Shown here: positions 1-64,000 of the stretch, in pieces
How the letters are laid out: each line of letters begins with the position of its first letter
How positions within the stretch are numbered: the stretch's first letter is position 1
Assembly (NCBI GenBank): GCA_000004985.1
Contig: GG738858.1
Origin: Naegleria gruberi
Taxonomy: Eukaryota
Strand: one strand, 5' to 3'
DNA: 64,000 nucleotides
Position numbers and translations under genes: made by a program
Notes under the pieces: model-generated
Seen by the model: the letters and a program-made list of their open reading frames with translations, nothing else
Databases searched by the model: none
What the model was told of the DNA's origin: nothing

Positions 1-3000
1 NNNNNNNNNNNNNNNNNNNNNNNNNNNNNNNNNNNNNNNNNNNNNNNNNNNNNNNNNNNNNNNNNNNNNNNNNNNNNNNNNNNNNNNNNNNNNNNNNNNN
101 NNNNNNNNNNNNNNNNNNNNNNNNNNNNNNNNNNNNNNNNNNNNNNNNNNNNNNNNNNNNNNNNNNNNNNNNNNNNNNNNNNNNNNNNNNNNNNNNNNNN
201 NNNNNNNNNNNNNNNNNNNNNNNNNNNNNNNNNNNNNNNNNNNNNNNNNNNNNNNNNNNNNNNNNNNNNNNNNNNNNNNNNNNNNNNNNNNNNNNNNNNN
301 NNNNNNNNNNNNNNNNNNNNNNNNNNNNNNNNNNNNNNNNNNNNNNNNNNNNNNNNNNNNNNNNNNNNNNNNNNNNNNNNNNNNNNNNNNNNNNNNNNNN
401 NNNNNNNNNNNNNNNNNNNNNNNNNNNNNNNNNNNNNNNNNNNNNNNNNNNNNNNNNNNNNNNNNNNNNNNNNNNNNNNNNNNNNNNNNNNNNNNNNNNN
501 NNNNNNNNNNNNNNNNNNNNNNNNNNNNNNNNNNNNNNNNNNNNNNNNNNNNNNNNNNNNNNNNNNNNNNNNNNNNNNNNNNNNNNNNNNNNNNNNNNNN
601 NNNNNNNNNNNNNNNNNNNNNNNNNNNNNNNNNNNNNNNNNNNNNNNNNNNNNNNNNNNNNNNNNNNNNNNNNNNNNNNNNNNNNNNNNNNNNNNNNNNN
701 NNNNNNNNNNNNNNNNNNNNNNNNNNNNNNNNNNNNNNNNNNNNNNNNNNNNNNNNNNNNNNNNNNNNNNNNNNNNNNNNNNNNNNNNNNNNNNNNNNNN
801 NNNNNNNNNNNNNNNNNNNNNNNNNNNNNNNNNNNNNNNNNNNNNNNNNNNNNNNNNNNNNNNNNNNNNNNNNNNNNNNNNNNNNNNNNNNNNNNNNNNN
901 NNNNNNNNNNNNNNNNNNNNNNNNNNNNNNNNNNNNNNNNNNNNNNNNNNNNNNNNNNNNNNNNNNNNNNNNNNNNNNNNNNNNNNNNNNNNNNNNNNNN
1001 NNNNNNNNNNNNNNNNNNNNNNNNNNNNNNNNNNNNNNNNNNNNNNNNNNNNNNNNNNNNNNNNNNNNNNNNNNNNNNNNNNNNNNNNNNNNNNNNNNNN
1101 NNNNNNNNNNNNNNNNNNNNNNNNNNNNNNNNNNNNNNNNNNNNNNNNNNNNNNNNNNNNNNNNNNNNNNNNNNNNNNNNNNNNNNNNNNNNNNNNNNNN
1201 NNNNNNNNNNNNNNNNNNNNNNNNNNNNNNNNNNNNNNNNNNNNNNNNNNNNNNNNNNNNNNNNNNNNNNNNNNNNNNNNNNNNNNNNNNNNNNNNNNNN
1301 NNNNNNNNNNNNNNNNNNNNNNNNNNNNNNNNNNNNNNNNNNNNNNNNNNNNNNNNNNNNNNNNNNNNNNNNNNNNNNNNNNNNNNNNNNNNNNNNNNNN
1401 NNNNNNNNNNNNNNNNNNNNNNNNNNNNNNNNNNNNNNNNNNNNNNNNNNNNNNNNNNNNNNNNNNNNNNNNNNNNNNNNNNNNNNNNNNNNNNNNNNNN
1501 NNNNNNNNNNNNNNNNNNNNNNNNNNNNNNNNNNNNNNNNNNNNNNNNNNNNNNNNNNNNNNNNNNNNNNNNNNNNNNNNNNNNNNNNNNNNNNNNNNNN
1601 NNNNNNNNNNNNNNNNNNNNNNNNNNNNNNNNNNNNNNNNNNNNNNNNNNNNNNNNNNNNNNNNNNNNNNNNNNNNNNNNNNNNNNNNNNNNNNNNNNNN
1701 NNNNNNNNNNNNNNNNNNNNNNNNNNNNNNNNNNNNNNNNNNNNNNNNNNNNNNNNNNNNNNNNNNNNNNNNNNNNNNNNNNNNNNNNNNNNNNNNNNNN
1801 NNNNNNNNNNNNNNNNNNNNNNNNNNNNNNNNNNNNNNNNNNNNNNNNNNNNNNNNNNNNNNNNNNNNNNNNNNNNNNNNNNNNNNNNNNNNNNNNNNNN
1901 NNNNNNNNNNNNNNNNNNNNNNNNNNNNNNNNNNNNNNNNNNNNNNNNNNNNNNNNNNNNNNNNNNNNNNNNNNNNNNNNNNNNNNNNNNNNNNNNNNNN
2001 NNNNNNNNNNNNNNNNNNNNNNNNNNNNNNNNNNNNNNNNNNNNNNNNNNNNNNNNNNNNNNNNNNNNNNNNNNNNNNNNNNNNNNNNNNNNNNNNNNNN
2101 NNNNNNNNNNNNNNNNNNNNNNNNNNNNNNNNNNNNNNNNNNNNNNNNNNNNNNNNNNNNNNNNNNNNNNNNNNNNNNNNNNNNNNNNNNNNNNNNNNNN
2201 NNNNNNNNNNNNNNNNNNNNNNNNNNNNNNNNNNNNNNNNNNNNNNNNNNNNNNNNNNNNNNNNNNNNNNNNNNNNNNNNNNNNNNNNNNNNNNNNNNNN
2301 NNNNNNNNNNNNNNNNNNNNNNNNNNNNNNNNNNNNNNNNNNNNNNNNNNNNNNNNNNNNNNNNNNNNNNNNNNNNNNNNNNNNNNNNNNNNNNNNNNNN
2401 NNNNNNNNNNNNNNNNNNNNNNNNNNNNNNNNNNNNNNNNNNNNNNNNNNNNNNNNNNNNNNNNNNNNNNNNNNNNNNNNNNNNNNNNNNNNNNNNNNNN
2501 NNNNNNNNNNNNNNNNNNNNNNNNNNNNNNNNNNNNNNNNNNNNNNNNNNNNNNNNNNNNNNNNNNNNNNNNNNNNNNNNNNNNNNNNNNNNNNNNNNNN
2601 NNNNNNNNNNNNNNNNNNNNNNNNNNNNNNNNNNNNNNNNNNNNNNNNNNNNNNNNNNNNNNNNNNNNNNNNNNNNNNNNNNNNNNNNNNNNNNNNNNNN
2701 NNNNNNNNNNNNNNNNNNNNNNNNNNNNNNNNNNNNNNNNNNNNNNNNNNNNNNNNNNNNNNNNNNNNNNNNNNNNNNNNNNNNNNNNNNNNNNNNNNNN
2801 NNNNNNNNNNNNNNNNNNNNNNNNNNNNNNNNNNNNNNNNNNNNNNNNNNNNNNNNNNNNNNNNNNNNNNNNNNNNNNNNNNNNNNNNNNNNNNNNNNNN
2901 NNNNNNNNNNNNNNNNNNNNNNNNNNNNNNNNNNNNNNNNNNNNNNNNNNNNNNNNNNNNNNNNNNNNNNNNNNNNNNNNNNNNNNNNNNNNNNNNNNNN

Positions 3001-6000
3001 NNNNNNNNNNNNNNNNNNNNNNNNNNNNNNNNNNNNNNNNNNNNNNNNNNNNNNNNNNNNNNNNNNNNNNNNNNNNNNNNNNNNNNNNNNNNNNNNNNNN
3101 NNNNNNNNNNNNNNNNNNNNNNNNNNNNNNNNNNNNNNNNNNNNNNNNNNNNNNNNNNNNNNNNNNNNNNNNNNNNNNNNNNNNNNNNNNNNNNNNNNNN
3201 NNNNNNNNNNNNNNNNNNNNNNNNNNNNNNNNNNNNNNNNNNNNNNNNNNNNNNNNNNNNNNNNNNNNNNNNNNNNNNNNNNNNNNNNNNNNNNNNNNNN
3301 NNNNNNNNNNNNNNNNNNNNNNNNNNNNNNNNNNNNNNNNNNNNNNNNNNNNNNNNNNNNNNNNNNNNNNNNNNNNNNNNNNNNNNNNNNNNNNNNNNNN
3401 NNNNNNNNNNNNNNNNNNNNNNNNNNNNNNNNNNNNNNNNNNNNNNNNNNNNNNNNNNNNNNNNNNNNNNNNNNNNNNNNNNNNNNNNNNNNNNNNNNNN
3501 NNNNNNNNNNNNNNNNNNNNNNNNNNNNNNNNNNNNNNNNNNNNNNNNNNNNNNNNNNNNNNNNNNNNNNNNNNNNNNNNNNNNNNNNNNNNNNNNNNNN
3601 NNNNNNNNNNNNNNNNNNNNNNNNNNNNNNNNNNNNNNNNNNNNNNNNNNNNNNNNNNNNNNNNNNNNNNNNNNNNNNNNNNNNNNNNNNNNNNNNNNNN
3701 NNNNNNNNNNNNNNNNNNNNNNNNNNNNNNNNNNNNNNNNNNNNNNNNNNNNNNNNNNNNNNNNNNNNNNNNNNNNNNNNNNNNNNNNNNNNNNNNNNNN
3801 NNNNNNNNNNNNNNNNNNNNNNNNNNNNNNNNNNNNNNNNNNNNNNNNNNNNNNNNNNNNNNNNNNNNNNNNNNNNNNNNNNNNNNNNNNNNNNNNNNNN
3901 NNNNNNNNNNNNNNNNNNNNNNNNNNNNNNNNNNNNNNNNNNNNNNNNNNNNNNNNNNNNNNNNNNNNNNNNNNNNNNNNNNNNNNNNNNNNNNNNNNNN
4001 NNNNNNNNNNNNNNNNNNNNNNNNNNNNNNNNNNNNNNNNNNNNNNNNNNNNNNNNNNNNNNNNNNNNNNNNNNNNNNNNNNNNNNNNNNNNNNNNNNNN
4101 NNNNNNNNNNNNNNNNNNNNNNNNNNNNNNNNNNNNNNNNNNNNNNNNNNNNNNNNNNNNNNNNNNNNNNNNNNNNNNNNNNNNNNNNNNNNNNNNNNNN
4201 NNNNNNNNNNNNNNNNNNNNNNNNNNNNNNNNNNNNNNNNNNNNNNNNNNNNNNNNNNNNNNNNNNNNNNNNNNNNNNNNNNNNNNNNNNNNNNNNNNNN
4301 NNNNNNNNNNNNNNNNNNNNNNNNNNNNNNNNNNNNNNNNNNNNNNNNNNNNNNNNNNNNNNNNNNNNNNNNNNNNNNNNNNNNNNNNNNNNNNNNNNNN
4401 NNNNNNNNNNNNNNNNNNNNNNNNNNNNNNNNNNNNNNNNNNNNNNNNNNNNNNNNNNNNNNNNNNNNNNNNNNNNNNNNNNNNNNNNNNNNNNNNNNNN
4501 NNNNNNNNNNNNNNNNNNNNNNNNNNNNNNNNNNNNNNNNNNNNNNNNNNNNNNNNNNNNNNNNNNNNNNNNNNNNNNNNNNNNNNNNNNNNNNNNNNNN
4601 NNNNNNNNNNNNNNNNNNNNNNNNNNNNNNNNNNNNNNNNNNNNNNNNNNNNNNNNNNNNNNNNNNNNNNNNNNNNNNNNNNNNNNNNNNNNNNNNNNNN
4701 NNNNNNNNNNNNNNNNNNNNNNNNNNNNNNNNNNNNNNNNNNNNNNNNNNNNNNNNNNNNNNNNNNNNNNNNNNNNNNNNNNNNNNNNNNNNNNNNNNNN
4801 NNNNNNNNNNNNNNNNNNNNNNNNNNNNNNNNNNNNNNNNNNNNNNNNNNNNNNNNNNNNNNNNNNNNNNNNNNNNNNNNNNNNNNNNNNNNNNNNNNNN
4901 NNNNNNNNNNNNNNNNNNNNNNNNNNNNNNNNNNNNNNNNNNNNNNNNNNNNNNNNNNNNNNNNNNNNNNNNNNNNNNNNNNNNNNNNNNNNNNNNNNNN
5001 NNNNNNNNNNNNNNNNNNNNNNNNNNNNNNNNNNNNNNNNNNNNNNNNNNNNNNNNNNNNNNNNNNNNNNNNNNNNNNNNNNNNNNNNNNNNNNNNNNNN
5101 NNNNNNNNNNNNNNNNNNNNNNNNNNNNNNNNNNNNNNNNNNNNNNNNNNNNNNNNNNNNNNNNNNNNNNNNNNNNNNNNNNNNNNNNNNNNNNNNNNNN
5201 NNNNNNNNNNNNNNNNNNNNNNNNNNNNNNNNNNNNNNNNNNNNNNNNNNNNNNNNNNNNNNNNNNNNNNNNNNNNNNNNNNNNNNNNNNNNNNNNNNNN
5301 NNNNNNNNNNNNNNNNNNNNNNNNNNNNNNNNNNNNNNNNNNNNNNNNNNNNNNNNNNNNNNNNNNNNNNNNNNNNNNNNNNNNNNNNNNNNNNNNNNNN
5401 NNNNNNNNNNNNNNNNNNNNNNNNNNNNNNNNNNNNNNNNNNNNNNNNNNNNNNNNNNNNNNNNNNNNNNNNNNNNNNNNNNNNNNNNNNNNNNNNNNNN
5501 NNNNNNNNNNNNNNNNNNNNNNNNNNNNNNNNNNNNNNNNNNNNNNNNNNNNNNNNNNNNNNNNNNNNNNNNNNNNNNNNNNNNNNNNNNNNNNNNNNNN
5601 NNNNNNNNNNNNNNNNNNNNNNNNNNNNNNNNNNNNNNNNNNNNNNNNNNNNNNNNNNNNNNNNNNNNNNNNNNNNNNNNNNNNNNNNNNNNNNNNNNNN
5701 NNNNNNNNNNNNNNNNNNNNNNNNNNNNNNNNNNNNNNNNNNNNNNNNNNNNNNNNNNNNNNNNNNNNNNNNNNNNNNNNNNNNNNNNNNNNNNNNNNNN
5801 NNNNNNNNNNNNNNNNNNNNNNNNNNNNNNNNNNNNNNNNNNNNNNNNNNNNNNNNNNNNNNNNNNNNNNNNNNNNNNNNNNNNNNNNNNNNNNNNNNNN
5901 NNNNNNNNNNNNNNNNNNNNNNNNNNNNNNNNNNNNNNNNNNNNNNNNNNNNNNNNNNNNNNNNNNNNNNNNNNNNNNNNNNNNNNNNNNNNNNNNNNNN

Positions 6001-9000
6001 NNNNNNNNNNNNNNNNNNNNNNNNNNNNNNNNNNNNNNNNNNNNNNNNNNNNNNNNNNNNNNNNNNNNNNNNNNNNNNNNNNNNNNNNNNNNNNNNNNNN
6101 NNNNNNNNNNNNNNNNNNNNNNNNNNNNNNNNNNNNNNNNNNNNNNNNNNNNNNNNNNNNNNNNNNNNNNNNNNNNNNNNNNNNNNNNNNNNNNNNNNNN
6201 NNNNNNNNNNNNNNNNNNNNNNNNNNNNNNNNNNNNNNNNNNNNNNNNNNNNNNNNNNNNNNNNNNNNNNNNNNNNNNNNNNNNNNNNNNNNNNNNNNNN
6301 NNNNNNNNNNNNNNNNNNNNNNNNNNNNNNNNNNNNNNNNNNNNNNNNNNNNNNNNNNNNNNNNNNNNNNNNNNNNNNNNNNNNNNNNNNNNNNNNNNNN
6401 NNNNNNNNNNNNNNNNNNNNNNNNNNNNNNNNNNNNNNNNNNNNNNNNNNNNNNNNNNNNNNNNNNNNNNNNNNNNNNNNNNNNNNNNNNNNNNNNNNNN
6501 NNNNNNNNNNNNNNNNNNNNNNNNNNNNNNNNNNNNNNNNNNNNNNNNNNNNNNNNNNNNNNNNNNNNNNNNNNNNNNNNNNNNNNNNNNNNNNNNNNNN
6601 NNNNNNNNNNNNNNNNNNNNNNNNNNNNNNNNNNNNNNNNNNNNNNNNNNNNNNNNNNNNNNNNNNNNNNNNNNNNNNNNNNNNNNNNNNNNNNNNNNNN
6701 NNNNNNNNNNNNNNNNNNNNNNNNNNNNNNNNNNNNNNNNNNNNNNNNNNNNNNNNNNNNNNNNNNNNNNNNNNNNNNNNNNNNNNNNNNNNNNNNNNNN
6801 NNNNNNNNNNNNNNNNNNNNNNNNNNNNNNNNNNNNNNNNNNNNNNNNNNNNNNNNNNNNNNNNNNNNNNNNNNNNNNNNNNNNNNNNNNNNNNNNNNNN
6901 NNNNNNNNNNNNNNNNNNNNNNNNNNNNNNNNNNNNNNNNNNNNNNNNNNNNNNNNNNNNNNNNNNNNNNNNNNNNNNNNNNNNNNNNNNNNNNNNNNNN
7001 NNNNNNNNNNNNNNNNNNNNNNNNNNNNNNNNNNNNNNNNNNNNNNNNNNNNNNNNNNNNNNNNNNNNNNNNNNNNNNNNNNNNNNNNNNNNNNNNNNNN
7101 NNNNNNNNNNNNNNNNNNNNNNNNNNNNNNNNNNNNNNNNNNNNNNNNNNNNNNNNNNNNNNNNNNNNNNNNNNNNNNNNNNNNNNNNNNNNNNNNNNNN
7201 NNNNNNNNNNNNNNNNNNNNNNNNNNNNNNNNNNNNNNNNNNNNNNNNNNNNNNNNNNNNNNNNNNNNNNNNNNNNNNNNNNNNNNNNNNNNNNNNNNNN
7301 NNNNNNNNNNNNNNNNNNNNNNNNNNNNNNNNNNNNNNNNNNNNNNNNNNNNNNNNNNNNNNNNNNNNNNNNNNNNNNNNNNNNNNNNNNNNNNNNNNNN
7401 NNNNNNNNNNNNNNNNNNNNNNNNNNNNNNNNNNNNNNNNNNNNNNNNNNNNNNNNNNNNNNNNNNNNNNNNNNNNNNNNNNNNNNNNNNNNNNNNNNNN
7501 NNNNNNNNNNNNNNNNNNNNNNNNNNNNNNNNNNNNNNNNNNNNNNNNNNNNNNNNNNNNNNNNNNNNNNNNNNNNNNNNNNNNNNNNNNNNNNNNNNNN
7601 NNNNNNNNNNNNNNNNNNNNNNNNNNNNNNNNNNNNNNNNNNNNNNNNNNNNNNNNNNNNNNNNNNNNNNNNNNNNNNNNNNNNNNNNNNNNNNNNNNNN
7701 NNNNNNNNNNNNNNNNNNNNNNNNNNNNNNNNNNNNNNNNNNNNNNNNNNNNNNNNNNNNNNNNNNNNNNNNNNNNNNNNNNNNNNNNNNNNNNNNNNNN
7801 NNNNNNNNNNNNNNNNNNNNNNNNNNNNNNNNNNNNNNNNNNNNNNNNNNNNNNNNNNNNNNNNNNNNNNNNNNNNNNNNNNNNNNNNNNNNNNNNNNNN
7901 NNNNNNNNNNNNNNNNNNNNNNNNNNNNNNNNNNNNNNNNNNNNNNNNNNNNNNNNNNNNNNNNNNNNNNNNNNNNNNNNNNNNNNNNNNNNNNNNNNNN
8001 NNNNNNNNNNNNNNNNNNNNNNNNNNNNNNNNNNNNNNNNNNNNNNNNNNNNNNNNNNNNNNNNNNNNNNNNNNNNNNNNNNNNNNNNNNNNNNNNNNNN
8101 NNNNNNNNNNNNNNNNNNNNNNNNNNNNNNNNNNNNNNNNNNNNNNNNNNNNNNNNNNNNNNNNNNNNNNNNNNNNNNNNNNNNNNNNNNNNNNNNNNNN
8201 NNNNNNNNNNNNNNNNNNNNNNNNNNNNNNNNNNNNNNNNNNNNNNNNNNNNNNNNNNNNNNNNNNNNNNNNNNNNNNNNNNNNNNNNNNNNNNNNNNNN
8301 NNNNNNNNNNNNNNNNNNNNNNNNNNNNNNNNNNNNNNNNNNNNNNNNNNNNNNNNNNNNNNNNNNNNNNNNNNNNNNNNNNNNNNNNNNNNNNNNNNNN
8401 NNNNNNNNNNNNNNNNNNNNNNNNNNNNNNNNNNNNNNNNNNNNNNNNNNNNNNNNNNNNNNNNNNNNNNNNNNNNNNNNNNNNNNNNNNNNNNNNNNNN
8501 NNNNNNNNNNNNNNNNNNNNNNNNNNNNNNNNNNNNNNNNNNNNNNNNNNNNNNNNNNNNNNNNNNNNNNNNNNNNNNNNNNNNNNNNNNNNNNNNNNNN
8601 NNNNNNNNNNNNNNNNNNNNNNNNNNNNNNNNNNNNNNNNNNNNNNNNNNNNNNNNNNNNNNNNNNNNNNNNNNNNNNNNNNNNNNNNNNNNNNNNNNNN
8701 NNNNNNNNNNNNNNNNNNNNNNNNNNNNNNNNNNNNNNNNNNNNNNNNNNNNNNNNNNNNNNNNNNNNNNNNNNNNNNNNNNNNNNNNNNNNNNNNNNNN
8801 NNNNNNNNNNNNNNNNNNNNNNNNNNNNNNNNNNNNNNNNNNNNNNNNNNNNNNNNNNNNNNNNNNNNNNNNNNNNNNNNNNNNNNNNNNNNNNNNNNNN
8901 NNNNNNNNNNNNNNNNNNNNNNNNNNNNNNNNNNNNNNNNNNNNNNNNNNNNNNNNNNNNNNNNNNNNNNNNNNNNNNNNNNNNNNNNNNNNNNNNNNNN

Positions 9001-12000
9001 NNNNNNNNNNNNNNNNNNNNNNNNNNNNNNNNNNNNNNNNNNNNNNNNNNNNNNNNNNNNNNNNNNNNNNNNNNNNNNNNNNNNNNNNNNNNNNNNNNNN
9101 NNNNNNNNNNNNNNNNNNNNNNNNNNNNNNNNNNNNNNNNNNNNNNNNNNNNNNNNNNNNNNNNNNNNNNNNNNNNNNNNNNNNNNNNNNNNNNNNNNNN
9201 NNNNNNNNNNNNNNNNNNNNNNNNNNNNNNNNNNNNNNNNNNNNNNNNNNNNNNNNNNNNNNNNNNNNNNNNNNNNNNNNNNNNNNNNNNNNNNNNNNNN
9301 NNNNNNNNNNNNNNNNNNNNNNNNNNNNNNNNNNNNNNNNNNNNNNNNNNNNNNNNNNNNNNNNNNNNNNNNNNNNNNNNNNNNNNNNNNNNNNNNNNNN
9401 NNNNNNNNNNNNNNNNNNNNNNNNNNNNNNNNNNNNNNNNNNNNNNNNNNNNNNNNNNNNNNNNNNNNNNNNNNNNNNNNNNNNNNNNNNNNNNNNNNNN
9501 NNNNNNNNNNNNNNNNNNNNNNNNNNNNNNNNNNNNNNNNNNNNNNNNNNNNNNNNNNNNNNNNNNNNNNNNNNNNNNNNNNNNNNNNNNNNNNNNNNNN
9601 NNNNNNNNNNNNNNNNNNNNNNNNNNNNNNNNNNNNNNNNNNNNNNNNNNNNNNNNNNNNNNNNNNNNNNNNNNNNNNNNNNNNNNNNNNNNNNNNNNNN
9701 NNNNNNNNNNNNNNNNNNNNNNNNNNNNNNNNNNNNNNNNNNNNNNNNNNNNNNNNNNNNNNNNNNNNNNNNNNNNNNNNNNNNNNNNNNNNNNNNNNNN
9801 NNNNNNNNNNNNNNNNNNNNNNNNNNNNNNNNNNNNNNNNNNNNNNNNNNNNNNNNNNNNNNNNNNNNNNNNNNNNNNNNNNNNNNNNNNNNNNNNNNNN
9901 NNNNNNNNNNNNNNNNNNNNNNNNNNNNNNNNNNNNNNNNNNNNNNNNNNNNNNNNNNNNNNNNNNNNNNNNNNNNNNNNNNNNNNNNNNNNNNNNNNNN
10001 NNNNNNNNNNNNNNNNNNNNNNNNNNNNNNNNNNNNNNNNNNNNNNNNNNNNNNNNNNNNNNNNNNNNNNNNNNNNNNNNNNNNNNNNNNNNNNNNNNNN
10101 NNNNNNNNNNNNNNNNNNNNNNNNNNNNNNNNNNNNNNNNNNNNNNNNNNNNNNNNNNNNNNNNNNNNNNNNNNNNNNNNNNNNNNNNNNNNNNNNNNNN
10201 NNNNNNNNNNNNNNNNNNNNNNNNNNNNNNNNNNNNNNNNNNNNNNNNNNNNNNNNNNNNNNNNNNNNNNNNNNNNNNNNNNNNNNNNNNNNNNNNNNNN
10301 NNNNNNNNNNNNNNNNNNNNNNNNNNNNNNNNNNNNNNNNNNNNNNNNNNNNNNNNNNNNNNNNNNNNNNNNNNNNNNNNNNNNNNNNNNNNNNNNNNNN
10401 NNNNNNNNNNNNNNNNNNNNNNNNNNNNNNNNNNNNNNNNNNNNNNNNNNNNNNNNNNNNNNNNNNNNNNNNNNNNNNNNNNNNNNNNNNNNNNNNNNNN
10501 NNNNNNNNNNNNNNNNNNNNNNNNNNNNNNNNNNNNNNNNNNNNNNNNNNNNNNNNNNNNNNNNNNNNNNNNNNNNNNNNNNNNNNNNNNNNNNNNNNNN
10601 NNNNNNNNNNNNNNNNNNNNNNNNNNNNNNNNNNNNNNNNNNNNNNNNNNNNNNNNNNNNNNNNNNNNNNNNNNNNNNNNNNNNNNNNNNNNNNNNNNNN
10701 NNNNNNNNNNNNNNNNNNNNNNNNNNNNNNNNNNNNNNNNNNNNNNNNNNNNNNNNNNNNNNNNNNNNNNNNNNNNNNNNNNNNNNNNNNNNNNNNNNNN
10801 NNNNNNNNNNNNNNNNNNNNNNNNNNNNNNNNNNNNNNNNNNNNNNNNNNNNNNNNNNNNNNNNNNNNNNNNNNNNNNNNNNNNNNNNNNNNNNNNNNNN
10901 NNNNNNNNNNNNNNNNNNNNNNNNNNNNNNNNNNNNNNNNNNNNNNNNNNNNNNNNNNNNNNNNNNNNNNNNNNNNNNNNNNNNNNNNNNNNNNNNNNNN
11001 NNNNNNNNNNNNNNNNNNNNNNNNNNNNNNNNNNNNNNNNNNNNNNNNNNNNNNNNNNNNNNNNNNNNNNNNNNNNNNNNNNNNNNNNNNNNNNNNNNNN
11101 NNNNNNNNNNNNNNNNNNNNNNNNNNNNNNNNNNNNNNNNNNNNNNNNNNNNNNNNNNNNNNNNNNNNNNNNNNNNNNNNNNNNNNNNNNNNNNNNNNNN
11201 NNNNNNNNNNNNNNNNNNNNNNNNNNNNNNNNNNNNNNNNNNNNNNNNNNNNNNNNNNNNNNNNNNNNNNNNNNNNNNNNNNNNNNNNNNNNNNNNNNNN
11301 NNNNNNNNNNNNNNNNNNNNNNNNNNNNNNNNNNNNNNNNNNNNNNNNNNNNNNNNNNNNNNNNNNNNNNNNNNNNNNNNNNNNNNNNNNNNNNNNNNNN
11401 NNNNNNNNNNNNNNNNNNNNNNNNNNNNNNNNNNNNNNNNNNNNNNNNNNNNNNNNNNNNNNNNNNNNNNNNNNNNNNNNNNNNNNNNNNNNNNNNNNNN
11501 NNNNNNNNNNNNNNNNNNNNNNNNNNNNNNNNNNNNNNNNNNNNNNNNNNNNNNNNNNNNNNNNNNNNNNNNNNNNNNNNNNNNNNNNNNNNNNNNNNNN
11601 NNNNNNNNNNNNNNNNNNNNNNNNNNNNNNNNNNNNNNNNNNNNNNNNNNNNNNNNNNNNNNNNNNNNNNNNNNNNNNNNNNNNNNNNNNNNNNNNNNNN
11701 NNNNNNNNNNNNNNNNNNNNNNNNNNNNNNNNNNNNNNNNNNNNNNNNNNNNNNNNNNNNNNNNNNNNNNNNNNNNNNNNNNNNNNNNNNNNNNNNNNNN
11801 NNNNNNNNNNNNNNNNNNNNNNNNNNNNNNNNNNNNNNNNNNNNNNNNNNNNNNNNNNNNNNNNNNNNNNNNNNNNNNNNNNNNNNNNNNNNNNNNNNNN
11901 NNNNNNNNNNNNNNNNNNNNNNNNNNNNNNNNNNNNNNNNNNNNNNNNNNNNNNNNNNNNNNNNNNNNNNNNNNNNNNNNNNNNNNNNNNNNNNNNNNNN

Positions 12001-15000
12001 NNNNNNNNNNNNNNNNNNNNNNNNNNNNNNNNNNNNNNNNNNNNNNNNNNNNNNNNNNNNNNNNNNNNNNNNNNNNNNNNNNNNNNNNNNNNNNNNNNNN
12101 NNNNNNNNNNNNNNNNNNNNNNNNNNNNNNNNNNNNNNNNNNNNNNNNNNNNNNNNNNNNNNNNNNNNNNNNNNNNNNNNNNNNNNNNNNNNNNNNNNNN
12201 NNNNNNNNNNNNNNNNNNNNNNNNNNNNNNNNNNNNNNNNNNNNNNNNNNNNNNNNNNNNNNNNNNNNNNNNNNNNNNNNNNNNNNNNNNNNNNNNNNNN
12301 NNNNNNNNNNNNNNNNNNNNNNNNNNNNNNNNNNNNNNNNNNNNNNNNNNNNNNNNNNNNNNNNNNNNNNNNNNNNNNNNNNNNNNNNNNNNNNNNNNNN
12401 NNNNNNNNNNNNNNNNNNNNNNNNNNNNNNNNNNNNNNNNNNNNNNNNNNNNNNNNNNNNNNNNNNNNNNNNNNNNNNNNNNNNNNNNNNNNNNNNNNNN
12501 NNNNNNNNNNNNNNNNNNNNNNNNNNNNNNNNNNNNNNNNNNNNNNNNNNNNNNNNNNNNNNNNNNNNNNNNNNNNNNNNNNNNNNNNNNNNNNNNNNNN
12601 NNNNNNNNNNNNNNNNNNNNNNNNNNNNNNNNNNNNNNNNNNNNNNNNNNNNNNNNNNNNNNNNNNNNNNNNNNNNNNNNNNNNNNNNNNNNNNNNNNNN
12701 NNNNNNNNNNNNNNNNNNNNNNNNNNNNNNNNNNNNNNNNNNNNNNNNNNNNNNNNNNNNNNNNNNNNNNNNNNNNNNNNNNNNNNNNNNNNNNNNNNNN
12801 NNNNNNNNNNNNNNNNNNNNNNNNNNNNNNNNNNNNNNNNNNNNNNNNNNNNNNNNNNNNNNNNNNNNNNNNNNNNNNNNNNNNNNNNNNNNNNNNNNNN
12901 NNNNNNNNNNNNNNNNNNNNNNNNNNNNNNNNNNNNNNNNNNNNNNNNNNNNNNNNNNNNNNNNNNNNNNNNNNNNNNNNNNNNNNNNNNNNNNNNNNNN
13001 NNNNNNNNNNNNNNNNNNNNNNNNNNNNNNNNNNNNNNNNNNNNNNNNNNNNNNNNNNNNNNNNNNNNNNNNNNNNNNNNNNNNNNNNNNNNNNNNNNNN
13101 NNNNNNNNNNNNNNNNNNNNNNNNNNNNNNNNNNNNNNNNNNNNNNNNNNNNNNNNNNNNNNNNNNNNNNNNNNNNNNNNNNNNNNNNNNNNNNNNNNNN
13201 NNNNNNNNNNNNNNNNNNNNNNNNNNNNNNNNNNNNNNNNNNNNNNNNNNNNNNNNNNNNNNNNNNNNNNNNNNNNNNNNNNNNNNNNNNNNNNNNNNNN
13301 NNNNNNNNNNNNNNNNNNNNNNNNNNNNNNNNNNNNNNNNNNNNNNNNNNNNNNNNNNNNNNNNNNNNNNNNNNNNNNNNNNNNNNNNNNNNNNNNNNNN
13401 NNNNNNNNNNNNNNNNNNNNNNNNNNNNNNNNNNNNNNNNNNNNNNNNNNNNNNNNNNNNNNNNNNNNNNNNNNNNNNNNNNNNNNNNNNNNNNNNNNNN
13501 NNNNNNNNNNNNNNNNNNNNNNNNNNNNNNNNNNNNNNNNNNNNNNNNNNNNNNNNNNNNNNNNNNNNNNNNNNNNNNNNNNNNNNNNNNNNNNNNNNNN
13601 NNNNNNNNNNNNNNNNNNNNNNNNNNNNNNNNNNNNNNNNNNNNNNNNNNNNNNNNNNNNNNNNNNNNNNNNNNNNNNNNNNNNNNNNNNNNNNNNNNNN
13701 NNNNNNNNNNNNNNNNNNNNNNNNNNNNNNNNNNNNNNNNNNNNNNNNNNNNNNNNNNNNNNNNNNNNNNNNNNNNNNNNNNNNNNNNNNNNNNNNNNNN
13801 NNNNNNNNNNNNNNNNNNNNNNNNNNNNNNNNNNNNNNNNNNNNNNNNNNNNNNNNNNNNNNNNNNNNNNNNNNNNNNNNNNNNNNNNNNNNNNNNNNNN
13901 NNNNNNNNNNNNNNNNNNNNNNNNNNNNNNNNNNNNNNNNNNNNNNNNNNNNNNNNNNNNNNNNNNNNNNNNNNNNNNNNNNNNNNNNNNNNNNNNNNNN
14001 NNNNNNNNNNNNNNNNNNNNNNNNNNNNNNNNNNNNNNNNNNNNNNNNNNNNNNNNNNNNNNNNNNNNNNNNNNNNNNNNNNNNNNNNNNNNNNNNNNNN
14101 NNNNNNNNNNNNNNNNNNNNNNNNNNNNNNNNNNNNNNNNNNNNNNNNNNNNNNNNNNNNNNNNNNNNNNNNNNNNNNNNNNNNNNNNNNNNNNNNNNNN
14201 NNNNNNNNNNNNNNNNNNNNNNNNNNNNNNNNNNNNNNNNNNNNNNNNNNNNNNNNNNNNNNNNNNNNNNNNNNNNNNNNNNNNNNNNNNNNNNNNNNNN
14301 NNNNNNNNNNNNNNNNNNNNNNNNNNNNNNNNNNNNNNNNNNNNNNNNNNNNNNNNNNNNNNNNNNNNNNNNNNNNNNNNNNNNNNNNNNNNNNNNNNNN
14401 NNNNNNNNNNNNNNNNNNNNNNNNNNNNNNNNNNNNNNNNNNNNNNNNNNNNNNNNNNNNNNNNNNNNNNNNNNNNNNNNNNNNNNNNNNNNNNNNNNNN
14501 NNNNNNNNNNNNNNNNNNNNNNNNNNNNNNNNNNNNNNNNNNNNNNNNNNNNNNNNNNNNNNNNNNNNNNNNNNNNNNNNNNNNNNNNNNNNNNNNNNNN
14601 NNNNNNNNNNNNNNNNNNNNNNNNNNNNNNNNNNNNNNNNNNNNNNNNNNNNNNNNNNNNNNNNNNNNNNNNNNNNNNNNNNNNNNNNNNNNNNNNNNNN
14701 NNNNNNNNNNNNNNNNNNNNNNNNNNNNNNNNNNNNNNNNNNNNNNNNNNNNNNNNNNNNNNNNNNNNNNNNNNNNNNNNNNNNNNNNNNNNNNNNNNNN
14801 NNNNNNNNNNNNNNNNNNNNNNNNNNNNNNNNNNNNNNNNNNNNNNNNNNNNNNNNNNNNNNNNNNNNNNNNNNNNNNNNNNNNNNNNNNNNNNNNNNNN
14901 NNNNNNNNNNNNNNNNNNNNNNNNNNNNNNNNNNNNNNNNNNNNNNNNNNNNNNNNNNNNNNNNNNNNNNNNNNNNNNNNNNNNNNNNNNNNNNNNNNNN

Positions 15001-18000
15001 NNNNNNNNNNNNNNNNNNNNNNNNNNNNNNNNNNNNNNNNNNNNNNNNNNNNNNNNNNNNNNNNNNNNNNNNNNNNNNNNNNNNNNNNNNNNNNNNNNNN
15101 NNNNNNNNNNNNNNNNNNNNNNNNNNNNNNNNNNNNNNNNNNNNNNNNNNNNNNNNNNNNNNNNNNNNNNNNNNNNNNNNNNNNNNNNNNNNNNNNNNNN
15201 NNNNNNNNNNNNNNNNNNNNNNNNNNNNNNNNNNNNNNNNNNNNNNNNNNNNNNNNNNNNNNNNNNNNNNNNNNNNNNNNNNNNNNNNNNNNNNNNNNNN
15301 NNNNNNNNNNNNNNNNNNNNNNNNNNNNNNNNNNNNNNNNNNNNNNNNNNNNNNNNNNNNNNNNNNNNNNNNNNNNNNNNNNNNNNNNNNNNNNNNNNNN
15401 NNNNNNNNNNNNNNNNNNNNNNNNNNNNNNNNNNNNNNNNNNNNNNNNNNNNNNNNNNNNNNNNNNNNNNNNNNNNNNNNNNNNNNNNNNNNNNNNNNNN
15501 NNNNNNNNNNNNNNNNNNNNNNNNNNNNNNNNNNNNNNNNNNNNNNNNNNNNNNNNNNNNNNNNNNNNNNNNNNNNNNNNNNNNNNNNNNNNNNNNNNNN
15601 NNNNNNNNNNNNNNNNNNNNNNNNNNNNNNNNNNNNNNNNNNNNNNNNNNNNNNNNNNNNNNNNNNNNNNNNNNNNNNNNNNNNNNNNNNNNNNNNNNNN
15701 NNNNNNNNNNNNNNNNNNNNNNNNNNNNNNNNNNNNNNNNNNNNNNNNNNNNNNNNNNNNNNNNNNNNNNNNNNNNNNNNNNNNNNNNNNNNNNNNNNNN
15801 NNNNNNNNNNNNNNNNNNNNNNNNNNNNNNNNNNNNNNNNNNNNNNNNNNNNNNNNNNNNNNNNNNNNNNNNNNNNNNNNNNNNNNNNNNNNNNNNNNNN
15901 NNNNNNNNNNNNNNNNNNNNNNNNNNNNNNNNNNNNNNNNNNNNNNNNNNNNNNNNNNNNNNNNNNNNNNNNNNNNNNNNNNNNNNNNNNNNNNNNNNNN
16001 NNNNNNNNNNNNNNNNNNNNNNNNNNNNNNNNNNNNNNNNNNNNNNNNNNNNNNNNNNNNNNNNNNNNNNNNNNNNNNNNNNNNNNNNNNNNNNNNNNNN
16101 NNNNNNNNNNNNNNNNNNNNNNNNNNNNNNNNNNNNNNNNNNNNNNNNNNNNNNNNNNNNNNNNNNNNNNNNNNNNNNNNNNNNNNNNNNNNNNNNNNNN
16201 NNNNNNNNNNNNNNNNNNNNNNNNNNNNNNNNNNNNNNNNNNNNNNNNNNNNNNNNNNNNNNNNNNNNNNNNNNNNNNNNNNNNNNNNNNNNNNNNNNNN
16301 NNNNNNNNNNNNNNNNNNNNNNNNNNNNNNNNNNNNNNNNNNNNNNNNNNNNNNNNNNNNNNNNNNNNNNNNNNNNNNNNNNNNNNNNNNNNNNNNNNNN
16401 NNNNNNNNNNNNNNNNNNNNNNNNNNNNNNNNNNNNNNNNNNNNNNNNNNNNNNNNNNNNNNNNNNNNNNNNNNNNNNNNNNNNNNNNNNNNNNNNNNNN
16501 NNNNNNNNNNNNNNNNNNNNNNNNNNNNNNNNNNNNNNNNNNNNNNNNNNNNNNNNNNNNNNNNNNNNNNNNNNNNNNNNNNNNNNNNNNNNNNNNNNNN
16601 NNNNNNNNNNNNNNNNNNNNNNNNNNNNNNNNNNNNNNNNNNNNNNNNNNNNNNNNNNNNNNNNNNNNNNNNNNNNNNNNNNNNNNNNNNNNNNNNNNNN
16701 NNNNNNNNNNNNNNNNNNNNNNNNNNNNNNNNNNNNNNNNNNNNNNNNNNNNNNNNNNNNNNNNNNNNNNNNNNNNNNNNNNNNNNNNNNNNNNNNNNNN
16801 NNNNNNNNNNNNNNNNNNNNNNNNNNNNNNNNNNNNNNNNNNNNNNNNNNNNNNNNNNNNNNNNNNNNNNNNNNNNNNNNNNNNNNNNNNNNNNNNNNNN
16901 NNNNNNNNNNNNNNNNNNNNNNNNNNNNNNNNNNNNNNNNNNNNNNNNNNNNNNNNNNNNNNNNNNNNNNNNNNNNNNNNNNNNNNNNNNNNNNNNNNNN
17001 NNNNNNNNNNNNNNNNNNNNNNNNNNNNNNNNNNNNNNNNNNNNNNNNNNNNNNNNNNNNNNNNNNNNNNNNNNNNNNNNNNNNNNNNNNNNNNNNNNNN
17101 NNNNNNNNNNNNNNNNNNNNNNNNNNNNNNNNNNNNNNNNNNNNNNNNNNNNNNNNNNNNNNNNNNNNNNNNNNNNNNNNNNNNNNNNNNNNNNNNNNNN
17201 NNNNNNNNNNNNNNNNNNNNNNNNNNNNNNNNNNNNNNNNNNNNNNNNNNNNNNNNNNNNNNNNNNNNNNNNNNNNNNNNNNNNNNNNNNNNNNNNNNNN
17301 NNNNNNNNNNNNNNNNNNNNNNNNNNNNNNNNNNNNNNNNNNNNNNNNNNNNNNNNNNNNNNNNNNNNNNNNNNNNNNNNNNNNNNNNNNNNNNNNNNNN
17401 NNNNNNNNNNNNNNNNNNNNNNNNNNNNNNNNNNNNNNNNNNNNNNNNNNNNNNNNNNNNNNNNNNNNNNNNNNNNNNNNNNNNNNNNNNNNNNNNNNNN
17501 NNNNNNNNNNNNNNNNNNNNNNNNNNNNNNNNNNNNNNNNNNNNNNNNNNNNNNNNNNNNNNNNNNNNNNNNNNNNNNNNNNNNNNNNNNNNNNNNNNNN
17601 NNNNNNNNNNNNNNNNNNNNNNNNNNNNNNNNNNNNNNNNNNNNNNNNNNNNNNNNNNNNNNNNNNNNNNNNNNNNNNNNNNNNNNNNNNNNNNNNNNNN
17701 NNNNNNNNNNNNNNNNNNNNNNNNNNNNNNNNNNNNNNNNNNNNNNNNNNNNNNNNNNNNNNNNNNNNNNNNNNNNNNNNNNNNNNNNNNNNNNNNNNNN
17801 NNNNNNNNNNNNNNNNNNNNNNNNNNNNNNNNNNNNNNNNNNNNNNNNNNNNNNNNNNNNNNNNNNNNNNNNNNNNNNNNNNNNNNNNNNNNNNNNNNNN
17901 NNNNNNNNNNNNNNNNNNNNNNNNNNNNNNNNNNNNNNNNNNNNNNNNNNNNNNNNNNNNNNNNNNNNNNNNNNNNNNNNNNNNNNNNNNNNNNNNNNNN

Positions 18001-21000
18001 NNNNNNNNNNNNNNNNNNNNNNNNNNNNNNNNNNNNNNNNNNNNNNNNNNNNNNNNNNNNNNNNNNNNNNNNNNNNNNNNNNNNNNNNNNNNNNNNNNNN
18101 NNNNNNNNNNNNNNNNNNNNNNNNNNNNNNNNNNNNNNNNNNNNNNNNNNNNNNNNNNNNNNNNNNNNNNNNNNNNNNNNNNNNNNNNNNNNNNNNNNNN
18201 NNNNNNNNNNNNNNNNNNNNNNNNNNNNNNNNNNNNNNNNNNNNNNNNNNNNNNNNNNNNNNNNNNNNNNNNNNNNNNNNNNNNNNNNNNNNNNNNNNNN
18301 NNNNNNNNNNNNNNNNNNNNNNNNNNNNNNNNNNNNNNNNNNNNNNNNNNNNNNNNNNNNNNNNNNNNNNNNNNNNNNNNNNNNNNNNNNNNNNNNNNNN
18401 NNNNNNNNNNNNNNNNNNNNNNNNNNNNNNNNNNNNNNNNNNNNNNNNNNNNNNNNNNNNNNNNNNNNNNNNNNNNNNNNNNNNNNNNNNNNNNNNNNNN
18501 NNNNNNNNNNNNNNNNNNNNNNNNNNNNNNNNNNNNNNNNNNNNNNNNNNNNNNNNNNNNNNNNNNNNNNNNNNNNNNNNNNNNNNNNNNNNNNNNNNNN
18601 NNNNNNNNNNNNNNNNNNNNNNNNNNNNNNNNNNNNNNNNNNNNNNNNNNNNNNNNNNNNNNNNNNNNNNNNNNNNNNNNNNNNNNNNNNNNNNNNNNNN
18701 NNNNNNNNNNNNNNNNNNNNNNNNNNNNNNNNNNNNNNNNNNNNNNNNNNNNNNNNNNNNNNNNNNNNNNNNNNNNNNNNNNNNNNNNNNNNNNNNNNNN
18801 NNNNNNNNNNNNNNNNNNNNNNNNNNNNNNNNNNNNNNNNNNNNNNNNNNNNNNNNNNNNNNNNNNNNNNNNNNNNNNNNNNNNNNNNNNNNNNNNNNNN
18901 NNNNNNNNNNNNNNNNNNNNNNNNNNNNNNNNNNNNNNNNNNNNNNNNNNNNNNNNNNNNNNNNNNNNNNNNNNNNNNNNNNNNNNNNNNNNNNNNNNNN
19001 NNNNNNNNNNNNNNNNNNNNNNNNNNNNNNNNNNNNNNNNNNNNNNNNNNNNNNNNNNNNNNNNNNNNNNNNNNNNNNNNNNNNNNNNNNNNNNNNNNNN
19101 NNNNNNNNNNNNNNNNNNNNNNNNNNNNNNNNNNNNNNNNNNNNNNNNNNNNNNNNNNNNNNNNNNNNNNNNNNNNNNNNNNNNNNNNNNNNNNNNNNNN
19201 NNNNNNNNNNNNNNNNNNNNNNNNNNNNNNNNNNNNNNNNNNNNNNNNNNNNNNNNNNNNNNNNNNNNNNNNNNNNNNNNNNNNNNNNNNNNNNNNNNNN
19301 NNNNNNNNNNNNNNNNNNNNNNNNNNNNNNNNNNNNNNNNNNNNNNNNNNNNNNNNNNNNNNNNNNNNNNNNNNNNNNNNNNNNNNNNNNNNNNNNNNNN
19401 NNNNNNNNNNNNNNNNNNNNNNNNNNNNNNNNNNNNNNNNNNNNNNNNNNNNNNNNNNNNNNNNNNNNNNNNNNNNNNNNNNNNNNNNNNNNNNNNNNNN
19501 NNNNNNNNNNNNNNNNNNNNNNNNNNNNNNNNNNNNNNNNNNNNNNNNNNNNNNNNNNNNNNNNNNNNNNNNNNNNNNNNNNNNNNNNNNNNNNNNNNNN
19601 NNNNNNNNNNNNNNNNNNNNNNNNNNNNNNNNNNNNNNNNNNNNNNNNNNNNNNNNNNNNNNNNNNNNNNNNNNNNNNNNNNNNNNNNNNNNNNNNNNNN
19701 NNNNNNNNNNNNNNNNNNNNNNNNNNNNNNNNNNNNNNNNNNNNNNNNNNNNNNNNNNNNNNNNNNNNNNNNNNNNNNNNNNNNNNNNNNNNNNNNNNNN
19801 NNNNNNNNNNNNNNNNNNNNNNNNNNNNNNNNNNNNNNNNNNNNNNNNNNNNNNNNNNNNNNNNNNNNNNNNNNNNNNNNNNNNNNNNNNNNNNNNNNNN
19901 NNNNNNNNNNNNNNNNNNNNNNNNNNNNNNNNNNNNNNNNNNNNNNNNNNNNNNNNNNNNNNNNNNNNNNNNNNNNNNNNNNNNNNNNNNNNNNNNNNNN
20001 NNNNNNNNNNNNNNNNNNNNNNNNNNNNNNNNNNNNNNNNNNNNNNNNNNNNNNNNNNNNNNNNNNNNNNNNNNNNNNNNNNNNNNNNNNNNNNNNNNNN
20101 NNNNNNNNNNNNNNNNNNNNNNNNNNNNNNNNNNNNNNNNNNNNNNNNNNNNNNNNNNNNNNNNNNNNNNNNNNNNNNNNNNNNNNNNNNNNNNNNNNNN
20201 NNNNNNNNNNNNNNNNNNNNNNNNNNNNNNNNNNNNNNNNNNNNNNNNNNNNNNNNNNNNNNNNNNNNNNNNNNNNNNNNNNNNNNNNNNNNNNNNNNNN
20301 NNNNNNNNNNNNNNNNNNNNNNNNNNNNNNNNNNNNNNNNNNNNNNNNNNNNNNNNNNNNNNNNNNNNNNNNNNNNNNNNNNNNNNNNNNNNNNNNNNNN
20401 NNNNNNNNNNNNNNNNNNNNNNNNNNNNNNNNNNNNNNNNNNNNNNNNNNNNNNNNNNNNNNNNNNNNNNNNNNNNNNNNNNNNNNNNNNNNNNNNNNNN
20501 NNNNNNNNNNNNNNNNNNNNNNNNNNNNNNNNNNNNNNNNNNNNNNNNNNNNNNNNNNNNNNNNNNNNNNNNNNNNNNNNNNNNNNNNNNNNNNNNNNNN
20601 NNNNNNNNNNNNNNNNNNNNNNNNNNNNNNNNNNNNNNNNNNNNNNNNNNNNNNNNNNNNNNNNNNNNNNNNNNNNNNNNNNNNNNNNNNNNNNNNNNNN
20701 NNNNNNNNNNNNNNNNNNNNNNNNNNNNNNNNNNNNNNNNNNNNNNNNNNNNNNNNNNNNNNNNNNNNNNNNNNNNNNNNNNNNNNNNNNNNNNNNNNNN
20801 NNNNNNNNNNNNNNNNNNNNNNNNNNNNNNNNNNNNNNNNNNNNNNNNNNNNNNNNNNNNNNNNNNNNNNNNNNNNNNNNNNNNNNNNNNNNNNNNNNNN
20901 NNNNNNNNNNNNNNNNNNNNNNNNNNNNNNNNNNNNNNNNNNNNNNNNNNNNNNNNNNNNNNNNNNNNNNNNNNNNNNNNNNNNNNNNNNNNNNNNNNNN

Positions 21001-24000
21001 NNNNNNNNNNNNNNNNNNNNNNNNNNNNNNNNNNNNNNNNNNNNNNNNNNNNNNNNNNNNNNNNNNNNNNNNNNNNNNNNNNNNNNNNNNNNNNNNNNNN
21101 NNNNNNNNNNNNNNNNNNNNNNNNNNNNNNNNNNNNNNNNNNNNNNNNNNNNNNNNNNNNNNNNNNNNNNNNNNNNNNNNNNNNNNNNNNNNNNNNNNNN
21201 NNNNNNNNNNNNNNNNNNNNNNNNNNNNNNNNNNNNNNNNNNNNNNNNNNNNNNNNNNNNNNNNNNNNNNNNNNNNNNNNNNNNNNNNNNNNNNNNNNNN
21301 NNNNNNNNNNNNNNNNNNNNNNNNNNNNNNNNNNNNNNNNNNNNNNNNNNNNNNNNNNNNNNNNNNNNNNNNNNNNNNNNNNNNNNNNNNNNNNNNNNNN
21401 NNNNNNNNNNNNNNNNNNNNNNNNNNNNNNNNNNNNNNNNNNNNNNNNNNNNNNNNNNNNNNNNNNNNNNNNNNNNNNNNNNNNNNNNNNNNNNNNNNNN
21501 NNNNNNNNNNNNNNNNNNNNNNNNNNNNNNNNNNNNNNNNNNNNNNNNNNNNNNNNNNNNNNNNNNNNNNNNNNNNNNNNNNNNNNNNNNNNNNNNNNNN
21601 NNNNNNNNNNNNNNNNNNNNNNNNNNNNNNNNNNNNNNNNNNNNNNNNNNNNNNNNNNNNNNNNNNNNNNNNNNNNNNNNNNNNNNNNNNNNNNNNNNNN
21701 NNNNNNNNNNNNNNNNNNNNNNNNNNNNNNNNNNNNNNNNNNNNNNNNNNNNNNNNNNNNNNNNNNNNNNNNNNNNNNNNNNNNNNNNNNNNNNNNNNNN
21801 NNNNNNNNNNNNNNNNNNNNNNNNNNNNNNNNNNNNNNNNNNNNNNNNNNNNNNNNNNNNNNNNNNNNNNNNNNNNNNNNNNNNNNNNNNNNNNNNNNNN
21901 NNNNNNNNNNNNNNNNNNNNNNNNNNNNNNNNNNNNNNNNNNNNNNNNNNNNNNNNNNNNNNNNNNNNNNNNNNNNNNNNNNNNNNNNNNNNNNNNNNNN
22001 NNNNNNNNNNNNNNNNNNNNNNNNNNNNNNNNNNNNNNNNNNNNNNNNNNNNNNNNNNNNNNNNNNNNNNNNNNNNNNNNNNNNNNNNNNNNNNNNNNNN
22101 NNNNNNNNNNNNNNNNNNNNNNNNNNNNNNNNNNNNNNNNNNNNNNNNNNNNNNNNNNNNNNNNNNNNNNNNNNNNNNNNNNNNNNNNNNNNNNNNNNNN
22201 NNNNNNNNNNNNNNNNNNNNNNNNNNNNNNNNNNNNNNNNNNNNNNNNNNNNNNNNNNNNNNNNNNNNNNNNNNNNNNNNNNNNNNNNNNNNNNNNNNNN
22301 NNNNNNNNNNNNNNNNNNNNNNNNNNNNNNNNNNNNNNNNNNNNNNNNNNNNNNNNNNNNNNNNNNNNNNNNNNNNNNNNNNNNNNNNNNNNNNNNNNNN
22401 NNNNNNNNNNNNNNNNNNNNNNNNNNNNNNNNNNNNNNNNNNNNNNNNNNNNNNNNNNNNNNNNNNNNNNNNNNNNNNNNNNNNNNNNNNNNNNNNNNNN
22501 NNNNNNNNNNNNNNNNNNNNNNNNNNNNNNNNNNNNNNNNNNNNNNNNNNNNNNNNNNNNNNNNNNNNNNNNNNNNNNNNNNNNNNNNNNNNNNNNNNNN
22601 NNNNNNNNNNNNNNNNNNNNNNNNNNNNNNNNNNNNNNNNNNNNNNNNNNNNNNNNNNNNNNNNNNNNNNNNNNNNNNNNNNNNNNNNNNNNNNNNNNNN
22701 NNNNNNNNNNNNNNNNNNNNNNNNNNNNNNNNNNNNNNNNNNNNNNNNNNNNNNNNNNNNNNNNNNNNNNNNNNNNNNNNNNNNNNNNNNNNNNNNNNNN
22801 NNNNNNNNNNNNNNNNNNNNNNNNNNNNNNNNNNNNNNNNNNNNNNNNNNNNNNNNNNNNNNNNNNNNNNNNNNNNNNNNNNNNNNNNNNNNNNNNNNNN
22901 NNNNNNNNNNNNNNNNNNNNNNNNNNNNNNNNNNNNNNNNNNNNNNNNNNNNNNNNNNNNNNNNNNNNNNNNNNNNNNNNNNNNNNNNNNNNNNNNNNNN
23001 NNNNNNNNNNNNNNNNNNNNNNNNNNNNNNNNNNNNNNNNNNNNNNNNNNNNNNNNNNNNNNNNNNNNNNNNNNNNNNNNNNNNNNNNNNNNNNNNNNNN
23101 NNNNNNNNNNNNNNNNNNNNNNNNNNNNNNNNNNNNNNNNNNNNNNNNNNNNNNNNNNNNNNNNNNNNNNNNNNNNNNNNNNNNNNNNNNNNNNNNNNNN
23201 NNNNNNNNNNNNNNNNNNNNNNNNNNNNNNNNNNNNNNNNNNNNNNNNNNNNNNNNNNNNNNNNNNNNNNNNNNNNNNNNNNNNNNNNNNNNNNNNNNNN
23301 NNNNNNNNNNNNNNNNNNNNNNNNNNNNNNNNNNNNNNNNNNNNNNNNNNNNNNNNNNNNNNNNNNNNNNNNNNNNNNNNNNNNNNNNNNNNNNNNNNNN
23401 NNNNNNNNNNNNNNNNNNNNNNNNNNNNNNNNNNNNNNNNNNNNNNNNNNNNNNNNNNNNNNNNNNNNNNNNNNNNNNNNNNNNNNNNNNNNNNNNNNNN
23501 NNNNNNNNNNNNNNNNNNNNNNNNNNNNNNNNNNNNNNNNNNNNNNNNNNNNNNNNNNNNNNNNNNNNNNNNNNNNNNNNNNNNNNNNNNNNNNNNNNNN
23601 NNNNNNNNNNNNNNNNNNNNNNNNNNNNNNNNNNNNNNNNNNNNNNNNNNNNNNNNNNNNNNNNNNNNNNNNNNNNNNNNNNNNNNNNNNNNNNNNNNNN
23701 NNNNNNNNNNNNNNNNNNNNNNNNNNNNNNNNNNNNNNNNNNNNNNNNNNNNNNNNNNNNNNNNNNNNNNNNNNNNNNNNNNNNNNNNNNNNNNNNNNNN
23801 NNNNNNNNNNNNNNNNNNNNNNNNNNNNNNNNNNNNNNNNNNNNNNNNNNNNNNNNNNNNNNNNNNNNNNNNNNNNNNNNNNNNNNNNNNNNNNNNNNNN
23901 NNNNNNNNNNNNNNNNNNNNNNNNNNNNNNNNNNNNNNNNNNNNNNNNNNNNNNNNNNNNNNNNNNNNNNNNNNNNNNNNNNNNNNNNNNNNNNNNNNNN

Positions 24001-27000
24001 NNNNNNNNNNNNNNNNNNNNNNNNNNNNNNNNNNNNNNNNNNNNNNNNNNNNNNNNNNNNNNNNNNNNNNNNNNNNNNNNNNNNNNNNNNNNNNNNNNNN
24101 NNNNNNNNNNNNNNNNNNNNNNNNNNNNNNNNNNNNNNNNNNNNNNNNNNNNNNNNNNNNNNNNNNNNNNNNNNNNNNNNNNNNNNNNNNNNNNNNNNNN
24201 NNNNNNNNNNNNNNNNNNNNNNNNNNNNNNNNNNNNNNNNNNNNNNNNNNNNNNNNNNNNNNNNNNNNNNNNNNNNNNNNNNNNNNNNNNNNNNNNNNNN
24301 NNNNNNNNNNNNNNNNNNNNNNNNNNNNNNNNNNNNNNNNNNNNNNNNNNNNNNNNNNNNNNNNNNNNNNNNNNNNNNNNNNNNNNNNNNNNNNNNNNNN
24401 NNNNNNNNNNNNNNNNNNNNNNNNNNNNNNNNNNNNNNNNNNNNNNNNNNNNNNNNNNNNNNNNNNNNNNNNNNNNNNNNNNNNNNNNNNNNNNNNNNNN
24501 NNNNNNNNNNNNNNNNNNNNNNNNNNNNNNNNNNNNNNNNNNNNNNNNNNNNNNNNNNNNNNNNNNNNNNNNNNNNNNNNNNNNNNNNNNNNNNNNNNNN
24601 NNNNNNNNNNNNNNNNNNNNNNNNNNNNNNNNNNNNNNNNNNNNNNNNNNNNNNNNNNNNNNNNNNNNNNNNNNNNNNNNNNNNNNNNNNNNNNNNNNNN
24701 NNNNNNNNNNNNNNNNNNNNNNNNNNNNNNNNNNNNNNNNNNNNNNNNNNNNNNNNNNNNNNNNNNNNNNNNNNNNNNNNNNNNNNNNNNNNNNNNNNNN
24801 NNNNNNNNNNNNNNNNNNNNNNNNNNNNNNNNNNNNNNNNNNNNNNNNNNNNNNNNNNNNNNNNNNNNNNNNNNNNNNNNNNNNNNNNNNNNNNNNNNNN
24901 NNNNNNNNNNNNNNNNNNNNNNNNNNNNNNNNNNNNNNNNNNNNNNNNNNNNNNNNNNNNNNNNNNNNNNNNNNNNNNNNNNNNNNNNNNNNNNNNNNNN
25001 NNNNNNNNNNNNNNNNNNNNNNNNNNNNNNNNNNNNNNNNNNNNNNNNNNNNNNNNNNNNNNNNNNNNNNNNNNNNNNNNNNNNNNNNNNNNNNNNNNNN
25101 NNNNNNNNNNNNNNNNNNNNNNNNNNNNNNNNNNNNNNNNNNNNNNNNNNNNNNNNNNNNNNNNNNNNNNNNNNNNNNNNNNNNNNNNNNNNNNNNNNNN
25201 NNNNNNNNNNNNNNNNNNNNNNNNNNNNNNNNNNNNNNNNNNNNNNNNNNNNNNNNNNNNNNNNNNNNNNNNNNNNNNNNNNNNNNNNNNNNNNNNNNNN
25301 NNNNNNNNNNNNNNNNNNNNNNNNNNNNNNNNNNNNNNNNNNNNNNNNNNNNNNNNNNNNNNNNNNNNNNNNNNNNNNNNNNNNNNNNNNNNNNNNNNNN
25401 NNNNNNNNNNNNNNNNNNNNNNNNNNNNNNNNNNNNNNNNNNNNNNNNNNNNNNNNNNNNNNNNNNNNNNNNNNNNNNNNNNNNNNNNNNNNNNNNNNNN
25501 NNNNNNNNNNNNNNNNNNNNNNNNNNNNNNNNNNNNNNNNNNNNNNNNNNNNNNNNNNNNNNNNNNNNNNNNNNNNNNNNNNNNNNNNNNNNNNNNNNNN
25601 NNNNNNNNNNNNNNNNNNNNNNNNNNNNNNNNNNNNNNNNNNNNNNNNNNNNNNNNNNNNNNNNNNNNNNNNNNNNNNNNNNNNNNNNNNNNNNNNNNNN
25701 NNNNNNNNNNNNNNNNNNNNNNNNNNNNNNNNNNNNNNNNNNNNNNNNNNNNNNNNNNNNNNNNNNNNNNNNNNNNNNNNNNNNNNNNNNNNNNNNNNNN
25801 NNNNNNNNNNNNNNNNNNNNNNNNNNNNNNNNNNNNNNNNNNNNNNNNNNNNNNNNNNNNNNNNNNNNNNNNNNNNNNNNNNNNNNNNNNNNNNNNNNNN
25901 NNNNNNNNNNNNNNNNNNNNNNNNNNNNNNNNNNNNNNNNNNNNNNNNNNNNNNNNNNNNNNNNNNNNNNNNNNNNNNNNNNNNNNNNNNNNNNNNNNNN
26001 NNNNNNNNNNNNNNNNNNNNNNNNNNNNNNNNNNNNNNNNNNNNNNNNNNNNNNNNNNNNNNNNNNNNNNNNNNNNNNNNNNNNNNNNNNNNNNNNNNNN
26101 NNNNNNNNNNNNNNNNNNNNNNNNNNNNNNNNNNNNNNNNNNNNNNNNNNNNNNNNNNNNNNNNNNNNNNNNNNNNNNNNNNNNNNNNNNNNNNNNNNNN
26201 NNNNNNNNNNNNNNNNNNNNNNNNNNNNNNNNNNNNNNNNNNNNNNNNNNNNNNNNNNNNNNNNNNNNNNNNNNNNNNNNNNNNNNNNNNNNNNNNNNNN
26301 NNNNNNNNNNNNNNNNNNNNNNNNNNNNNNNNNNNNNNNNNNNNNNNNNNNNNNNNNNNNNNNNNNNNNNNNNNNNNNNNNNNNNNNNNNNNNNNNNNNN
26401 NNNNNNNNNNNNNNNNNNNNNNNNNNNNNNNNNNNNNNNNNNNNNNNNNNNNNNNNNNNNNNNNNNNNNNNNNNNNNNNNNNNNNNNNNNNNNNNNNNNN
26501 NNNNNNNNNNNNNNNNNNNNNNNNNNNNNNNNNNNNNNNNNNNNNNNNNNNNNNNNNNNNNNNNNNNNNNNNNNNNNNNNNNNNNNNNNNNNNNNNNNNN
26601 NNNNNNNNNNNNNNNNNNNNNNNNNNNNNNNNNNNNNNNNNNNNNNNNNNNNNNNNNNNNNNNNNNNNNNNNNNNNNNNNNNNNNNNNNNNNNNNNNNNN
26701 NNNNNNNNNNNNNNNNNNNNNNNNNNNNNNNNNNNNNNNNNNNNNNNNNNNNNNNNNNNNNNNNNNNNNNNNNNNNNNNNNNNNNNNNNNNNNNNNNNNN
26801 NNNNNNNNNNNNNNNNNNNNNNNNNNNNNNNNNNNNNNNNNNNNNNNNNNNNNNNNNNNNNNNNNNNNNNNNNNNNNNNNNNNNNNNNNNNNNNNNNNNN
26901 NNNNNNNNNNNNNNNNNNNNNNNNNNNNNNNNNNNNNNNNNNNNNNNNNNNNNNNNNNNNNNNNNNNNNNNNNNNNNNNNNNNNNNNNNNNNNNNNNNNN

Positions 27001-30000
27001 NNNNNNNNNNNNNNNNNNNNNNNNNNNNNNNNNNNNNNNNNNNNNNNNNNNNNNNNNNNNNNNNNNNNNNNNNNNNNNNNNNNNNNNNNNNNNNNNNNNN
27101 NNNNNNNNNNNNNNNNNNNNNNNNNNNNNNNNNNNNNNNNNNNNNNNNNNNNNNNNNNNNNNNNNNNNNNNNNNNNNNNNNNNNNNNNNNNNNNNNNNNN
27201 NNNNNNNNNNNNNNNNNNNNNNNNNNNNNNNNNNNNNNNNNNNNNNNNNNNNNNNNNNNNNNNNNNNNNNNNNNNNNNNNNNNNNNNNNNNNNNNNNNNN
27301 NNNNNNNNNNNNNNNNNNNNNNNNNNNNNNNNNNNNNNNNNNNNNNNNNNNNNNNNNNNNNNNNNNNNNNNNNNNNNNNNNNNNNNNNNNNNNNNNNNNN
27401 NNNNNNNNNNNNNNNNNNNNNNNNNNNNNNNNNNNNNNNNNNNNNNNNNNNNNNNNNNNNNNNNNNNNNNNNNNNNNNNNNNNNNNNNNNNNNNNNNNNN
27501 NNNNNNNNNNNNNNNNNNNNNNNNNNNNNNNNNNNNNNNNNNNNNNNNNNNNNNNNNNNNNNNNNNNNNNNNNNNNNNNNNNNNNNNNNNNNNNNNNNNN
27601 NNNNNNNNNNNNNNNNNNNNNNNNNNNNNNNNNNNNNNNNNNNNNNNNNNNNNNNNNNNNNNNNNNNNNNNNNNNNNNNNNNNNNNNNNNNNNNNNNNNN
27701 NNNNNNNNNNNNNNNNNNNNNNNNNNNNNNNNNNNNNNNNNNNNNNNNNNNNNNNNNNNNNNNNNNNNNNNNNNNNNNNNNNNNNNNNNNNNNNNNNNNN
27801 NNNNNNNNNNNNNNNNNNNNNNNNNNNNNNNNNNNNNNNNNNNNNNNNNNNNNNNNNNNNNNNNNNNNNNNNNNNNNNNNNNNNNNNNNNNNNNNNNNNN
27901 NNNNNNNNNNNNNNNNNNNNNNNNNNNNNNNNNNNNNNNNNNNNNNNNNNNNNNNNNNNNNNNNNNNNNNNNNNNNNNNNNNNNNNNNNNNNNNNNNNNN
28001 NNNNNNNNNNNNNNNNNNNNNNNNNNNNNNNNNNNNNNNNNNNNNNNNNNNNNNNNNNNNNNNNNNNNNNNNNNNNNNNNNNNNNNNNNNNNNNNNNNNN
28101 NNNNNNNNNNNNNNNNNNNNNNNNNNNNNNNNNNNNNNNNNNNNNNNNNNNNNNNNNNNNNNNNNNNNNNNNNNNNNNNNNNNNNNNNNNNNNNNNNNNN
28201 NNNNNNNNNNNNNNNNNNNNNNNNNNNNNNNNNNNNNNNNNNNNNNNNNNNNNNNNNNNNNNNNNNNNNNNNNNNNNNNNNNNNNNNNNNNNNNNNNNNN
28301 NNNNNNNNNNNNNNNNNNNNNNNNNNNNNNNNNNNNNNNNNNNNNNNNNNNNNNNNNNNNNNNNNNNNNNNNNNNNNNNNNNNNNNNNNNNNNNNNNNNN
28401 NNNNNNNNNNNNNNNNNNNNNNNNNNNNNNNNNNNNNNNNNNNNNNNNNNNNNNNNNNNNNNNNNNNNNNNNNNNNNNNNNNNNNNNNNNNNNNNNNNNN
28501 NNNNNNNNNNNNNNNNNNNNNNNNNNNNNNNNNNNNNNNNNNNNNNNNNNNNNNNNNNNNNNNNNNNNNNNNNNNNNNNNNNNNNNNNNNNNNNNNNNNN
28601 NNNNNNNNNNNNNNNNNNNNNNNNNNNNNNNNNNNNNNNNNNNNNNNNNNNNNNNNNNNNNNNNNNNNNNNNNNNNNNNNNNNNNNNNNNNNNNNNNNNN
28701 NNNNNNNNNNNNNNNNNNNNNNNNNNNNNNNNNNNNNNNNNNNNNNNNNNNNNNNNNNNNNNNNNNNNNNNNNNNNNNNNNNNNNNNNNNNNNNNNNNNN
28801 NNNNNNNNNNNNNNNNNNNNNNNNNNNNNNNNNNNNNNNNNNNNNNNNNNNNNNNNNNNNNNNNNNNNNNNNNNNNNNNNNNNNNNNNNNNNNNNNNNNN
28901 NNNNNNNNNNNNNNNNNNNNNNNNNNNNNNNNNNNNNNNNNNNNNNNNNNNNNNNNNNNNNNNNNNNNNNNNNNNNNNNNNNNNNNNNNNNNNNNNNNNN
29001 NNNNNNNNNNNNNNNNNNNNNNNNNNNNNNNNNNNNNNNNNNNNNNNNNNNNNNNNNNNNNNNNNNNNNNNNNNNNNNNNNNNNNNNNNNNNNNNNNNNN
29101 NNNNNNNNNNNNNNNNNNNNNNNNNNNNNNNNNNNNNNNNNNNNNNNNNNNNNNNNNNNNNNNNNNNNNNNNNNNNNNNNNNNNNNNNNNNNNNNNNNNN
29201 NNNNNNNNNNNNNNNNNNNNNNNNNNNNNNNNNNNNNNNNNNNNNNNNNNNNNNNNNNNNNNNNNNNNNNNNNNNNNNNNNNNNNNNNNNNNNNNNNNNN
29301 NNNNNNNNNNNNNNNNNNNNNNNNNNNNNNNNNNNNNNNNNNNNNNNNNNNNNNNNNNNNNNNNNNNNNNNNNNNNNNNNNNNNNNNNNNNNNNNNNNNN
29401 NNNNNNNNNNNNNNNNNNNNNNNNNNNNNNNNNNNNNNNNNNNNNNNNNNNNNNNNNNNNNNNNNNNNNNNNNNNNNNNNNNNNNNNNNNNNNNNNNNNN
29501 NNNNNNNNNNNNNNNNNNNNNNNNNNNNNNNNNNNNNNNNNNNNNNNNNNNNNNNNNNNNNNNNNNNNNNNNNNNNNNNNNNNNNNNNNNNNNNNNNNNN
29601 NNNNNNNNNNNNNNNNNNNNNNNNNNNNNNNNNNNNNNNNNNNNNNNNNNNNNNNNNNNNNNNNNNNNNNNNNNNNNNNNNNNNNNNNNNNNNNNNNNNN
29701 NNNNNNNNNNNNNNNNNNNNNNNNNNNNNNNNNNNNNNNNNNNNNNNNNNNNNNNNNNNNNNNNNNNNNNNNNNNNNNNNNNNNNNNNNNNNNNNNNNNN
29801 NNNNNNNNNNNNNNNNNNNNNNNNNNNNNNNNNNNNNNNNNNNNNNNNNNNNNNNNNNNNNNNNNNNNNNNNNNNNNNNNNNNNNNNNNNNNNNNNNNNN
29901 NNNNNNNNNNNNNNNNNNNNNNNNNNNNNNNNNNNNNNNNNNNNNNNNNNNNNNNNNNNNNNNNNNNNNNNNNNNNNNNNNNNNNNNNNNNNNNNNNNNN

Positions 30001-33000
30001 NNNNNNNNNNNNNNNNNNNNNNNNNNNNNNNNNNNNNNNNNNNNNNNNNNNNNNNNNNNNNNNNNNNNNNNNNNNNNNNNNNNNNNNNNNNNNNNNNNNN
30101 NNNNNNNNNNNNNNNNNNNNNNNNNNNNNNNNNNNNNNNNNNNNNNNNNNNNNNNNNNNNNNNNNNNNNNNNNNNNNNNNNNNNNNNNNNNNNNNNNNNN
30201 NNNNNNNNNNNNNNNNNNNNNNNNNNNNNNNNNNNNNNNNNNNNNNNNNNNNNNNNNNNNNNNNNNNNNNNNNNNNNNNNNNNNNNNNNNNNNNNNNNNN
30301 NNNNNNNNNNNNNNNNNNNNNNNNNNNNNNNNNNNNNNNNNNNNNNNNNNNNNNNNNNNNNNNNNNNNNNNNNNNNNNNNNNNNNNNNNNNNNNNNNNNN
30401 NNNNNNNNNNNNNNNNNNNNNNNNNNNNNNNNNNNNNNNNNNNNNNNNNNNNNNNNNNNNNNNNNNNNNNNNNNNNNNNNNNNNNNNNNNNNNNNNNNNN
30501 NNNNNNNNNNNNNNNNNNNNNNNNNNNNNNNNNNNNNNNNNNNNNNNNNNNNNNNNNNNNNNNNNNNNNNNNNNNNNNNNNNNNNNNNNNNNNNNNNNNN
30601 NNNNNNNNNNNNNNNNNNNNNNNNNNNNNNNNNNNNNNNNNNNNNNNNNNNNNNNNNNNNNNNNNNNNNNNNNNNNNNNNNNNNNNNNNNNNNNNNNNNN
30701 NNNNNNNNNNNNNNNNNNNNNNNNNNNNNNNNNNNNNNNNNNNNNNNNNNNNNNNNNNNNNNNNNNNNNNNNNNNNNNNNNNNNNNNNNNNNNNNNNNNN
30801 NNNNNNNNNNNNNNNNNNNNNNNNNNNNNNNNNNNNNNNNNNNNNNNNNNNNNNNNNNNNNNNNNNNNNNNNNNNNNNNNNNNNNNNNNNNNNNNNNNNN
30901 NNNNNNNNNNNNNNNNNNNNNNNNNNNNNNNNNNNNNNNNNNNNNNNNNNNNNNNNNNNNNNNNNNNNNNNNNNNNNNNNNNNNNNNNNNNNNNNNNNNN
31001 NNNNNNNNNNNNNNNNNNNNNNNNNNNNNNNNNNNNNNNNNNNNNNNNNNNNNNNNNNNNNNNNNNNNNNNNNNNNNNNNNNNNNNNNNNNNNNNNNNNN
31101 NNNNNNNNNNNNNNNNNNNNNNNNNNNNNNNNNNNNNNNNNNNNNNNNNNNNNNNNNNNNNNNNNNNNNNNNNNNNNNNNNNNNNNNNNNNNNNNNNNNN
31201 NNNNNNNNNNNNNNNNNNNNNNNNNNNNNNNNNNNNNNNNNNNNNNNNNNNNNNNNNNNNNNNNNNNNNNNNNNNNNNNNNNNNNNNNNNNNNNNNNNNN
31301 NNNNNNNNNNNNNNNNNNNNNNNNNNNNNNNNNNNNNNNNNNNNNNNNNNNNNNNNNNNNNNNNNNNNNNNNNNNNNNNNNNNNNNNNNNNNNNNNNNNN
31401 NNNNNNNNNNNNNNNNNNNNNNNNNNNNNNNNNNNNNNNNNNNNNNNNNNNNNNNNNNNNNNNNNNNNNNNNNNNNNNNNNNNNNNNNNNNNNNNNNNNN
31501 NNNNNNNNNNNNNNNNNNNNNNNNNNNNNNNNNNNNNNNNNNNNNNNNNNNNNNNNNNNNNNNNNNNNNNNNNNNNNNNNNNNNNNNNNNNNNNNNNNNN
31601 NNNNNNNNNNNNNNNNNNNNNNNNNNNNNNNNNNNNNNNNNNNNNNNNNNNNNNNNNNNNNNNNNNNNNNNNNNNNNNNNNNNNNNNNNNNNNNNNNNNN
31701 NNNNNNNNNNNNNNNNNNNNNNNNNNNNNNNNNNNNNNNNNNNNNNNNNNNNNNNNNNNNNNNNNNNNNNNNNNNNNNNNNNNNNNNNNNNNNNNNNNNN
31801 NNNNNNNNNNNNNNNNNNNNNNNNNNNNNNNNNNNNNNNNNNNNNNNNNNNNNNNNNNNNNNNNNNNNNNNNNNNNNNNNNNNNNNNNNNNNNNNNNNNN
31901 NNNNNNNNNNNNNNNNNNNNNNNNNNNNNNNNNNNNNNNNNNNNNNNNNNNNNNNNNNNNNNNNNNNNNNNNNNNNNNNNNNNNNNNNNNNNNNNNNNNN
32001 NNNNNNNNNNNNNNNNNNNNNNNNNNNNNNNNNNNNNNNNNNNNNNNNNNNNNNNNNNNNNNNNNNNNNNNNNNNNNNNNNNNNNNNNNNNNNNNNNNNN
32101 NNNNNNNNNNNNNNNNNNNNNNNNNNNNNNNNNNNNNNNNNNNNNNNNNNNNNNNNNNNNNNNNNNNNNNNNNNNNNNNNNNNNNNNNNNNNNNNNNNNN
32201 NNNNNNNNNNNNNNNNNNNNNNNNNNNNNNNNNNNNNNNNNNNNNNNNNNNNNNNNNNNNNNNNNNNNNNNNNNNNNNNNNNNNNNNNNNNNNNNNNNNN
32301 NNNNNNNNNNNNNNNNNNNNNNNNNNNNNNNNNNNNNNNNNNNNNNNNNNNNNNNNNNNNNNNNNNNNNNNNNNNNNNNNNNNNNNNNNNNNNNNNNNNN
32401 NNNNNNNNNNNNNNNNNNNNNNNNNNNNNNNNNNNNNNNNNNNNNNNNNNNNNNNNNNNNNNNNNNNNNNNNNNNNNNNNNNNNNNNNNNNNNNNNNNNN
32501 NNNNNNNNNNNNNNNNNNNNNNNNNNNNNNNNNNNNNNNNNNNNNNNNNNNNNNNNNNNNNNNNNNNNNNNNNNNNNNNNNNNNNNNNNNNNNNNNNNNN
32601 NNNNNNNNNNNNNNNNNNNNNNNNNNNNNNNNNNNNNNNNNNNNNNNNNNNNNNNNNNNNNNNNNNNNNNNNNNNNNNNNNNNNNNNNNNNNNNNNNNNN
32701 NNNNNNNNNNNNNNNNNNNNNNNNNNNNNNNNNNNNNNNNNNNNNNNNNNNNNNNNNNNNNNNNNNNNNNNNNNNNNNNNNNNNNNNNNNNNNNNNNNNN
32801 NNNNNNNNNNNNNNNNNNNNNNNNNNNNNNNNNNNNNNNNNNNNNNNNNNNNNNNNNNNNNNNNNNNNNNNNNNNNNNNNNNNNNNNNNNNNNNNNNNNN
32901 NNNNNNNNNNNNNNNNNNNNNNNNNNNNNNNNNNNNNNNNNNNNNNNNNNNNNNNNNNNNNNNNNNNNNNNNNNNNNNNNNNNNNNNNNNNNNNNNNNNN

Positions 33001-36000
33001 NNNNNNNNNNNNNNNNNNNNNNNNNNNNNNNNNNNNNNNNNNNNNNNNNNNNNNNNNNNNNNNNNNNNNNNNNNNNNNNNNNNNNNNNNNNNNNNNNNNN
33101 NNNNNNNNNNNNNNNNNNNNNNNNNNNNNNNNNNNNNNNNNNNNNNNNNNNNNNNNNNNNNNNNNNNNNNNNNNNNNNNNNNNNNNNNNNNNNNNNNNNN
33201 NNNNNNNNNNNNNNNNNNNNNNNNNNNNNNNNNNNNNNNNNNNNNNNNNNNNNNNNNNNNNNNNNNNNNNNNNNNNNNNNNNNNNNNNNNNNNNNNNNNN
33301 NNNNNNNNNNNNNNNNNNNNNNNNNNNNNNNNNNNNNNNNNNNNNNNNNNNNNNNNNNNNNNNNNNNNNNNNNNNNNNNNNNNNNNNNNNNNNNNNNNNN
33401 NNNNNNNNNNNNNNNNNNNNNNNNNNNNNNNNNNNNNNNNNNNNNNNNNNNNNNNNNNNNNNNNNNNNNNNNNNNNNNNNNNNNNNNNNNNNNNNNNNNN
33501 NNNNNNNNNNNNNNNNNNNNNNNNNNNNNNNNNNNNNNNNNNNNNNNNNNNNNNNNNNNNNNNNNNNNNNNNNNNNNNNNNNNNNNNNNNNNNNNNNNNN
33601 NNNNNNNNNNNNNNNNNNNNNNNNNNNNNNNNNNNNNNNNNNNNNNNNNNNNNNNNNNNNNNNNNNNNNNNNNNNNNNNNNNNNNNNNNNNNNNNNNNNN
33701 NNNNNNNNNNNNNNNNNNNNNNNNNNNNNNNNNNNNNNNNNNNNNNNNNNNNNNNNNNNNNNNNNNNNNNNNNNNNNNNNNNNNNNNNNNNNNNNNNNNN
33801 NNNNNNNNNNNNNNNNNNNNNNNNNNNNNNNNNNNNNNNNNNNNNNNNNNNNNNNNNNNNNNNNNNNNNNNNNNNNNNNNNNNNNNNNNNNNNNNNNNNN
33901 NNNNNNNNNNNNNNNNNNNNNNNNNNNNNNNNNNNNNNNNNNNNNNNNNNNNNNNNNNNNNNNNNNNNNNNNNNNNNNNNNNNNNNNNNNNNNNNNNNNN
34001 NNNNNNNNNNNNNNNNNNNNNNNNNNNNNNNNNNNNNNNNNNNNNNNNNNNNNNNNNNNNNNNNNNNNNNNNNNNNNNNNNNNNNNNNNNNNNNNNNNNN
34101 NNNNNNNNNNNNNNNNNNNNNNNNNNNNNNNNNNNNNNNNNNNNNNNNNNNNNNNNNNNNNNNNNNNNNNNNNNNNNNNNNNNNNNNNNNNNNNNNNNNN
34201 NNNNNNNNNNNNNNNNNNNNNNNNNNNNNNNNNNNNNNNNNNNNNNNNNNNNNNNNNNNNNNNNNNNNNNNNNNNNNNNNNNNNNNNNNNNNNNNNNNNN
34301 NNNNNNNNNNNNNNNNNNNNNNNNNNNNNNNNNNNNNNNNNNNNNNNNNNNNNNNNNNNNNNNNNNNNNNNNNNNNNNNNNNNNNNNNNNNNNNNNNNNN
34401 NNNNNNNNNNNNNNNNNNNNNNNNNNNNNNNNNNNNNNNNNNNNNNNNNNNNNNNNNNNNNNNNNNNNNNNNNNNNNNNNNNNNNNNNNNNNNNNNNNNN
34501 NNNNNNNNNNNNNNNNNNNNNNNNNNNNNNNNNNNNNNNNNNNNNNNNNNNNNNNNNNNNNNNNNNNNNNNNNNNNNNNNNNNNNNNNNNNNNNNNNNNN
34601 NNNNNNNNNNNNNNNNNNNNNNNNNNNNNNNNNNNNNNNNNNNNNNNNNNNNNNNNNNNNNNNNNNNNNNNNNNNNNNNNNNNNNNNNNNNNNNNNNNNN
34701 NNNNNNNNNNNNNNNNNNNNNNNNNNNNNNNNNNNNNNNNNNNNNNNNNNNNNNNNNNNNNNNNNNNNNNNNNNNNNNNNNNNNNNNNNNNNNNNNNNNN
34801 NNNNNNNNNNNNNNNNNNNNNNNNNNNNNNNNNNNNNNNNNNNNNNNNNNNNNNNNNNNNNNNNNNNNNNNNNNNNNNNNNNNNNNNNNNNNNNNNNNNN
34901 NNNNNNNNNNNNNNNNNNNNNNNNNNNNNNNNNNNNNNNNNNNNNNNNNNNNNNNNNNNNNNNNNNNNNNNNNNNNNNNNNNNNNNNNNNNNNNNNNNNN
35001 NNNNNNNNNNNNNNNNNNNNNNNNNNNNNNNNNNNNNNNNNNNNNNNNNNNNNNNNNNNNNNNNNNNNNNNNNNNNNNNNNNNNNNNNNNNNNNNNNNNN
35101 NNNNNNNNNNNNNNNNNNNNNNNNNNNNNNNNNNNNNNNNNNNNNNNNNNNNNNNNNNNNNNNNNNNNNNNNNNNNNNNNNNNNNNNNNNNNNNNNNNNN
35201 NNNNNNNNNNNNNNNNNNNNNNNNNNNNNNNNNNNNNNNNNNNNNNNNNNNNNNNNNNNNNNNNNNNNNNNNNNNNNNNNNNNNNNNNNNNNNNNNNNNN
35301 NNNNNNNNNNNNNNNNNNNNNNNNNNNNNNNNNNNNNNNNNNNNNNNNNNNNNNNNNNNNNNNNNNNNNNNNNNNNNNNNNNNNNNNNNNNNNNNNNNNN
35401 NNNNNNNNNNNNNNNNNNNNNNNNNNNNNNNNNNNNNNNNNNNNNNNNNNNNNNNNNNNNNNNNNNNNNNNNNNNNNNNNNNNNNNNNNNNNNNNNNNNN
35501 NNNNNNNNNNNNNNNNNNNNNNNNNNNNNNNNNNNNNNNNNNNNNNNNNNNNNNNNNNNNNNNNNNNNNNNNNNNNNNNNNNNNNNNNNNNNNNNNNNNN
35601 NNNNNNNNNNNNNNNNNNNNNNNNNNNNNNNNNNNNNNNNNNNNNNNNNNNNNNNNNNNNNNNNNNNNNNNNNNNNNNNNNNNNNNNNNNNNNNNNNNNN
35701 NNNNNNNNNNNNNNNNNNNNNNNNNNNNNNNNNNNNNNNNNNNNNNNNNNNNNNNNNNNNNNNNNNNNNNNNNNNNNNNNNNNNNNNNNNNNNNNNNNNN
35801 NNNNNNNNNNNNNNNNNNNNNNNNNNNNNNNNNNNNNNNNNNNNNNNNNNNNNNNNNNNNNNNNNNNNNNNNNNNNNNNNNNNNNNNNNNNNNNNNNNNN
35901 NNNNNNNNNNNNNNNNNNNNNNNNNNNNNNNNNNNNNNNNNNNNNNNNNNNNNNNNNNNNNNNNNNNNNNNNNNNNNNNNNNNNNNNNNNNNNNNNNNNN

Positions 36001-38306
36001 NNNNNNNNNNNNNNNNNNNNNNNNNNNNNNNNNNNNNNNNNNNNNNNNNNNNNNNNNNNNNNNNNNNNNNNNNNNNNNNNNNNNNNNNNNNNNNNNNNNN
36101 NNNNNNNNNNNNNNNNNNNNNNNNNNNNNNNNNNNNNNNNNNNNNNNNNNNNNNNNNNNNNNNNNNNNNNNNNNNNNNNNNNNNNNNNNNNNNNNNNNNN
36201 NNNNNNNNNNNNNNNNNNNNNNNNNNNNNNNNNNNNNNNNNNNNNNNNNNNNNNNNNNNNNNNNNNNNNNNNNNNNNNNNNNNNNNNNNNNNNNNNNNNN
36301 NNNNNNNNNNNNNNNNNNNNNNNNNNNNNNNNNNNNNNNNNNNNNNNNNNNNNNNNNNNNNNNNNNNNNNNNNNNNNNNNNNNNNNNNNNNNNNNNNNNN
36401 NNNNNNNNNNNNNNNNNNNNNNNNNNNNNNNNNNNNNNNNNNNNNNNNNNNNNNNNNNNNNNNNNNNNNNNNNNNNNNNNNNNNNNNNNNNNNNNNNNNN
36501 NNNNNNNNNNNNNNNNNNNNNNNNNNNNNNNNNNNNNNNNNNNNNNNNNNNNNNNNNNNNNNNNNNNNNNNNNNNNNNNNNNNNNNNNNNNNNNNNNNNN
36601 NNNNNNNNNNNNNNNNNNNNNNNNNNNNNNNNNNNNNNNNNNNNNNNNNNNNNNNNNNNNNNNNNNNNNNNNNNNNNNNNNNNNNNNNNNNNNNNNNNNN
36701 NNNNNNNNNNNNNNNNNNNNNNNNNNNNNNNNNNNNNNNNNNNNNNNNNNNNNNNNNNNNNNNNNNNNNNNNNNNNNNNNNNNNNNNNNNNNNNNNNNNN
36801 NNNNNNNNNNNNNNNNNNNNNNNNNNNNNNNNNNNNNNNNNNNNNNNNNNNNNNNNNNNNNNNNNNNNNNNNNNNNNNNNNNNNNNNNNNNNNNNNNNNN
36901 NNNNNNNNNNNNNNNNNNNNNNNNNNNNNNNNNNNNNNNNNNNNNNNNNNNNNNNNNNNNNNNNNNNNNNNNNNNNNNNNNNNNNNNNNNNNNNNNNNNN
37001 NNNNNNNNNNNNNNNNNNNNNNNNNNNNNNNNNNNNNNNNNNNNNNNNNNNNNNNNNNNNNNNNNNNNNNNNNNNNNNNNNNNNNNNNNNNNNNNNNNNN
37101 NNNNNNNNNNNNNNNNNNNNNNNNNNNNNNNNNNNNNNNNNNNNNNNNNNNNNNNNNNNNNNNNNNNNNNNNNNNNNNNNNNNNNNNNNNNNNNNNNNNN
37201 NNNNNNNNNNNNNNNNNNNNNNNNNNNNNNNNNNNNNNNNNNNNNNNNNNNNNNNNNNNNNNNNNNNNNNNNNNNNNNNNNNNNNNNNNNNNNNNNNNNN
37301 NNNNNNNNNNNNNNNNNNNNNNNNNNNNNNNNNNNNNNNNNNNNNNNNNNNNNNNNNNNNNNNNNNNNNNNNNNNNNNNNNNNNNNNNNNNNNNNNNNNN
37401 NNNNNNNNNNNNNNNNNNNNNNNNNNNNNNNNNNNNNNNNNNNNNNNNNNNNNNNNNNNNNNNNNNNNNNNNNNNNNNNNNNNNNNNNNNNNNNNNNNNN
37501 NNNNNNNNNNNNNNNNNNNNNNNNNNNNNNNNNNNNNNNNNNNNNNNNNNNNNNNNNNNNNNNNNNNNNNNNNNNNNNNNNNNNNNNNNNNNNNNNNNNN
37601 NNNNNNNNNNNNNNNNNNNNNNNNNNNNNNNNNNNNNNNNNNNNNNNNNNNNNNNNNNNNNNNNNNNNNNNNNNNNNNNNNNNNNNNNNNNNNNNNNNNN
37701 NNNNNNNNNNNNNNNNNNNNNNNNNNNNNNNNNNNNNNNNNNNNNNNNNNNNNNNNNNNNNNNNNNNNNNNNNNNNNNNNNNNNNNNNNNNNNNNNNNNN
37801 NNNNNNNNNNNNNNNNNNNNNNNNNNNNNNNNNNNNNNNNNNNNNNNNNNNNNNNNNNNNNNNNNNNNNNNNNNNNNNNNNNNNNNNNNNNNNNNNNNNN
37901 NNNNNNNNNNNNNNNNNNNNNNNNNNNNNNNNNNNNNNNNNNNNNNNNNNNNNNNNNNNNNNNNNNNNNNNNNNNNNNNNNNNNNNNNNNNNNNNNNNNN
38001 NNNNNNNNNNNNNNNNNNNNNNNNNNNNNNNNNNNNNNNNNNNNNNNNNNNNNNNNNNNNNNNNNNNNNNNNNNNNNNNNNNNNNNNNNNNNNNNNNNNN
38101 NNNNNNNNNNNNNNNNNNNNNNNNNNNNNNNNNNNNNNNNNNNNNNNNNNNNNNNNNNNNNNNNNNNNNNNNNNNNNNNNNNNNNNNNNNNNNNNNNNNN
38201 NNNNNNNNNNNNNNNNNNNNNNNNNNNNNNNNNNNNNNNNNNNNNNNNNNNNNNNNNNNNNNNNNNNNNNNNNNNNNNNNNNNNNNNNNNNNNNNNNNNN
38301 NNNNNN
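1..38306. other. Assembly/scaffold gap: continuous run of N (38306 nt)
   Basis: All positions are n; the first real base is 38307. Confidence 0.99.
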
Positions 38307-39165
38307 AATTTTTTAAACAAAGAATAAACATTTTATTTGTATATTTACACTACATTAAATAATAAATTAATAATATTAATTAAATTAAATATTAAATTAA
38401 TAATATTAATTAAATTAAATAATAATACTAATATTAATTAATAAATTAAATATTAAATATTAAAGATAATAATTATTATTTTTTAATCTATTTTCATAAT
38501 GTAATAATTGTAATTCAAAACCAGTATTAGGTTGTACAATATTTCTTTTTTGTTTAACGAATTGTAAAGTATTAAAATAAGACCATTGATTTTTTCTCAT
38601 TAAATATGCAATTAAAATGGAAGCACTTCTACTTTTACCTTTCATACAATGTATTAAAACATTTTCATTATTATTTAAACATTTATCAATATAATTAAAT
38701 GATTCATCAAATGTATGATCTATTTGTTCATCTGACATGTCATATAAATGTAAATTTAAATATGAAAATCCTTCATTAGGATAAAATGGTTCTAATGATT
38801 TTACACAAGTTACAATATTTGTTATATTATGATTTTTTAATTCAGGTACATTCATTGCATCATTTATATCTCCTAAATATAAATTATCAGTTATTTTAGA
38901 GGCTAAAAAATTATTTGAATATGGTAAATAATATCTAACTTGTTGATGGGCTTGATAATAATATGATAATACTGATCGGAATATTGATGATTTTGTATAT
39001 TTTACATTATTATTTGTATTATTATTTGTATTGGTATTAATAGTTTGATCATCAGTTGATTGATCAGTAATAGTTGTTGTTGTTGGAGTGGTTGGAGTGG
39101 TTGGAGTATTATTTGAAGCCATTTTTTTTTTAAATGAATTTATTAATAGAAATATCTATTTATTG
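38307..39165. repeat. Tandem direct repeat, copy A (high-identity core: 3' flank + DUSP CDS + ~45 bp upstream of its ATG)
   Basis: Near-identical to 39986..40835. The AT-rich block 38327..38459 is base-for-base identical to 39999..40138. The copy is truncated on the left by the N gap. Confidence 0.9.
38460..39122 (-). CDS. Dual-specificity protein phosphatase (DUSP family), copy 1, 220 aa, single exon
   Basis: ORF with the catalytic motif VLIHCMKGKSRSASILIAYLM (HCxxGxxRS P-loop of Cys-based PTP/DUSP). The N-terminus has a Thr/Pro/Asn-rich low-complexity region. The ATG is preceded by an A10 run. Confidence 0.85.
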   Translation of the reverse strand: MASNNTPTTPTTPTTTTITDQSTDDQTINTNTNNNTNNNVKYTKSSIFRSVLSYYYQAHQQVRYYLPYSNNFLASKITDNLYLGDINDAMNVPELKNHNITNIVTCVKSLEPFYPNEGFSYLNLHLYDMSDEQIDHTFDESFNYIDKCLNNNENVLIHCMKGKSRSASILIAYLMRKNQWSYFNTLQFVKQKRNIVQPNTGFELQLLHYENRLKNNNYYL

Positions 39166-39719
39166 CAAATGAAAAGTGAACATCACGTTTGAAATTAATA
39201 CTTCTTTAGAGGGCTTGGTAATTAATTAAATTTTCAATTTTCTCCTTCATTCACTATTATTTTATATAACAAAGCATCAATATTGAAGGTCTATTGTTAA
39301 TACTCACTGCATCTTTGAAAAAAAACAGATCTTCTTAAGGTGAAATTCATAGAATGTCGTTGAAAATCCAGATGTTTTGTTTAATTTTAAGGCCAACCCA
39401 GATTCGTTTTATATTTCTATGATGTCTTCCTGCGTTTAATTAATAACAATGGTAAGGTCATGTTGACCACGTAATATCATGAACATTTAACTCAACACGG
39501 GAGCTATTGTTATGATAGGCAATCATATTCAATGGTAGTTCTTCGAACTTGTAAATGAGGTACGCTATTGATAACGACAACAATGGATTACAAATAGTCT
39601 AAGTGGTGTTTAGATGTACGCGCAAATTTCGGTTGTTCATTTAATATTTTATTTTAAGTCTATATATTACTGTATATTTCCAATCAACCGCTGTCAAGTT
39701 TGATTTTTGTAACCTGTAA

Positions 39720-39769
39720 NNNNNNNNNNNNNNNNNNNNNNNNNNNNNNNNNNNNNNNNNNNNNNNNNN
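39720..39769. other. Assembly gap (50 N), plus a single ambiguous base at 39812
   Basis: N-run inside the diverged 5' flank of DUSP copy 1. Confidence 0.99.
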
Positions 39770-39985
39770 TATCAAAAGAGAAAGATTAACATGTTAGAGC
39801 TCAATATCTCTATGGCTATATNTCAGCTGTTCAATAGAGATGATATATTGTATAATGGAATCTGTTGCTACTACTACATGGTGCTCTTACTAATTTTGAA
39901 GAAGTGCATCTAATACTACTAAAACTATATTGTTGAGTTTAAAACACAAGAATATCTTTGAAAATCTAGTTGACACACTAATAAT

Positions 39986-40835
39986 AAATTTTTAAACAAA
40001 GAATAAACATTTTATTTGTATATTTACACTACATTAAATAATAAATTAATAATATTAATTAAATTAAATATTAAATTAATAATATTAATTAAATTAAATA
40101 ATAATACTAATATTAATTAATAAATTAAATATTAAATATTAAAGATAATAATTATTATTTTTTAATCTATTTTCATAATGTAATAATTGTAATTCAAAAC
40201 CAGTATTAGGTTGTACAATATTTCTTTTTTGTTTAACGAATTGTAAAGTATTAAAATAAGACCATTGATTTTTTCTCATTAAATATGCAATTAAAATGGA
40301 AGCACTTCTACTTTTACCTTTCATACAATGTATTAAAACATTTTCATTATTATTTAAACATTTATCAATATAATTAAATGATTCATCAAATGTATGATCT
40401 ATTTGTTCATCTGACATGTCATATAAATGTAAATTTAAATATGAAAATCCTTCATTAGGATAAAATGGTTCTAATGATTTTACACAAGTTACTATATTTG
40501 TTATATTATGATTTTTTAATTCAGGTACATTCATTGCATCATTTATATCTCCTAAATATAAATTATCAGTTATTTTAGAGGCTAAAAAATTATTTGAATA
40601 TGGTAAATAATATCTAACTTGTTGATGGGCTTGATAATAATATGATAATACTGATCGGAATATTGATGATTTTGTATATTTTACATTATTATTTGTATTA
40701 TTATTTGTATTGGTATTAATAGTTTCATCATCAGTTGATCGATCAGTAATAGTTATTGTTGTTGGAGTGGTTGGAGTATTATTTGAAGCCATTTTTTTTT
40801 AAATGAATTTATTAATAGAAATATCTATTTTATTG
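39986..40835. repeat. Tandem direct repeat, copy B (high-identity core)
   Basis: Same as copy A, offset by 1679 bp (CDS starts 38460 vs 40139). Diverged homology (~70%, many indels) continues at 40836..~41690 vs 39166..39719. Confidence 0.9.
40139..40792 (-). CDS. Dual-specificity protein phosphatase (DUSP family), copy 2, 217 aa
   Basis: About 97-98% identical to copy 1. It differs by a 9-nt indel in the TTPTT repeat and a few substitutions. It carries the same HCMKGKSRS active site. Confidence 0.85.
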   Translation of the reverse strand: MASNNTPTTPTTITITDRSTDDETINTNTNNNTNNNVKYTKSSIFRSVLSYYYQAHQQVRYYLPYSNNFLASKITDNLYLGDINDAMNVPELKNHNITNIVTCVKSLEPFYPNEGFSYLNLHLYDMSDEQIDHTFDESFNYIDKCLNNNENVLIHCMKGKSRSASILIAYLMRKNQWSYFNTLQFVKQKRNIVQPNTGFELQLLHYENRLKNNNYYL

Positions 40836-42460
40836 AGAAAGTACTCAAATGAAAAGTGAACAATTTTACATTATCATCACGTTTGAAATTAATTTCTCCT
40901 GAGGAAGATTTTGAAAATACTCTTGTCAGAGCGCTTTGTAATTAATTAAATTTTCAATTTTCTCCTTCACATTTTAACTGACTTGAATAATTCACTAAGC
41001 ATTCAACATTGACTCAATTTTGAGCCATTATTTTTATTTTATTGAAAGCTGAAGGTCTATTGTTAGCACTGGATTTTGTAAAAAAGAGATTCTTCTAAGG
41101 TGTGAAATTCATAGAAGAAAAGAATGTCGAATATCCCGATGTTTGATTCACCCCTATGTCTAATAATAAGCGATTGAAGGATTCGTATTTCAAGTCAATT
41201 GTTAGAGGGTTGGAGAATGTGTACGAAATTGGCATCTGCTGAGAGAAAGGACAGTTCGTTTACTCTTTTACAAGACTCCTCTGCAACAATTTGTACATTA
41301 TAGGAAGGCCTTGATTGGTGAGTATAATATACGAATATTATCAAGAAGCGAAGCAGGATCCTATTGTCAAGAGCCAACCAGAAACTGTAGTACACTCCAC
41401 TACTGCTTCTGCTTCTGCTTCAGTAGACCACGTAATATCACGAACATCTAAAACTCACCAAGTTCACTGCTACCGTTATTATTGTCAAGTATATTCACTA
41501 CTATTTTCAAACTTGTATATGAGGTGCAGTTATGAAAACGGCAACAACAAATTGAAACTAGTCTAAGTTGTGTTTTGAGGTACGCATCAGCTGGATACAT
41601 TTAGCTTGGTAATGGTTCATTGTATATTTTGATTAAGTCTATAACTGAATATTTATCCGCTGTTAAGTTTGAATAGCATAACATTTTTGCACTATGGTAA
41701 ACTTTTACGATCCGAGGTGAAACTTTAAGTTTTCTATCAGTATTTATTCTTTCCATTATATTATTTTATTTGCATTGTATATACATCTGTTATGTGTTGC
41801 TACTATTTTCTAAATTGCTAGTATACACACCGACTATCAACGAAGAACTTAATAAATGTCTAACAATACTTTATCAAGAAACTATCACATTAGAAGATCA
41901 ACAATGGAAAATGAATACGCACCTACACACATTTCTATTACTCTGTTGCCTTGTGAATAAATGTAAGTTGTTTTTGTCTCTTGCATAAATAACTATTTGA
42001 TAGGCCGCCTTGATAATTCTTTACTAAATTGTTTTTAATCATCTTTGCAAATTGGGTATGCCTTCTGATTCTCCTCCTGCCTTCATGATTAGTTCTTGGT
42101 TATTAAAATGGTTTGGAGGAAACTGGAAGAGGAGCAGAAAATCTTCCTTTAATGTTGTTCATTCGATTTGATAACTAACAATCCCAGAAGATGTACTTTG
42201 GATAAGAATAATTCATTCAATTACCTGGCGATATTGGAGAGTATGAAGATTGTGGATCGAGTGGAGGAGTCATGTTGGGAACAAACAATCCAGTCAAGAG
42301 TAATCCACTCTCCAATCTTGACATTTCACTTGTTGATAAGCAGAGACTTTTAATGCAAAAATTCAACTTGCCTTTCATTGTGAGAACAGGTTCAACATTT
42401 CAAGATATTCATAATCAAAAAGATGAGAATTTTAAAATTCAAGTTAATTTATTATTGAAT

Positions 42461-43093
42461 TTACAAAGCACCACAATCAGCAATCTTAACTTCAGACAAT
42501 GGAGTATCACGTTGGTTAGTCTTTGATCCTTCAATCTTCTTAATAATTTCATAACCTTCAACAACCTTTCCGAAAACAACGTGCTTACCGTCCAACCATG
42601 GGCATGGAACAGTAGTAACGAAGAATTGGGAACCATTGGTATTCTTACCAGCATTAGCCATTGACAACAATCCTGGAATGGTGTGCTTTTCCTTAAAGTT
42701 TTCATCTTCAAACTTTGTACCATAGATGGACTTACCACCAGTACCATTAAAGTTAGTAAAATCACCACCTTGAATCATGAAATCTTTAATGACTATTTAC
42801 ATGATTGTATTATTAATATTATATTATTATTAATATTATTGTTGGTTAGCAAGTAGTGTTGGTTGGTTGGTTGATATAAATAATTTTAGATTAATAAAGG
42901 CTTGATAATAATATTAAAATAACATACCTCTGTGGAAGATAGAACCCTTGTATCCGAATCCCTTTTCTCCAGTACACAAAGCTCTGAAGTTTTCAGCAGT
43001 CTTTGGGACAATATCATTGTACAATTCAAAGACAACTCTACCAGCTGGGGCAGCACCGATGGTAATATCAAAGAAAACTCTTGATCTAGACAT
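42461..43093 (-). CDS. Cyclophilin A-type peptidyl-prolyl cis-trans isomerase, 165 aa; complement(join(42461..42792,42928..43093)); intron 42793..42927 (135 nt)
   Basis: Exon 1 by hand translation: [55 protein letters not shown]. Then a GTATGT donor, an AT-rich intron and an AATAG acceptor. Exon 2 reads [25 protein letters not shown]...KIADCGAL (supplied ORF 42461..42778). The total of 498 nt gives 165 aa, the canonical cyclophilin A length. Confidence 0.85.
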
Positions 43094-43405
43094 TTTTTTT
43101 CAAGTTTTAAAATATTTTATTAATTCCGTCAAGGTTGAAAAACTTTTTTGATAGGAGCGAGCTTAATCAAGCCTCCACCAACAACACAACAACATTCAAG
43201 TGGCTTTAGTTTACAATAGATTTTGTATTTTCATTTTAACTTACATCATGACTAATTAGATCTTTTCAATTAATTAATACAATAACAAGAATAAGAATGT
43301 TACTAATTTGAAATTTTATTGAATAGTTTTAATTGTTGTTTCATGTATTTTCATTTAAACACAAAGGCTTTTAAATGATCAAAAGTCTAAAATCTATTAA
43401 AATGA

Positions 43406-44866
43406 TTAATCCAAATCATCAAAATTCTTTTCACCACTACCACCACTACCATCATTATCATCACCATGACTACTACCATGACTATTATTATTATTATTAA
43501 TATTATTAATATTATGTTCATGTTGTTGTAAATCTTCATTAAAAGTATTTAAATTAATCATTTGACCATTTTCATCAATTTTAATTAAAGTACCAGGTTT
43601 AACTAAATTTCTAGTTTGAATTGCTTGAATAATTTGATCTAAATTTGAATTATTTAATTCAATTAATTTATCTAAATATGGATGTAAATATTCCAAACCA
43701 AAAGGTAAATCTGAAATTAATTGTAAACATTCAATAGTTAATTGTTGAATAAAAATAGGAAAATTAGAATTTAATTGATAATATAATAAATCAAATAAAT
43801 TTAAATTTGTATCATTTGCATAAATTATATTTGGAATTAAATTTTTTTTAAATAAACAATTTTTTAAAATTGCTAAAATTGATCTTCTTCTTAAACATTT
43901 ATCTTGTTGAATATCTAAATTATTTAATAAATCTAAATTATTATTTTTAAATAATAATAAATGTAAATATGATATATTACAATTATTATTTACAATTATA
44001 TATTTAGCATGATCATTTACACTTAAATTACCTAATATAGTAGGTATTAAATGTGATGATATTAATGATATTTTTAATTCATTCATTGGTCTATTAAAAT
44101 AATTAATTAATTTCATTATATTATATTCTTTTAATTCATCTAAATTATCTGAATCAGAATCAGAATCTGACTCAGTGTCAGAATCATCATCTGAATCATC
44201 TGAATCATTAGATTTTAAATTAGCCTTTTTTAATTTTTTTAAAGTTTCTTCAATTGTTTTCATATTTAAAAATTTTAATCTTGCTTGTTCAGAATTTGAA
44301 GTTAAATTTGATAATAATAATAAAATACATTCTAATGTATCTTTATCATTTTGATTTAATTCATTATTTAATTCTCTTCTTTCCATTTTAATAAAAATAT
44401 TCATTAAAATTTGAATTAAATCATTTTTAACCATTTCATTAAAAAATATAGTTGATTCATCTTGTGATAATAAAATTAAACATGAAATTGATAATTTTGA
44501 TACAAAATGTGATTTATCACTTGTTAAATTAACAAGTGTTTTAATACATTTTTCTAATACTCTAATTGTAAATCTTAAATTATTTAAATATTCTTCAATT
44601 CTTAAAAATTTTAATAAATTTGATAATCCTGTTATACGAACTTGTTCATTATTATGTGAACAAAAATCAATTAATTCTTCAAAACTTTGTTTTTCTTCTC
44701 TTGTTAACATTCCAATATTTGATGATTTTTTAATAGTACTTGTACTAGTAATATTATTATTATTATTATTATTATTAGAATCGTCATCAATTGTTACAGT
44801 ATTAGATAATGATGAAGGCTTGTTGTTGTTGGTAGTAGAAGCCTTGTCGTTGTTATTGTTGGACAT
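43406..44866 (-). CDS. ARM/HEAT-like protein, probable HGH1 (FAM203) homolog, 486 aa, with poly-Asn N-terminus and an acidic Ser/Asp repeat insert
   Basis: Long ORF. Motifs LSNLTSNSEQARLKFL and RRRSILAILKNCLF resemble the conserved LSNLS.....AR.FL and RRGGVVGTLRNCCF blocks of HGH1 proteins. The DSDDSDDDSDTESDSDSDSD tract and N-runs are typical Dictyostelid inserts. Confidence 0.5.
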   Translation of the reverse strand: MSNNNNDKASTTNNNKPSSLSNTVTIDDDSNNNNNNNNITSTSTIKKSSNIGMLTREEKQSFEELIDFCSHNNEQVRITGLSNLLKFLRIEEYLNNLRFTIRVLEKCIKTLVNLTSDKSHFVSKLSISCLILLSQDESTIFFNEMVKNDLIQILMNIFIKMERRELNNELNQNDKDTLECILLLLSNLTSNSEQARLKFLNMKTIEETLKKLKKANLKSNDSDDSDDDSDTESDSDSDSDNLDELKEYNIMKLINYFNRPMNELKISLISSHLIPTILGNLSVNDHAKYIIVNNNCNISYLHLLLFKNNNLDLLNNLDIQQDKCLRRRSILAILKNCLFKKNLIPNIIYANDTNLNLFDLLYYQLNSNFPIFIQQLTIECLQLISDLPFGLEYLHPYLDKLIELNNSNLDQIIQAIQTRNLVKPGTLIKIDENGQMINLNTFNEDLQQHEHNINNINNNNNSHGSSHGDDNDGSGGSGEKNFDDLD

Positions 44867-45159
44867 TTTTTTTTATTCGTATTGGAAGGAATTAGAGTTA
44901 GACCTCACGAATGATGGAAAGGCTTTCCGAAGGCTTTGACTTCAACAAAATAGCTGAATAATATTATTATTATTATGAATAATCTGGTTTATTATTAAAA
45001 CAATTTAGAGATTATTAGTATCTTGACAAAACTTGGTAACTCCCTCACCAAATGCTTCATTCAAAGTTGGTTTTTCAACTTTTAAATTACTAAATTTACC
45101 ATTTTTAATTTCTTCCATTGCTTTCTTTGATATTTTACAATTAGTAATAATTACACATG

Positions 45160-45513
45160 TTACATGTTCTTTGAATGATTTTTACTTAAACCTTTGCATG
45201 ATTCATCATCATCAGGTTGAACAATTGCCTTTTCAAATTTTTCATAAATTTTAGCAATATCATTACAATATAATGTTCTATTTATGGTTGTATATTTATA
45301 TTGAATAGCTATAATCTTTCCATTTTCAGTACATTGTATTGCATCAATTCCTTCCTGATTTACTTTACTTGATAATTGTAATATATTTGGAATGTATTGT
45401 TCTTTTTCTTTACAAATCTTTGTAACAACTCTAAATACTTCTTCAATAGTTAAATTATTATTATTATTATTATTAATATTTAAATTATTAATATTTAAAT
45501 TATTATTATTTAA

Positions 45514-45546
<33 letters not shown>

Positions 45547-46299
45547 ATTTAAATCTTGTAAAGTAATTTGATTATTATTTTCTTTTAAACAAATTAATTT
45601 TGCTTGTGTAAGAAGTGTTTCTGTTATTTCAAATGGTTTAAAAGCAAGTGAAGAATGATGTTCAGTAAAATATGCCAATATATTATATTTTTGATATAAT
45701 TTACTTTTAAATTCATTTTTAATATCAAAATTTTTAATAAAATATTTAAATAAACAACTTGTAAATATTTTTGGTAATTTATATGTATTTGAATGTTCAT
45801 CAATTGTACAATATTGTAATAATTCAATTGGTATTTCAACATTTAATAATCTATCACATAATTTAATATTAAATATTGAACTTAATAATTTAATAATTAC
45901 ATCTTTAGATAAATTTAATTGAATAATTTCACTGTATAAAATATCATTTAGATTTGTTATTAATGATGAAAATCTTGGACTATATTCATAATCATCTTCA
46001 TTTAAATATTTAAATGATTCATTATTTATTAATATTTTTACTATTTTAGGATGAACTACATCTCCTAATAAGGAATGTAAACGATTGAATATTGATGGTT
46101 TAATATTTAATAATAGACTATCTATTTTAATTGATGATTTGATAGTACTACTATATTGAATAGTATTTATATTATTATTATTAATATTACAAAAATATTT
46201 AATATTTAAAATATTATTATGAGATTTAATAAATCTAAAAGATGATGATGCTGATGCTGATGATTTAATAACAGTATTAATATATAATCTAGATAACAT
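45160..46299 (-). CDS. Hypothetical protein, 379 aa, N-terminus resembles a mitochondrial presequence (MLSRLYINTVIKSSASASSSFRFIK); a 3' terminal exon at ~45033..45146 is possible
   Basis: Long ORF with AT-rich coding bias and (AAT)n-encoded Asn/LNINN repeats at 45420..45560. It starts with aaaaacaatATG. Function is not recognisable. Confidence 0.6.
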
Positions 46300-46746
46300 A
46301 TTGTTTTTGATAATGAATTAATAGAATTACATCTCAATAGTGTTGATTATTAAGGTTTTAAATGTGACATCAAATGATGATGATGTGATGGATGAAAATA
46401 TTAAGGTGATAATGATATGGTGATGGTGGTGGTGTGTTACTATGAACAATTGTACATCACATCATCAATAGAGTGTGAATATGACTAGTAGATTTAAATA
46501 CAACACCACTATCATTATCATCATCATTATTATTTTGTTGATATCAATTAATTGTTATTCATATAATATTTAATAATAATAATATTAATTAGTATTATTA
46601 TGTAATATTTGGTTTAAAAGCACAGGCTGACTTTGCTTTCAAACATTAGTAGTAATAATCCACATTGGATTTTGTGTTTAATATTGTGAATATTTTGTTC
46701 AACAAATTAACTGATGATTTTCAAAATAATAATAATAGCTGAATAA

Positions 46747-47787
46747 TTGAATAAAATGTCACCAGCAGTTTCATCAAATAAGAGTAGTAGACATCAACAA
46801 CAACAACAACGAGGAAGTAGTGGAGTAGTAAATCAATCCCAAATAGCCTCCAAATCATCATCATCAACACAACAAAAACCAATTAAATTATTACCAATTT
46901 TACAACAAGCATCAGAGGCTTCTAACAACAAGCCTTCCTCTAACAAAAAGCCTTCTTCAATAATTGAAGAACAACAAAACAAGGCTAGTTTAGTATCGGA
47001 GCCTAAAATTATTAAATTTTCCTCTCTAGTCAATTTAGAATCTATTAAAAATCCATATGATATTGCATCATCCAATCATGATAATAATATAAATTTTAAT
47101 AACAAACATTCATCATTAGATGGTAAAGAAAAACAAATAGCCTTAACAATACGTGAAAAGAAGGAATTGAAACAATTAGAACATTCCAAATATATGGAAA
47201 AATTAAAAGAATATTCTCAAGATATTAAACATACACGTAAAGGTGAAGCCTTTGATATTGAAAATAATAGATATATATCTAGAAAGAATGAATTACAAAA
47301 AGAAATGGATCAATTAACATTTGAAATGAAAAAATTTGTCTATGATCAAACATTTAACAAATCCCAAAATGGAAATATGGTTACAAATCAAGAATTATCA
47401 GAAAAACAAAAATTTAAAATTAAACAAATGATGAAAGAAGAATATAGACAACAAGGTAAAGATGTATCTTCTTTAAATGAAAAGTCTAAATATGTTAATT
47501 ATAAAGAATTTAAACAAGAAAAACAAAAAGAATTAAAAATGGAAAGAATTGAAACTAGAGAAATGATTAAAAATGGAATTTTAGATAAAAAACAATTAAG
47601 AAAAAAGAGATTAATGGAACAACAACGTAAATCTTCACAAACTAGAAAATTTTATGCTAAACATGGTGCTCCTAATGAAATTGGTGTTGCTGCTATTAAA
47701 TCTAAATATGGTAAAGGTGGTGCTGTTGGTAAATGGAAAGGTGGTATGTTACATATTAGGAAGGAAGATTTATATACTTTAAAATAA
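46747..47787 (+). CDS. Hypothetical Lys/Glu-rich coiled-coil protein, 346 aa (nucleolar-type basic tail)
   Basis: Long ORF with poly-Gln and a Ser-rich N-terminus. The C-terminus reads KFYAKHGAPNEIGVAAIKSKYGKGGAVGKWKGGMLHIRKEDLYTLK. An alternative start is the Met at 46756 (aaaATG). Confidence 0.6.
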   Translation: MNKMSPAVSSNKSSRHQQQQQRGSSGVVNQSQIASKSSSSTQQKPIKLLPILQQASEASNNKPSSNKKPSSIIEEQQNKASLVSEPKIIKFSSLVNLESIKNPYDIASSNHDNNINFNNKHSSLDGKEKQIALTIREKKELKQLEHSKYMEKLKEYSQDIKHTRKGEAFDIENNRYISRKNELQKEMDQLTFEMKKFVYDQTFNKSQNGNMVTNQELSEKQKFKIKQMMKEEYRQQGKDVSSLNEKSKYVNYKEFKQEKQKELKMERIETREMIKNGILDKKQLRKKRLMEQQRKSSQTRKFYAKHGAPNEIGVAAIKSKYGKGGAVGKWKGGMLHIRKEDLYTLK

Positions 47788-47855
47788 ATATTTTTATTAT
47801 TTATTTTATTTAATTTAATATTTTATTTAATTATATTATATTATATTATTATAAT

Positions 47856-48181
47856 TTATTTTTTATTTAATAATTCTAATAATTGTTCTTGTTTGTTTTT
47901 TAATAATTCCTTTCTCTTTCTCTTCATAATTTTAACATTATCTTTATAAATTGTTAATTTCTTTGAATTATCTTTTTTAACTTTATCTGCAAGTGATTGT
48001 TTTTCATGTTTCTTTTCATCTCTTTTTTTTCTTCTTTCTAATTTTGATTGTTTCTTTTTATCAGATATTTCCTGTATTGAAGAAGAATCCGATGATGATT
48101 GTTCTGTTTGTTGATTTATTTCAATTGATTGTCTATATTCATCAAAGAGACGAAGTTGAAATTCTAAAAGTGATTTACTCA
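47856..48181 (-). CDS. 3' end of a gene encoding a Lys-rich coiled-coil C-terminus (partial; 5' part lies in the N gap)
   Basis: Hand translation of the minus strand gives an open frame: SKSLLEFQLRLFDEYRQSIEINQQTEQSSSDSSSIQEISDKKKQSKLERRKKRDEKKHEKQSLADKVKKDNSKKLTIYKDNVKIMKRKRKELLKNKQEQLLELLNKK*. The stop is at 47856..47858. The frame is open up to the gap edge. No listed ORF covers this because it has no Met. Confidence 0.55.
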
Positions 48182-49230
48182 NNNNNNNNNNNNNNNNNNN
48201 NNNNNNNNNNNNNNNNNNNNNNNNNNNNNNNNNNNNNNNNNNNNNNNNNNNNNNNNNNNNNNNNNNNNNNNNNNNNNNNNNNNNNNNNNNNNNNNNNNNN
48301 NNNNNNNNNNNNNNNNNNNNNNNNNNNNNNNNNNNNNNNNNNNNNNNNNNNNNNNNNNNNNNNNNNNNNNNNNNNNNNNNNNNNNNNNNNNNNNNNNNNN
48401 NNNNNNNNNNNNNNNNNNNNNNNNNNNNNNNNNNNNNNNNNNNNNNNNNNNNNNNNNNNNNNNNNNNNNNNNNNNNNNNNNNNNNNNNNNNNNNNNNNNN
48501 NNNNNNNNNNNNNNNNNNNNNNNNNNNNNNNNNNNNNNNNNNNNNNNNNNNNNNNNNNNNNNNNNNNNNNNNNNNNNNNNNNNNNNNNNNNNNNNNNNNN
48601 NNNNNNNNNNNNNNNNNNNNNNNNNNNNNNNNNNNNNNNNNNNNNNNNNNNNNNNNNNNNNNNNNNNNNNNNNNNNNNNNNNNNNNNNNNNNNNNNNNNN
48701 NNNNNNNNNNNNNNNNNNNNNNNNNNNNNNNNNNNNNNNNNNNNNNNNNNNNNNNNNNNNNNNNNNNNNNNNNNNNNNNNNNNNNNNNNNNNNNNNNNNN
48801 NNNNNNNNNNNNNNNNNNNNNNNNNNNNNNNNNNNNNNNNNNNNNNNNNNNNNNNNNNNNNNNNNNNNNNNNNNNNNNNNNNNNNNNNNNNNNNNNNNNN
48901 NNNNNNNNNNNNNNNNNNNNNNNNNNNNNNNNNNNNNNNNNNNNNNNNNNNNNNNNNNNNNNNNNNNNNNNNNNNNNNNNNNNNNNNNNNNNNNNNNNNN
49001 NNNNNNNNNNNNNNNNNNNNNNNNNNNNNNNNNNNNNNNNNNNNNNNNNNNNNNNNNNNNNNNNNNNNNNNNNNNNNNNNNNNNNNNNNNNNNNNNNNNN
49101 NNNNNNNNNNNNNNNNNNNNNNNNNNNNNNNNNNNNNNNNNNNNNNNNNNNNNNNNNNNNNNNNNNNNNNNNNNNNNNNNNNNNNNNNNNNNNNNNNNNN
49201 NNNNNNNNNNNNNNNNNNNNNNNNNNNNNN
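48182..49230. other. Assembly gap (1049 N)
   Basis: N-run. The supplied ORFs made of X residues (47993..49309, 48175..49236, 48179..49246) are artefacts of this gap. Confidence 0.99.
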
Positions 49231-49346
49231 TTGCAATATATTCCAAAAAATTAATAAAAATATTTTTTATTTTAATAATATATATAAAAATGGATACAAA
49301 ATTAAATAGTAAATACTACATTAAATTAATAATTATATCATTTAAA

Positions 49347-50265
49347 TTACTTCTTCTTCTTCTTCTTTGCAGCAAGAGCAGCAGCAGCACCACTAACACC
49401 ACTTCCACTTCCAACACCACGTACTTGTTCAGGAGTTAATAAGGTTTTTTGTCCCTTTTTGTGAAGAACTGATTTTTGAGCTTCAACATCTGATGAACCT
49501 TGATGTCCAAATCCCATCAAATTACCTGAATGTTTCTTCTTTGTTTCCCATCTTGATTTAAATGTTTCACTTTGTTCATTTAACATACTATGAATTGGAA
49601 GTTTGTTTCTTCTCTTCTTTCTTTGTTTCTTCTTTTCTTCTCTATTCAATGCATCAGCTTGTCTATTACCACCACCCATTGTTGTTGATGATGATGTCTT
49701 GTTAGATGATGATGATGAATTAATAGATTGAATATCAATTTTACTAATAGAAAGTGTAGAAGTATTAGAAGAAGAAGTAATATTAGATGAAGAAGTAATA
49801 TTTGAAATAATTGATGAAGTCTTTTCAATTTCATCAATATTCTTCTTAATGGATGTAGAAGATGTGAAGATTGTAAATCTTTACAATATTTCTCAGCAGA
49901 ATCAATATCATAAAAAGACATGGCTTCAATTAAACCAGCAGTGTGAAGTGAAACATTTTTAGAATCTAATTTAATTAACATTTCAAAAGTAGATGCAGCT
50001 TGTTCATATTTTTTAAATTGTAATTGTAATTTAGCTAATTCATTTGCCATTTCAATTAAATCTTCCTTTTTAGATGAAGATGATAATTTTTTAATGACTT
50101 GTTGTAACATTTCCAATGCAGAATTCATATCATCAATTTTCATATAAAGTGCAATAATTAAACTTTGAATTGATTTTTCATTAATTAATTTAGATTCTTT
50201 TAATAATTCAATACATTCTTTATATTTACCTTGTTGTAAATATAATTGTACAAGTACTAATTCTA

Positions 50266-50296
<31 letters not shown>

Positions 50297-51878
50297 GTAT
50301 TATTATTAGTATTACTAGTATTAGTATTATTATTATTATTGTTAATATTTTTAATATAATTTTTTAATAATTGAATAGATTGATCAAATTTCTTTTGTTT
50401 AAAATATAAATGTGATAAAATTAAAGTTGGAATTTCTGAATTATTATACTAAATAAATTAAATAATTCATTTTGAATAATTTTTTCACATTCATCAAATT
50501 TACCTAAATGTAATTGTAATAAACAATTATTTAAAGTAACACCTCTAATTTGTTCAGTTGTTAATTTACCTTGTAATTTATCTTGATAAGCATGTTTTAA
50601 TTTCTTTTGAGCTTCCAAATCAAAATGTGTTGTATTACCATTATTAGAATTACTATTATTAGTAGTTACATCTAAAATAGCAACAAGATTATTAGCAGCA
50701 ACTGCACCTGCAACTGTATCTTTAGATTGTGTAAAAACTTGTTCAAATAATTTTTTAGAAACATCAACTTGTCCATTTAAATATTTAACATAAGCTAATT
50801 GTACTAAAATGGAAGAAATTTCATTTGTATCTTCAATTTTACATAATTTTTGTGCAAATTCTAAATATTTCTCAGCTTGTTCATAATCTTTTAATCCAAT
50901 AGATNNNNNNNNNNNNNNNNNNNNNNNNNNNNNNNNNNNNNNNNNNNNNNNNNNNNNNNNNNNNNNNNNNNNNNNNNNNNNNNNNNNNNNNNNNNNNNNN
51001 NNNNNNNNNNNNNNNNNNNNNNNNNNNNNNNNNNNNNNNNNNNNNNNNNNNNNNNNNNNNNNNNNNNNNNNNNNNNNNNNNNNNNNNNNNNNNNNNNNNN
51101 NNNNNNNNNNNNNNNNNNNNNNNNNNNNNNNNNNNNNNNNNNNNNNNNNNNNNNNNNNNNNNNNNNNNNNNNNNNNNNNNNNNNNNNNNNNNNNNNNNNN
51201 NNNNNNNNNNNNNNNNNNNNNNNNNNNNNNNNNNNNNNNNNNNNNNNNNNNNNNNNNNNNNNNNNNNNNNNNNNNNNNNNNNNNNNNNNNNNNNNNNNNN
51301 NNNNNNNNNNNNNNNNNNNNNNNNNNNNNNNNNNNNNNNNNNNNNNNNNNNNNNNNNNNNNNNNNNNNNNNNNNNNNNNNNNNNNNNNNNNNNNNNNNNN
51401 NNNNNNNNNNNNNNNNNNNNNNNNNNNNNNGCTAATAATAATTCATTAGTATTATTTAATTCATTTCTATTAGATTGAATAATTTTCAAGGCTTCCTCTG
51501 CTTTATTTAATCTATACAAGGAATAAATCTTTTGAAAATTAGTGGATTGCAAATTTTCAATAACCTTGTTAAATTCTCCTTTTTGAATTTGATTAACAAT
51601 TTTTAATTGTTTTAATTGATTATTATTCTTATCATTGGATAATACTATTATTATTATTATATGATGAAGATGATCAAGATGGTAATGTTGATGATTAATA
51701 TGAAAGACGGAGAAGAAGATTAATACAGATAAGATTAAAATGATGATGAATATATATTCAACTACTACTAATATAACAACATACACTTTTCCAATGTAGA
51801 ATGAATTAAATCTTCATCTTCATCTTCGATGGCTTGTTTTAATTGTTGATAATTGGACAAGAGATTCTTTGGTGCCAT
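49347..51878 (-). CDS. srp72: Signal recognition particle 72 kDa subunit (SRP72), multi-segment model: exon 1 51785..51878, intron 51645..51784, exon 2 from 51644 into the gap, then 50894 down to 49347; interrupted by an N gap and three frame disruptions
   Basis: Exon 1 (MAPKNLLSNYQQLKQAIEDEDEDLIHSTLEK + GTATGT donor) was found by hand. The TPR-like blocks IYSLYRLNKAEEALKIIQS, AGAVAANNLVAIL, ELFNLFSIII, IPTLILSHLYFKQKKFDQSIQLLKNYIK and MKIDDMNSALEML...AEKYCKDL align along SRP72. The C-terminal tail KKKQRKKRRNKLP...SRWETKKKHS...KKKKKK* matches the SRP72 basic RNA-binding tail. The supplied ORFs 49347..49679, 49646..50143, 50421..50618 and 50881..51786 are fragments of this gene in different frames. 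Confidence 0.75.
50262..50345. repeat. (ATT)n/(AAT)n trinucleotide microsatellite inside the SRP72 coding region (poly-Asn tract)
   Basis: A perfect (att)9 at 50267..50293 flanked by imperfect att/agt repeats. The reading frame changes across it. Confidence 0.85.
50895..51430. other. Assembly gap (536 N) inside the SRP72 gene
   Basis: N-run. Confidence 0.99.
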
Positions 51879-51959
51879 TGAATTTTTTTTTAATTTTAGA
51901 ATTATTTTAAAGCCTTGAAATTCTCACTGTGTCTTCTTCATGCTGATGACATCATCACA

Positions 51960-52030
51960 CAACAAGCCTTTTTATTCTTATTCTTTTCTTGAGAATAAAA
52001 TTTAGGAAGAAGAATTAAAAAGGCTTGTTG
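51960..52030. repeat. 14-bp perfect inverted repeat (CAACAAGCCTTTTT ... AAAAAGGCTTGTTG), 43-bp spacer, in the divergent srp72/rac intergenic region
   Basis: Left arm 51960..51973. The right arm 52017..52030 is its exact reverse complement. Confidence 0.8.
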
Positions 52031-52521
52031 ATACTACAAGACTAATGTATCACATAATGCTCTTTGTATCATAATAATAATAAATCCAACATTGATCGAT
52101 CAATGAAAATTTAGTCTTCATCAATATTGTTTTCACCAGGTTGAAAAGTAAAATTCCTTCCAATTCAAAGATAAGTGATGGAAACTTTCCTTCACGAATA
52201 ATAACAAACTAACAATTAGCCTCTTCAACTTACCATTAGACCAATAACAATAATATGAAGAATGAACAACACAATGAATACAAACGCTCCCAATCTTTCA
52301 TCAATCAAATGTCATCTACACAAAAAAAATATTTCATCTCCTCCAACGTTAGTTTGTGTGCTGCTGTGAGGTTTTCAAAAGGCTTTTAAAAAACAAACAA
52401 CAACAACATTTACTCAATAGTAGTAAAAAACCATCAATAATAATAGTAATAATATTATATAACATAATATATTTACACACACACATAAATATAATTGTAA
52501 ACAACAATATAGTAGAAAAAC

Positions 52522-53481
52522 ATGACTGACGACGATTCACAAGAAGAAGGAAATTACGATCAAATTAAATGTGTTGTTGTAGGTGATGGTGCTGTTGGTA
52601 AAACATGTAGGTTTTAAAATTCCCGCGCTTTTAATCATCTTTTTAAACTTTGTAAAATAATAATAATAATAATTACTGATAGGTTTATTATTATCATATA
52701 GTAATAATGAATTTCCAGATGGTATGTATTTCTATTTAATTAAGTATCATTGAATGTGATAATGATGATGATAATGATGATTATTGTTATTGTTATTAAT
52801 TAATTAATTTAGAATATATTCCAACTATTTGTGACAATTATAGTAGTAATGTTGAATATAAAGGACATACTGTATCATTGGCACTGTGGGATACAGCTGG
52901 ACAAGAAGGTATTTATTTTACAATAATTGTAATCTCTTTAACATCATTATTTTAACATGTATTAATTCATAATAATATTCATGATAACAAAATAACATAA
53001 CAAAATAATATAACATAACAACATAATAGAATATGATCAATTACGTCCATTATCATATCCAGATACAAATGTATTTTTGGTTTGTTTTTCAGTTGTCAAT
53101 CCATCATCATTAGAAAATGTTAAAAGTAAATGGGTACCTGAATTGAAACAATCATGTCCAGATACACCCATTGTTCTAGTTGGATCTAAAATTGATTTAA
53201 GAAATGATCCAGAACAAAAAAGGAAACTCCAACAAAAAGCTTCACAACCTCTAACTGAAAAAGAAGGAGAACAAATGAAAGTAGAAATTGGTGCTAATTT
53301 CTATAGAGAATGTTCAGCAAAGACAATGGAAGGACTTGCAGATGTATTCGAATGTGTCATTGAGGCACATTATCAACATTTATTATCAAAGAAGGATACT
53401 GAAAGTTCAAATAATCAAAATTCTAAATCTGGTAAAAAAGGTGGAAAAGATAAGAAAAAGAAAGATTGTTTAATCATGTAA
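52522..53481 (+). CDS. Rho-family small GTPase (Rac-like) with polybasic tail and CAAX box (CLIM), 223 aa; join(52522..52606,52683..52721,52813..52908,53030..53481)
   Basis: Exon 1 [28 protein letters not shown] (P-loop), GTAGGT donor. Exon 2 [19 protein letters not shown] donor. Exon 3 [32 protein letters not shown] (switch II DTAGQE), GTATTT donor. Exon 4 is the supplied ORF 53077..53481 (...[14 protein letters not shown]...[15 protein letters not shown]). All three introns (76, 91 and 121 nt) are AT-rich, end in AG, and keep the frame. Confidence 0.85.
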
Positions 53482-53654
53482 TATTTAATACATTTTAATA
53501 TATTTTAATATTTAAAATAATTGTTTTTTTTAGTGTTTTTAAAAATCATTGTTGTAATCCATGATGAATTAATATGAGTGAAACTTTGCCAAGTCAATGT
53601 TGATGAGTCATAAAATGTTTCATGTGAAAGCAAACTTTCAAAAAGAGAAGGAAA

Positions 53655-53670
53655 GGGGATCCTCTAGAGT
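53655..53670. other. Cloning-vector polylinker remnant (GGGGATCCTCTAGAGT = SmaI half-site + BamHI + XbaI of pUC18/19-type MCS) at a contig end
   Basis: Exact 16-nt match to the pUC multiple cloning site downstream of a blunt SmaI insertion. It sits immediately before the N gap and is GC-rich relative to its surroundings. Confidence 0.7.
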
Positions 53671-54048
53671 NNNNNNNNNNNNNNNNNNNNNNNNNNNNNN
53701 NNNNNNNNNNNNNNNNNNNNNNNNNNNNNNNNNNNNNNNNNNNNNNNNNNNNNNNNNNNNNNNNNNNNNNNNNNNNNNNNNNNNNNNNNNNNNNNNNNNN
53801 NNNNNNNNNNNNNNNNNNNNNNNNNNNNNNNNNNNNNNNNNNNNNNNNNNNNNNNNNNNNNNNNNNNNNNNNNNNNNNNNNNNNNNNNNNNNNNNNNNNN
53901 NNNNNNNNNNNNNNNNNNNNNNNNNNNNNNNNNNNNNNNNNNNNNNNNNNNNNNNNNNNNNNNNNNNNNNNNNNNNNNNNNNNNNNNNNNNNNNNNNNNN
54001 NNNNNNNNNNNNNNNNNNNNNNNNNNNNNNNNNNNNNNNNNNNNNNNN
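53671..54048. other. Assembly gap (378 N)
   Basis: N-run. The supplied ORF 53638..56127 runs through it as X residues. Confidence 0.99.
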
Positions 54049-56127
54049 TCTTTTATGATTTGATTTAAAATTTAAATTTAAAGAAAATAAATCTTCACTT
54101 TTTAAAATTTTAGAATTTCCATTTTTAATTAAAATATTTTTCATTGTTAAAGGTAAAATTAAATTTTTTAATTCATTTAAATTTAAATTTAAATTTTCTA
54201 AAATTTCAAAACATTTAATTTCCAAATTAGTATTAAATAATAATAAAATTAAACATTGATATTCATTTACATGTAAATCATATTCACTTCCAAATCTGGC
54301 AATTAATTGACATGTACCAAGTGAATGTATCCATTTTAATATTCTATTTTGAGTAATTGAATTATAAAAATTTAAAAATAAATTTAAACAATTATTAAAT
54401 TCATTTGGTAATTTTAATTTTAAATTTAATTGAATATAAATGGAAGGCCAAATTCCATTTGTTAAAATTTGTGGATTAAATTCTATTTTATTATTATCAT
54501 TAGTTATATTATTATTTCCATTTATATTATTAATTAAATAATTTTTAAATTTAAATTTTAATTCATTTGAATTATTTAAATCTTTAATCATTCCTTCTAA
54601 TTTAAAAGTAAATGAATTTCCCATTTTTAATTTTAATTTATAAATTAATTGTTTTTCCAATTCAATTTCTTGATTTTTAATTAATTTTTTACATAAAAAT
54701 CTTTTAAAAAATTCTAAAAATAAATCTTTATCATTTAAATAGGAAAATAATAATAAAATATTTTCAATATTTAAATTAAATTCAAAATATTTAACTAGAA
54801 TTTCAGGAAAATCTAAATTTTCATTTACTAAATTTGTAAATGACTGAAATAAAAATTGTTGAAAATAAAAATTATCTTTAAATTCAAATTTAATTAAATT
54901 ACTAAATTTAGTATTTAATTTTAATAAATTTGTAATATATTCATTTGAATCATTTTTAATTAATTCTTTTCCTTCTTTAATTATTACTTGTTTCATTGAA
55001 TTTGCTAATTTTGGTAATTCATTTACAATTTCAAATAATTTAAATAAGATTTTTAATTCTTTAATATTAAAATTATTAAATATTTCAATTGATTCTAATA
55101 ATAAAATTTCTAAATTATTTAAAATTAATTCTTGATTTAAATTTTTAAATAATTTTTTAATGGTTGAATTTGGAAAGAAAAAGGAATTTTTATCTTCAAA
55201 AATTAAAATATTTTCAATTTCTTTAAATAAATAATTATTTTCTAATTTCCATTTTTGATTTAATTGTTTAAAATATAAATTTGATAAATTTAAAAATTCA
55301 TTTTCAAAATCCAAGTAAATTGAATTTTCCTTATATAGATTTAATTCATTTGATAATTCAATTAAATATAAAATTCCATTTTTTAATAAATTTTCATTAA
55401 TAATTTCAAAATTTCTTTTTTTTTCATATTTTTCCAAAATTAATTTAGAAAAATTATTTTTAATTTCCAAATAAATAATTTTAAAATAATTTTCAATTGC
55501 AATTTGTTTTAAATTTGATTTTTGAAATTGTTCTATAAAAGATCTTTCAATGTAATTAAATAATTTTGTAAAATATTTAATAATAATTAAATAATCTTTC
55601 CATTTTTGTATACATTGATTTAAAAATAAATCTCCATTTAAATTTTTTAATTGATTTAAATTATTATTTAAAAATTTTATAATAATTTTTTCATATTTAA
55701 TATAAATTAATTCTTTTGAAATTTCTAAATTTAAACATAAATTATAAATGGATGAATAAATAATTAAATAGTCTTGACTTGATGAATTTAAATTTTCTAA
55801 AAATTGTAAAATTCCTTTTTTAATTATTTTCCATTGTTTTTTAAATAATTCATATTCATCATTGTTATTATTATCACTACTAGATGAATTATTTGAAATA
55901 CTATTGAAAAGTTTAATTTTCTTTTCTTGATGAATAAATTCATTACTTGTTGATTCAAAAGTTGATGATTGTAATAAATTAGAGTTGACTTGATGATGAT
56001 CGGAATGTGATGGTGATGATAAGGAACATGATGACAATGTATTATTGATAGTATCCTCATCATCATCTAAACAAGAAGATAATTGACAAGATTTTCGTTT
56101 TTTAGGAACATTTCTTCTGAAATTCAT
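54049..56127 (-). CDS. Cullin-family protein (E3 ubiquitin-ligase scaffold), N-terminal ~690 aa present; C-terminal cullin-homology/neddylation region lost in the gap
   Basis: Open frame from the ATG at 56127 (MNFRRNVPKKRK...). Cullin signature blocks: DKDLFLEFFKRFLCKKLI (cf. DKDVFE.YYK..LA.RLL), GNSFTFKLEGMIKDL (cf. CG..FTSKLEGMF.DM) and ILKWIHSLGTCQLIARFGSEYDLHVNEYQCLILLLFN (cf. L.W...LG.c.L...F......L.VS..Q..VLLLFN). Confidence 0.7.
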
Positions 56128-56220
56128 TTTTTATGTATTGGAAATTATTTACAATTCATCTCTTTCAATGACATTTAAATATCACCAAATGATGATGATG
56201 ATGATAAACAAGGATGAGAT

Positions 56221-57060
56221 TTAATTTGTTTGTAACTTATTTTTCAATTGTTCAATTTCTGATTGTAATTGTAAAACTTCTTCTTCATGAGTTTGTTGCA
56301 TCACTTCACGTAAATGTTTATCTGCTTGTTTTTGTAAATTTAATTGATTTTCAAAATCAGATTTCATCATTTCCTTTTCTTTTGCTAATGAAAGAATCTT
56401 ATTTCTAAATACATTTTTAGTAGTTTCTAAAATTGTTATTTGTTGTTTCAATGAATCAATTGTTAATCTAGTATCACTATTAATACTCAATGTATTATAC
56501 ATTAATTGATAATATGTTTTATCATTAGTTAATTCTATAATTTCATTTTCTAATATTTTAATCTTTTCCAAATATGGTTGAATAATTGCTTCTTCTTCAA
56601 CTATTTCATATTGAATAATTGTATTTTGTGTACTAGTTGTTTCGAGTACTGGTTGTATTATAGTGTTAGTAATAGTAGTAGATGTTGTATTAATTGTTTG
56701 ATCTAAAAGTATTGTTGGTGAATTAATAGGTGATGATGAATTAACTCGATTAACTTTAAAAGTTTGATCTTCAAAGATGGCAAATTTCTTCTTCTTTGAT
56801 GGACTTTTATATTGACCGGATGGTGGTGGTGATATAGTAGTGGATTGTAATTTTCTCTTCAGATCAAGTTTGTTCGAAGGCTTTAAAGAAAATTCCTTCT
56901 TCATAGGCTTTGAATTTTGTTGTTGTTGTGACTTGAGTCCTGTTGGCGTGATATTTTCCTTATCAATGATGGTGGTTTTCTTATTGGCGAGTTGAAGACT
57001 AGTGCCTCTCATTGTGGCCATTAGAGGATTAGTTGGTTGGAGGGCTTGTTGTTGAGACAT
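56221..57060 (-). CDS. Hypothetical protein, 279 aa: Ser/Thr/Gln-rich N-terminus with a KEN motif (IDKENITP) and a C-terminal coiled-coil
   Basis: Long ORF with coding-like composition, starting aaaaaATGtctcaa. There is heptad-like periodicity in the last ~110 aa. No recognisable catalytic domain. Confidence 0.55.
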   Translation of the reverse strand: MSQQQALQPTNPLMATMRGTSLQLANKKTTIIDKENITPTGLKSQQQQNSKPMKKEFSLKPSNKLDLKRKLQSTTISPPPSGQYKSPSKKKKFAIFEDQTFKVNRVNSSSPINSPTILLDQTINTTSTTITNTIIQPVLETTSTQNTIIQYEIVEEEAIIQPYLEKIKILENEIIELTNDKTYYQLMYNTLSINSDTRLTIDSLKQQITILETTKNVFRNKILSLAKEKEMMKSDFENQLNLQKQADKHLREVMQQTHEEEVLQLQSEIEQLKNKLQTN

Positions 57061-57155
57061 TTTTTTATCTGTGATATTAAATTGATTATTTTTTGAAATT
57101 ATTTAACGTTAGATTTTGGCGGCAAGTTTAACCGCTTAAAATAACTACAAAAAAA
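57061..57155. promoter_or_regulatory. Short divergent promoter region between the minus-strand gene starting at 57060 and the plus-strand gene starting at 57156
   Basis: A 95-bp AT-rich spacer between two divergently oriented start codons. This is inferred from gene arrangement only. Confidence 0.3.
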
Positions 57156-59541
57156 ATGAGTGCAAACGTTCCAAGAGAAATTCTCAAGTGGATGCAATCA
57201 TTGGACTTGTCGTATTCGATAAAGAATATGAGAAGAGATTTTTCAAATGGTTTTCTTATAGCAGAAATTATTTCTCGATATTTTTCTCAAGAGGTTGAAA
57301 TGCACAGCTTTGATATCGGTGTTGGAGTTAAGGCTAAAATGGATAATTGGCAATTATTAGAAAAATTCTTTAGAAAACATGGACTAAATATTTCAAGAAA
57401 AGTTATTGATGATTTAATTGCATGTAGACCAAATTCTCTGAATGTTGTTTTGGAAGAAGTTTATACATTTCTCACAGAAAAGAGGTAAGTTTTCAGTAAT
57501 AAGAATTTCTTGATCCGAATTTAAAACCAGTGTCAAGAAGGCTAAACCAATCAGACTTCCTACAGTTAATGTACCTAATTTTGCTAAACCAACAGTCTCT
57601 AAAACTAATAAGGATGATGGAAGAGCAGCTGTTTCAAGTTTTGTCATGTCAAAGAGAAATCAAATTTCATCAGCTAAAGGAAATTCATCTAACAATAATA
57701 CTAATAATGAAATACCTTCATTGGAAATTACATTTAGAGATAGTAAATCATCAAGTACTCAACGTTCTAAATCATCAAATCAACAACAACAAATGGCCGC
57801 CACTGCATTATTAGCAAATATTTTCATTGATATGAATGATATTATTGAGGCAGCATCATGTAATGAATCGGATATCATTTCAGAGTATAGATTGGACAGA
57901 GGAAATTTAATTGCATCATTTTTGGAGAAGATTAATTCAATTCCTGTTGAACATTCTGAAGGAATTCTTAATAGTATAAAGGAAAGGATTCCTCTCTATT
58001 CTGAAATGATGTCAGCTCAACCAAAAGATTTTTGGAAGTTTATGAACATTTTCATTCCAGCTGTAAGAAATTCATCTGCAACTGTGTTTCAAATATTGTG
58101 CTCTATTTTAATAACATTGGGTATTGAAATGGTATCGAGAGATCCTGAATCAACTTGGGAAGCTGTTGAAGATTTTGCATTGGATAAATTTGTTGAAACA
58201 ATTTCAACTCAAGCAAGTAAGAGAGAAGAAATTGTTCAAATTGTTTACAGTTTTACAACATCAGATTTCCACACCCATAAGAGAGTGATTTCAAAGTTAG
58301 TTGAAAAATGCTCTAAATACGAGTCACATTTAATAATTCATATCCTAGCTCTTTTGGTAAGACATGAGTCATCTCTTTTAACAATATATGATTCAGGAAA
58401 TGGACCAATTTTCAATGATGATCAAGTTGACTTTTTCGAAGTATACATGAATCATGCTATTAGTGGATTGAGTAATCCATCTCCAAAAGTTAGAGCTTCA
58501 AGTTTATCCATTGTTCATACATTATTATCATATGACGATATTACATTTGATAATAAGAATGAAACAAAATCTAAGAGAGATAATAGTGAAAGTGAAGTCA
58601 ACTTTTCCAATCAACCTTTATTATACATTATGGAAAATTTATGGTCCCAAAGTATTGAACCATTGGAAAATGATAATTGGTGGGAAGTAACAGCTCAATT
58701 AATTGTTTTAACCTCTAAGTGTTTGACACAAGTCAAAAAATTATACATGGTAGATAATATACAAGAGCATGAAGACATCTTGATAGCGTTCTTAGAAAGA
58801 CTGTTAGCTAGAGAATTGAGCTCAACATTGAAGAGTATCATTCTCTCATATGTTAGCTCTCATCTTAAAACATATAGTGACAGATTAACATCTGTTTACC
58901 TTGACATTCTCTTCTCTATAACAGAAGAAGAAAGAGTTGCACTTTTGGAACAACCTTCAAATCATGTTGAATTATTACAAGTTGGAAATAGTCAATACAA
59001 GTTCCCAATCATGAGTATACCATTTGAATGGGACAGTTTAACGGTTGCAAAGGTAGTTTCTGATCAAGTTGTAAATCTAGATCACTTGGAAGTTGAACAT
59101 TACGATGTATTGAATGCTTGTATATCTATAGCACAATTAGATCAACCTGAAGATGATAAGACATTTAAGGATTCATGTCCATCTGAATGGTTGGAGATTT
59201 ATGATCGTCTTCAAAATCACTTCTTTGTTGGATTGGTTGATGAAGAATTGTGCGAGATGGCTGCACAGTTGATAGTTAAATTCTTCTCAGTTTTGAAAAA
59301 GGAAGTTGTTAAATCAATGGCTGCCCAACTTGTTAACTCTATTGAAATAATCTATGGAGGTAACCAATTTGCACACCAACAAGCCATTTTTTCTCAGTTC
59401 TTAATAGACGTCTACTCTTTGGGAAGTCCATTCAGTCAACCATTAATGAAGCTTGCCAGTTCACTCATGGAACAATCGCATCTAACAACAAATCAACATT
59501 TAGGAAAGTTTGTATCCTTTGTGAGGAATAACATGATGTAA
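57156..59541 (+). CDS. Protein with an N-terminal SPEF1/CLAMP-type calponin-homology-like domain (PF06294/DUF1042 type) followed by a ~630-aa helical-repeat region; exon 1 57156..57484, intron starting at the GTAAGT donor 57485, exon 2 ending 59541 (acceptor uncertain; 57531, 57555, 57624 and 57639 are in-frame candidates)
   Basis: Exon 1 EILKWMQSLDLSYSIKNMRRDFSNGFLIAEIISRYFSQEVEMHSFD...ISRKVIDDLIACRPNSLNVVLEEVYTFLTEK aligns closely with SPEF1 N-termini (RDFSDGVLVAEVIKFYFPKMVEMHNY...CAPGVVELVL). A canonical AG|GTAAGT donor follows directly. The downstream frame (supplied ORF 57646..59541) is open upstream of its Met back to 57514. This supports joining the two. Confidence 0.6.
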
Positions 59542-60643
59542 ATTCATTGTAAATAAAAACAATAAAAACCAAACAAGGTTTAGAAAGTAATACAATGGAA
59601 AAGCATTTCTTAATAAGTCATCATTAATAATTGCCCAAATAAGGACATTTTAGGTTATCACTCTATTAATTTTCGCATTTTACTTTCAAAACCTAAATTT
59701 GATCTTTAAAATCCAAAAATTAAGCAAAGATCCCTTCACCTTACAAGAATGGTAATGCTAGTCCCACACGGTAATATGACCTTAAATTACAGTAGCCAAA
59801 TTAGTCAACTATTAAAAAATTGAGAAAAGATCGGATGGCCCCACTATTCAAAACTGTTTTAAGGATTGATCAATGCATTCACAAGCCTTTTAGGATGCCC
59901 AACTATTTAAACAGTCCAAACACACCACAAGGTTTCCTCAATAGCAACACAGTGTGCACCATTCAACAACTAACAACAACGACTTTAGTAATTGCAGTGG
60001 ATACCCTAAGGTTTACTGATTCTCTACACTATGGAGGTGATTACTCTTAGAAAAATTAACAACACTCAACACACTACTGTTGTTGAATTTAATACACAGA
60101 TACGTTGTGTGTATTCTCCACTTTAACAATATCATCATCAAGATTGGCATCATTTACATTGTTTATCTAATAAGAGTATATTGAATACTAAAATCGATTA
60201 TTACCTATAAAGTATATTAAGGACCAGATTCAACTCAAAAATATATTGTTCTTACTCCCATAAATAATTCTAAGCGTTGAACCTGTCTAAATATAATAGC
60301 CATCAACATCATTTAACTGTTTAGCTATTTAACTACAATACATAAATTCTAGTAAAATAGTAAACTCATCCGAATATTTCATCAGAGTTTACTAATCCTC
60401 TCAAAGCGAATCCTATCCCACACTTGTCAAGATAGATAACACGAGTGCGTGCTTTGTGAATCATCTAGGAACAATTAAGGCAACGCAACAAACTAATAGC
60501 AACATAATTACCTTGTGTGTTCTTGGCGCGCGCAACTTCCTCTGATATCTACAAACAAGGCTTATTCTCTCATTCAAACCCTCAACAAACGCATTGTTGG
60601 TTTTCGTTGGAATAATAACATACATTTATATAATTATTGAAAA

Positions 60644-63356
60644 ATGAGTCGAGTCACACCACTATCACCCTCACAGCAGAGTCAAATAACGCCCTCAACA
60701 ACGACATTATCCTTTAAATCTTCGGATTCTAAGGGTCAACAGATGAATAATTCTGCTAGTACAATTCAAATATTAAATTCAAGACCAATATCAGCATCAG
60801 GTACGCAAAGAAGTAATTCACTTTTTGATGAAACTTACATTACTTCAAACTCTGAATTTGAAGCGGAGAGAATTGATAAACAAATGCCAGTCATGATGAG
60901 ATTAGAATCAGCAGTATTTGAGCCTAAGAAGAATACTTATGATCCAAATCAATTTTCATCAAGTACTTTAAATTTAAATTCTAAAAGTGAAACTAATCTA
61001 TCAACTATGGCTTTAAATGATCCAACTCCATCTGAAACAGGTAGCATTTATTCATTAGCTTCAAGTCCAAGAAGTTTTTATTTTAGTTTTAGATGTTCTT
61101 TATTATGTTCAATGTTTTTTTTAATTATTTCACCAATTTTATTATTATTAGCAATTTCCATAACCTTTTCTTTATTAACTTCAGTTGAAGTTGAAAAACA
61201 AGTTGTTTTATTATCTTTATATAGAGCTGAATTATATGTTTCTGATTTTTTAGATCTAGGAAGGAAATTAACAGTTTTACAAAAACAAATGATTACTGAT
61301 AATTATTATTCCAAGTTTGAAACTGATGATTATTTCAACACTTTTAATAATTACAAATCAATTTTAAAATCACTTGCTGCAGTTCACAAACATAATAAGG
61401 CTTCTTTCTTTTTATTTGATTTTACTTCTCGCAATGCTGATTACATTTATGTAAATACAAAACAAACCGAAACAAGAATTTGGAATTCCAAATTATATGA
61501 TAATCAACAAGAATATTATTACATGTCAAATATTGAATCTTTACCATATTCCAACATTACTAAATATAACTTGACGAAGGATTTAAAATTTGATGTTATT
61601 GGATATATTGAACAAGAATTTTGGAATCCGTTCGCAGAAACATATTTTAAATTATCACAATCGTATGATAAAGCTCTTGTACCAATGTCAGTACAAACAC
61701 AAGGTGCTGACAGTGTTGAAGAACGAGTTTACATTTGTTATCAGGAGAATGTCTATTCTCAAATTAATGAAACAAAATTCCTAGGCGTTACAAGTGCAAA
61801 TGTTGTGGTGAGAGAATTGGCTTCCTTTATTAAGAATTATCATGTTTCAGCAAGAGGTTTTGCACTTGTTGTAGAAATGAATTATGATCAAGAATCAAAT
61901 ACATTGAAAAAGAGAATGGTTGCCTATAAAGATTATAATCAATTGGCAAAGAAAGATCCAGAAAGTACAGGTGGTTATAAAATACCAGACGCAGAAGAAA
62001 TTGAAGATTTGTTTTTAAGATTTGTTATCACACAGATTATACCTAATAATGTTCATGATGTGAATATCAAATCAGAAGAATTGTTTAGATTCATGTATGG
62101 AGGTGAATCTTATTTAATGGCTTTTAAGATTGTTTCATCTTCAAAAGATTTAAACATGCAATGGTTGACTATTATTTGTGCTCCTGAAATTGGTATGTTT
62201 TTTTATTATCAAAAATTGAATCATATTTGAAATGTATATTGTTGAATTGTGTAATATAGATTTTATTGGTAATTTACTTTTATTAACAGGTCTTAATATT
62301 GGTGTTAGTATATTAGCATTCTGTTTTTCAATGGTATTTGTATTCTATTTTGCCTCTTCAATTTCTAAACCATTATTATATTTCTCATCTGAGAGTAAAG
62401 CCATTTCAAATCTTAAAGTACATCGTGGAGGAATTATCAAGACTAGAATTCGTGAAATTTTACTTTTATCTGAAGCTTTTGAAAAGATGAAGACAACATT
62501 GAGATCATTTATGAGATTTGTTCCTCGTCAATTAATTGTGGAAATGGTAGAAAAGGGAATTGAAATGAAATTAGGTGGTCATATTCATGAAAATATTACA
62601 ATTTTATTTTCAGATGTTGAAGACTTTACAACATGGAGTGAAAAATTAGAACCACAATTTTTAATTAGACATGTTTCTGAATATTTCCATGTCATGACAG
62701 AAGAAATTGTGAATGAAGAAGGTACACTTGATAAATATATAGGTGATGCAGTAATGGCATTCTGGGGAGCTCCTAATTTTATGTATGACACTTCAATGAG
62801 AGCTTGTAGAGCTGCTATTAAATGTCAAGAAAGAATGGACAAGTTGAGAAAAATATGGGAGAAACAAAACAAACCTTTATTTAAATGTAGAATTGGATTA
62901 CATACTGGTTCATGTATTATTGGTAATATTGGTTCTTTATGGAGATTAAATTATACTGCTTTGGGTGATTCTGTTAATTTAGCATCAAGATTGGAAGGTC
63001 AAAATAAGTTTTATGGAACTGAAATTTTAATTAGTCAAGATACTTATAAGAATGTTGCTAGTAGTTTTAATTGTAGAAGAATTGATACAGTTGGTGTAAA
63101 GGGTAAATCGGTTGGTATTACTATTTATGAATTAATTTCAAGAAAGGAAGAAACTATACCAAATCCTAAAATTGAAACACGTTTGAAATTAACTCCAATT
63201 TATGAATCTGCACTTGCTGAATATCAATTAGGAAGATTTACTGAAGCACTTAAATTGTTAATGACAAGATGTCAAGATATTGATTGTAATGACTTGGCTA
63301 CTCAAACGTTAATTGATAGATGTAAAGAATACATTCAATATCCACCATATAATTGA
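60644..63356 (+). CDS. acgA: Receptor-type class III adenylyl cyclase with extracellular sensor domain between two hydrophobic segments (ACG-like, ~870-880 aa); exon 1 60644..62192, intron from the GTATGT donor at 62193, exon 2 from 62260 or 62290 (both acceptors in frame) to 63356
   Basis: Exon 1 has a Ser/Thr-rich N-terminus, a hydrophobic segment FYFSFRCSLLCSMFFLIISPILLLLAISITFSLL, then a ~330-aa presumably extracellular domain. Exon 2 has a second hydrophobic segment LNIGVSILAFCFSMVFVFYFASS, a cyclase transducer-like linker (FVPRQLIVEMVEKG) and a complete catalytic domain with metal-binding Asp (ILFSDVEDFT, YIGDAVMAF), purine-selecting Lys (DKYIGD) and the transition-state Asn/Arg (GDSVNLASRLEG). 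Confidence 0.7.
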
Positions 63357-63556
63357 ATGAAAAGTAAAAATATGTTCAATTTCTATGATAATCAATCTCT
63401 AGGTCAATACTTGTGAGATTACAATTAATTTCGGGCTTTACCTCGCTAGAAAGTGATCCGAGTTAACACAGTAAAAAATGATTTCCAATTCATCTCCAAT
63501 TTATTACAGCAAAATAAGCGTTCCACACTATTGAGAAAAAGCCTTGATCAAAAAAA

Positions 63557-64000
63557 ATGTCAACAACAACAACAATTAACAATATGGAAGTTAGCAAAAC
63601 TGCCCGCACTGTAATGATTGTTTGTATGCTATTGATGGGTATGACACTCATTCATGGCGCAACAACAGCCATTCAACTTAAAAGTTCAGGTGATACTGTG
63701 ACTGGATCCGTCAGCAAGGGAATTATGAATATGTATTATATTAATGTTGATAGTGTTAGTTCAATGTCTGTCCAATTCACCAACACTTATTCATCATCAT
63801 CTGTTAATGTTTATATCAAAGCTAATCAACCACCAACTACCTATAATTATGATAGTATTATTACCTATCCAGGTGTTTCAAAGAGTATTATTACATTGAA
63901 GAATTCAACTCTCACTCAACCATATTATATTGGTGTTTATGGTCTTGGTAGTTCTACTAATTATTATACTTTACAAGTTAGTGTCATCTCTGGACAAGAT
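63557..64000 (+). CDS. 5' part of a gene for a secreted protein (signal peptide + Ser/Thr/Tyr-rich beta-type domain), truncated by the window end
   Basis: aaaaaaATG at 63557. Hand translation: MSTTTTINNMEVSKTARTVMIVCMLLMGMTLIHGATTAIQLKSSGDTVTGSVSKGIMNMYYINVDSVSSMSVQFTNTYSSSSVNVYIKANQPPTTYNYDSIITYPGVSKSIITLKNSTLTQPYYIGVYGLGSSTNYYTLQVSVISGQD... The frame stays open to the last base. Confidence 0.55.
   Translation, partial: MSTTTTINNMEVSKTARTVMIVCMLLMGMTLIHGATTAIQLKSSGDTVTGSVSKGIMNMYYINVDSVSSMSVQFTNTYSSSSVNVYIKANQPPTTYNYDSIITYPGVSKSIITLKNSTLTQPYYIGVYGLGSSTNYYTLQVSVISGQD

Follow-up and report, generated by a model that had tools for sequence, protein, structure and literature searches.

Two neighbouring phosphatase gene copies of Naegleria gruberi NEG-M (GenBank EFC46621 and EFC46622) differ very little over the gene and 3′ flank but strongly in the sequence upstream. 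This locus raises the question of whether the pair is a genuine duplication that was later homogenised in part or a single gene that entered the assembly twice. The pair was analysed within a window of 64,000 nucleotides, the whole stretch of DNA considered from contig GG738858.1. We lean, with roughly even chances, toward a real N. gruberi–specific duplication in which gene conversion or unequal crossover has recently homogenised the gene along with its 3′ flank, leaving a graded edge. An earlier note, made from the sequence alone, had proposed gene conversion or a recent partial re-duplication. This is the natural explanation if the copies are true paralogues, but the tandem duplication rests on a 1.4-kb contig between N runs.

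The phosphatase pair and its assembly context

Both open reading frames are intact, and the catalytic HCX5R motif (HCMKGKSRS) is preserved in both translations, which match Pfam DSPc (PF00782) with 106.4 and 106.3 bits at a gathering cut-off of 33.5. The amino acid differences between the copies are all located within a Thr/Asn-rich N-terminus. The EFC46621 model covers just the C-terminal 143 aa of the 220 aa encoded by copy 1. For copy 1 and copy 2 alike, the protein is 100% identical to an N. gruberi database entry, and the window is colinear with N. fowleri; the dictyostelid host assumed in the earlier note is thus rejected.

The source is a Sanger assembly of a heterozygous diploid, and the NEG-M strain has been described as heterozygous (PMC9928731). 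As the contig N50 of the N. gruberi assembly is about 160 kb (PMC6125883), the phosphatase region is unusually badly assembled. Copy 1 lies on an isolated contig of 1,413 bp, flanked by a 38-kb N run on one side and by a 50-N gap on the other. In the MAFFT alignment, this island is homologous to the copy 2 sequence from the first readable base through the last (38307-39719, the whole readable contig). The long N run is either an assembly gap or masked sequence. The leftward sequence of copy 1 is hidden beneath it, so the left limit of the high-identity tract is not visible. The 50-N gap is the sole round-number gap in the window, the remaining gaps being 1049, 526 and 378 N long, and it looks like a placeholder rather than a size estimate. 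On the other side of this gap, the first 216 bp of the copy 2 contig matched nothing else in the readable part of the window. At E <= 1e-10, the N. gruberi relatives recovered were limited to the two adjacent gene models on one scaffold, which is 782,252 bp long and carries NAEGRDRAFT_65508 to NAEGRDRAFT_65513. Exact-protein look-ups with both copies and the GenBank models, as well as metagenome scans, returned no independent N. gruberi sequence, and the scans yielded no species closer to N. gruberi than the relatives described below.

The locus is colinear with that of N. fowleri, and the phosphatase neighbourhood also matches in N. lovaniensis. Each of these relatives carries one such phosphatase gene at the locus. 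In N. fowleri, an LRR gene of 2744 aa is located between the cyclophilin and phosphatase genes, where N. gruberi has a non-coding spacer. An LRR gene (2642 aa) is located directly upstream of the phosphatase gene in N. lovaniensis, which also harbors a second, dispersed phosphatase paralogue at an unrelated locus. The non-coding DNA of N. fowleri and N. lovaniensis at the locus does not align with that of N. gruberi.

Table 1. Features of the duplicated phosphatase unit and its surroundings, in window coordinates.
Feature	Position	Strand	Remarks
N run, unreadable	1..38306	.	directly abuts copy 1 3′ flank
Copy 1 3′ flank	38307..38459	-	6-13% GC; 152/153 identical to 39986-40138
AT minisatellite, copy 1	38354-38458	-	30-bp x 3.5, inside 3′ flank
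Copy 1 CDS, 220 aa	38460..39122	-	ORF; predicted dual-specificity phosphatase; HCMKGKSRS; EFC46621
Copy 1 proximal 5′ region	39123..39161	-	same as copy 2 except that the poly-T run differs by 1 bp
Copy 1 divergent 5′ spacer	39162..39719	.	558 bp, 22-33% GC, no ORF; ends at 50-N gap
Assembly gap, 50 N	39720..39769	.	separates the two units
Copy 2 contig start, 216 bp	39770..39985	.	ambiguous base at 39822
Copy 2 3′ flank	39986..40138	-	carries AT minisatellite 40033-40137, same as copy 1
Copy 2 CDS, 217 aa	40139..40792	-	EFC46622, "dual specificity protein phosphatase"
Copy 2 proximal 5′ region	40793..40830	-	same as copy 1
Copy 2 divergent 5′ spacer	40831..41707	.	homologous to 39162-39719
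Remaining non-coding spacer	41708..42460	.	reaches cyclophilin gene stop codon; whole spacer 1.67 kb

A near-identical tract within diverged homologous sequence

Identity along the pair was profiled on a MAFFT alignment in 50-column windows and with zone statistics. This is the sliding-window comparison proposed in the earlier note, and it confirmed the sharp identity contrast claimed there, as divergence was strongly heterogeneous and not uniform. Between 38307-39161 of copy 1 and 39986-40830 of copy 2, the 855 alignment columns differ by five substitutions and two indels, one of 9 bp in a repeat and one of 1 bp in a poly-T run. Within the CDS, 649 of the 653 aligned bases agree (99.4%), and there is a single indel of 9 bp, which together with three substitutions at 39047-39090 sets the two transcripts apart; the previously reported 97-98% holds if every gap column is counted (98.0%) but is too low for the aligned bases. 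The sole mismatch in the 3′ flank is the third base past the N run. The part of this flank cited earlier as 100% identical is indeed so, but its coordinates had been paired with a 7-base shift (the partner of 38327 is 40006 rather than 39999).

Identity falls stepwise toward the upstream side, from 99.86% in columns 4-740 (736/737) to 97.1% in columns 741-855, where both indels lie. It decreases to about 89% in columns 856-994, together with three copy-2-only segments of 11, 14 and 26 bp, and to 66-72% past column 994. In the 50-column windows, aligned identity falls to 66-76% upstream. The first structural difference is located 40 bp upstream of the ATG (39162/40831). The fall reported previously at about 45 bp upstream of the ATG is therefore real and sharp, but it starts at 40 bp and is graded rather than a single abrupt drop. 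The maximum chi-square breakpoint for substitutions was placed at column 994 (39249/40969; chi2 = 298), a value matched by 0 of 1000 permutations, and the identity step is far beyond chance. The high-identity tract begins near a plausible transcription start.

Silent sites follow the near-identical tract, with a pS of 0.008 (1 synonymous difference in ~125 synonymous sites) as compared to a K of 0.29-0.39 in the spacer. The copies also share, without any difference, the AT minisatellite (30-bp x 3.5) of the 3′ flank. Since silent sites and minisatellite are as similar as the CDS, the gene and 3′ flank share a far younger ancestor than the 5′ spacer. The minisatellite is of a mutable kind and yet identical, so the identity reflects recency, not constraint. 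Purifying selection is excluded by the pS and the identical minisatellite, in agreement with the argument of the earlier note against simple purifying selection.

The upstream spacers are colinear homologues (BLAST E 2e-23, 3e-21 and 3e-9), and the ranges previously assigned to them (39166-39719 and 40836-~41700) hold. The whole unit must therefore have an older common origin. The copy 1 spacer is ~320 bp shorter than that of copy 2, and substitution divergence between them is ~20-30%. The additional sequence in copy 2 consists of stretches of 11, 14, 26 and 40 bp and ~300 bp within 41130-41421, and at least two of the copy-2-only short segments are flanked in the alignment by 3-bp microhomologies (ATC, AAT). 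Several identities for the spacer were rejected. A transposon or LTR was discarded on the basis of the lack of terminal inverted or direct repeats, further window copies and nearby tRNA genes. A decayed remnant of the LRR gene that relatives carry at this position was dismissed because neither tblastx nor blastn gave a match with an E value of 10 or below. A coding role was rejected because there are only short ORFs, indels that are not multiples of three and no Pfam match, and a structured RNA because there is no Rfam match. The longest spacer ORF had no homologue among 1.84 billion proteins. A retrocopy was likewise rejected, as the spacers are homologous beyond the high-identity tract and the readable flank holds no poly(A).

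Gene conversion weighed against assembly of alleles

In the reading we prefer, the ancestral Naegleria probably had a single-copy phosphatase gene adjoining the cyclophilin gene. An older lineage-specific duplication would have copied the gene with at least 0.9 kb of 5′ spacer, after which the spacers would have diverged (substitution K ~0.3) and copy 1 would have become shorter by many small segments kept in copy 2. Far more recently, non-allelic gene conversion or unequal crossover may have overwritten one copy with the other across at least 855 bp, which take in the CDS in full, 40 bp on its 5′ side and as much of the 3′ flank as can be read. Because the left end of the tract coincides with the contig edge, its full length is not set and 855 bp is a minimum. 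The graded 5′ edge (99.9% to 97% to 89% to ~70%) could reflect several conversion events of differing reach or the edge of a heteroduplex. As expected for conversion, a tract of higher identity (99.4% versus ~70%) lies inside diverged homologous sequence, with only its 5′ edge visible, and the homogenisation spans silent and non-coding sites. Repeat, transposon or tRNA signatures giving the spacers another origin were not found. This mechanism would require both copies to reside in one haploid genome. Counted against a real duplication are the tiny island that matches copy 2 throughout, the 50-N gap, the heterozygous strain, the unusually poor assembly of the region and the single-copy relatives.

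These same observations are accommodated by a false (heterotype) duplication, a possible though somewhat doubtful explanation in which each haploid genome has one gene and the 1.4-kb contig represents the other allele at the locus. The two haplotypes would have been too different in the 5′ spacer to merge and would have been placed side by side with a placeholder gap. The boundary would then be the point where a hyper-divergent allelic segment stops, or the limit of a tract shaped by loss of heterozygosity or allelic conversion. A primary hallmark of false duplications is adjacent duplicates on one scaffold with a gap between them (PMC9516828), and the two copies are indeed adjacent on one scaffold on either side of the 50-N gap (39720-39769), the lone round-number gap of the window. 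The short copy 1 contig, with its end-to-end match to its neighbour, also resembles the "duplicated contained contig" class, in which 30-52% of the contigs, mostly under 2 kb, proved to be mis-assemblies in three Sanger genomes (PMC2864568). The heterozygous NEG-M genome and the single-copy state of the locus in N. fowleri and N. lovaniensis point the same way, the 0.6% divergence across the shared 855 columns is within the allelic range, and the ambiguous base at the start of the copy 2 contig is like that of a single read end. However, falsely duplicated haplotype contigs had a median identity of 98.1% and were screened at >95% identity over >93% of the contig (PMC2864568). The copy 1 contig fails this screen, as the first 855 of its ~1,413 bases are 99.4% identical and the other 558, or 40%, are ~70% identical with large indels and a length difference of ~320 bp. 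Moreover, the existence of alleles 20-30% apart directly beside 0.1% would itself call for an uncommon past. Provided that the 38-kb N run is a real gap, both contigs stop at their left ends, a pattern that suits an unresolved two-copy repeat better than merged alleles.

Other readings are less probable. The copies may be genuine paralogues located apart from each other, with the small contig derived from a dispersed copy and drawn into this scaffold through reads of the gene, which it shares almost exactly with the copy beside cyclophilin. We consider this unlikely, and conversion or a recent secondary duplication would remain the source of the two-tier identity. The tiny contig with N runs on both sides and the dispersed second paralogue of N. 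lovaniensis are consistent with it, and mate pairs anchored in the 855-bp near-identical repeat would probably be ambiguous. However, the colinear spacers indicate that the unit was copied with its upstream region, for which local duplication is the simplest route, and the two adjacent models on one scaffold are the only N. gruberi relatives at the threshold given above. More unlikely still is that alleles or very young paralogues carry an ancient hyper-divergent regulatory haplotype (20-30%, multiple indels) beside a homogenised coding region. Such an improbable arrangement would mean that, in a heterozygous amoeba with rare sex, a signalling phosphatase has kept a cis-regulatory polymorphism over a long time or has undergone regulatory subfunctionalisation. 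Divergence up to ~40 bp from the start codon would then be wiped out time and again by recombination or conversion. Least credible is a single recent duplication of the whole unit without conversion, followed by exceptionally rapid decay of one spacer or with spacers that stem from separate insertions of a dispersed repeat. Copy 1 does lack many short segments kept in copy 2, as relaxed constraint would produce, but substitutions in the spacer are in ~50-fold excess of those at silent and 3′-flank sites, which is not possible in one time span. Nor were there terminal repeats, a tRNA target or extra copies in the window, or a homologue in 1.8 billion proteins or related loci.

Significance and comparison with known systems

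Whether it arose by gene conversion between duplicates or from misassembled alleles, the two-tier identity is an ordinary phenomenon. For annotation, EFC46621 and EFC46622 are not to be counted as an N. gruberi family expansion before a long-read check. If the duplication is real, the pair is a tidy, ordinary case of concerted evolution with a conversion edge at the promoter; the same enzyme is then encoded twice, each time with its own upstream region, and the copies may differ in regulation, as the earlier note suggested. Should the pair be an artefact, it marks an unusually divergent allelic segment in NEG-M and adds one more false gene gain to a widely used reference genome.

Judged from their translations, both copies appear similar to atypical dual-specificity phosphatases in being small, single-domain proteins with a DSPc match and an HCX5R(S) motif; they differ in a Thr/Asn-rich, low-complexity N-terminus that is species-specific. 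The locus shares with false heterotype duplications a contig under 2 kb, an end-to-end match, a gap, a heterozygous host and an extra partial model (EFC46621). In contrast to reported false duplicates, which are ~98% identical throughout, 40% of the N. gruberi contig is at ~70%. A textbook case of concerted evolution by non-allelic gene conversion is the human gamma-globin pair HBG1/HBG2. Like tandem duplicates evolving in concert, the N. gruberi copies show a tract of near-identity that includes silent and non-coding sites and ends abruptly at older divergence. They differ from such duplicates in that one end of the tract lies under an N run and that the presence of both copies in one haploid genome is what we infer.

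The phosphatase gene pair and its locus in Naegleria

The stretch 38307-39719 matches 39986 to about 41707 of the next contig along its entire length in alignment A1 (MAFFT, copy 1 against copy 2), and these two copies are the sole repeat pair within the window. Each carries an intact reading frame with the active-site motif HCMKGKSRS and a Pfam DSPc match of 106 bits (cut-off 33.5). They are 100% identical in protein to EFC46621 (143 aa, a partial model, for copy 1) and EFC46622 (217 aa, for copy 2) of N. gruberi NEG-M, which share one 782,252-bp scaffold. The nearest relatives are N. fowleri, N. lovaniensis and Willaertia (58-67% identity); the dictyostelid origin assumed in the earlier note was wrong.

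Positions 42459-54741 are colinear with N. fowleri VFQX01000037.1, where the order is HGH1/DUF383, cyclophilin, LRR gene (2744 aa, opposite strand), phosphatase, Ank and a 632-aa gene; N. lovaniensis similarly shows LRR, phosphatase, Ank and a 580-aa gene. The N. gruberi accession series (EFC46619, EFC46620, EFC46621, EFC46622, EFC46623, EFC46624) begins with the orthologue of the 632-aa gene and ends with an HGH1-like gene, and gene order is therefore kept across the N run. With one phosphatase gene at the locus in both N. fowleri and N. lovaniensis, comparison of the orthologous loci makes the second N. gruberi copy either lineage-specific or spurious; it gave no date for the duplication, as the relatives' non-coding DNA did not align with that of N. 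gruberi. A 379-aa asparagine-rich ORF (45160-46299, minus strand) is flanked by the HGH1-like gene and by the orthologue of an N. fowleri 383-aa gene. It has no Pfam domain and no counterpart between the corresponding N. fowleri genes, which stand just 89 bp apart, and could be a gene or an insertion specific to N. gruberi.

Features of the window and identity between the two copies (columns refer to alignment A1)
Feature	Position	Strand	Details
N run	1-38306		opens window; at least 38.3 kb
Copy 1 ORF	38460-39122	minus	220 aa, intact
N run	39720-39769		exactly 50 N
Single N	39822		ambiguous base at copy 2 contig end
Copy 2 ORF	40139-40792	minus	217 aa, intact
N run	48182-49230
N run	50905-51430
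N run	53671-54048
3' flank			152/153 identical; sole mismatch is third base past N run
CDS			649/653 aligned bases identical, plus 9-bp indel
1-bp poly-T indel			adjoins ATG
Zone	columns 4-740		736/737 identical
Zone	columns 741-855		102/105 identical, plus 10 gap columns
Zone	columns 856-994		~89% identical, plus copy-2-only segments of 11, 14 and 26 bp
Zone	columns beyond 994		66-72% identical where aligned; copy 2 longer by ~320 bp

Two tiers of identity

The earlier note had described an abrupt identity drop about 45 bp upstream of the ATG. The two-tier identity is confirmed, with the maximum chi-square substitution breakpoint at column 994 (39249/40969; chi2 298; 0/1000 permutations as high), and some of the numbers are corrected: the first structural difference lies 40 bp upstream of the ATG (39162/40831), and the CDS identity of 97-98% is replaced by the tabulated count. 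Zone identities and the breakpoint test together establish that the drop is real but stepwise, from 99.9% to 97%, 89% and about 70%; columns 4-740 and 741-855 are also unlike (Fisher p = 0.007). At the 9-bp indel a GTTGGAGTG repeat differs in copy number (2.9 vs 1.9 copies). Upstream, the divergent spacers (39162-39719 and 40831-41707) are truly homologous and colinear (BLAST E 2e-23, 3e-21, 3e-9). Many short segments are kept in the copy 2 spacer and absent from copy 1, at least two of them bordered by 3-bp microhomologies as read from A1.

Selection cannot explain this pattern. The four CDS substitutions comprise one synonymous (pS = 0.008 over ~125 synonymous sites) and three non-synonymous changes (pN = 0.0057), the latter all within the Thr/Asn-rich N-terminal low-complexity region. 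The 3' flank has a GC content of 6-13%, and directly 3' of each stop codon stands an AT-only minisatellite, ATTAAATAATAAATTAATAATATTAATTAA (30-bp x 3.5; 38354-38458 and 40033-40137), a mutable sequence type that yet shows no difference between copies. Given the low pS, this identical minisatellite and a spacer K of 0.29-0.39, the ancestor of gene and 3' flank is therefore about 50 times more recent than that of the spacers, and the earlier argument against purifying selection holds.

Assembly gaps and the upstream spacer

N makes up 63% of the window, and its first readable stretch (38307-39719, 1,413 bp) is an island because N runs bound both sides. Contig N50 is ~160 kb in this Sanger draft assembly, and the genome has a mean GC of 35% (PMC6125883). 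Across 38307-64000 (~26 kb) there are five N runs of at least 50 N, counting the initial 38-kb run up to 38306, and GC is ~25.5% against that genome mean; the AT-richness and poor assembly are both unusual. The N. fowleri phosphatase gene is followed by two further genes within ~2.3 kb. On the N. gruberi scaffold the adjoining accessions correspond to these (EFC46619, and presumably EFC46620), so a real 38-kb gene-free insertion is unlikely; the run is probably an over-sized gap, or else masked sequence. The EFC46619 model (P0019, 347 aa) starts at the equivalent of residue ~236 of its 632-aa N. fowleri orthologue (L001 13011-14909), with the N-terminal third absent or not conserved, and may be truncated through the same assembly problem. 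The copy 1 contig ends 740-855 bp, and the copy 2 contig ~960-1,060 bp, left of the first discriminating differences, in both cases about one Sanger read length. Such ends fit a two-copy repeat left unresolved as well as a haplotype bubble, and the choice hinges on the nature of the 38-kb run, which may be a true gap or may be masked sequence.

The place of the relatives' LRR gene is taken in N. gruberi by just 1.67 kb of non-coding spacer (40793-42460); the difference is a lineage-specific loss, gain or relocation. The LRR gene lies between cyclophilin and phosphatase genes in N. fowleri and directly upstream of the phosphatase gene in N. lovaniensis (2642 aa). Comparison of the spacer with the relatives' LRR intervals (L006 12873-22750 and L001 1122-9732) detected no similarity. 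Searches identified nothing in the spacer: it contained no tRNA genes, terminal repeats or Rfam family, none of its ORFs matched Pfam, the longest had no homologue among 1.84 billion proteins, and metagenomes gave no exact match. Elsewhere in the window, a weak Rfam mir-598 match (46405-46531, plus strand; 27.7 bits, gathering score 69, E 0.021) is almost certainly chance. Spacer GC (30-41%) is above that of the AT-rich genes of the window and near the genome mean of 35% (PMC6125883).

Two real copies or two alleles

Any account needs two time depths, an old spacer and a young gene with its 3' flank. The simplest, which we consider about evenly poised between right and wrong, is that two real copies exist: spacer and gene would have been duplicated together at an earlier time, non-allelic gene conversion or unequal crossover would recently have acted across at least 855 bp, and the graded 5' edge would fit repeated events differing in reach. 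The gene-conversion reading of the earlier note is supported in part, by the two time depths and the identity at silent sites and in the 3' flank, and depends on the duplication being real. In a variant of the two-copy account, which appears improbable, the small contig would come from a dispersed paralogue and have been put in the wrong place in the scaffold.

The main rival makes the small contig the second allele of one and the same locus; it is less probable, with roughly a third of the total weight. In its favour, N. gruberi is reported to be heterozygous (PMC9928731), and a 1.4-kb contig is anomalous because the contig N50 of this Sanger draft is ~160 kb. The 50-N gap is the sole round-number gap of the window and resembles a placeholder; a gap separating neighbouring duplicates is listed among the hallmarks of false duplication (PMC9516828), and in three Sanger genomes 30-52% of contained contigs that were short and lay close to their twin proved to be mis-assemblies (PMC2864568). 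However, false duplicate contigs had a median identity of 98.1%, and the screen for them required >95% over >93% of length (PMC2864568), whereas 40% of the copy 1 contig is only ~70% identical, with large length differences, and alleles so diverged beside 0.1% divergence would be remarkable in themselves. Nanopore data for NEG-M exist (cited in PMC12344493). Under every reading the phenomenon is an ordinary one, either concerted evolution or false duplication.

Follow-up and report, generated by a model that had tools for sequence, protein, structure and literature searches.

The SRP72 locus of Naegleria gruberi

The window analysed here is a 64,000-nt stretch of N. gruberi contig GG738858.1, broken up by six N-runs. 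The open reading frame at 57646-59541 matches N. gruberi NAEGRDRAFT_65518 with 100% identity, and a cullin in the window gives a full PF00888 match. Outside the N-runs, the window gave no hits in Rfam and tRNA scans. On the minus strand lies a gene for SRP72 (Table 1). In tblastn, aa 1-41 of N. fowleri SRP72 match 51878-51780, and intron 1 corresponds in position to the first introns of the N. fowleri and N. lovaniensis genes. The assembly gap that interrupts exon 2 should, by alignment with the N. fowleri protein, hold ∼87 codons (N. fowleri aa 119-205) and a second intron. Downstream of this gap, the coding sequence falls into four segments, A to D, which are read in different frames. These are situated on a contig island of 1,674 bp (49231-50904) that has an assembly gap on either side.

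Table 1. Features of the SRP72 locus and its flanks, with positions numbered along the window
Feature	Position	Strand	Remarks
SRP72 gene	ATG 51878, stop 49347	minus	From tblastn and translation
Exon 1	51785..51878	-	ATG 51876-51878; encodes MAPKNLLSNYQQLKQAIEDEDEDLIHSTLEK
Intron 1	51645..51784	-	140 nt, GTATGT...AATAG, phase 1; joins STLEK to LLSNDK
Exon 2, 5′ part	51431..51644	-	N. fowleri aa 47-118; ends at assembly gap
Assembly gap within SRP72	50905..51430	.	526 N
Coding segment A	50449..50904	-	SIGLKDYEQ...QNELFNLF; frame index 1; N. fowleri aa 206-352, E 8e-60
Frame break 1	50421..50448	-	28-nt window bounded by stops in both frames
Coding segment B	50300..50420	-	IPTLILSHLYFKQKKFDQSIQLLKNYIKNI, then poly-Asn/Thr stretch; frame index 0; N. 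fowleri aa 352-385, E 9e-12
Frame break 2	50263..50299	-	Within (AAT)n/(ATT)n tract; bounded by stops
Coding segment C	49881..50262	-	IELVLVQLYLQQGKYKEC...AEKYCKDL; frame index 2; N. fowleri aa 401-558, E 9e-37
Frame break 3	49842..49880	-	Stop-bounded 49646-49880 narrowed by homology; ends approximate
Coding segment D	49347..49841	-	NIDEIEKTSS...RKKRRNKLP...RWETKKK...HKKGQKT...KKKKKK; frame index 1; N. fowleri aa 571-711, E 2e-28
Open segment 1	50903->50424	-	160 codons, frame index 1
Open segment 2	50448->50266	-	61 codons, frame 0
Open segment 3	50299->49649	-	217 codons, frame 2
Open segment 4	49880->49350	-	177 codons, frame 1, then TAA 49347-49349, the end of coding segment D
Assembly gap	48182..49230	.	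1,049 N; ends 116 nt downstream of SRP72 stop codon

Both N. fowleri (FDP41_004499, P0001) and N. lovaniensis (C9374_008635, P0003) have an SRP72 that, at the protein level, is colinear with that of N. gruberi throughout. BLAST identity is 49-50%, or 61% over ungapped columns, and N. gruberi SRP72 contains additional poly-Asn/Ser/Thr linkers relative to the other two. In N. fowleri, N. lovaniensis and a metagenome contig (L003), the homologous 600 aa are encoded in one unbroken exon, unlike the N. gruberi sequence with its internal gap and three -1 breaks. A Ras-family GTPase gene lies divergently upstream of SRP72 at two other loci (L001 and L002) as well as in the window. The N. lovaniensis orthologue of NAEGRDRAFT_65518 (C9374_008630) and SRP72 gene are on one contig, five locus tags apart. 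By sequence comparison, the intact genes of N. fowleri and N. lovaniensis have their single orthologue in this N. gruberi locus, which is also syntenic with them. It is apparently the only SRP72 copy in N. gruberi, because a search of 5.8 billion proteins found no second one.

Pfam TPR families match coding segment C. The PF17004 (SRP_TPR_like) model gives 28 bits (E 2.6e-6) with exons 1-2, where the gap cuts the domain short, against a cut-off of 35 bits; the intact N. fowleri protein itself reaches just 31 bits. Mammalian SRP72 (PDB 6frk chain r, 7obq chain z, 7nfx and 8qvw) is distant from the Naegleria proteins, and the Pfam model of the C-terminal SRP72 RNA-binding domain matches neither segment D nor even the intact Naegleria homologues. 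A profile made from the repaired window protein and three Naegleria-type homologues does match the mammalian chains 6frk_r and 7obq_z, with an E value of 1e-49. Profile positions 3-408 align to mammalian residues 124-525, and the match is continuous over all three breaks, K-x-L-P included. By alignment, the C-terminal RKKRRNKLP and RWE-KKK motifs are invariant across four Naegleria-type sequences; GHQGS-DV and HKKGQKT are also conserved in the N. gruberi protein.

Three breaks in the reading frame

Three-frame translation and a stop-codon map of the minus strand reveal four long open segments in successive frames, each of which by itself matches N. fowleri SRP72, in colinear order. The frame steps 1 to 0 to 2 to 1, i.e. 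by -1 each time, as would result from the loss of one base, the gain of two, or an insert whose length is 2 mod 3. The net shift is -3, and the first and last segments share a common frame. The in-frame segments comprise 521 codons with no stops, whereas the two off-frames of the same DNA have 32 and 101. This pattern is not due to chance. Conserved residues extend right up to every break. A first-pass annotation of the sequence had described three frame jumps in SRP72, each like one missing base, and the translation and stop map bear this out; its positions (∼49866-49880, 50265-50300 and ∼50429-50438, which are here breaks 3, 2 and 1 in gene order) agree with the windows set by stops and homology.

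Homology also suggests where bases may have been lost. Break 1 most likely falls between 50437 and 50448, on the upstream side of the GAA ATT CCA codons (E-I-P); E-[LI]-P is conserved among the homologues here. The likeliest missing base would lie in TATAATAATTCA (50437-50448), outside the AAA run, where the first-pass annotation had placed an extra A. At break 2, the likeliest candidate is an A in ACTATAAT, where the (AAT)n run begins. At break 3, it is probably a second C next to 49873, such that TTA CAA TC becomes TTA CCA ATC. This one-base repair brings back the Pro of the conserved K-x-L-P, which is invariant in the Naegleria homologues and is also found in mammalian SRP72.

The breaks are not spread over the window: all three fall within the 1,674-bp island, and no break is seen in the ∼14.3 kb of coding sequence outside it. 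This break-free set consists of the cullin (2.1 kb), a cyclase, NAEGRDRAFT_65518, a Rho gene, a cyclophilin, two DSPc genes, four long open reading frames and SRP72 exons 1-2. Assuming an even spread, the chance of all three breaks being in the island is (1.56/15.9)^3, or ∼0.001. No second copy of the island was found elsewhere in the window.

Origin of the breaks

Very probably, faulty base calling or assembly produced the breaks and the gene itself is ordinary and intact, a technical origin being inferred from the sequence. This reading is favoured because the breaks are confined to a gap-flanked island, the orthologues are unbroken, conservation continues up to the breaks, and the gene is otherwise intact and syntenic. 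The N. gruberi NEG-M assembly, a whole-genome-shotgun draft to which the window belongs, was sequenced by the Sanger method (PMC9928731, Table 1). The island presumably was assembled from very few reads, probably with low-quality read ends, and its consensus would be short of one base (or have two extra) at three places, such that translation changes frame three times. Base calling or consensus building would be at fault, with AT-rich AAT/ATA repeats and allelic length differences possibly aggravating the problem, and the breaks would not be part of the organism's own gene. Frameshift artefacts in low-coverage Sanger drafts are likewise isolated single-base indel equivalents in conserved coding sequence and, as here, are confined to a short contig adjoining scaffold gaps. 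The three shifts have the same direction, which has a chance of ∼1/4 and is only weakly informative.

The first-pass annotation also attributed the breaks to errors in a housekeeping gene and not to pseudogenization, a view that island location, unbroken orthologues, conservation and synteny all support. Its appeal to homopolymers finds no support, given Sanger chemistry and likeliest missing bases that by homology are outside long runs. None of the likely break sites is a long homopolymer, with no specific well-known error mode identified for them, which counts against the error reading.

Introns were also considered, by listing for each break all GT..AG bridges of a frame-restoring length. 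All bridges were rejected, either as only 14 nt long or for removing invariant residues, except a 53/59-nt pair at the (ATT)n tract. No bridge at any break has GT..AG ends, is within the length range of the organism's introns and also leaves the conserved residues in place. Seven real introns in the window provide the standard. These are 46-140 nt in length, their donors are GTATGT (four), GTAGGT, GTATTT and GTAAGT, and thus position +6 is T in 7/7 and +5 is G in 6/7. Also in the window, a suspected fourth break at 62230, between two cyclase open reading frames, proved to be an ordinary 67-nt GTATGT..ATATAG intron.

A mixed case, in which the (ATT)n break is a real 53-nt intron (50315-50263, GTAATA...ATATAG) and the other two breaks are errors, is improbable, although it is the alternative that fares best. 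The length of the candidate is 2 mod 3, as required, and its splice product is open, reading ...NNNTNT joined to KLVLVQLYL.... It ends in ATATAG, as does the cyclase intron, and has within it ACTAAT, a branch-site-like motif. Length is not an objection, since NAEGRDRAFT_65518, also in this window, has an annotated intron of 46 nt; the first-pass annotation, which had called the candidate borderline, was too strict in this respect. A 59-nt variant of the bridge exists there as well. However, the donor is atypical, with T at +5 and A at +6, and the A+T content is 92%, compared with 76-84% for six window introns (the 46-nt one left out). The candidate consists of the AAT codon repeat that also makes up the poly-Asn tract beside it, and this repeat keeps phase with the frame downstream. 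An Ile-Glu that aligns with IQ/VQ/AQ at a conserved helix start (IELVLVQLYLQQG vs IQLALAQLYLQQG) would be lost on splicing. None of the three relatives has an intron at this site, and an error process must be invoked in any case for breaks 1 and 3, which lie in this contig too. Introns can bridge neither break 1 nor break 3, and at break 2 the candidate is admissible by length but disfavoured.

Pseudogenization, with the assembled bases right and the three frameshifts real, is considerably less probable still. The NEG-M copy or allele would be a pseudogene, perhaps a degenerate haplotype of a heterozygous polyploid. N. gruberi has been reported as heterozygous (PMC9928731), and near-identical sequences that differ by indels are present in the window. 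Moreover, the damage is all in one gene, and such clustering is also a pseudogene-like pattern. Against this, the damage exactly matches the gap-flanked mini-contig, the locus is the syntenic orthologue, and no second SRP72 has been found to supply the function. The gene has its ATG and canonical GTATGT..AATAG intron 1; there are no in-frame stop codons or other classes of indels, and its start, splice sites and conserved motifs are all retained. Varied disabling mutations and relaxed constraint are both absent from the sequence, the sole defects being three -1 shifts, and three independent 1-nt events with no substitution damage are an unlikely form of decay. The probability of seeing no stop after 30 neutral substitutions is ∼0.13, which makes the lack of stops only moderate evidence against recent decay. 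At columns invariant in the other three sequences, N. gruberi SRP72 keeps 80.5% and the intact metagenomic homologue 86.4%; divergence is not in excess of that of the intact homologue. Judged by its sequence, the gene looks alive.

Ultra-short introns spanning the breaks can practically be dismissed. At the 5′-most break there is a GT..AG bridge of the right length class, the 14-nt GTATAATAATTCAG at 50449-50436, which would give ELFNLF joined to KIPTLILSH; as the first-pass annotation observed, an intron here must be 14 nt long, this being the only bridge that keeps the conserved residues. Such a length is far under that of the real window introns. The shortest spliceosomal introns known to us are ∼15-20 nt (some ciliates, nucleomorphs), and 14 nt is below this. 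At the 3′-most break, the 32-nt linker has no GT whatsoever, and no GT..AG bridge there keeps the conserved residues. Longer candidates remove invariant residues, e.g. GKFDECEK..Q.EL or NIDEIEKTS.

Recoding at three sites, whether by programmed -1 ribosomal frameshifting, transcriptional slippage or insertional RNA editing, has an equally negligible probability: the shifts are all -1 and sum to -3, which leaves first and last segments in one frame, but homopolymers at sites 1 and 3 are all ≤3 nt and the Naegleria orthologues do without recoding. Programmed -1 frameshifting shares just its direction with the SRP72 breaks, which differ in occurring at three sites in one gene, in unshifted orthologues, and in having no X XXY YYZ slippery heptamer in the incoming frame in 50421-50448, 50263-50299 or 49842-49880. 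We know of no insertional editing of nuclear mRNAs in Heterolobosea, nor of multiple -1 frameshift sites in one cellular housekeeping gene in this group. Should the assembled bases nevertheless be correct, for which the chance appears slim, NEG-M would have a frameshifted SRP72 (loss or allele-specific decay), or else an undescribed form of recoding or editing that works without canonical slippery sequences.

Consequences for annotation

Exact-product look-ups (with the neighbouring open reading frame, the C-terminal SRP72 open reading frame and P0004), and metagenome scans with the SRP72 protein and with the alignment, found no independent sequence of the locus. Queries taken from the 3′ part of the gene and from its 5′ part, the latter as the N-terminal 102 aa, retrieved no SRP72 protein of N. 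gruberi from the 5.8-billion-protein collection. Neighbouring NAEGRDRAFT models are present in the same collection. Two gaps and three frame errors seem to have kept SRP72 out of the N. gruberi reference proteome. Since SRP72 is apparently missing from it, proteome-based comparisons would call the gene absent in N. gruberi, but by sequence and synteny it is present. According to a pangenome study, N. gruberi lacks 599 genes that N. fowleri and N. lovaniensis have; the supplements of this study have no SRP72 entry (PMC9928731), and a literature search found no paper that mentions both N. gruberi and SRP72. The value of the finding is mainly practical, with new biology only if reads confirm the assembled bases. 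A repaired SRP72 model can follow once the locus is resequenced.

Structure and reading frames of the SRP72 gene

The window carries an SRP72 gene on the minus strand. By protein search, its nearest relatives are the SRP72 proteins of N. fowleri (P0001) and N. lovaniensis (P0003) and a metagenomic homologue (P0002), with 49–51% identity and a query coverage of 95–100%. A profile of four Naegleria-type sequences matches mammalian SRP72 structures (6frk_r, 7obq_z and others) at E 1e-49, and the N. fowleri protein is colinear with the window in tblastn. The window gene is an ordinary SRP72 orthologue.

A stop-codon map displays four long open segments, found in frames 1, 0, 2 and 1 in gene order. 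Each segment, taken singly, matches SRP72 (E 8e-60, 9e-12, 9e-37 and 2e-28). There are no stops in the 521 in-frame codons, compared with 32 and 101 in the off-frames. The map bounds the three frame switches, all of them -1, to 50421–50448, 50263–50299 and 49646–49880, and homology shrinks the 3′-most interval to ~49842–49880. The map and the per-segment matches bear out the three SRP72 frame breaks reported in the first-pass annotation, coordinates included.

Features of the window
Feature	Position	Strand	Details
N-runs	1–38306; 39720–39769; 39822; 48182–49230; 50905–51430; 53671–54048
SRP72 exon 1	51878–51785	minus	encodes MAPKNLLSNYQQLKQAIEDEDEDLIHSTLEK; N. fowleri aa 1–41 (tblastn)
SRP72 intron 1	51784–51645	minus	140 nt, GTATGT..AATAG
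SRP72 exon 2	begins 51644	minus	enters 526-N gap; N. fowleri aa 47–118 (tblastn); aa 119–205 inside gap (tblastn)
SRP72 coding sequence past gap	50904 down to TAA 49347–49349	minus	N. fowleri aa 206–352 in frame -3, 357–380 in frame -2, 401–558 in frame -1 (tblastn); 647–708 (571–711 by blastp) in frame -3
Dual-specificity phosphatases (PF00782)	38460–39122; 40139–40792	minus	either side of gap 39720–39822
Rho/Rac-family GTPase	52523–53481	plus	introns 76, 91, 121 nt
Cullin	53638–56127	minus	PF00888 complete in one 693-codon ORF
NAEGRDRAFT_65518 intron	57485–57530	plus	46 nt, GTAAGT..ACCAG; public protein mapped onto window
ORF	57646–59541		100% identity to NAEGRDRAFT_65518
Receptor-type adenylate/guanylate cyclase	60644–62192; 62260–63356		two ORFs
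Cyclase intron	62193–62259	plus	67 nt, GTATGT..ATATAG
Cyclophilin intron			135 nt

Origin of the frame breaks

The frame breaks are most likely non-biological, and we infer with considerable confidence that they are sequencing or assembly artefacts. All three are within a 1,674-bp island (49231–50904) that has a scaffold gap on either side. No frame break was found in ~14.3 kb of other coding sequence of the window, comprising the cullin (complete PF00888), cyclase, NAEGRDRAFT_65518, Rho, cyclophilin and two DSPc phosphatase genes, four long open reading frames and SRP72 exons 1–2. With an even spread, the probability that all three would fall in the island is ~0.001. The ORF identical to NAEGRDRAFT_65518 places the window in the N. 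gruberi NEG-M draft, a Sanger assembly of ~41 Mb and 33–35% G+C (PMC9928731 Table 1; PMC8296547 Table 2); the non-N sequence of the window has 25.5% G+C. In such a shotgun draft, coverage and quality would be lowest in a short, gap-flanked island.

Single-base repairs can be proposed. At the 3′-most break, a second C beside 49873 would convert KDLQ|... to KDLPIFTSS... and regain a Pro that all the Naegleria homologues share and that mammalian SRP72 also has. In the (AAT)n tract, one A in ACT-ATA-ATA would yield (AAT)10. At the 5′-most break, a conserved E-[IL]-P argues that GAA ATT CCA is already read in frame 0, and the missing base would therefore lie within TATAATAATTCA (50437–50448) instead of the AAA run to which a missing A had been assigned. 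The proposed sites include no long homopolymer, and the draft was sequenced by Sanger chemistry; thus, of the earlier reading of homopolymer/low-coverage errors, the homopolymer part is unsupported and the low-coverage part is supported. Exact-product look-ups and two metagenome scans gave no match to the locus.

Introns, pseudogene and recoding as alternatives

Seven real introns were defined in the window as a comparison set, and every GT..AG bridge of the right length class was enumerated at the breaks. A 68-nt bridge at the 5′-most break was rejected, as it would remove GKFDECEK..Q.EL, invariant in the alignment. The 32-nt linker at the 3′-most break contains no GT, and longer bridges there each lose AEKY.K.LP, NIDEIEKTS or RQ..AL. 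The (ATT)n break has a 53-nt GTAATA..ATATAG candidate and a 59-nt variant.

That the middle break is a real 53-nt intron, the other two still being errors, is unlikely. The length, previously graded borderline, is admissible, since the 46-nt intron of NAEGRDRAFT_65518 demonstrates that introns of less than 50 nt occur in N. gruberi. However, the real donors are GTATGT (four), GTAGGT, GTATTT and GTAAGT; the candidate agrees with none of these seven at +6 and with only one at +5. The candidate has an A+T content of 92% and is built from the AAT repeat that also makes up the poly-Asn codons on its flanks, a repeat that keeps phase with the frame downstream. Its removal would lose an Ile-Glu aligned to IQ/VQ/AQ at the start of a conserved helix, and the whole region is one unbroken exon in N. 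fowleri, N. lovaniensis and the metagenomic contig.

A real pseudogene allele is very improbable. The locus is a syntenic orthologue: a Ras-family GTPase is divergently upstream of SRP72 in N. fowleri, N. lovaniensis and the window, where the divergent Rho/Rac-family gene has the same arrangement, and in N. lovaniensis SRP72 and the NAEGRDRAFT_65518 orthologue are five locus tags apart. The window gene retains its start codon, the signals of intron 1 and the motifs RKKRRNKLP, RWE.KKK, GHQGS.DV and HKKGQKT. Of the columns that do not vary among the other three proteins, the window gene keeps 80.5% and the intact metagenomic homologue 86.4%. The absence of stops argues against decay moderately but not decisively; a random substitution in the coding sequence has a 6.6% chance of creating a stop, and the probability of remaining stop-free after 30 neutral substitutions is ~0.13. 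Protein searches found no second N. gruberi SRP72, and the window locus thus seems to be the sole copy of a core gene.

Micro-introns bridging the breaks can practically be dismissed, as the sole bridge sparing conserved residues at the 5′-most break is 14 nt, compared with 46–140 nt in the seven real introns. Recoding of the mRNA is equally negligible: an X XXY YYZ heptamer is absent from all three break windows read in the incoming frame, no homopolymer at the first and third breaks exceeds 3 bases, and SRP72 orthologues need no frameshift.

Assembly, annotation and neighbouring genes

The window is a badly assembled portion of the scaffold. Real sequence amounts to 23.7 kb of the 64 kb, the remainder being N; a single 38.3-kb run accounts for 60%, and the non-N contigs are 1.4 kb, 52 bp, 8.4 kb, 1.7 kb, 2.2 kb and at least 10 kb. 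Neither the 3′ nor the 5′ part of SRP72 retrieved an N. gruberi protein from protein collections in which neighbouring models are present. The gaps and frame errors seem to have left SRP72 out of the public set of N. gruberi proteins, and the gene could be scored as absent in proteome-based comparisons. A total of 599 genes are given as absent in N. gruberi (PMC9928731); SRP72 was not traceable in the supplements of that paper.

The C-terminal end of the cullin, presumably the neddylation domain, is lost in gap 53671–54048. Only ~190 nt separate this gap from the end of the Rho gene, and the gap size may therefore be underestimated. An apparent frame break between the two cyclase ORFs is an ordinary intron, just before the second transmembrane helix. 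Neither strand of the 1.6-kb region 40800–42460 contains an open reading frame >85 aa; its G+C content is ordinary (~26%), and Rfam and tRNA scans gave no match there. The two phosphatase genes share 98.1% identity across 860 nt (5 mismatches, 3 indels); they are either genuine tandem duplicates or a pair of allelic haplotypes set side by side by the assembler.

Follow-up and report, generated by a model that had tools for sequence, protein, structure and literature searches.

Within the 64,000-nt stretch of Naegleria gruberi DNA that we analyzed (the window), 16 bases at positions 53655-53670 raise the question of whether they belong to the chromosome at all or were carried into the assembly from a cloning vector. 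They stand at a contig edge, where the + strand reads ...caaactttcaaaaagagaaggaaa and then GGGGATCCTCTAGAGT (53655-53670), the next base being already N. We addressed the question by comparing them with the polylinker of the pUC vectors, with the DNA on either side, and with the syntenic locus of N. lovaniensis.

A polylinker segment beside the rac gene

As a reference, we used the 57-nt polylinker GAATTCGAGCTCGGTACCCGGGGATCCTCTAGAGTCGACCTGCAGGCATGCAAGCTT, which was checked against database records, where it is found at full length and 100% identity in plasmid records from unrelated hosts. In GQ149343.1 it is located inside a pUC18-type lacZ-alpha cassette. Its EcoRI side faces the lac operator and the M13 reverse-primer site there, and its HindIII side faces the complements of the M13 -20 and -40 primers. 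The initial annotation had called the 16-mer an exact match to the pUC18/19 multiple cloning site downstream of the SmaI site, and the comparison bore this out, with 16/16 bases identical to polylinker positions 20-35. Its parts are the SmaI half-site GGG, the overlapping BamHI site GGATCC, the XbaI site TCTAGA, and the opening two bases of the SalI site. SmaI, whose site CCC/GGG occupies positions 17-22, cuts after position 19. Base 53654 is an A, and the vector has a C there, so the match to the polylinker is broken before 53655. Judged from the sequence, a match starting at the first vector base past the SmaI cut is the signature of a blunt insert in a SmaI-cut vector, and it places the junction of insert and vector between 53654 and 53655.

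Among plasmid records deposited as 'natural' (here GQ149343.1, GQ149346.1, and NZ_CP104070.1), several have the pUC polylinker intact; GQ149343.1 has the pUC18-type lacZ-alpha cassette as well, and NZ_CP104070.1 has a fosmid-type arm, GTGGGATCCTCTAGAG.... The pUC polylinker, the lacZ-alpha sequence, and the fosmid-type arm in these records are probably cloning-vector sequence too.

To the left of the junction, the DNA is that of N. gruberi. A four-exon gene for a Rho/Rac GTPase (52522-53481, + strand) was spliced by hand, and the resulting Rac protein shares 100% identity with 'rho family small GTPase [Naegleria gruberi]' (P0001) over 223 amino acids (aa), and 91% with its N. lovaniensis counterpart. 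We found no other contig on record that encodes the exact N. gruberi Rac protein. The rac stop codon is at 53479-53481, and the 16-mer lies 3' of the gene, as first described, with rac ending 173 bases upstream at 53481. These 173 bases (53482-53654, + strand) are contiguous with the rac stop, have a G+C content of 21%, and show no similarity to the polylinker; we take them as the end of the insert and as the genuine 3' flank of rac. Their last bases, immediately left of 53655 on the + strand, are gagaaggaaa. The 29-mer just left of the junction had no match among metagenome contigs. On the right, the N run that had been described as following directly does start at 53671, and it extends to 54048 as a scaffold gap of 378 N (53671-54048).

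The composition and the frequency of the 16-mer set it apart from its surroundings. Its G+C fraction is 0.56, compared with 0.21 for the preceding 173 bases and 0.15 for the 300 bases past the gap. With up to 2 mismatches permitted, the window still yields a single match, and 0/100 dinucleotide-preserving shuffles yield one. With the composition of the window (25.5% G+C across 23,690 real bases), the zero-order probability of the 16-mer is 9.6e-12 per position, and the chance expectation is 4.5e-7 per window and 8e-4 to 5e-3 per 41-Mb genome, both strands counted. No SmaI or SalI site was found across the whole window, and the only adjacent pair of BamHI and XbaI sites is the one within 53655-53670. 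The other nine gap edges of the window are free of polylinker sequence, and a 10-mer search of the window with the wider pUC lacZ/M13 region returned only four A+T-rich chance matches, none of them near a gap edge.

These figures bear on the reading under which the 16-mer truly belongs to the NEG-M chromosome, whether as a chance likeness or as integrated laboratory vector DNA, with GAGAAGGAAAGGGGATCCTCTAGAGT running on contiguously into genomic DNA inside the gap. An occurrence by chance would have to overcome an expectation of 8e-4 to 5e-3 per 41-Mb genome and, in addition, to fall exactly at one of the ten contig edges, to start exactly at the SmaI cut, and to have a composition foreign to its flanks. 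NEG-M is not known to have been transformed. We assign this reading a vanishingly small probability: the chance calculation, the exact start at the SmaI cut, the place at a contig end, and a composition unlike that of the flanks exclude genuine genomic sequence for practical purposes, and all credible readings of 53655-53670 are artefacts.

How a vector remnant may have reached the contig end

The genome of N. gruberi NEG-M was sequenced by the Sanger method (PMC9928731, Table 1) and is hosted at the Joint Genome Institute (JGI) (PMC5963838). In a published JGI protocol of that time, sheared DNA is blunt-ligated into the SmaI site of pUC18 for 3-kb libraries, and 'a very similar process' with pMCL200 as the vector gives the 8-kb libraries; inserts are gel-selected at 3 kb or 8 kb, and library quality is controlled by colony PCR with the pUC M13 -28 and -40 primers, a pass needing >90% full-size inserts (PMC1978522). 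From this general protocol, we infer that SmaI-cut pUC18 or pMCL200 was used for the N. gruberi project itself. The first reading of the locus as vector contamination from a SmaI-cloned shotgun library agrees with the exact SmaI boundary, with a Sanger project at JGI, and with the SmaI/pUC18 protocol in use there. The analysis shows that the 16 bases are identical to the polylinker, start exactly at the SmaI cut, and abut the gap, that the organism is N. gruberi, that its genome was sequenced by Sanger technology, and that SmaI/pUC18 cloning was general practice at JGI; 53655-53670 is almost certainly a cloning-vector remnant in the Sanger shotgun consensus of NEG-M, derived from a SmaI-cut vector with a pUC polylinker.

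The particular read, primer, and vector, and the reason why clipping failed, are our reconstruction. Sheared and end-repaired genomic DNA would have been blunt-ligated into the SmaI-cut vector (pUC18, or pMCL200), and the insert of one clone would have ended at 53654. A read primed from the SalI/HindIII side of the vector, which would be the M13 -20/-40 side in pUC18, would pass through ...GTCGACTCTAGAGGATCCCC and then enter the insert, leftwards on the minus strand. Primed at -20 or -40 in the GQ149343.1 cassette, a read has 41 or 61 vector bases, respectively, before the insert, ending in ...GTCGACTCTAGAGGATCCCC, and these 41-61 vector bases of a forward-primer read close with ...ACTCTAGAGGATCCCC. 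The end of the contig in the window, when reverse-complemented, gives ACTCTAGAGGATCCCC and then TTTCCTTCTC..., i.e., the last 16 vector bases and then the insert. A raw read from a pUC18 or pMCL200 library would extend further into the vector (...GCATGCCTGCAGGTCGACTCTAGAGGATCCCC); its first 25-45 vector bases may have been removed, either in quality clipping or through a match to the vector, with the last 16 escaping. This single read would have set the end of the contig because no other read reached beyond 53654, and the scaffolder would then have put in the gap of 378 N, sized from mate pairs. The genomic sequence GAGAAGGAAA would in truth run on into A+T-rich intergenic DNA, not into GGGGATCCTCTAGAGT.

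Instead, the vector bases could stand at the 3' end of their read, which would then have passed through the whole of a short insert and on into the opposite arm of the vector. Such a read would leave the same junction pattern, and the consensus gives no read direction. However, read-through within about 800 bases should be rare with size-selected inserts of 3 kb or 8 kb that are >90% full-size (PMC1978522), and every read starts in vector. We therefore regard this origin as unlikely, and its consequence is the same, since the 16 bases are an artefact under either origin.

VecScreen reports weak matches from a score of 16 at the terminus of a sequence and from 23 internally. Its cut-offs for strong matches are at least 24 for terminal and at least 30 for internal ones (PMC5996228). 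With these score bands, a submission screen would not flag a 16-base match that lies beside an N run within a scaffold.

The cullin gene and the reading frame across the gap

On the far side of the gap lies a cullin gene whose 3' end is cut off by it (54049-56127, minus strand), as supported by Pfam and by collinearity with N. lovaniensis. The open reading frame (ORF) at 54049-56127 matches the Pfam Cullin profile PF00888 over profile positions 1-620/620 with an E value of 3.8e-96. The N. gruberi protein ends at the gap with ...NLNFKSNHKR, which is aligned to ...NVNFTSNNRR in the N. lovaniensis orthologue, and the orthologue goes on for 96 residues, IKVPNLV...ANVYRYLA*, that include a Cullin_Nedd8 domain (PF10557, E 4.6e-29). 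By this comparison, about 291 bp encoding the cullin C-terminus are predicted to be hidden in the 378-N gap.

A mechanical ORF at 53638-56127 nevertheless extends this gene through the gap to a tail, TLEDPLSFSF* (53638-53670, minus strand), which is made up of 16 vector bases followed by 3' flank of rac. The tail is joined to the cullin ORF only because 378 is 3 x 126, so that the N codons keep the frame; any frame reads through a gap of this length. The tail has no counterpart in the orthologue, and a tblastx search with 53482-53670 found nothing of the cullin C-terminus or of Cullin_Nedd8. The initial annotation had set the tail aside as vector and junction sequence and not cullin, and we concur, the true C-terminus of the orthologue (Cullin_Nedd8, ...YRYLA*) falling in the gap. 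The 'ORF tail' is a product of mechanical translation through N codons in frame and nothing more.

The order and the orientation of the genes are the same at the N. lovaniensis locus (L001) as in the window: an SRP72-like TPR gene, rac, the gene for an 835-aa cullin-like protein, a gene for a 323-aa protein, and a CH-domain gene. The two loci are collinear at the DNA level in their coding parts; in the 3' flank of rac, the intergenic DNA is too diverged to align with the syntenic locus, and this comparison is silent on the sequence past 53654.

Between rac and the cullin gene, the N. lovaniensis locus has a further gene (11731-12510, minus strand) for a protein of 238-259 aa without a Pfam match, which may be membrane-anchored, judging from a hydrophobic stretch. 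The only sequence similar to it in the N. gruberi window is at 63521-63985 (+ strand), about 10 kb off, with 41% identity over 160 aa and an E value of 1e-25. The 378-N gap is too small for this gene together with the cullin C-terminus; either the gene has changed place or is a paralogue, or the size of the gap is underestimated.

Other gaps are found in the same window. Positions 1-38306 are a single unbroken N run that makes up 60% of the window, the real sequence starting at 38307; the run may reflect masking or else a scaffold gap of very large, roughly fosmid, size. A second gene broken by a gap (50905-51430) is located at 50881-51786 on the minus strand and encodes an SRP72-like TPR protein, by synteny with 7064-9530 of the N. 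lovaniensis locus (PF17004, SRP_TPR_like). The 301-aa ORF listed at 50881-51786 is likewise a mechanical read-through of N. A gap of 50 N at 39720-39769 has the conventional size of a placeholder, unlike the estimated sizes elsewhere, and a lone ambiguous N is at 39822, 52 bases past it.

In a search of 5.8 billion proteins, a 384-residue query from this cullin, whose low complexity swamped the candidates, returned no deposited N. gruberi cullin and one distant cullin only. Probably no protein model covers the cullin segment, because an identical protein would have nearly all of the query words, although with a query of such low complexity this is not proof. Within the reach of that search, weakened as it was by the low-complexity query, the vector-derived tail has apparently not made its way into any deposited protein. 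The public annotation may lack the cullin gene or have it in truncated form.

Consequences and comparison with known cloning vectors

The segment at 53655-53670 is an ordinary assembly artefact and not a biological feature, and it holds no biological novelty. Its importance is one of data hygiene only: 53655-53670 should be cut from the N. gruberi scaffold or masked there, and ORFs or gene models that cross the in-frame gap of 378 N should be rejected. The cullin stands in the assembly without its neddylation domain, which carries the risk of wrongly inferring a truncated N. gruberi cullin.

Among known vectors, the fosmid pCC1FOS offers another source for the 16-mer, namely an end read from a clone made at the blunt Eco72I site and not in a SmaI-cut plasmid. 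Libraries in pCC1FOS are common in JGI Sanger projects. This vector presumably carries the same polylinker arm past its cloning site, and we would expect an end read to leave the insert followed by GTGGGATCCTCTAGAGT, i.e., by GTG-GGATCC-TCTAGA-GT. Of the 16 bases, 15/16 (GGGATCCTCTAGAGT) also fit pCC1FOS, and one plasmid record (H14) has GTGGGATCCTCTAGAGTCGACCTGCAGGCATGCAAGCTT at 100%. Cloning in pCC1FOS is at Eco72I, the site being GGATCC-CACGTG-GGATCC (PMC8778148). However, when the Eco72I junction, the insert followed by GTGGGATCC, was looked for at 53655, it was not found, and the window reads AGGGGATCC. The half-site GTG is not intact, as the window has A-G-GGGATCC and the fosmid arm G-T-GGGATCC. 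A fosmid end read needs two base-call errors or two lost vector bases, whereas the SmaI reading accounts for 16/16 bases without any extra event. We consider pCC1FOS a very improbable source and rejected a fosmid vector origin as less parsimonious than a SmaI-cut plasmid. In comparison with the window, then, the pCC1FOS arm has GGGATCCTCTAGAGT downstream of the cloning site in common, and it differs in the GTG half-site, which is expected of the fosmid and is absent from the window, where AG precedes GGGATCC.

The SmaI-cut plasmid vectors show a closer likeness. The vector of the JGI 8-kb libraries, pMCL200, has a pUC-type polylinker, and a remnant of it would be expected to read identically over these 16 bases. 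The remnant is too short at 16 bases to separate pUC18 from pUC19, M13mp18/19, or pMCL200, all of which have this polylinker in common. With pUC18, pUC19, and M13mp18-19, all 16 bases are alike over a stretch that opens at the SmaI cut, spans BamHI and XbaI, and enters SalI, the difference being that only these 16 bases are left in the window. Its position at a contig end is also the one expected of an unclipped read end in Sanger shotgun assemblies, as in contamination of the UniVec class.

What the first reader, a model, noticed from the sequence alone, without database searches (positions are those of the whole stretch)
59560..60640. ~1.1-kb GC-enriched, ORF-free island upstream of the cyclase gene
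Intergenic DNA elsewhere in the window is almost pure A/T. This stretch is conspicuously more complex (e.g. ggatggccccactattc, ttggcgcgcgcaacttcctctgatatc, cacgagtgcgtgctttgtg) and has no ORF above ~75 codons on either strand. In AT-extreme genomes such islands are typically non-coding RNA genes, relics of transposable elements, or long structured 5' UTR/promoter regions.
Basis: seen in the sequence. Interest (0 to 1): 0.5.

Follow-up and report, generated by a model that had tools for sequence, protein, structure and literature searches.

The report
Long ATG-free spacer before cyclase gene
The "GC island" is the ordinary, non-coding spacer between two same-strand genes of the amoeboflagellate Naegleria gruberi (not a slime mould); its only notable feature is a 612-base stretch with no ATG directly before the cyclase start codon, which most likely marks an unusually long 5' leader of that mRNA.

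Summary
The window is Naegleria gruberi, not a dictyostelid: two window proteins match NCBI N. gruberi entries exactly. The stretch 59542-60643 (1102 bp, 32% GC) does lack ORFs. It shows no codon-usage signal in any frame, no protein homologue, no Rfam family and no repeat. It is not a GC island. Its GC equals that of the flanking genes (30-33%) and of the next spacer (31%), and lies just below the genome average (35%). The contrast comes from an unusually AT-rich block at 43-56 kb. The orthologous spacer is only 156 bp in N. lovaniensis and 127 bp in a Naegleria-like contig, with no sequence similarity, so about 950 bp are lineage-specific. Internally it has three parts. Two AATAAA signals follow the upstream gene's stop. 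A CpG-depleted distal half has normal ATG density. A proximal 612 nt (60032-60643) has zero sense-strand ATG, against about 10 expected, and is the longest ATG-free run in 186 kb examined. Its last ~340 nt are not CpG-depleted, as at other gene starts. Best reading: 3' UTR, promoter, and a long, G-poor, weakly structured, uAUG-free 5' leader of the cyclase mRNA. This is inferred, with no transcript data. Interest is low.

The parts
57156..59541 (+). Upstream flanking gene (context). SPATA4-like CH_2-domain protein NAEGRDRAFT_65518. Exons 57156-57484 and 57531-59541, with a 46-nt intron at 57485-57530.
   Evidence: My spliced model is 100% identical over 779/779 aa to the NCBI N. gruberi protein. 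Pfam CH_2 E 6e-31.
59552..59566 (+). Two AATAAA hexamers (59552 and 59561, within a 9-nt x2 repeat AATAAAAAC) 11-25 nt after the stop. Probable polyadenylation signals of the upstream gene.
   Evidence: Motif positions. These are the only AATAAA on the + strand of 59500-60700, and there are none on the - strand. The Naegleria-like contig L002 has TGTAAATAAA at the same place after its stop. The function is inferred.
59542..60031 (.). Distal half of the spacer. Non-coding and lineage-specific, with normal ATG density (8 on the + strand) and CpG depletion (o/e 0.16-0.49). It presumably holds the 3' UTR of the upstream gene plus upstream promoter or neutral DNA.
   Evidence: no coding signal; ATG positions, CpG; CpG profile; no similarity to orthologous loci.
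59833..59908 (+). Imperfect direct repeat: GGATGGCCCCACTATTCAAAAC (59833) and GGATGCCCAACTATTTAAAC (59893), 60 nt apart. Significance unknown.
   Evidence: Seen directly in the sequence. GGATG occurs on the + strand only at 59833 and 59893. Not picked up as significant by the repeat finder.
60032..60643 (+). 612-nt stretch with no ATG on the sense strand, ending at the cyclase start codon. G-poor (12%) and A/C-rich. Proposed long uAUG-free 5' leader (plus core promoter) of the cyclase mRNA.
   Evidence: 0 ATG against 10.1 +/- 2.3 in dinucleotide shuffles (0 of 5000 shuffles have 0). With the island shuffled and the run anchored at the start codon, mean 68, 99th percentile 277, and 0 of 3000 reach 613. 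The - strand of the same stretch has 20 ATG. It is the longest of 3943 ATG-free runs in 186 kb. Thirty-five other genes have 5-337 nt. MFE is -104 kcal/mol, z -1.8.
60358..60394 (+). Perfect 10-bp inverted repeat TAGTAAACTC / GAGTTTACTA with a 17-nt loop. It is the only clear local hairpin in the proposed leader.
   Evidence: the repeat finder I23. Windows 60300-60459 have z -2.9 to -3.5. 60300-60460 has z -2.2, with 3 of 200 shuffles folding as well.
60300..60800 (.). Zone where CpG is not depleted (o/e 0.76-1.02 against 0-0.5 in gene bodies). It includes the GCGCGCGC palindrome at 60526-60533. This is a promoter/5'-end signature.
   Evidence: CpG profile. The same peak occurs at -200..+100 of start codons in the N. 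gruberi window, N. lovaniensis and W. magna loci. GCGCGCGC position.
60644..63356 (+). Downstream flanking gene (context). Receptor-type class III nucleotidyl cyclase, with a predicted 67-nt intron at 62193-62259.
   Evidence: ORFs. Pfam Guanylate_cyc E 7e-24. Collinear tblastx with the N. lovaniensis cyclase gene from 61082 onward. Coding codon usage starts at 60644. Intron sequence.

Best explanation
The stretch is the intergenic spacer between two tandem + strand genes of Naegleria gruberi: the SPATA4-like CH-domain gene NAEGRDRAFT_65518 and a receptor-type adenylyl/guanylyl cyclase. It is non-coding and has normal Naegleria composition. It is about 950 bp longer than the orthologous spacer in other Naegleria lineages.

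It reads, 5' to 3', as three parts:
(1) the short 3' UTR and poly(A) signals of the upstream gene (AATAAA x2 at 59552-59566);
(2) about 450 bp of CpG-depleted, lineage-specific DNA that acts as spacer or upstream promoter;
(3) 612 nt (60032-60643) that carry the cyclase core promoter and a long 5' leader.

The leader is kept free of upstream AUGs, so scanning ribosomes reach the first AUG at 60644, which opens the ~880-codon cyclase ORF. It is G-poor and only weakly structured, which would make it easy to scan and leave it free to bind regulators.

Shown: it is non-coding, lineage-specific, ATG-free on the sense strand and not CpG-depleted. Inferred: that it is transcribed, the TSS position (somewhere between about 60032 and 60550), and any regulatory role.
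For: Organism and gene identities.

Non-coding: the longest open frame equals chance. Codon-usage log-odds is negative in all six frames across the stretch but clearly positive in both flanking genes. No protein among 5.8 billion matches any open segment of 25 aa or more at E<=10. Pfam finds nothing.

No known RNA family, tRNA or snoRNA architecture.

Synteny: CH gene then cyclase in N. lovaniensis (spacer 156 bp) and in the Naegleria-like contig L002 (127 bp), with no nucleotide or translated similarity to the stretch.

The same A>T, C>G sense-strand composition occurs in all three spacers.

ATG-free run: 0 observed against 10.1 +/- 2.3 expected. The start-codon-anchored test gave 0 of 3000. 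It is the longest run in the window and in 186 kb of heterolobosean sequence, and an outlier against 35 other genes, whose maximum is 337 nt.

Comparable shorter ATG-free runs abut start codons elsewhere: L002 439 nt and L003 362 nt.

CpG o/e is about 1 from 60300 to 60800, as at other gene 5' ends.

AATAAA x2 lie right after the stop.
Against: No transcript data of any kind could be consulted, so neither the TSS nor transcription of the stretch is shown.

Long ATG-free runs also occur where no leader is expected, for example 509 nt antisense to a W. magna gene. The empirical significance is therefore nearer 0.01-0.03 than the shuffle value.

The CpG-rich zone begins only about 340 nt before the ATG. 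A TATAAAG sits at 60206. Both fit a shorter leader of 100-400 nt, in which case part of the ATG-free run would be chance.

The orthologues manage with spacers of at most 156 bp, so a long leader is not required for this gene's function.

The origin of the extra ~950 bp is unexplained.
Confidence: 0.6

Rival explanations
1. Functionless lineage-specific filler. About 980 bp of decayed inserted DNA (an old mobile element, retrocopy or other insertion) sits between a short 3' UTR and a short promoter/leader. The ATG-free run is then a by-product of G-poor composition plus chance.
For: The orthologous spacers are 127-156 bp. A 13-nt direct repeat CAAACAAGG(T/C)TTA lies at 59570 and 60552 (D13) and brackets 982 bp. 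Removing this segment would leave about 120 bp, the orthologous size. The distal part is CpG-depleted like bulk DNA. N. gruberi is 10 Mb larger and less coding-dense than its relatives. Long ATG-free runs do occur elsewhere.
Against: By my estimate (not a tool result), about two 12-of-13 repeats are expected by chance in 1.1 kb. There is no poly(A) tail, TIR, LTR-like end or TE protein remnant and no second copy in the window. The ATG-free run is anchored exactly at the start codon on the sense strand only. This rival does not exclude the best explanation: an insertion could have been co-opted as a leader.
Confidence: 0.25
2. An independent, N. gruberi-specific non-coding RNA gene (lncRNA or an undescribed structured RNA) lies in the spacer.
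For: The length (1.1 kb), coding-like GC without coding potential, uniform strand asymmetry with C>G and A>T, and two locally stable regions at 59540-59740 and 60300-60460.
Against: No Rfam family at any threshold. The folding z-scores are modest for the number of windows scanned. The sequence is absent from the syntenic locus of three relatives. The same strand asymmetry is seen in the short orthologous spacers.
Confidence: 0.08
3. An unannotated protein-coding gene with short exons, or a recent pseudogene.
For: Naegleria genes have introns whose GC (18-28%) is not far below exon GC. Other ORF-poor segments of about 30% GC in the window do hold multi-exon genes.
Against: There is no codon-usage signal in any frame. 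No hit for any open segment among 5.8 billion proteins, which include the N. gruberi and N. lovaniensis proteomes. Pfam finds nothing. tblastx against relatives is negative. The single phmmer hit of the longest ORF (P0037, E 6e-5) is a spurious ORF across a 135-bp satellite, its score is doubled by the repeat, and it is not significant at the DNA level.
Confidence: 0.03

Closest known systems
Long uAUG-free eukaryotic 5' leaders read by scanning ribosomes (first-AUG rule; selection against upstream AUGs in 5' UTRs)
   Same: The sense-strand ATG-free stretch ends exactly at the first ATG, which opens the long ORF. The antisense strand is not depleted. Similar but shorter runs occur before other heterolobosean genes.
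   Different: The TSS and transcription are not demonstrated. At up to 612 nt it is far longer than the whole spacer in the orthologues (127-156 bp), and nothing is known here about typical Naegleria UTR lengths.
G-poor, CA-rich unstructured translational leaders such as the tobacco mosaic virus omega leader (recalled from general knowledge, not tested)
   Same: Low G (12%), A/C-rich, and weak predicted structure (-0.17 kcal/mol per nt, z -1.8).
   Different: No CAA-repeat core. It is ten times longer, cellular rather than viral, and no enhancer activity is shown. This is a functional analogy only.
CpG-island-like promoters (CpG not depleted at gene 5' ends in a genome with CpG-depleted gene bodies)
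   Same: CpG o/e is about 1.0 in 60300-60800 against 0-0.5 in gene bodies. The same pattern appears at other start codons in three species.
   Different: GC is only 34-41%, the scale is very small (14 CpGs), and the methylation state was not examined.
   Same: Only the superficial picture of a complex, ORF-free kilobase next to a cyclase gene.
   Different: Wrong organism. No repeat structure or TE protein remnants.

Membership tests
Eukaryotic mRNA 5' leader (5' UTR) | Lies directly upstream of, and on the same strand as, the start codon of a real protein-coding gene | tested here: met
   The stretch ends at ATG 60644. Coding codon usage starts there, the downstream ORF is an orthologue of the N. 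lovaniensis cyclase, and it carries PF00211.
Eukaryotic mRNA 5' leader (5' UTR) | Depletion of upstream AUGs on the sense strand | tested here: met
   0 ATG in 612 nt against 10.1 +/- 2.3 expected. The anchored test gave 0 of 3000. It is the longest of 3943 runs. Thirty-five control genes show 5-337 nt.
Eukaryotic mRNA 5' leader (5' UTR) | Transcribed from a mapped TSS and contiguous with the CDS in the mRNA | not testable with these tools
   No N. gruberi transcript or read data are reachable. The N. gruberi genome is not in the contig index.
Known structured ncRNA families (Rfam 15) | Covariance-model score at or above the family gathering threshold | tested here: not met
   0 hits in the whole window. 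The best sub-threshold hits are 25 bits against a cut-off of 70, and 20 bits against 45. No tRNA. No C-box/D-box/terminal-stem arrangement.
Transposable-element relic | Terminal repeats (TIR or LTR) and a target-site duplication | tested here: inconclusive
   No TIR or LTR-like ends. There is one 13-nt 12/13 direct repeat near both ends (59570 and 60552), which by my estimate (not a tool result) is at chance level.
Transposable-element relic | Remnants of transposase, RT or integrase coding sequence | tested here: not met
   No protein or Pfam similarity for any open segment. No match in plasmid or phage DNA.
Transposable-element relic | Multiple copies in the genome | not testable with these tools
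   Only this window of the N. gruberi genome is available. No second copy exists within it.
Protein-coding gene or pseudogene | An open frame beyond chance, codon-usage signal, or homology | tested here: not met
   The single weak hit was explained as an artefact.
   32% against flanks of 29-33% and the next spacer at 31%. The genome mean is 35%. N. lovaniensis spacers are 25-38%.

The most novel reading that the evidence does not exclude
A ~1-kb DNA segment gained only in the N. gruberi lineage was co-opted as an exceptionally long (about 0.5-0.6 kb), G-poor, uAUG-free leader. Under this reading it puts one receptor-type cyclase under post-transcriptional (translational or stability) control, for instance during amoeba-to-flagellate differentiation or encystment. 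Alternatively, the distal half encodes a species-specific lncRNA that regulates the cyclase in cis.
Probability: 0.15. Interest if true: 0.4.

Novelty: new member of a known kind. Interest (0 to 1): 0.2.

Why it matters
It matters mainly as a correction. The window is Naegleria gruberi, the stretch has normal composition for that genome, and it is neither an ncRNA gene nor a recognisable transposon relic.

The small positive result is a testable prediction. One of the many Naegleria cyclase genes should have an unusually long upstream-AUG-free leader, built from DNA that its relatives lack. ATG-free runs and CpG non-depletion could also serve as cheap markers of 5' ends in poorly annotated heterolobosean genomes. 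The cyclase ORF appears to have no counterpart in the public N. gruberi proteome.

Tried and rejected
1. Dictyostelium frame (dutA lncRNA, acgA 5' region): I pursued this in the literature. I dropped it once exact protein matches showed the window is N. gruberi.

2. Homologues of the cyclase N-terminal ORF: none found, not even an N. gruberi model. That search was wasted for comparative purposes.

3. Fetching the N. gruberi record itself: not in the contig index.

The same query run through the search for homologous proteins gave nothing.

5. Longest ORF (81 aa) by exhaustive phmmer: one hit, P0037, at E 6e-5. It is an ORF across a 135-bp satellite in an unidentified eukaryotic contig. The score is the sum of two repeat copies. 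Each single HSP scores only 30.8 bits (pairwise E about 2e-7), which by my scaling to the library size would not be significant on its own. The DNA-level alignment gives p about 0.07. Rejected as chance.

6. Eyeballed U6 snRNA-like string (GAGAAAAGATCGGATGGCCCC, 59822-59843): the alignment is no better than shuffles, with 148 of 500 reaching it. There is no U6 hit in focused Rfam scans. Rejected.

7. Decayed duplicate of the cyclase 5' end or of the CH gene: local alignments are at chance level.

8. Conservation of the proximal promoter with the N. lovaniensis and L002 spacers: not alignable (z -0.02 and 0.54). Those two spacers are not alignable with each other either.

9. C/D snoRNA search: no candidates.

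10. Metagenome scan for closer relatives: one distant CH-gene locus (L004) without a cyclase.

11. Contamination or HGT check against plasmids and phages: no match.

12. Literature on Naegleria UTRs and promoters: nothing usable.

Full report
ORGANISM AND GENE MAP

The first 38,306 bases of the window are N, and three further N runs follow.

ORF 46756-47784 is identical to N. gruberi XP_002679245.1. My spliced model of the gene just upstream of the finding has exons 57156-57484 and 57531-59541, with a 46-nt intron. It is 100% identical over all 779 residues to NAEGRDRAFT_65518, a SPATA4-like CH_2-domain protein.

The window is therefore a Naegleria gruberi scaffold, not a dictyostelid. The downstream gene (60644-63356, with a predicted 67-nt intron at 62193-62259) carries a class III cyclase domain (PF00211, E 7e-24).

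THE OBSERVATION

Between stop 59541 and ATG 60644 lie 1102 bp with 32.0% GC (A .373, C .196, G .124, T .307). The longest open frame is 81 codons, which is what shuffles give (70 +/- 15). So the stretch really is ORF-free.

It is not a GC island, for four reasons:
- GC is flat at 0.28-0.34 from 56.5 to 64 kb.
- The flanking CDSs are 32% and 29% GC, and the next spacer is 31%.
- The N. gruberi genome averages 35% GC with 57.8% coding (PMC6125883, PMC9928731).
- Spacers in the syntenic N. lovaniensis locus are 25-38% GC.

Part of that block is coding: a cullin-like ORF at 14% GC, whose N. lovaniensis orthologue segment is 30% GC.

IS IT CODING, A KNOWN RNA, OR A REPEAT?

Coding:
- A codon-usage log-odds profile trained on window genes is positive in the true frame of both flanking genes (means +0.23 and +0.29). 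It is negative in all six frames throughout the stretch, with means of -0.18 to -0.28 and no window above +0.12.
- All 21 open segments of at least 25 aa, concatenated, found nothing at E<=10 among 5.8 billion proteins. That database contains the N. gruberi and N. lovaniensis proteomes.
- Pfam found nothing.
- An exhaustive phmmer search of the longest ORF gave one hit. It proved to be a spurious ORF across a 135-bp satellite, with its score inflated by the repeat.

Known RNA:
- Rfam gave no hit at gathering thresholds in the whole window. E-value mode gave only far-sub-threshold hits.
- There are no tRNAs and no C/D-box arrangement.

Repeat or contamination:
- No repeat is shared with the rest of the window, and there are no terminal repeats.
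- There is no match to plasmid or phage DNA.

COMPARATIVE EVIDENCE

Orthologues of the CH gene led to three syntenic loci:
- In N. lovaniensis (L001) the CH gene is followed by the cyclase after only 156 bp.
- In a Naegleria-like ENA contig (L002) the gap is 127 bp.
- In Willaertia magna (L003) the cyclase is absent from the locus.

Gene order from 49.9 to 63.3 kb is collinear with N. lovaniensis. The cyclase proteins align from 61082 onward.

The stretch has no blastn, tblastx or Smith-Waterman similarity to these loci beyond the tail of the CH gene. About 950 bp are therefore specific to the N. gruberi lineage. A metagenome scan added only a distant locus without a cyclase.

All three spacers share the same sense-strand bias, A>T and C>G.

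A 13-nt direct repeat CAAACAAGG(T/C)TTA lies at 59570 and 60552 and brackets 982 bp. Removing that segment would leave about 120 bp, the orthologous size. A repeat of this quality is expected by chance, however, and no poly(A) tail or TIR accompanies it.

INTERNAL ANATOMY

(i) Poly(A) signals. AATAAA occurs twice, 11-25 nt after the CH stop, and nowhere else on the + strand of 59500-60700. L002 has TGTAAATAAA at the same place. These are probably the poly(A) signals of the upstream gene.

(ii) Distal half, 59542-60031. It has 8 sense-strand ATGs, which is normal density. CpG o/e is 0.16-0.49, like gene bodies.

(iii) Proximal half, 60032-60643. It has no sense-strand ATG, while the antisense strand has 20.
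- Dinucleotide-preserving shuffles of the 612 nt expect 10.1 +/- 2.3 ATG, and 0 of 5000 shuffles have none.
- A fairer test shuffles the whole stretch and measures the ATG-free run that abuts the start codon. It gives a mean of 68 nt and a 99th percentile of 277 nt, and 0 of 3000 shuffles reach 613.
- The run is the longest on either strand in the window. It is also the longest of 3943 runs in 186 kb of window plus fetched loci.
- For 35 other genes the run before the start codon is 5-337 nt.

Caveat: runs of 400-500 nt also occur in places where no leader is expected. I therefore rate the empirical significance at about 0.01-0.03.

Shorter analogues abut start codons elsewhere. L002 has a 439-nt run followed by an ATG that opens an ORF of at least 148 aa. 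L003 has a 362-nt run in a similarly C-rich, G-poor spacer.

(iv) CpG. CpG o/e rises to about 1.0 from 60300 to 60800. The same peak is seen at -200..+100 of start codons in all three species. This marks the proximal part as a gene 5' end or promoter.

(v) Structure. Predicted structure is weak. The 612 nt fold at -104 kcal/mol with z -1.8. The only clear element is a 10-bp hairpin at 60358-60394.

INTERPRETATION

The stretch is an ordinary intergenic spacer. It comprises the 3' UTR of the CH gene, spacer or upstream promoter DNA, and the promoter plus a long, G-poor, uAUG-free, weakly structured 5' leader of the cyclase mRNA.

The mechanism I commit to is scanning-dependent initiation at the first AUG (60644), with upstream AUGs kept out of the leader by selection. 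The TSS lies somewhere between about 60032 and 60550. The ATG-free run argues for the far end of that range. The CpG zone and a TATAAAG at 60206 argue for a nearer TSS.

The transcription state and any regulatory role are inferred, not shown. The origin of the extra DNA (insertion or gradual growth) is unresolved. A functionless decayed insertion is the main rival, and it is not exclusive of the leader model.

VERDICT

The stretch is a new example of a known kind of feature and is of low interest. RNA-seq or 5'-RACE mapping and a genome-wide BLASTN would settle the open points.

Noticed in passing
window 43000-56200: An extreme-AT block (21.5% GC overall) in a genome that averages 35%. The cullin-like ORF 53638-56127 (-) is about 14% GC, while its N. 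lovaniensis orthologue segment is 30%. Sequencing gaps (N runs at 48182-49230, 50905-51430 and 53671-54048) lie within the block. This suggests a regional AT-biased mutation or repair regime.
   Followed up: partly
window 38460-39122 (-) and 40139-40792 (-): A near-identical tandem duplicate of a dual-specificity-phosphatase-like ORF (220 and 217 aa), including 300 nt of identical flank, with a period of 1679 bp. It sits directly next to the 38-kb N run.
   Followed up: no
window 60644-62230 (+): The 528-aa N-terminal ORF of the cyclase found no protein at all in the 5.8-billion-protein database, not even an N. gruberi model. N. lovaniensis has an 840-aa model at the syntenic place. The gene may be missing or mis-modelled in the public N. 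gruberi annotation.
   Followed up: partly
window 56000-64000; L001; L003: CpG observed/expected is about 1.0-1.2 within -200..+100 of start codons and falls to 0.2-0.6 in gene bodies, in N. gruberi, N. lovaniensis and Willaertia magna. This is a CpG-island-like 5'-end signature that could help annotation. An extra internal peak lies at 61400-61700 inside the cyclase ORF.
   Followed up: partly
L002 15372-15811 (+); L003 15018-15380 (+): Other long ATG-free runs (439 and 362 nt) end at an ATG that opens a long ORF, in C-rich, G-poor spacers. This suggests that leaders of several hundred nt without upstream AUGs recur in Heterolobosea.
   Followed up: partly
window 57485-57530: A very short (46-nt) GT-AG intron in NAEGRDRAFT_65518. 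It is validated by the exact match of the spliced product to the NCBI protein.
   Followed up: yes
L005 4329-5548: A 135-148-bp satellite (about 8.7 copies, 91% identical) in a 2-Mb contig of an unidentified eukaryote (ENA ERZ25069786). It is called as a 100-aa 'protein' (P0037), and it produced the only, spurious, database hit of the stretch.
   Followed up: yes
window 60522-60534 and 57113-57127: GC-rich motifs upstream of both genes: TTGGCGCGCGCAA about 110 nt before the cyclase ATG, and TTTTGGCGGCAAG about 35 nt before the CH-gene ATG. They resemble E2F-type sites (TTTSGCGC, from memory). Not tested.
   Followed up: no

Follow-up and report, generated by a model that had tools for sequence, protein, structure and literature searches.

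A two-exon gene on the plus strand of the window, i.e. the whole 64,000-nucleotide stretch of Naegleria gruberi DNA analysed here, very probably codes for a bacterial-type adenylyl cyclase that serves as a receptor in the plasma membrane, and it lies in a heterolobosean (Naegleria/Willaertia-group) genome. The 881-aa protein (60644-62192 joined to 62260-63356) would comprise, in order, a cytosolic S/T-rich extension, a first transmembrane helix (TM1), a double-Cache sensor, a second transmembrane helix (TM2), a HAMP-like four-helix linker, a transducer helix, a class IIIb cyclase domain, and a short helical tail (Table 1). Its closest relatives are N. lovaniensis C9374_008629, a Willaertia magna protein, the products of two metagenome contigs, and hundreds of bacterial dCache-HAMP-cyclases.

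The gene structure follows from two open reading frames (60644..62230 and 62232..63356), a GT donor at 62193, and AG acceptors that end at 62259 and 62289; both acceptors are in frame and give proteins of 881 or 871 aa. The earlier note had proposed the two exons and flagged both the start codon and the acceptor as ambiguous; homologues resolve these to 60644 and 62259. Specifically, ATG 60644 is the earliest in-frame start following a stop, and we place the start there because the N-terminal peptides agree across homologues (MSRVTP in N. gruberi, MSRVHP in N. lovaniensis P0034, MKVHP in W. magna P0032, and MTKVHP in metagenome contig L002), with a common pattern of M-(S/T)-(K/R)-V-(H/T)-P. 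An identical phase-1 intron position, following APEI-G, is found in three of the four homologues (N. lovaniensis L004 and metagenome contigs L002, where the intron is 37 nt, and L003), while the W. magna gene is uninterrupted at this point and reads continuously through APEIDFVS. The 62259 acceptor is preferred because its APEI-DFIGN junction peptide is conserved: the counterparts are DFNGNMVLL (N. lovaniensis), DFVSRMVML (W. magna), DFVGNVILL (L002), and DFIGNVLLL (L003), APEI-DF(I/V/N)(G/S) is found in all homologues compared, and bacterial proteins have APLEDFFGE or APLAEFTGF. The acceptor at 62289 was rejected, as it would remove 10 conserved residues including the DF(I/V)G stalk. As such, the predicted start codon and splice acceptor are settled by comparison with four homologues. 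An exact-sequence look-up of both gene models and of three plus-strand neighbour ORFs returned no match, and Rfam and tRNA scans of the sequence were empty.

Table 1. Features of the cyclase gene, in positions of the window
Feature	Position	Strand	Details
Exon 1	60644..62192	+	Codons 1-516 and first base of codon 517; ATG context AAAAATG
Intron	62193..62259	+	67 nt, phase 1, GTATGT...ATATAG, 18% GC
Exon 2	62260..63356	+	Includes TGA stop; junction with the 62259 acceptor APEI-DFIGNLLLLTGLNIGVS
N-terminal extension, predicted cytosolic	60644..61093	+	Residues 1-150; S/T-rich, little conserved, absent from bacterial relatives
TM1	61094..61180	+	Residues ~151-179; hydropathy up to 2.8
Double-Cache (dCache_1-like) sensor, predicted extracytoplasmic	61181..62192	+	Residues ~180-516; extends into DFIGN, 62260-62274
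TM2 core	62295..62357	+	Residues ~529-549; hydropathy; aligns with TM2 of bacterial P0001 and P0006
HAMP-like linker	62349..62504	+	Residues 547-598; ISKPLL ... REILLLSEAFEKMKTTL
Helical transducer segment	62499..62585	+	Immediately N-terminal of catalytic domain (LRSFMRFVPRQLIVEMVEKG...)
Class III (subclass IIIb) nucleotidyl cyclase domain	62586..63113	+	Residues 626-801
Key codons	D635 62613, K675 62733, D679 62745, T749 62955, N756 62976, R760 62988	+	
C-terminal helical tail	63183..63353	+	Residues ~825-881; conserved with bacterial relatives; ends PPYN
TGA stop	63354..63356	+	Position of conserved tail Trp in every orthologue examined

Kyte-Doolittle hydropathy reveals exactly two strongly hydrophobic segments, at about residues 151-179 and 519-549, with some 340 residues between them. 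TM1 is flanked by Arg on its N-terminal side and by acidic residues on its C-terminal side, which fits an N-in orientation, and a K/R-rich flank follows TM2 on the predicted cytosolic side. Serine and threonine make up 31% of residues 1-143 vs 17% of the whole protein, and alignments show that the extension is conserved only at its first 6 residues and at a juxtamembrane SFRCSLL. The architecture read earlier from the letters alone, i.e. an S/T-rich N-terminus inside, a sensor outside, and, back inside, a transducer segment followed by a single homodimer-type class III domain with its full catalytic set and a Lys/Thr adenylyl pattern, holds up.

The sensor, which carries three N-glycosylation sequons (N304, N309, and N375), is shown by AF2 modelling to have a predicted dCache fold, in which a long helix at the N-terminus leads into two tandem PDC (PAS-like) modules, all between the two TM helices, although the input alignment included three bacterial dCache sequences that may have steered this fold. 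Modelling from the single sequence gave a pLDDT of 33. Against Pfam dCache_1 (PF02743; gathering score 45 bits), the window sensor has no match at E<=10, thus scoring below the N. lovaniensis sensor (E 0.0028, 17.7 bits), and another orthologue reaches E 0.053, also below the gathering score. A BLASTP alignment with the bacterial protein P0001, a metagenomic sequence that itself matches dCache_1 at E 1e-16, extends without a break from residue 379 of the sensor via TM2 to the tail (E 3e-73), and the sensor alone compared with P0001 profile to profile is a weak match (hhalign E 0.007, probability 5%). A PDB sequence-profile search with the sensor alignment found no match at E<=10. The membrane-distal Cache module of the amoebal proteins has diverged past recognition by sequence models.

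The dCache_1AA amino-acid motif DPRxRPWY, which Gumerov and co-workers reportedly described in 2022, is said to bind the ligand carboxylate through its Arg and Trp. The segment aligned to it, in a region where the alignment is moderately reliable, reads WNPFAETYF in the window protein, YDPRLYEYF in W. magna, and WDPRGDEYY in N. lovaniensis. Both the Arg and the Trp are replaced in the window protein, and an amino acid is therefore an unlikely ligand of the predicted sensor.

Searches with the full spliced protein gave only bacterial cyclases, and the amoebal orthologues were recovered with a bridging alignment. A search with the neighbouring cullin gave no match, presumably owing to its low-complexity words. 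N. lovaniensis C9374_008629 is the orthologue of the window gene: the two proteins are 50% identical over their full length and share domain order, the MSRV.P start, and intron position, and the genes share upstream neighbours (a cullin, a coiled-coil gene, and a CH_2 gene). In total, four consecutive genes are syntenic with N. lovaniensis contig PYSW02000035.1, one CH_2 exon being 87% identical. A dictyostelid origin of the window, perhaps with a sixth cyclase gained horizontally, had been suggested by poly-Asn proteins and AT-richness and was rejected in view of this synteny. The two loci differ in local GC (25.5% in the window vs 35.5% in N. lovaniensis). In a neighbour-joining tree, the amoebal sequences are monophyletic in 100 of 100 bootstraps, and the window protein groups with N. 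lovaniensis in 98 of 100; the amoebal sequences form a clade nested in a large bacterial family with 596 confirmed loci. Holosporales appear as a tentative neighbour in the same tree.

A further difference from N. lovaniensis lies at the C-terminus, where the window copy is without the final WDGVHRNHEK-type residues. Matches to bacteria by tblastn reach query residues 879-881, and the aligned tails share the motif RC..(Y/F)I..PP..W.GV. Within this motif, PPYN followed by TGA faces PPDVW in N. lovaniensis, PPENW in W. magna, and PPKEW in L002, with the Trp one residue later in P0035 of L003 (PPPDDW) and bacterial P0006 (PPGNDW). The stop cuts off about 10 terminal residues that are conserved in all relatives, and the sequence beyond it is unrelated. 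The window copy could accordingly be impaired, judging by its sequence, and it may even be decaying, with a TGG turned to TGA at the conserved Trp and a sensor that, unlike that of N. lovaniensis, has diverged past Pfam recognition. We consider this improbable: the frame of 881 codons runs intact through a correctly placed intron, all six catalytic residues are kept along with 60+ positions that are invariant in the family, only the last ~10 residues are missing, and a base-calling error could account for the TGA, the draft assembly being full of gaps.

The catalytic domain matches Pfam PF00211 (Guanylate_cyc) on residues 626-801 at E=2.8e-23 (82.9 bits, cut-off 21.9), and 55 cyclase sequences in the PDB match at E<=0.01. 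The closest solved structure is the class IIIb CyaB of P. aeruginosa (3r5g, E=1.5e-31), with which six catalytic residues, invariant in a 6-sequence alignment, align one-to-one: the metal Asp residues D635 and D679, the substrate-selecting pair K675/T749, and the transition-state residues N756 and R760. K675 and D679 lie in DKYIGD, and T749 in NYTALGD. Chance is far from explaining such agreement. In the subclassification of Linder and Schultz, Lys together with Thr or Ser in place of Asp at the purine-selecting positions defines class IIIb; the window protein has Lys and Thr, and its nearest solved structures are presumably IIIb enzymes. From these two residues, the predicted substrate is ATP. 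That the enzyme is instead a guanylyl or mixed-specificity cyclase is quite unlikely, even though PF00211 spans both activities, UniRef labels the N. lovaniensis orthologue 'Guanylate cyclase domain-containing', and the prediction draws on two residues only. The selecting pair is Lys675/Thr749 and not Glu/Cys, and the same pair occurs in the adenylyl cyclases that are the protein's best solved relatives (CyaB 3r5g, CyaB1-type 6fht, and CyaC 1wc0).

Between TM2 and this domain, residues 547-598 score E 0.21 (12.4 bits) against Pfam HAMP (PF00672), below the cut-off of 25, and three of six family members match HAMP at E<=1. The position of the linker and its pattern, P-L ... EI..L..AF..M...L, fit HAMP. 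The helical segment that follows, which we take to be the cyclase transducer element, aligns with the linkers of a bacteriophytochrome-cyclase (6fht) and bPAC (5m27), and S599 and P605 are invariant among the aligned eukaryotic and bacterial members.

This layout had led the earlier note to file the protein as ACG-type, after the Dictyostelium germination/osmosensing cyclase, and to liken it to trypanosomatid receptor cyclases. Neither comparison is supported. Trypanosomatid receptor adenylyl cyclases span the membrane once and have a large extracellular domain that resembles periplasmic binding proteins, whereas the window protein has two TMs and a predicted dCache fold. Like the window protein, ACG of D. 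discoideum (acgA) is a sensor cyclase of an amoeba with two TMs, an extracellular tandem-PAS-like sensor, and one cytosolic cyclase domain; its sensor is a CHASE domain, as opposed to dCache. The sensor domain that the earlier note expected is present, but CHASE (PF03924 and SMART CHASE) has no match at E<=10 in it. The ACG signature peptides FFLDIAGF and MKTWYLMG (PMC2535757) correspond by eye to LFSDVEDF (3/8 identities) and ITIYELIS (1/8) in the window protein, in a comparison confined to these two peptides. ACG proteins, with their CHASE domain, are found only in dictyostelid genomes (PMC4399386), while the neighbours of the window gene are syntenic with N. lovaniensis and are not those of acgA. 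Beyond the generic PF00211 domain, no sequence relationship to ACG is detectable, and all detectable relatives are heterolobosean or bacterial. We thus regard it as highly improbable that this gene is an orthologue or close relative of ACG acting as an intramolecular osmosensor; an ACG-like layout does not imply ACG kinship.

The bacterial dCache_1-HAMP-class IIIb cyclases (e.g. P0001 and a protein of an Alphaproteobacteria MAG, L005) are collinear with the window protein from TM1 to the PP..W.GV tail, and are 32-33% identical to it from the membrane-proximal Cache module onwards. They share the K/T catalytic pattern and an AP.(E/D)(D/E)F motif entering TM2. The amoebal proteins differ in having an added S/T-rich cytosolic N-terminus of 70-150 aa, introns, and a degraded DPRxRPWY motif. 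The most likely history is a single acquisition from bacteria, followed by the gain of the N-terminal extension and of the intron after APEI. Bacterial contamination mis-assembled into a eukaryotic scaffold would account for the bacterial architecture and the hundreds of bacterial relatives, but it is effectively refuted by the synteny with N. lovaniensis amid eukaryotic genes and by a spliceosomal-type GT-AG intron common to three other amoebal loci, and the 29% GC of the gene is like that of its neighbours.

The receptor cyclase we favour would act as a homodimer whose interface holds two symmetric active sites, as in other single-domain class III cyclases. A small extracellular ligand or physico-chemical cue may bind the membrane-distal Cache module, and binding would displace TM2 and the long stalk helix. 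Through the HAMP-like linker and transducer helix, this movement would alter how the two catalytic domains pack together and, with it, cAMP synthesis. It is conceivable, though rather unlikely, that the amoebal clade re-tuned the bacterial sensor to a eukaryote-specific cue, yielding a receptor through which an environmental cue, chemical or osmotic, would act via cAMP on encystment or on amoeba-to-flagellate differentiation in Heterolobosea. This idea arises because the sensor stays strongly conserved in Naegleria, Willaertia, and uncultured relatives despite the loss of the canonical amino-acid-binding residues and the divergence of the distal module. If it were true, the protein would be a functional analogue of ACG with a separate, horizontally transferred origin, and an endosymbiont lineage (e.g. 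Holosporales) might have been the donor.

Start codon and splice site were fixed here from comparison alone, and across the Naegleria/Willaertia group one bacterial-type double-Cache adenylyl cyclase is conserved together with its intron and neighbouring genes. As such, the gene offers a tractable candidate receptor linking extracellular signals to cAMP in relatives of the pathogenic amoeba N. fowleri.

Among known systems, the dCache ligand-binding domains of PctD (7prq), Tlp3 (4xmq), PacA (7psg), and McpX (6d8v) have 10-14% identity to the window sensor; their ligand-binding residues are not conserved here, and ligand specificity is therefore not transferable. Those chemoreceptors also differ in output, i.e. 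an MCP signalling domain in place of a cyclase. P. aeruginosa CyaB has an identical catalytic hexad, with Thr likewise in the purine-selecting position, but beyond its crystallised domain it presumably has a multi-pass MASE-type membrane sensor, in contrast to the extracellular dCache of the window protein. Naegleria genomes encode roughly 80-100 cyclases. Upadhyay et al. (2016; PMC4822843) reported a single Cache-containing "bacterial-type adenylate cyclase" from Naegleria and also cite M. tuberculosis Rv2435c among dCache cyclases. The Naegleria protein in Fig 7 of that paper may be the orthologue described here. Given this record from 2016 and the many cyclases in each Naegleria genome, the gene is of an expected kind, a fairly ordinary addition to the double-Cache cyclase type already recorded in Naegleria-group amoebae.

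The cyclase gene in the window is real and well-formed. It comprises two adjacent plus-strand ORFs (60644..62230 and 62232..63356 by ORF scan), which can be joined by splicing the GT donor at 62193 to either of two AG acceptors, with ends at 62259 and 62289, both in frame and giving 881 vs 871 codons. The N-termini of all four complete amoebal proteins, including that of the window, share the peptide M-(S/T)-(K/R)-V-(H/T)-P, so the start codon, which the earlier note had left uncertain, is placed at the ATG at 60644. That note had also been undecided between the two acceptors. The choice is settled in favor of the AG at 62258-62259, with exon 2 starting at 62260, because the splice-junction peptide APEI-DF(I/V/N)(G/S) is kept in all amoebal relatives compared and a phase-1 intron sits exactly at this junction in N. 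lovaniensis and in two metagenome contigs (L002 and L003) as well. In W. magna, the junction is intron-free and the reading frame uninterrupted. The acceptor at 62289 is rejected, as it would remove ten conserved residues of the stalk entering TM2, a motif that is retained in bacterial relatives too (APLEDFFGE, APLAEFTGF).

At the other end, about 10 conserved C-terminal residues are missing from the window protein. Its tail reads PPYN followed by the stop, vs PPDVW, PPENW, PPKEW, and PPPDDW in relatives and PPGNDW in a bacterial one; the conserved Trp falls at the stop position in every orthologue examined, and the frame 3' of the window stop is unrelated. A TGG-to-TGA change could account for this stop, as could coincidence or an error of sequencing or base calling in a draft with many gaps.

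In the hydropathy profile, just two segments stand out as strongly hydrophobic (about residues 151-179 and 519-549), and Ser and Thr make up 31% of the first 143 residues. Pfam places Guanylate_cyc at residues 626-801 (E 2.8e-23) and, below threshold, HAMP at residues 547-598 (E 0.21). Of the solved structures, P. aeruginosa CyaB, a class IIIb cyclase, ranks first (3r5g, E 1.5e-31), with further adenylyl cyclases from bacteria behind it, and alignment to CyaB recovers 6/6 catalytic positions (D635, K675, D679, T749, N756, and R760). Every particular the earlier note had observed is thus borne out by ORFs, hydropathy, Pfam, and the CyaB alignment, in which its Lys/Thr pair (DKYIGD and NYTALGD) is present.

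The window sensor has zero Pfam matches at E<=10, including to CHASE, against which it had been proposed to be checked. In two orthologues, dCache_1 signals are sub-threshold (E 0.0028 in N. lovaniensis and 0.053 in the other). For the protein as a whole, the top homologue in the database is a metagenomic bacterial cyclase (P0001), which carries dCache_1 (E 1e-16) and MCP-like_PDC_1; its alignment runs unbroken from sensor residue 379 via TM2, linker, and cyclase to the tail (32% over 474 aa, E 3e-73). When the amoebal sensors are aligned with three bacterial dCache proteins (7 sequences), the dCache hallmark DPRxRPWY lines up with YDPRLYEYF in W. magna, WDPRGDEYY in N. lovaniensis, and WNPFAETYF in the window, as does the VSARG...A.V strand pair. 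AF2 on this alignment yields a fold with pLDDT 85.5 and pTM 0.83 (single-sequence run, pLDDT 33), a result that the bacterial rows may have steered, and the great majority of its top 50 Foldseek matches in the PDB are ligand-binding domains of the bacterial dCache/tandem-Cache kind (best E 3e-9). Profile comparison restricted to the sensor gives a weak score (hhalign E 0.007). Based on the continuity with P0001, the hallmark alignment, and the modeled fold, we identify the sensor as a double-Cache domain. The dCache_1AA motif for amino-acid ligands was reportedly assigned by Gumerov and colleagues in 2022; its amino-acid-binding Arg and Trp are not retained here, which makes an amino-acid ligand unlikely.

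Among 1.84 billion representative proteins, a HMMER scan with the sensor (residues 176-516, exon 1) returns only two relatives, i.e. a Willaertia magna hypothetical protein (P0032, KAL9641840.1) and an exon-1-type ORF on metagenome contig L002 (P0033). A later profile search adds the N. lovaniensis hypothetical protein C9374_008629 (P0034) and an exon-2-type ORF (P0035) on L003, another contig from that metagenome. None of the window proteins looked up has an entry in a 15-billion-protein collection. Pairwise full-length identity among the four complete amoebal proteins is 44-50%, and that of N. lovaniensis is nearest to the window protein (50.3%). On N. lovaniensis contig PYSW02000035.1, four elements precede the cyclase gene in the same order and orientation as in the window (see table), the conserved order spanning 53638-59541 of the window and 3144-7844 of that contig. 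An NJ tree was computed for the part of the protein that starts at the proximal Cache module and ends at the C-terminus (four amoebal and 18 bacterial sequences); in it, the amoebal four form one group in 100/100 bootstraps, and the window and N. lovaniensis pair in 98/100. Proteins rich in poly-Asn and a high AT content had at first hinted at a dictyostelid, but synteny and tree grouping mark the window as heterolobosean (Naegleria/Willaertia group) and its cyclase as the orthologue of C9374_008629.

Features of the window by position
Feature	Coordinates	Strand	Remarks
Dual-specificity phosphatase genes (pair)	38460-39122 and 40139-40792	both -	DSPc E 1e-30
Cullin (coding sequence)	54049-56127	-	First of four elements 5' of cyclase; common to window and PYSW02000035.1
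Coiled-coil gene			Second element; 27% identity to N. lovaniensis
CH_2 (sperm-flagellar-type CH) exon	57156-57485 (whole exon 57156-57488)		Third element; 87% identity to N. lovaniensis
Large second exon of CH_2 (calponin-homology) gene	57646-59541		Fourth element; 54% identity to N. lovaniensis
TGA stop of cyclase gene	63354-63356	+	At site of conserved Trp in C-terminal motif PP..W.GV

The gene on the 3' side of the cyclase, from 63558 onward, has its match at the other end of the N. lovaniensis contig (465-235), and therefore a rearrangement has occurred. The metagenome (ENA ERZ27315067) holds two distinct cyclase homologues, on k141_149803 (L002) and k141_1112044 (L003), with GC of 38-39% and an intron of about 36-37 nt after APEI-G in each. 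L003 carries the nearest known relative of window exon 2 (about 60% identity) and adjoins an ionotropic-glutamate-receptor-like gene. From these sequences, the sample evidently contains uncultured Naegleria-group amoebae. The W. magna homologue (JBEGDK010000165.1, 10001-12574) has two other short introns but not the APEI intron, and its neighbors are unrelated (GINS PSF3, a TOG-domain protein, and glycosyltransferase 61). This copy is an orthologue that has changed location or, alternatively, a paralogue.

N runs (1-38306, i.e. 38.3 kb, plus 39720-39769, 48182-49230, 50905-51430, and 53671-54048) make up 63% of the window, and break the neighboring models of the cullin and the ORFs at 47993 and 50881. 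The real sequence (38307-64000) is 25.5% GC and strikingly uneven: the cullin coding sequence has only 14%, and across 57156-63356 both the CH_2 and cyclase genes, as well as the 1.1 kb that separates them, have 29-32%. The phosphatase pair flanks the 50-N gap with 98% DNA identity over 857 bp, differing mostly in a Thr/Pro-rich N-terminal repeat; it reflects a tandem duplication of recent date or, alternatively, haplotype duplication as an artefact of the assembly.

Scanning prokaryotes at one genome per species confirms 596 bacterial relatives. Of the matches that extend from the proximal Cache module into the last tail residues, the best lies in an Alphaproteobacteria MAG (33% over 379-879), and amoeba-associated lineages, i.e. 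Fluoribacter gormanii (Legionellaceae), Holosporales, Coxiellaceae, and Chlamydiae, are among the top matches. The bacterial proteins have 690-770 aa; the amoebal ones carry an extra cytosolic N-terminus of 70-150 aa. In the NJ tree, the bacterial branch closest to the amoebal clade is a Holosporales MAG (L013, JAITFF010000073.1), a tentative neighbor that we take as a lead only. Judged by its domains, the window protein adds another predicted member to the bacterial-type class IIIb adenylyl cyclases, with dCache sensor and HAMP-like linker, of the Naegleria group of amoebae. The kind is already on record, as Upadhyay et al. (2016, PMC4822843) noted a single Cache-containing "bacterial-type adenylate cyclase" in Naegleria.

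The domain order, complete catalytic set, and ATP-type selecting pair are present, and we infer the steps of a mechanism from knowledge of single-domain class III cyclases and dCache/HAMP receptors. By analogy with the former, the protein would act as a homodimer. The predicted topology puts the N-terminus inside and the sensor outside, which fits the charge distribution at both TMs and three N-glycosylation sequons within the sensor. Ligand would bind in the distal Cache module, and the signal may travel along the stalk helix and TM2 into the HAMP-like bundle (ISKPLL...REILLLSEAFEKMKTTL) and on via the S599/P605 helix to the catalytic dimer interface; S599 and P605 are invariant in the family alignment, in the helix that follows this bundle. 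Control of cAMP-dependent differentiation in these amoebae is one conceivable role of the receptor.

The earlier note had filed the protein as ACG-type, which proves to be the wrong family. The peptides FFLDIAGF and MKTWYLMG served as ACG-specific primers that amplified ACG from other dictyostelids (PMC2535757), whereas the window equivalents are LFSDVEDF and ITIYELIS. ACG has a CHASE sensor, of which the window protein gives no signal, and its hosts are dictyostelids, as opposed to a heterolobosean. Membership in the ACG family is therefore rejected, the two being set apart by peptides, sensor domain, and host. The window protein shares its layout with ACG; its function may or may not be similar.
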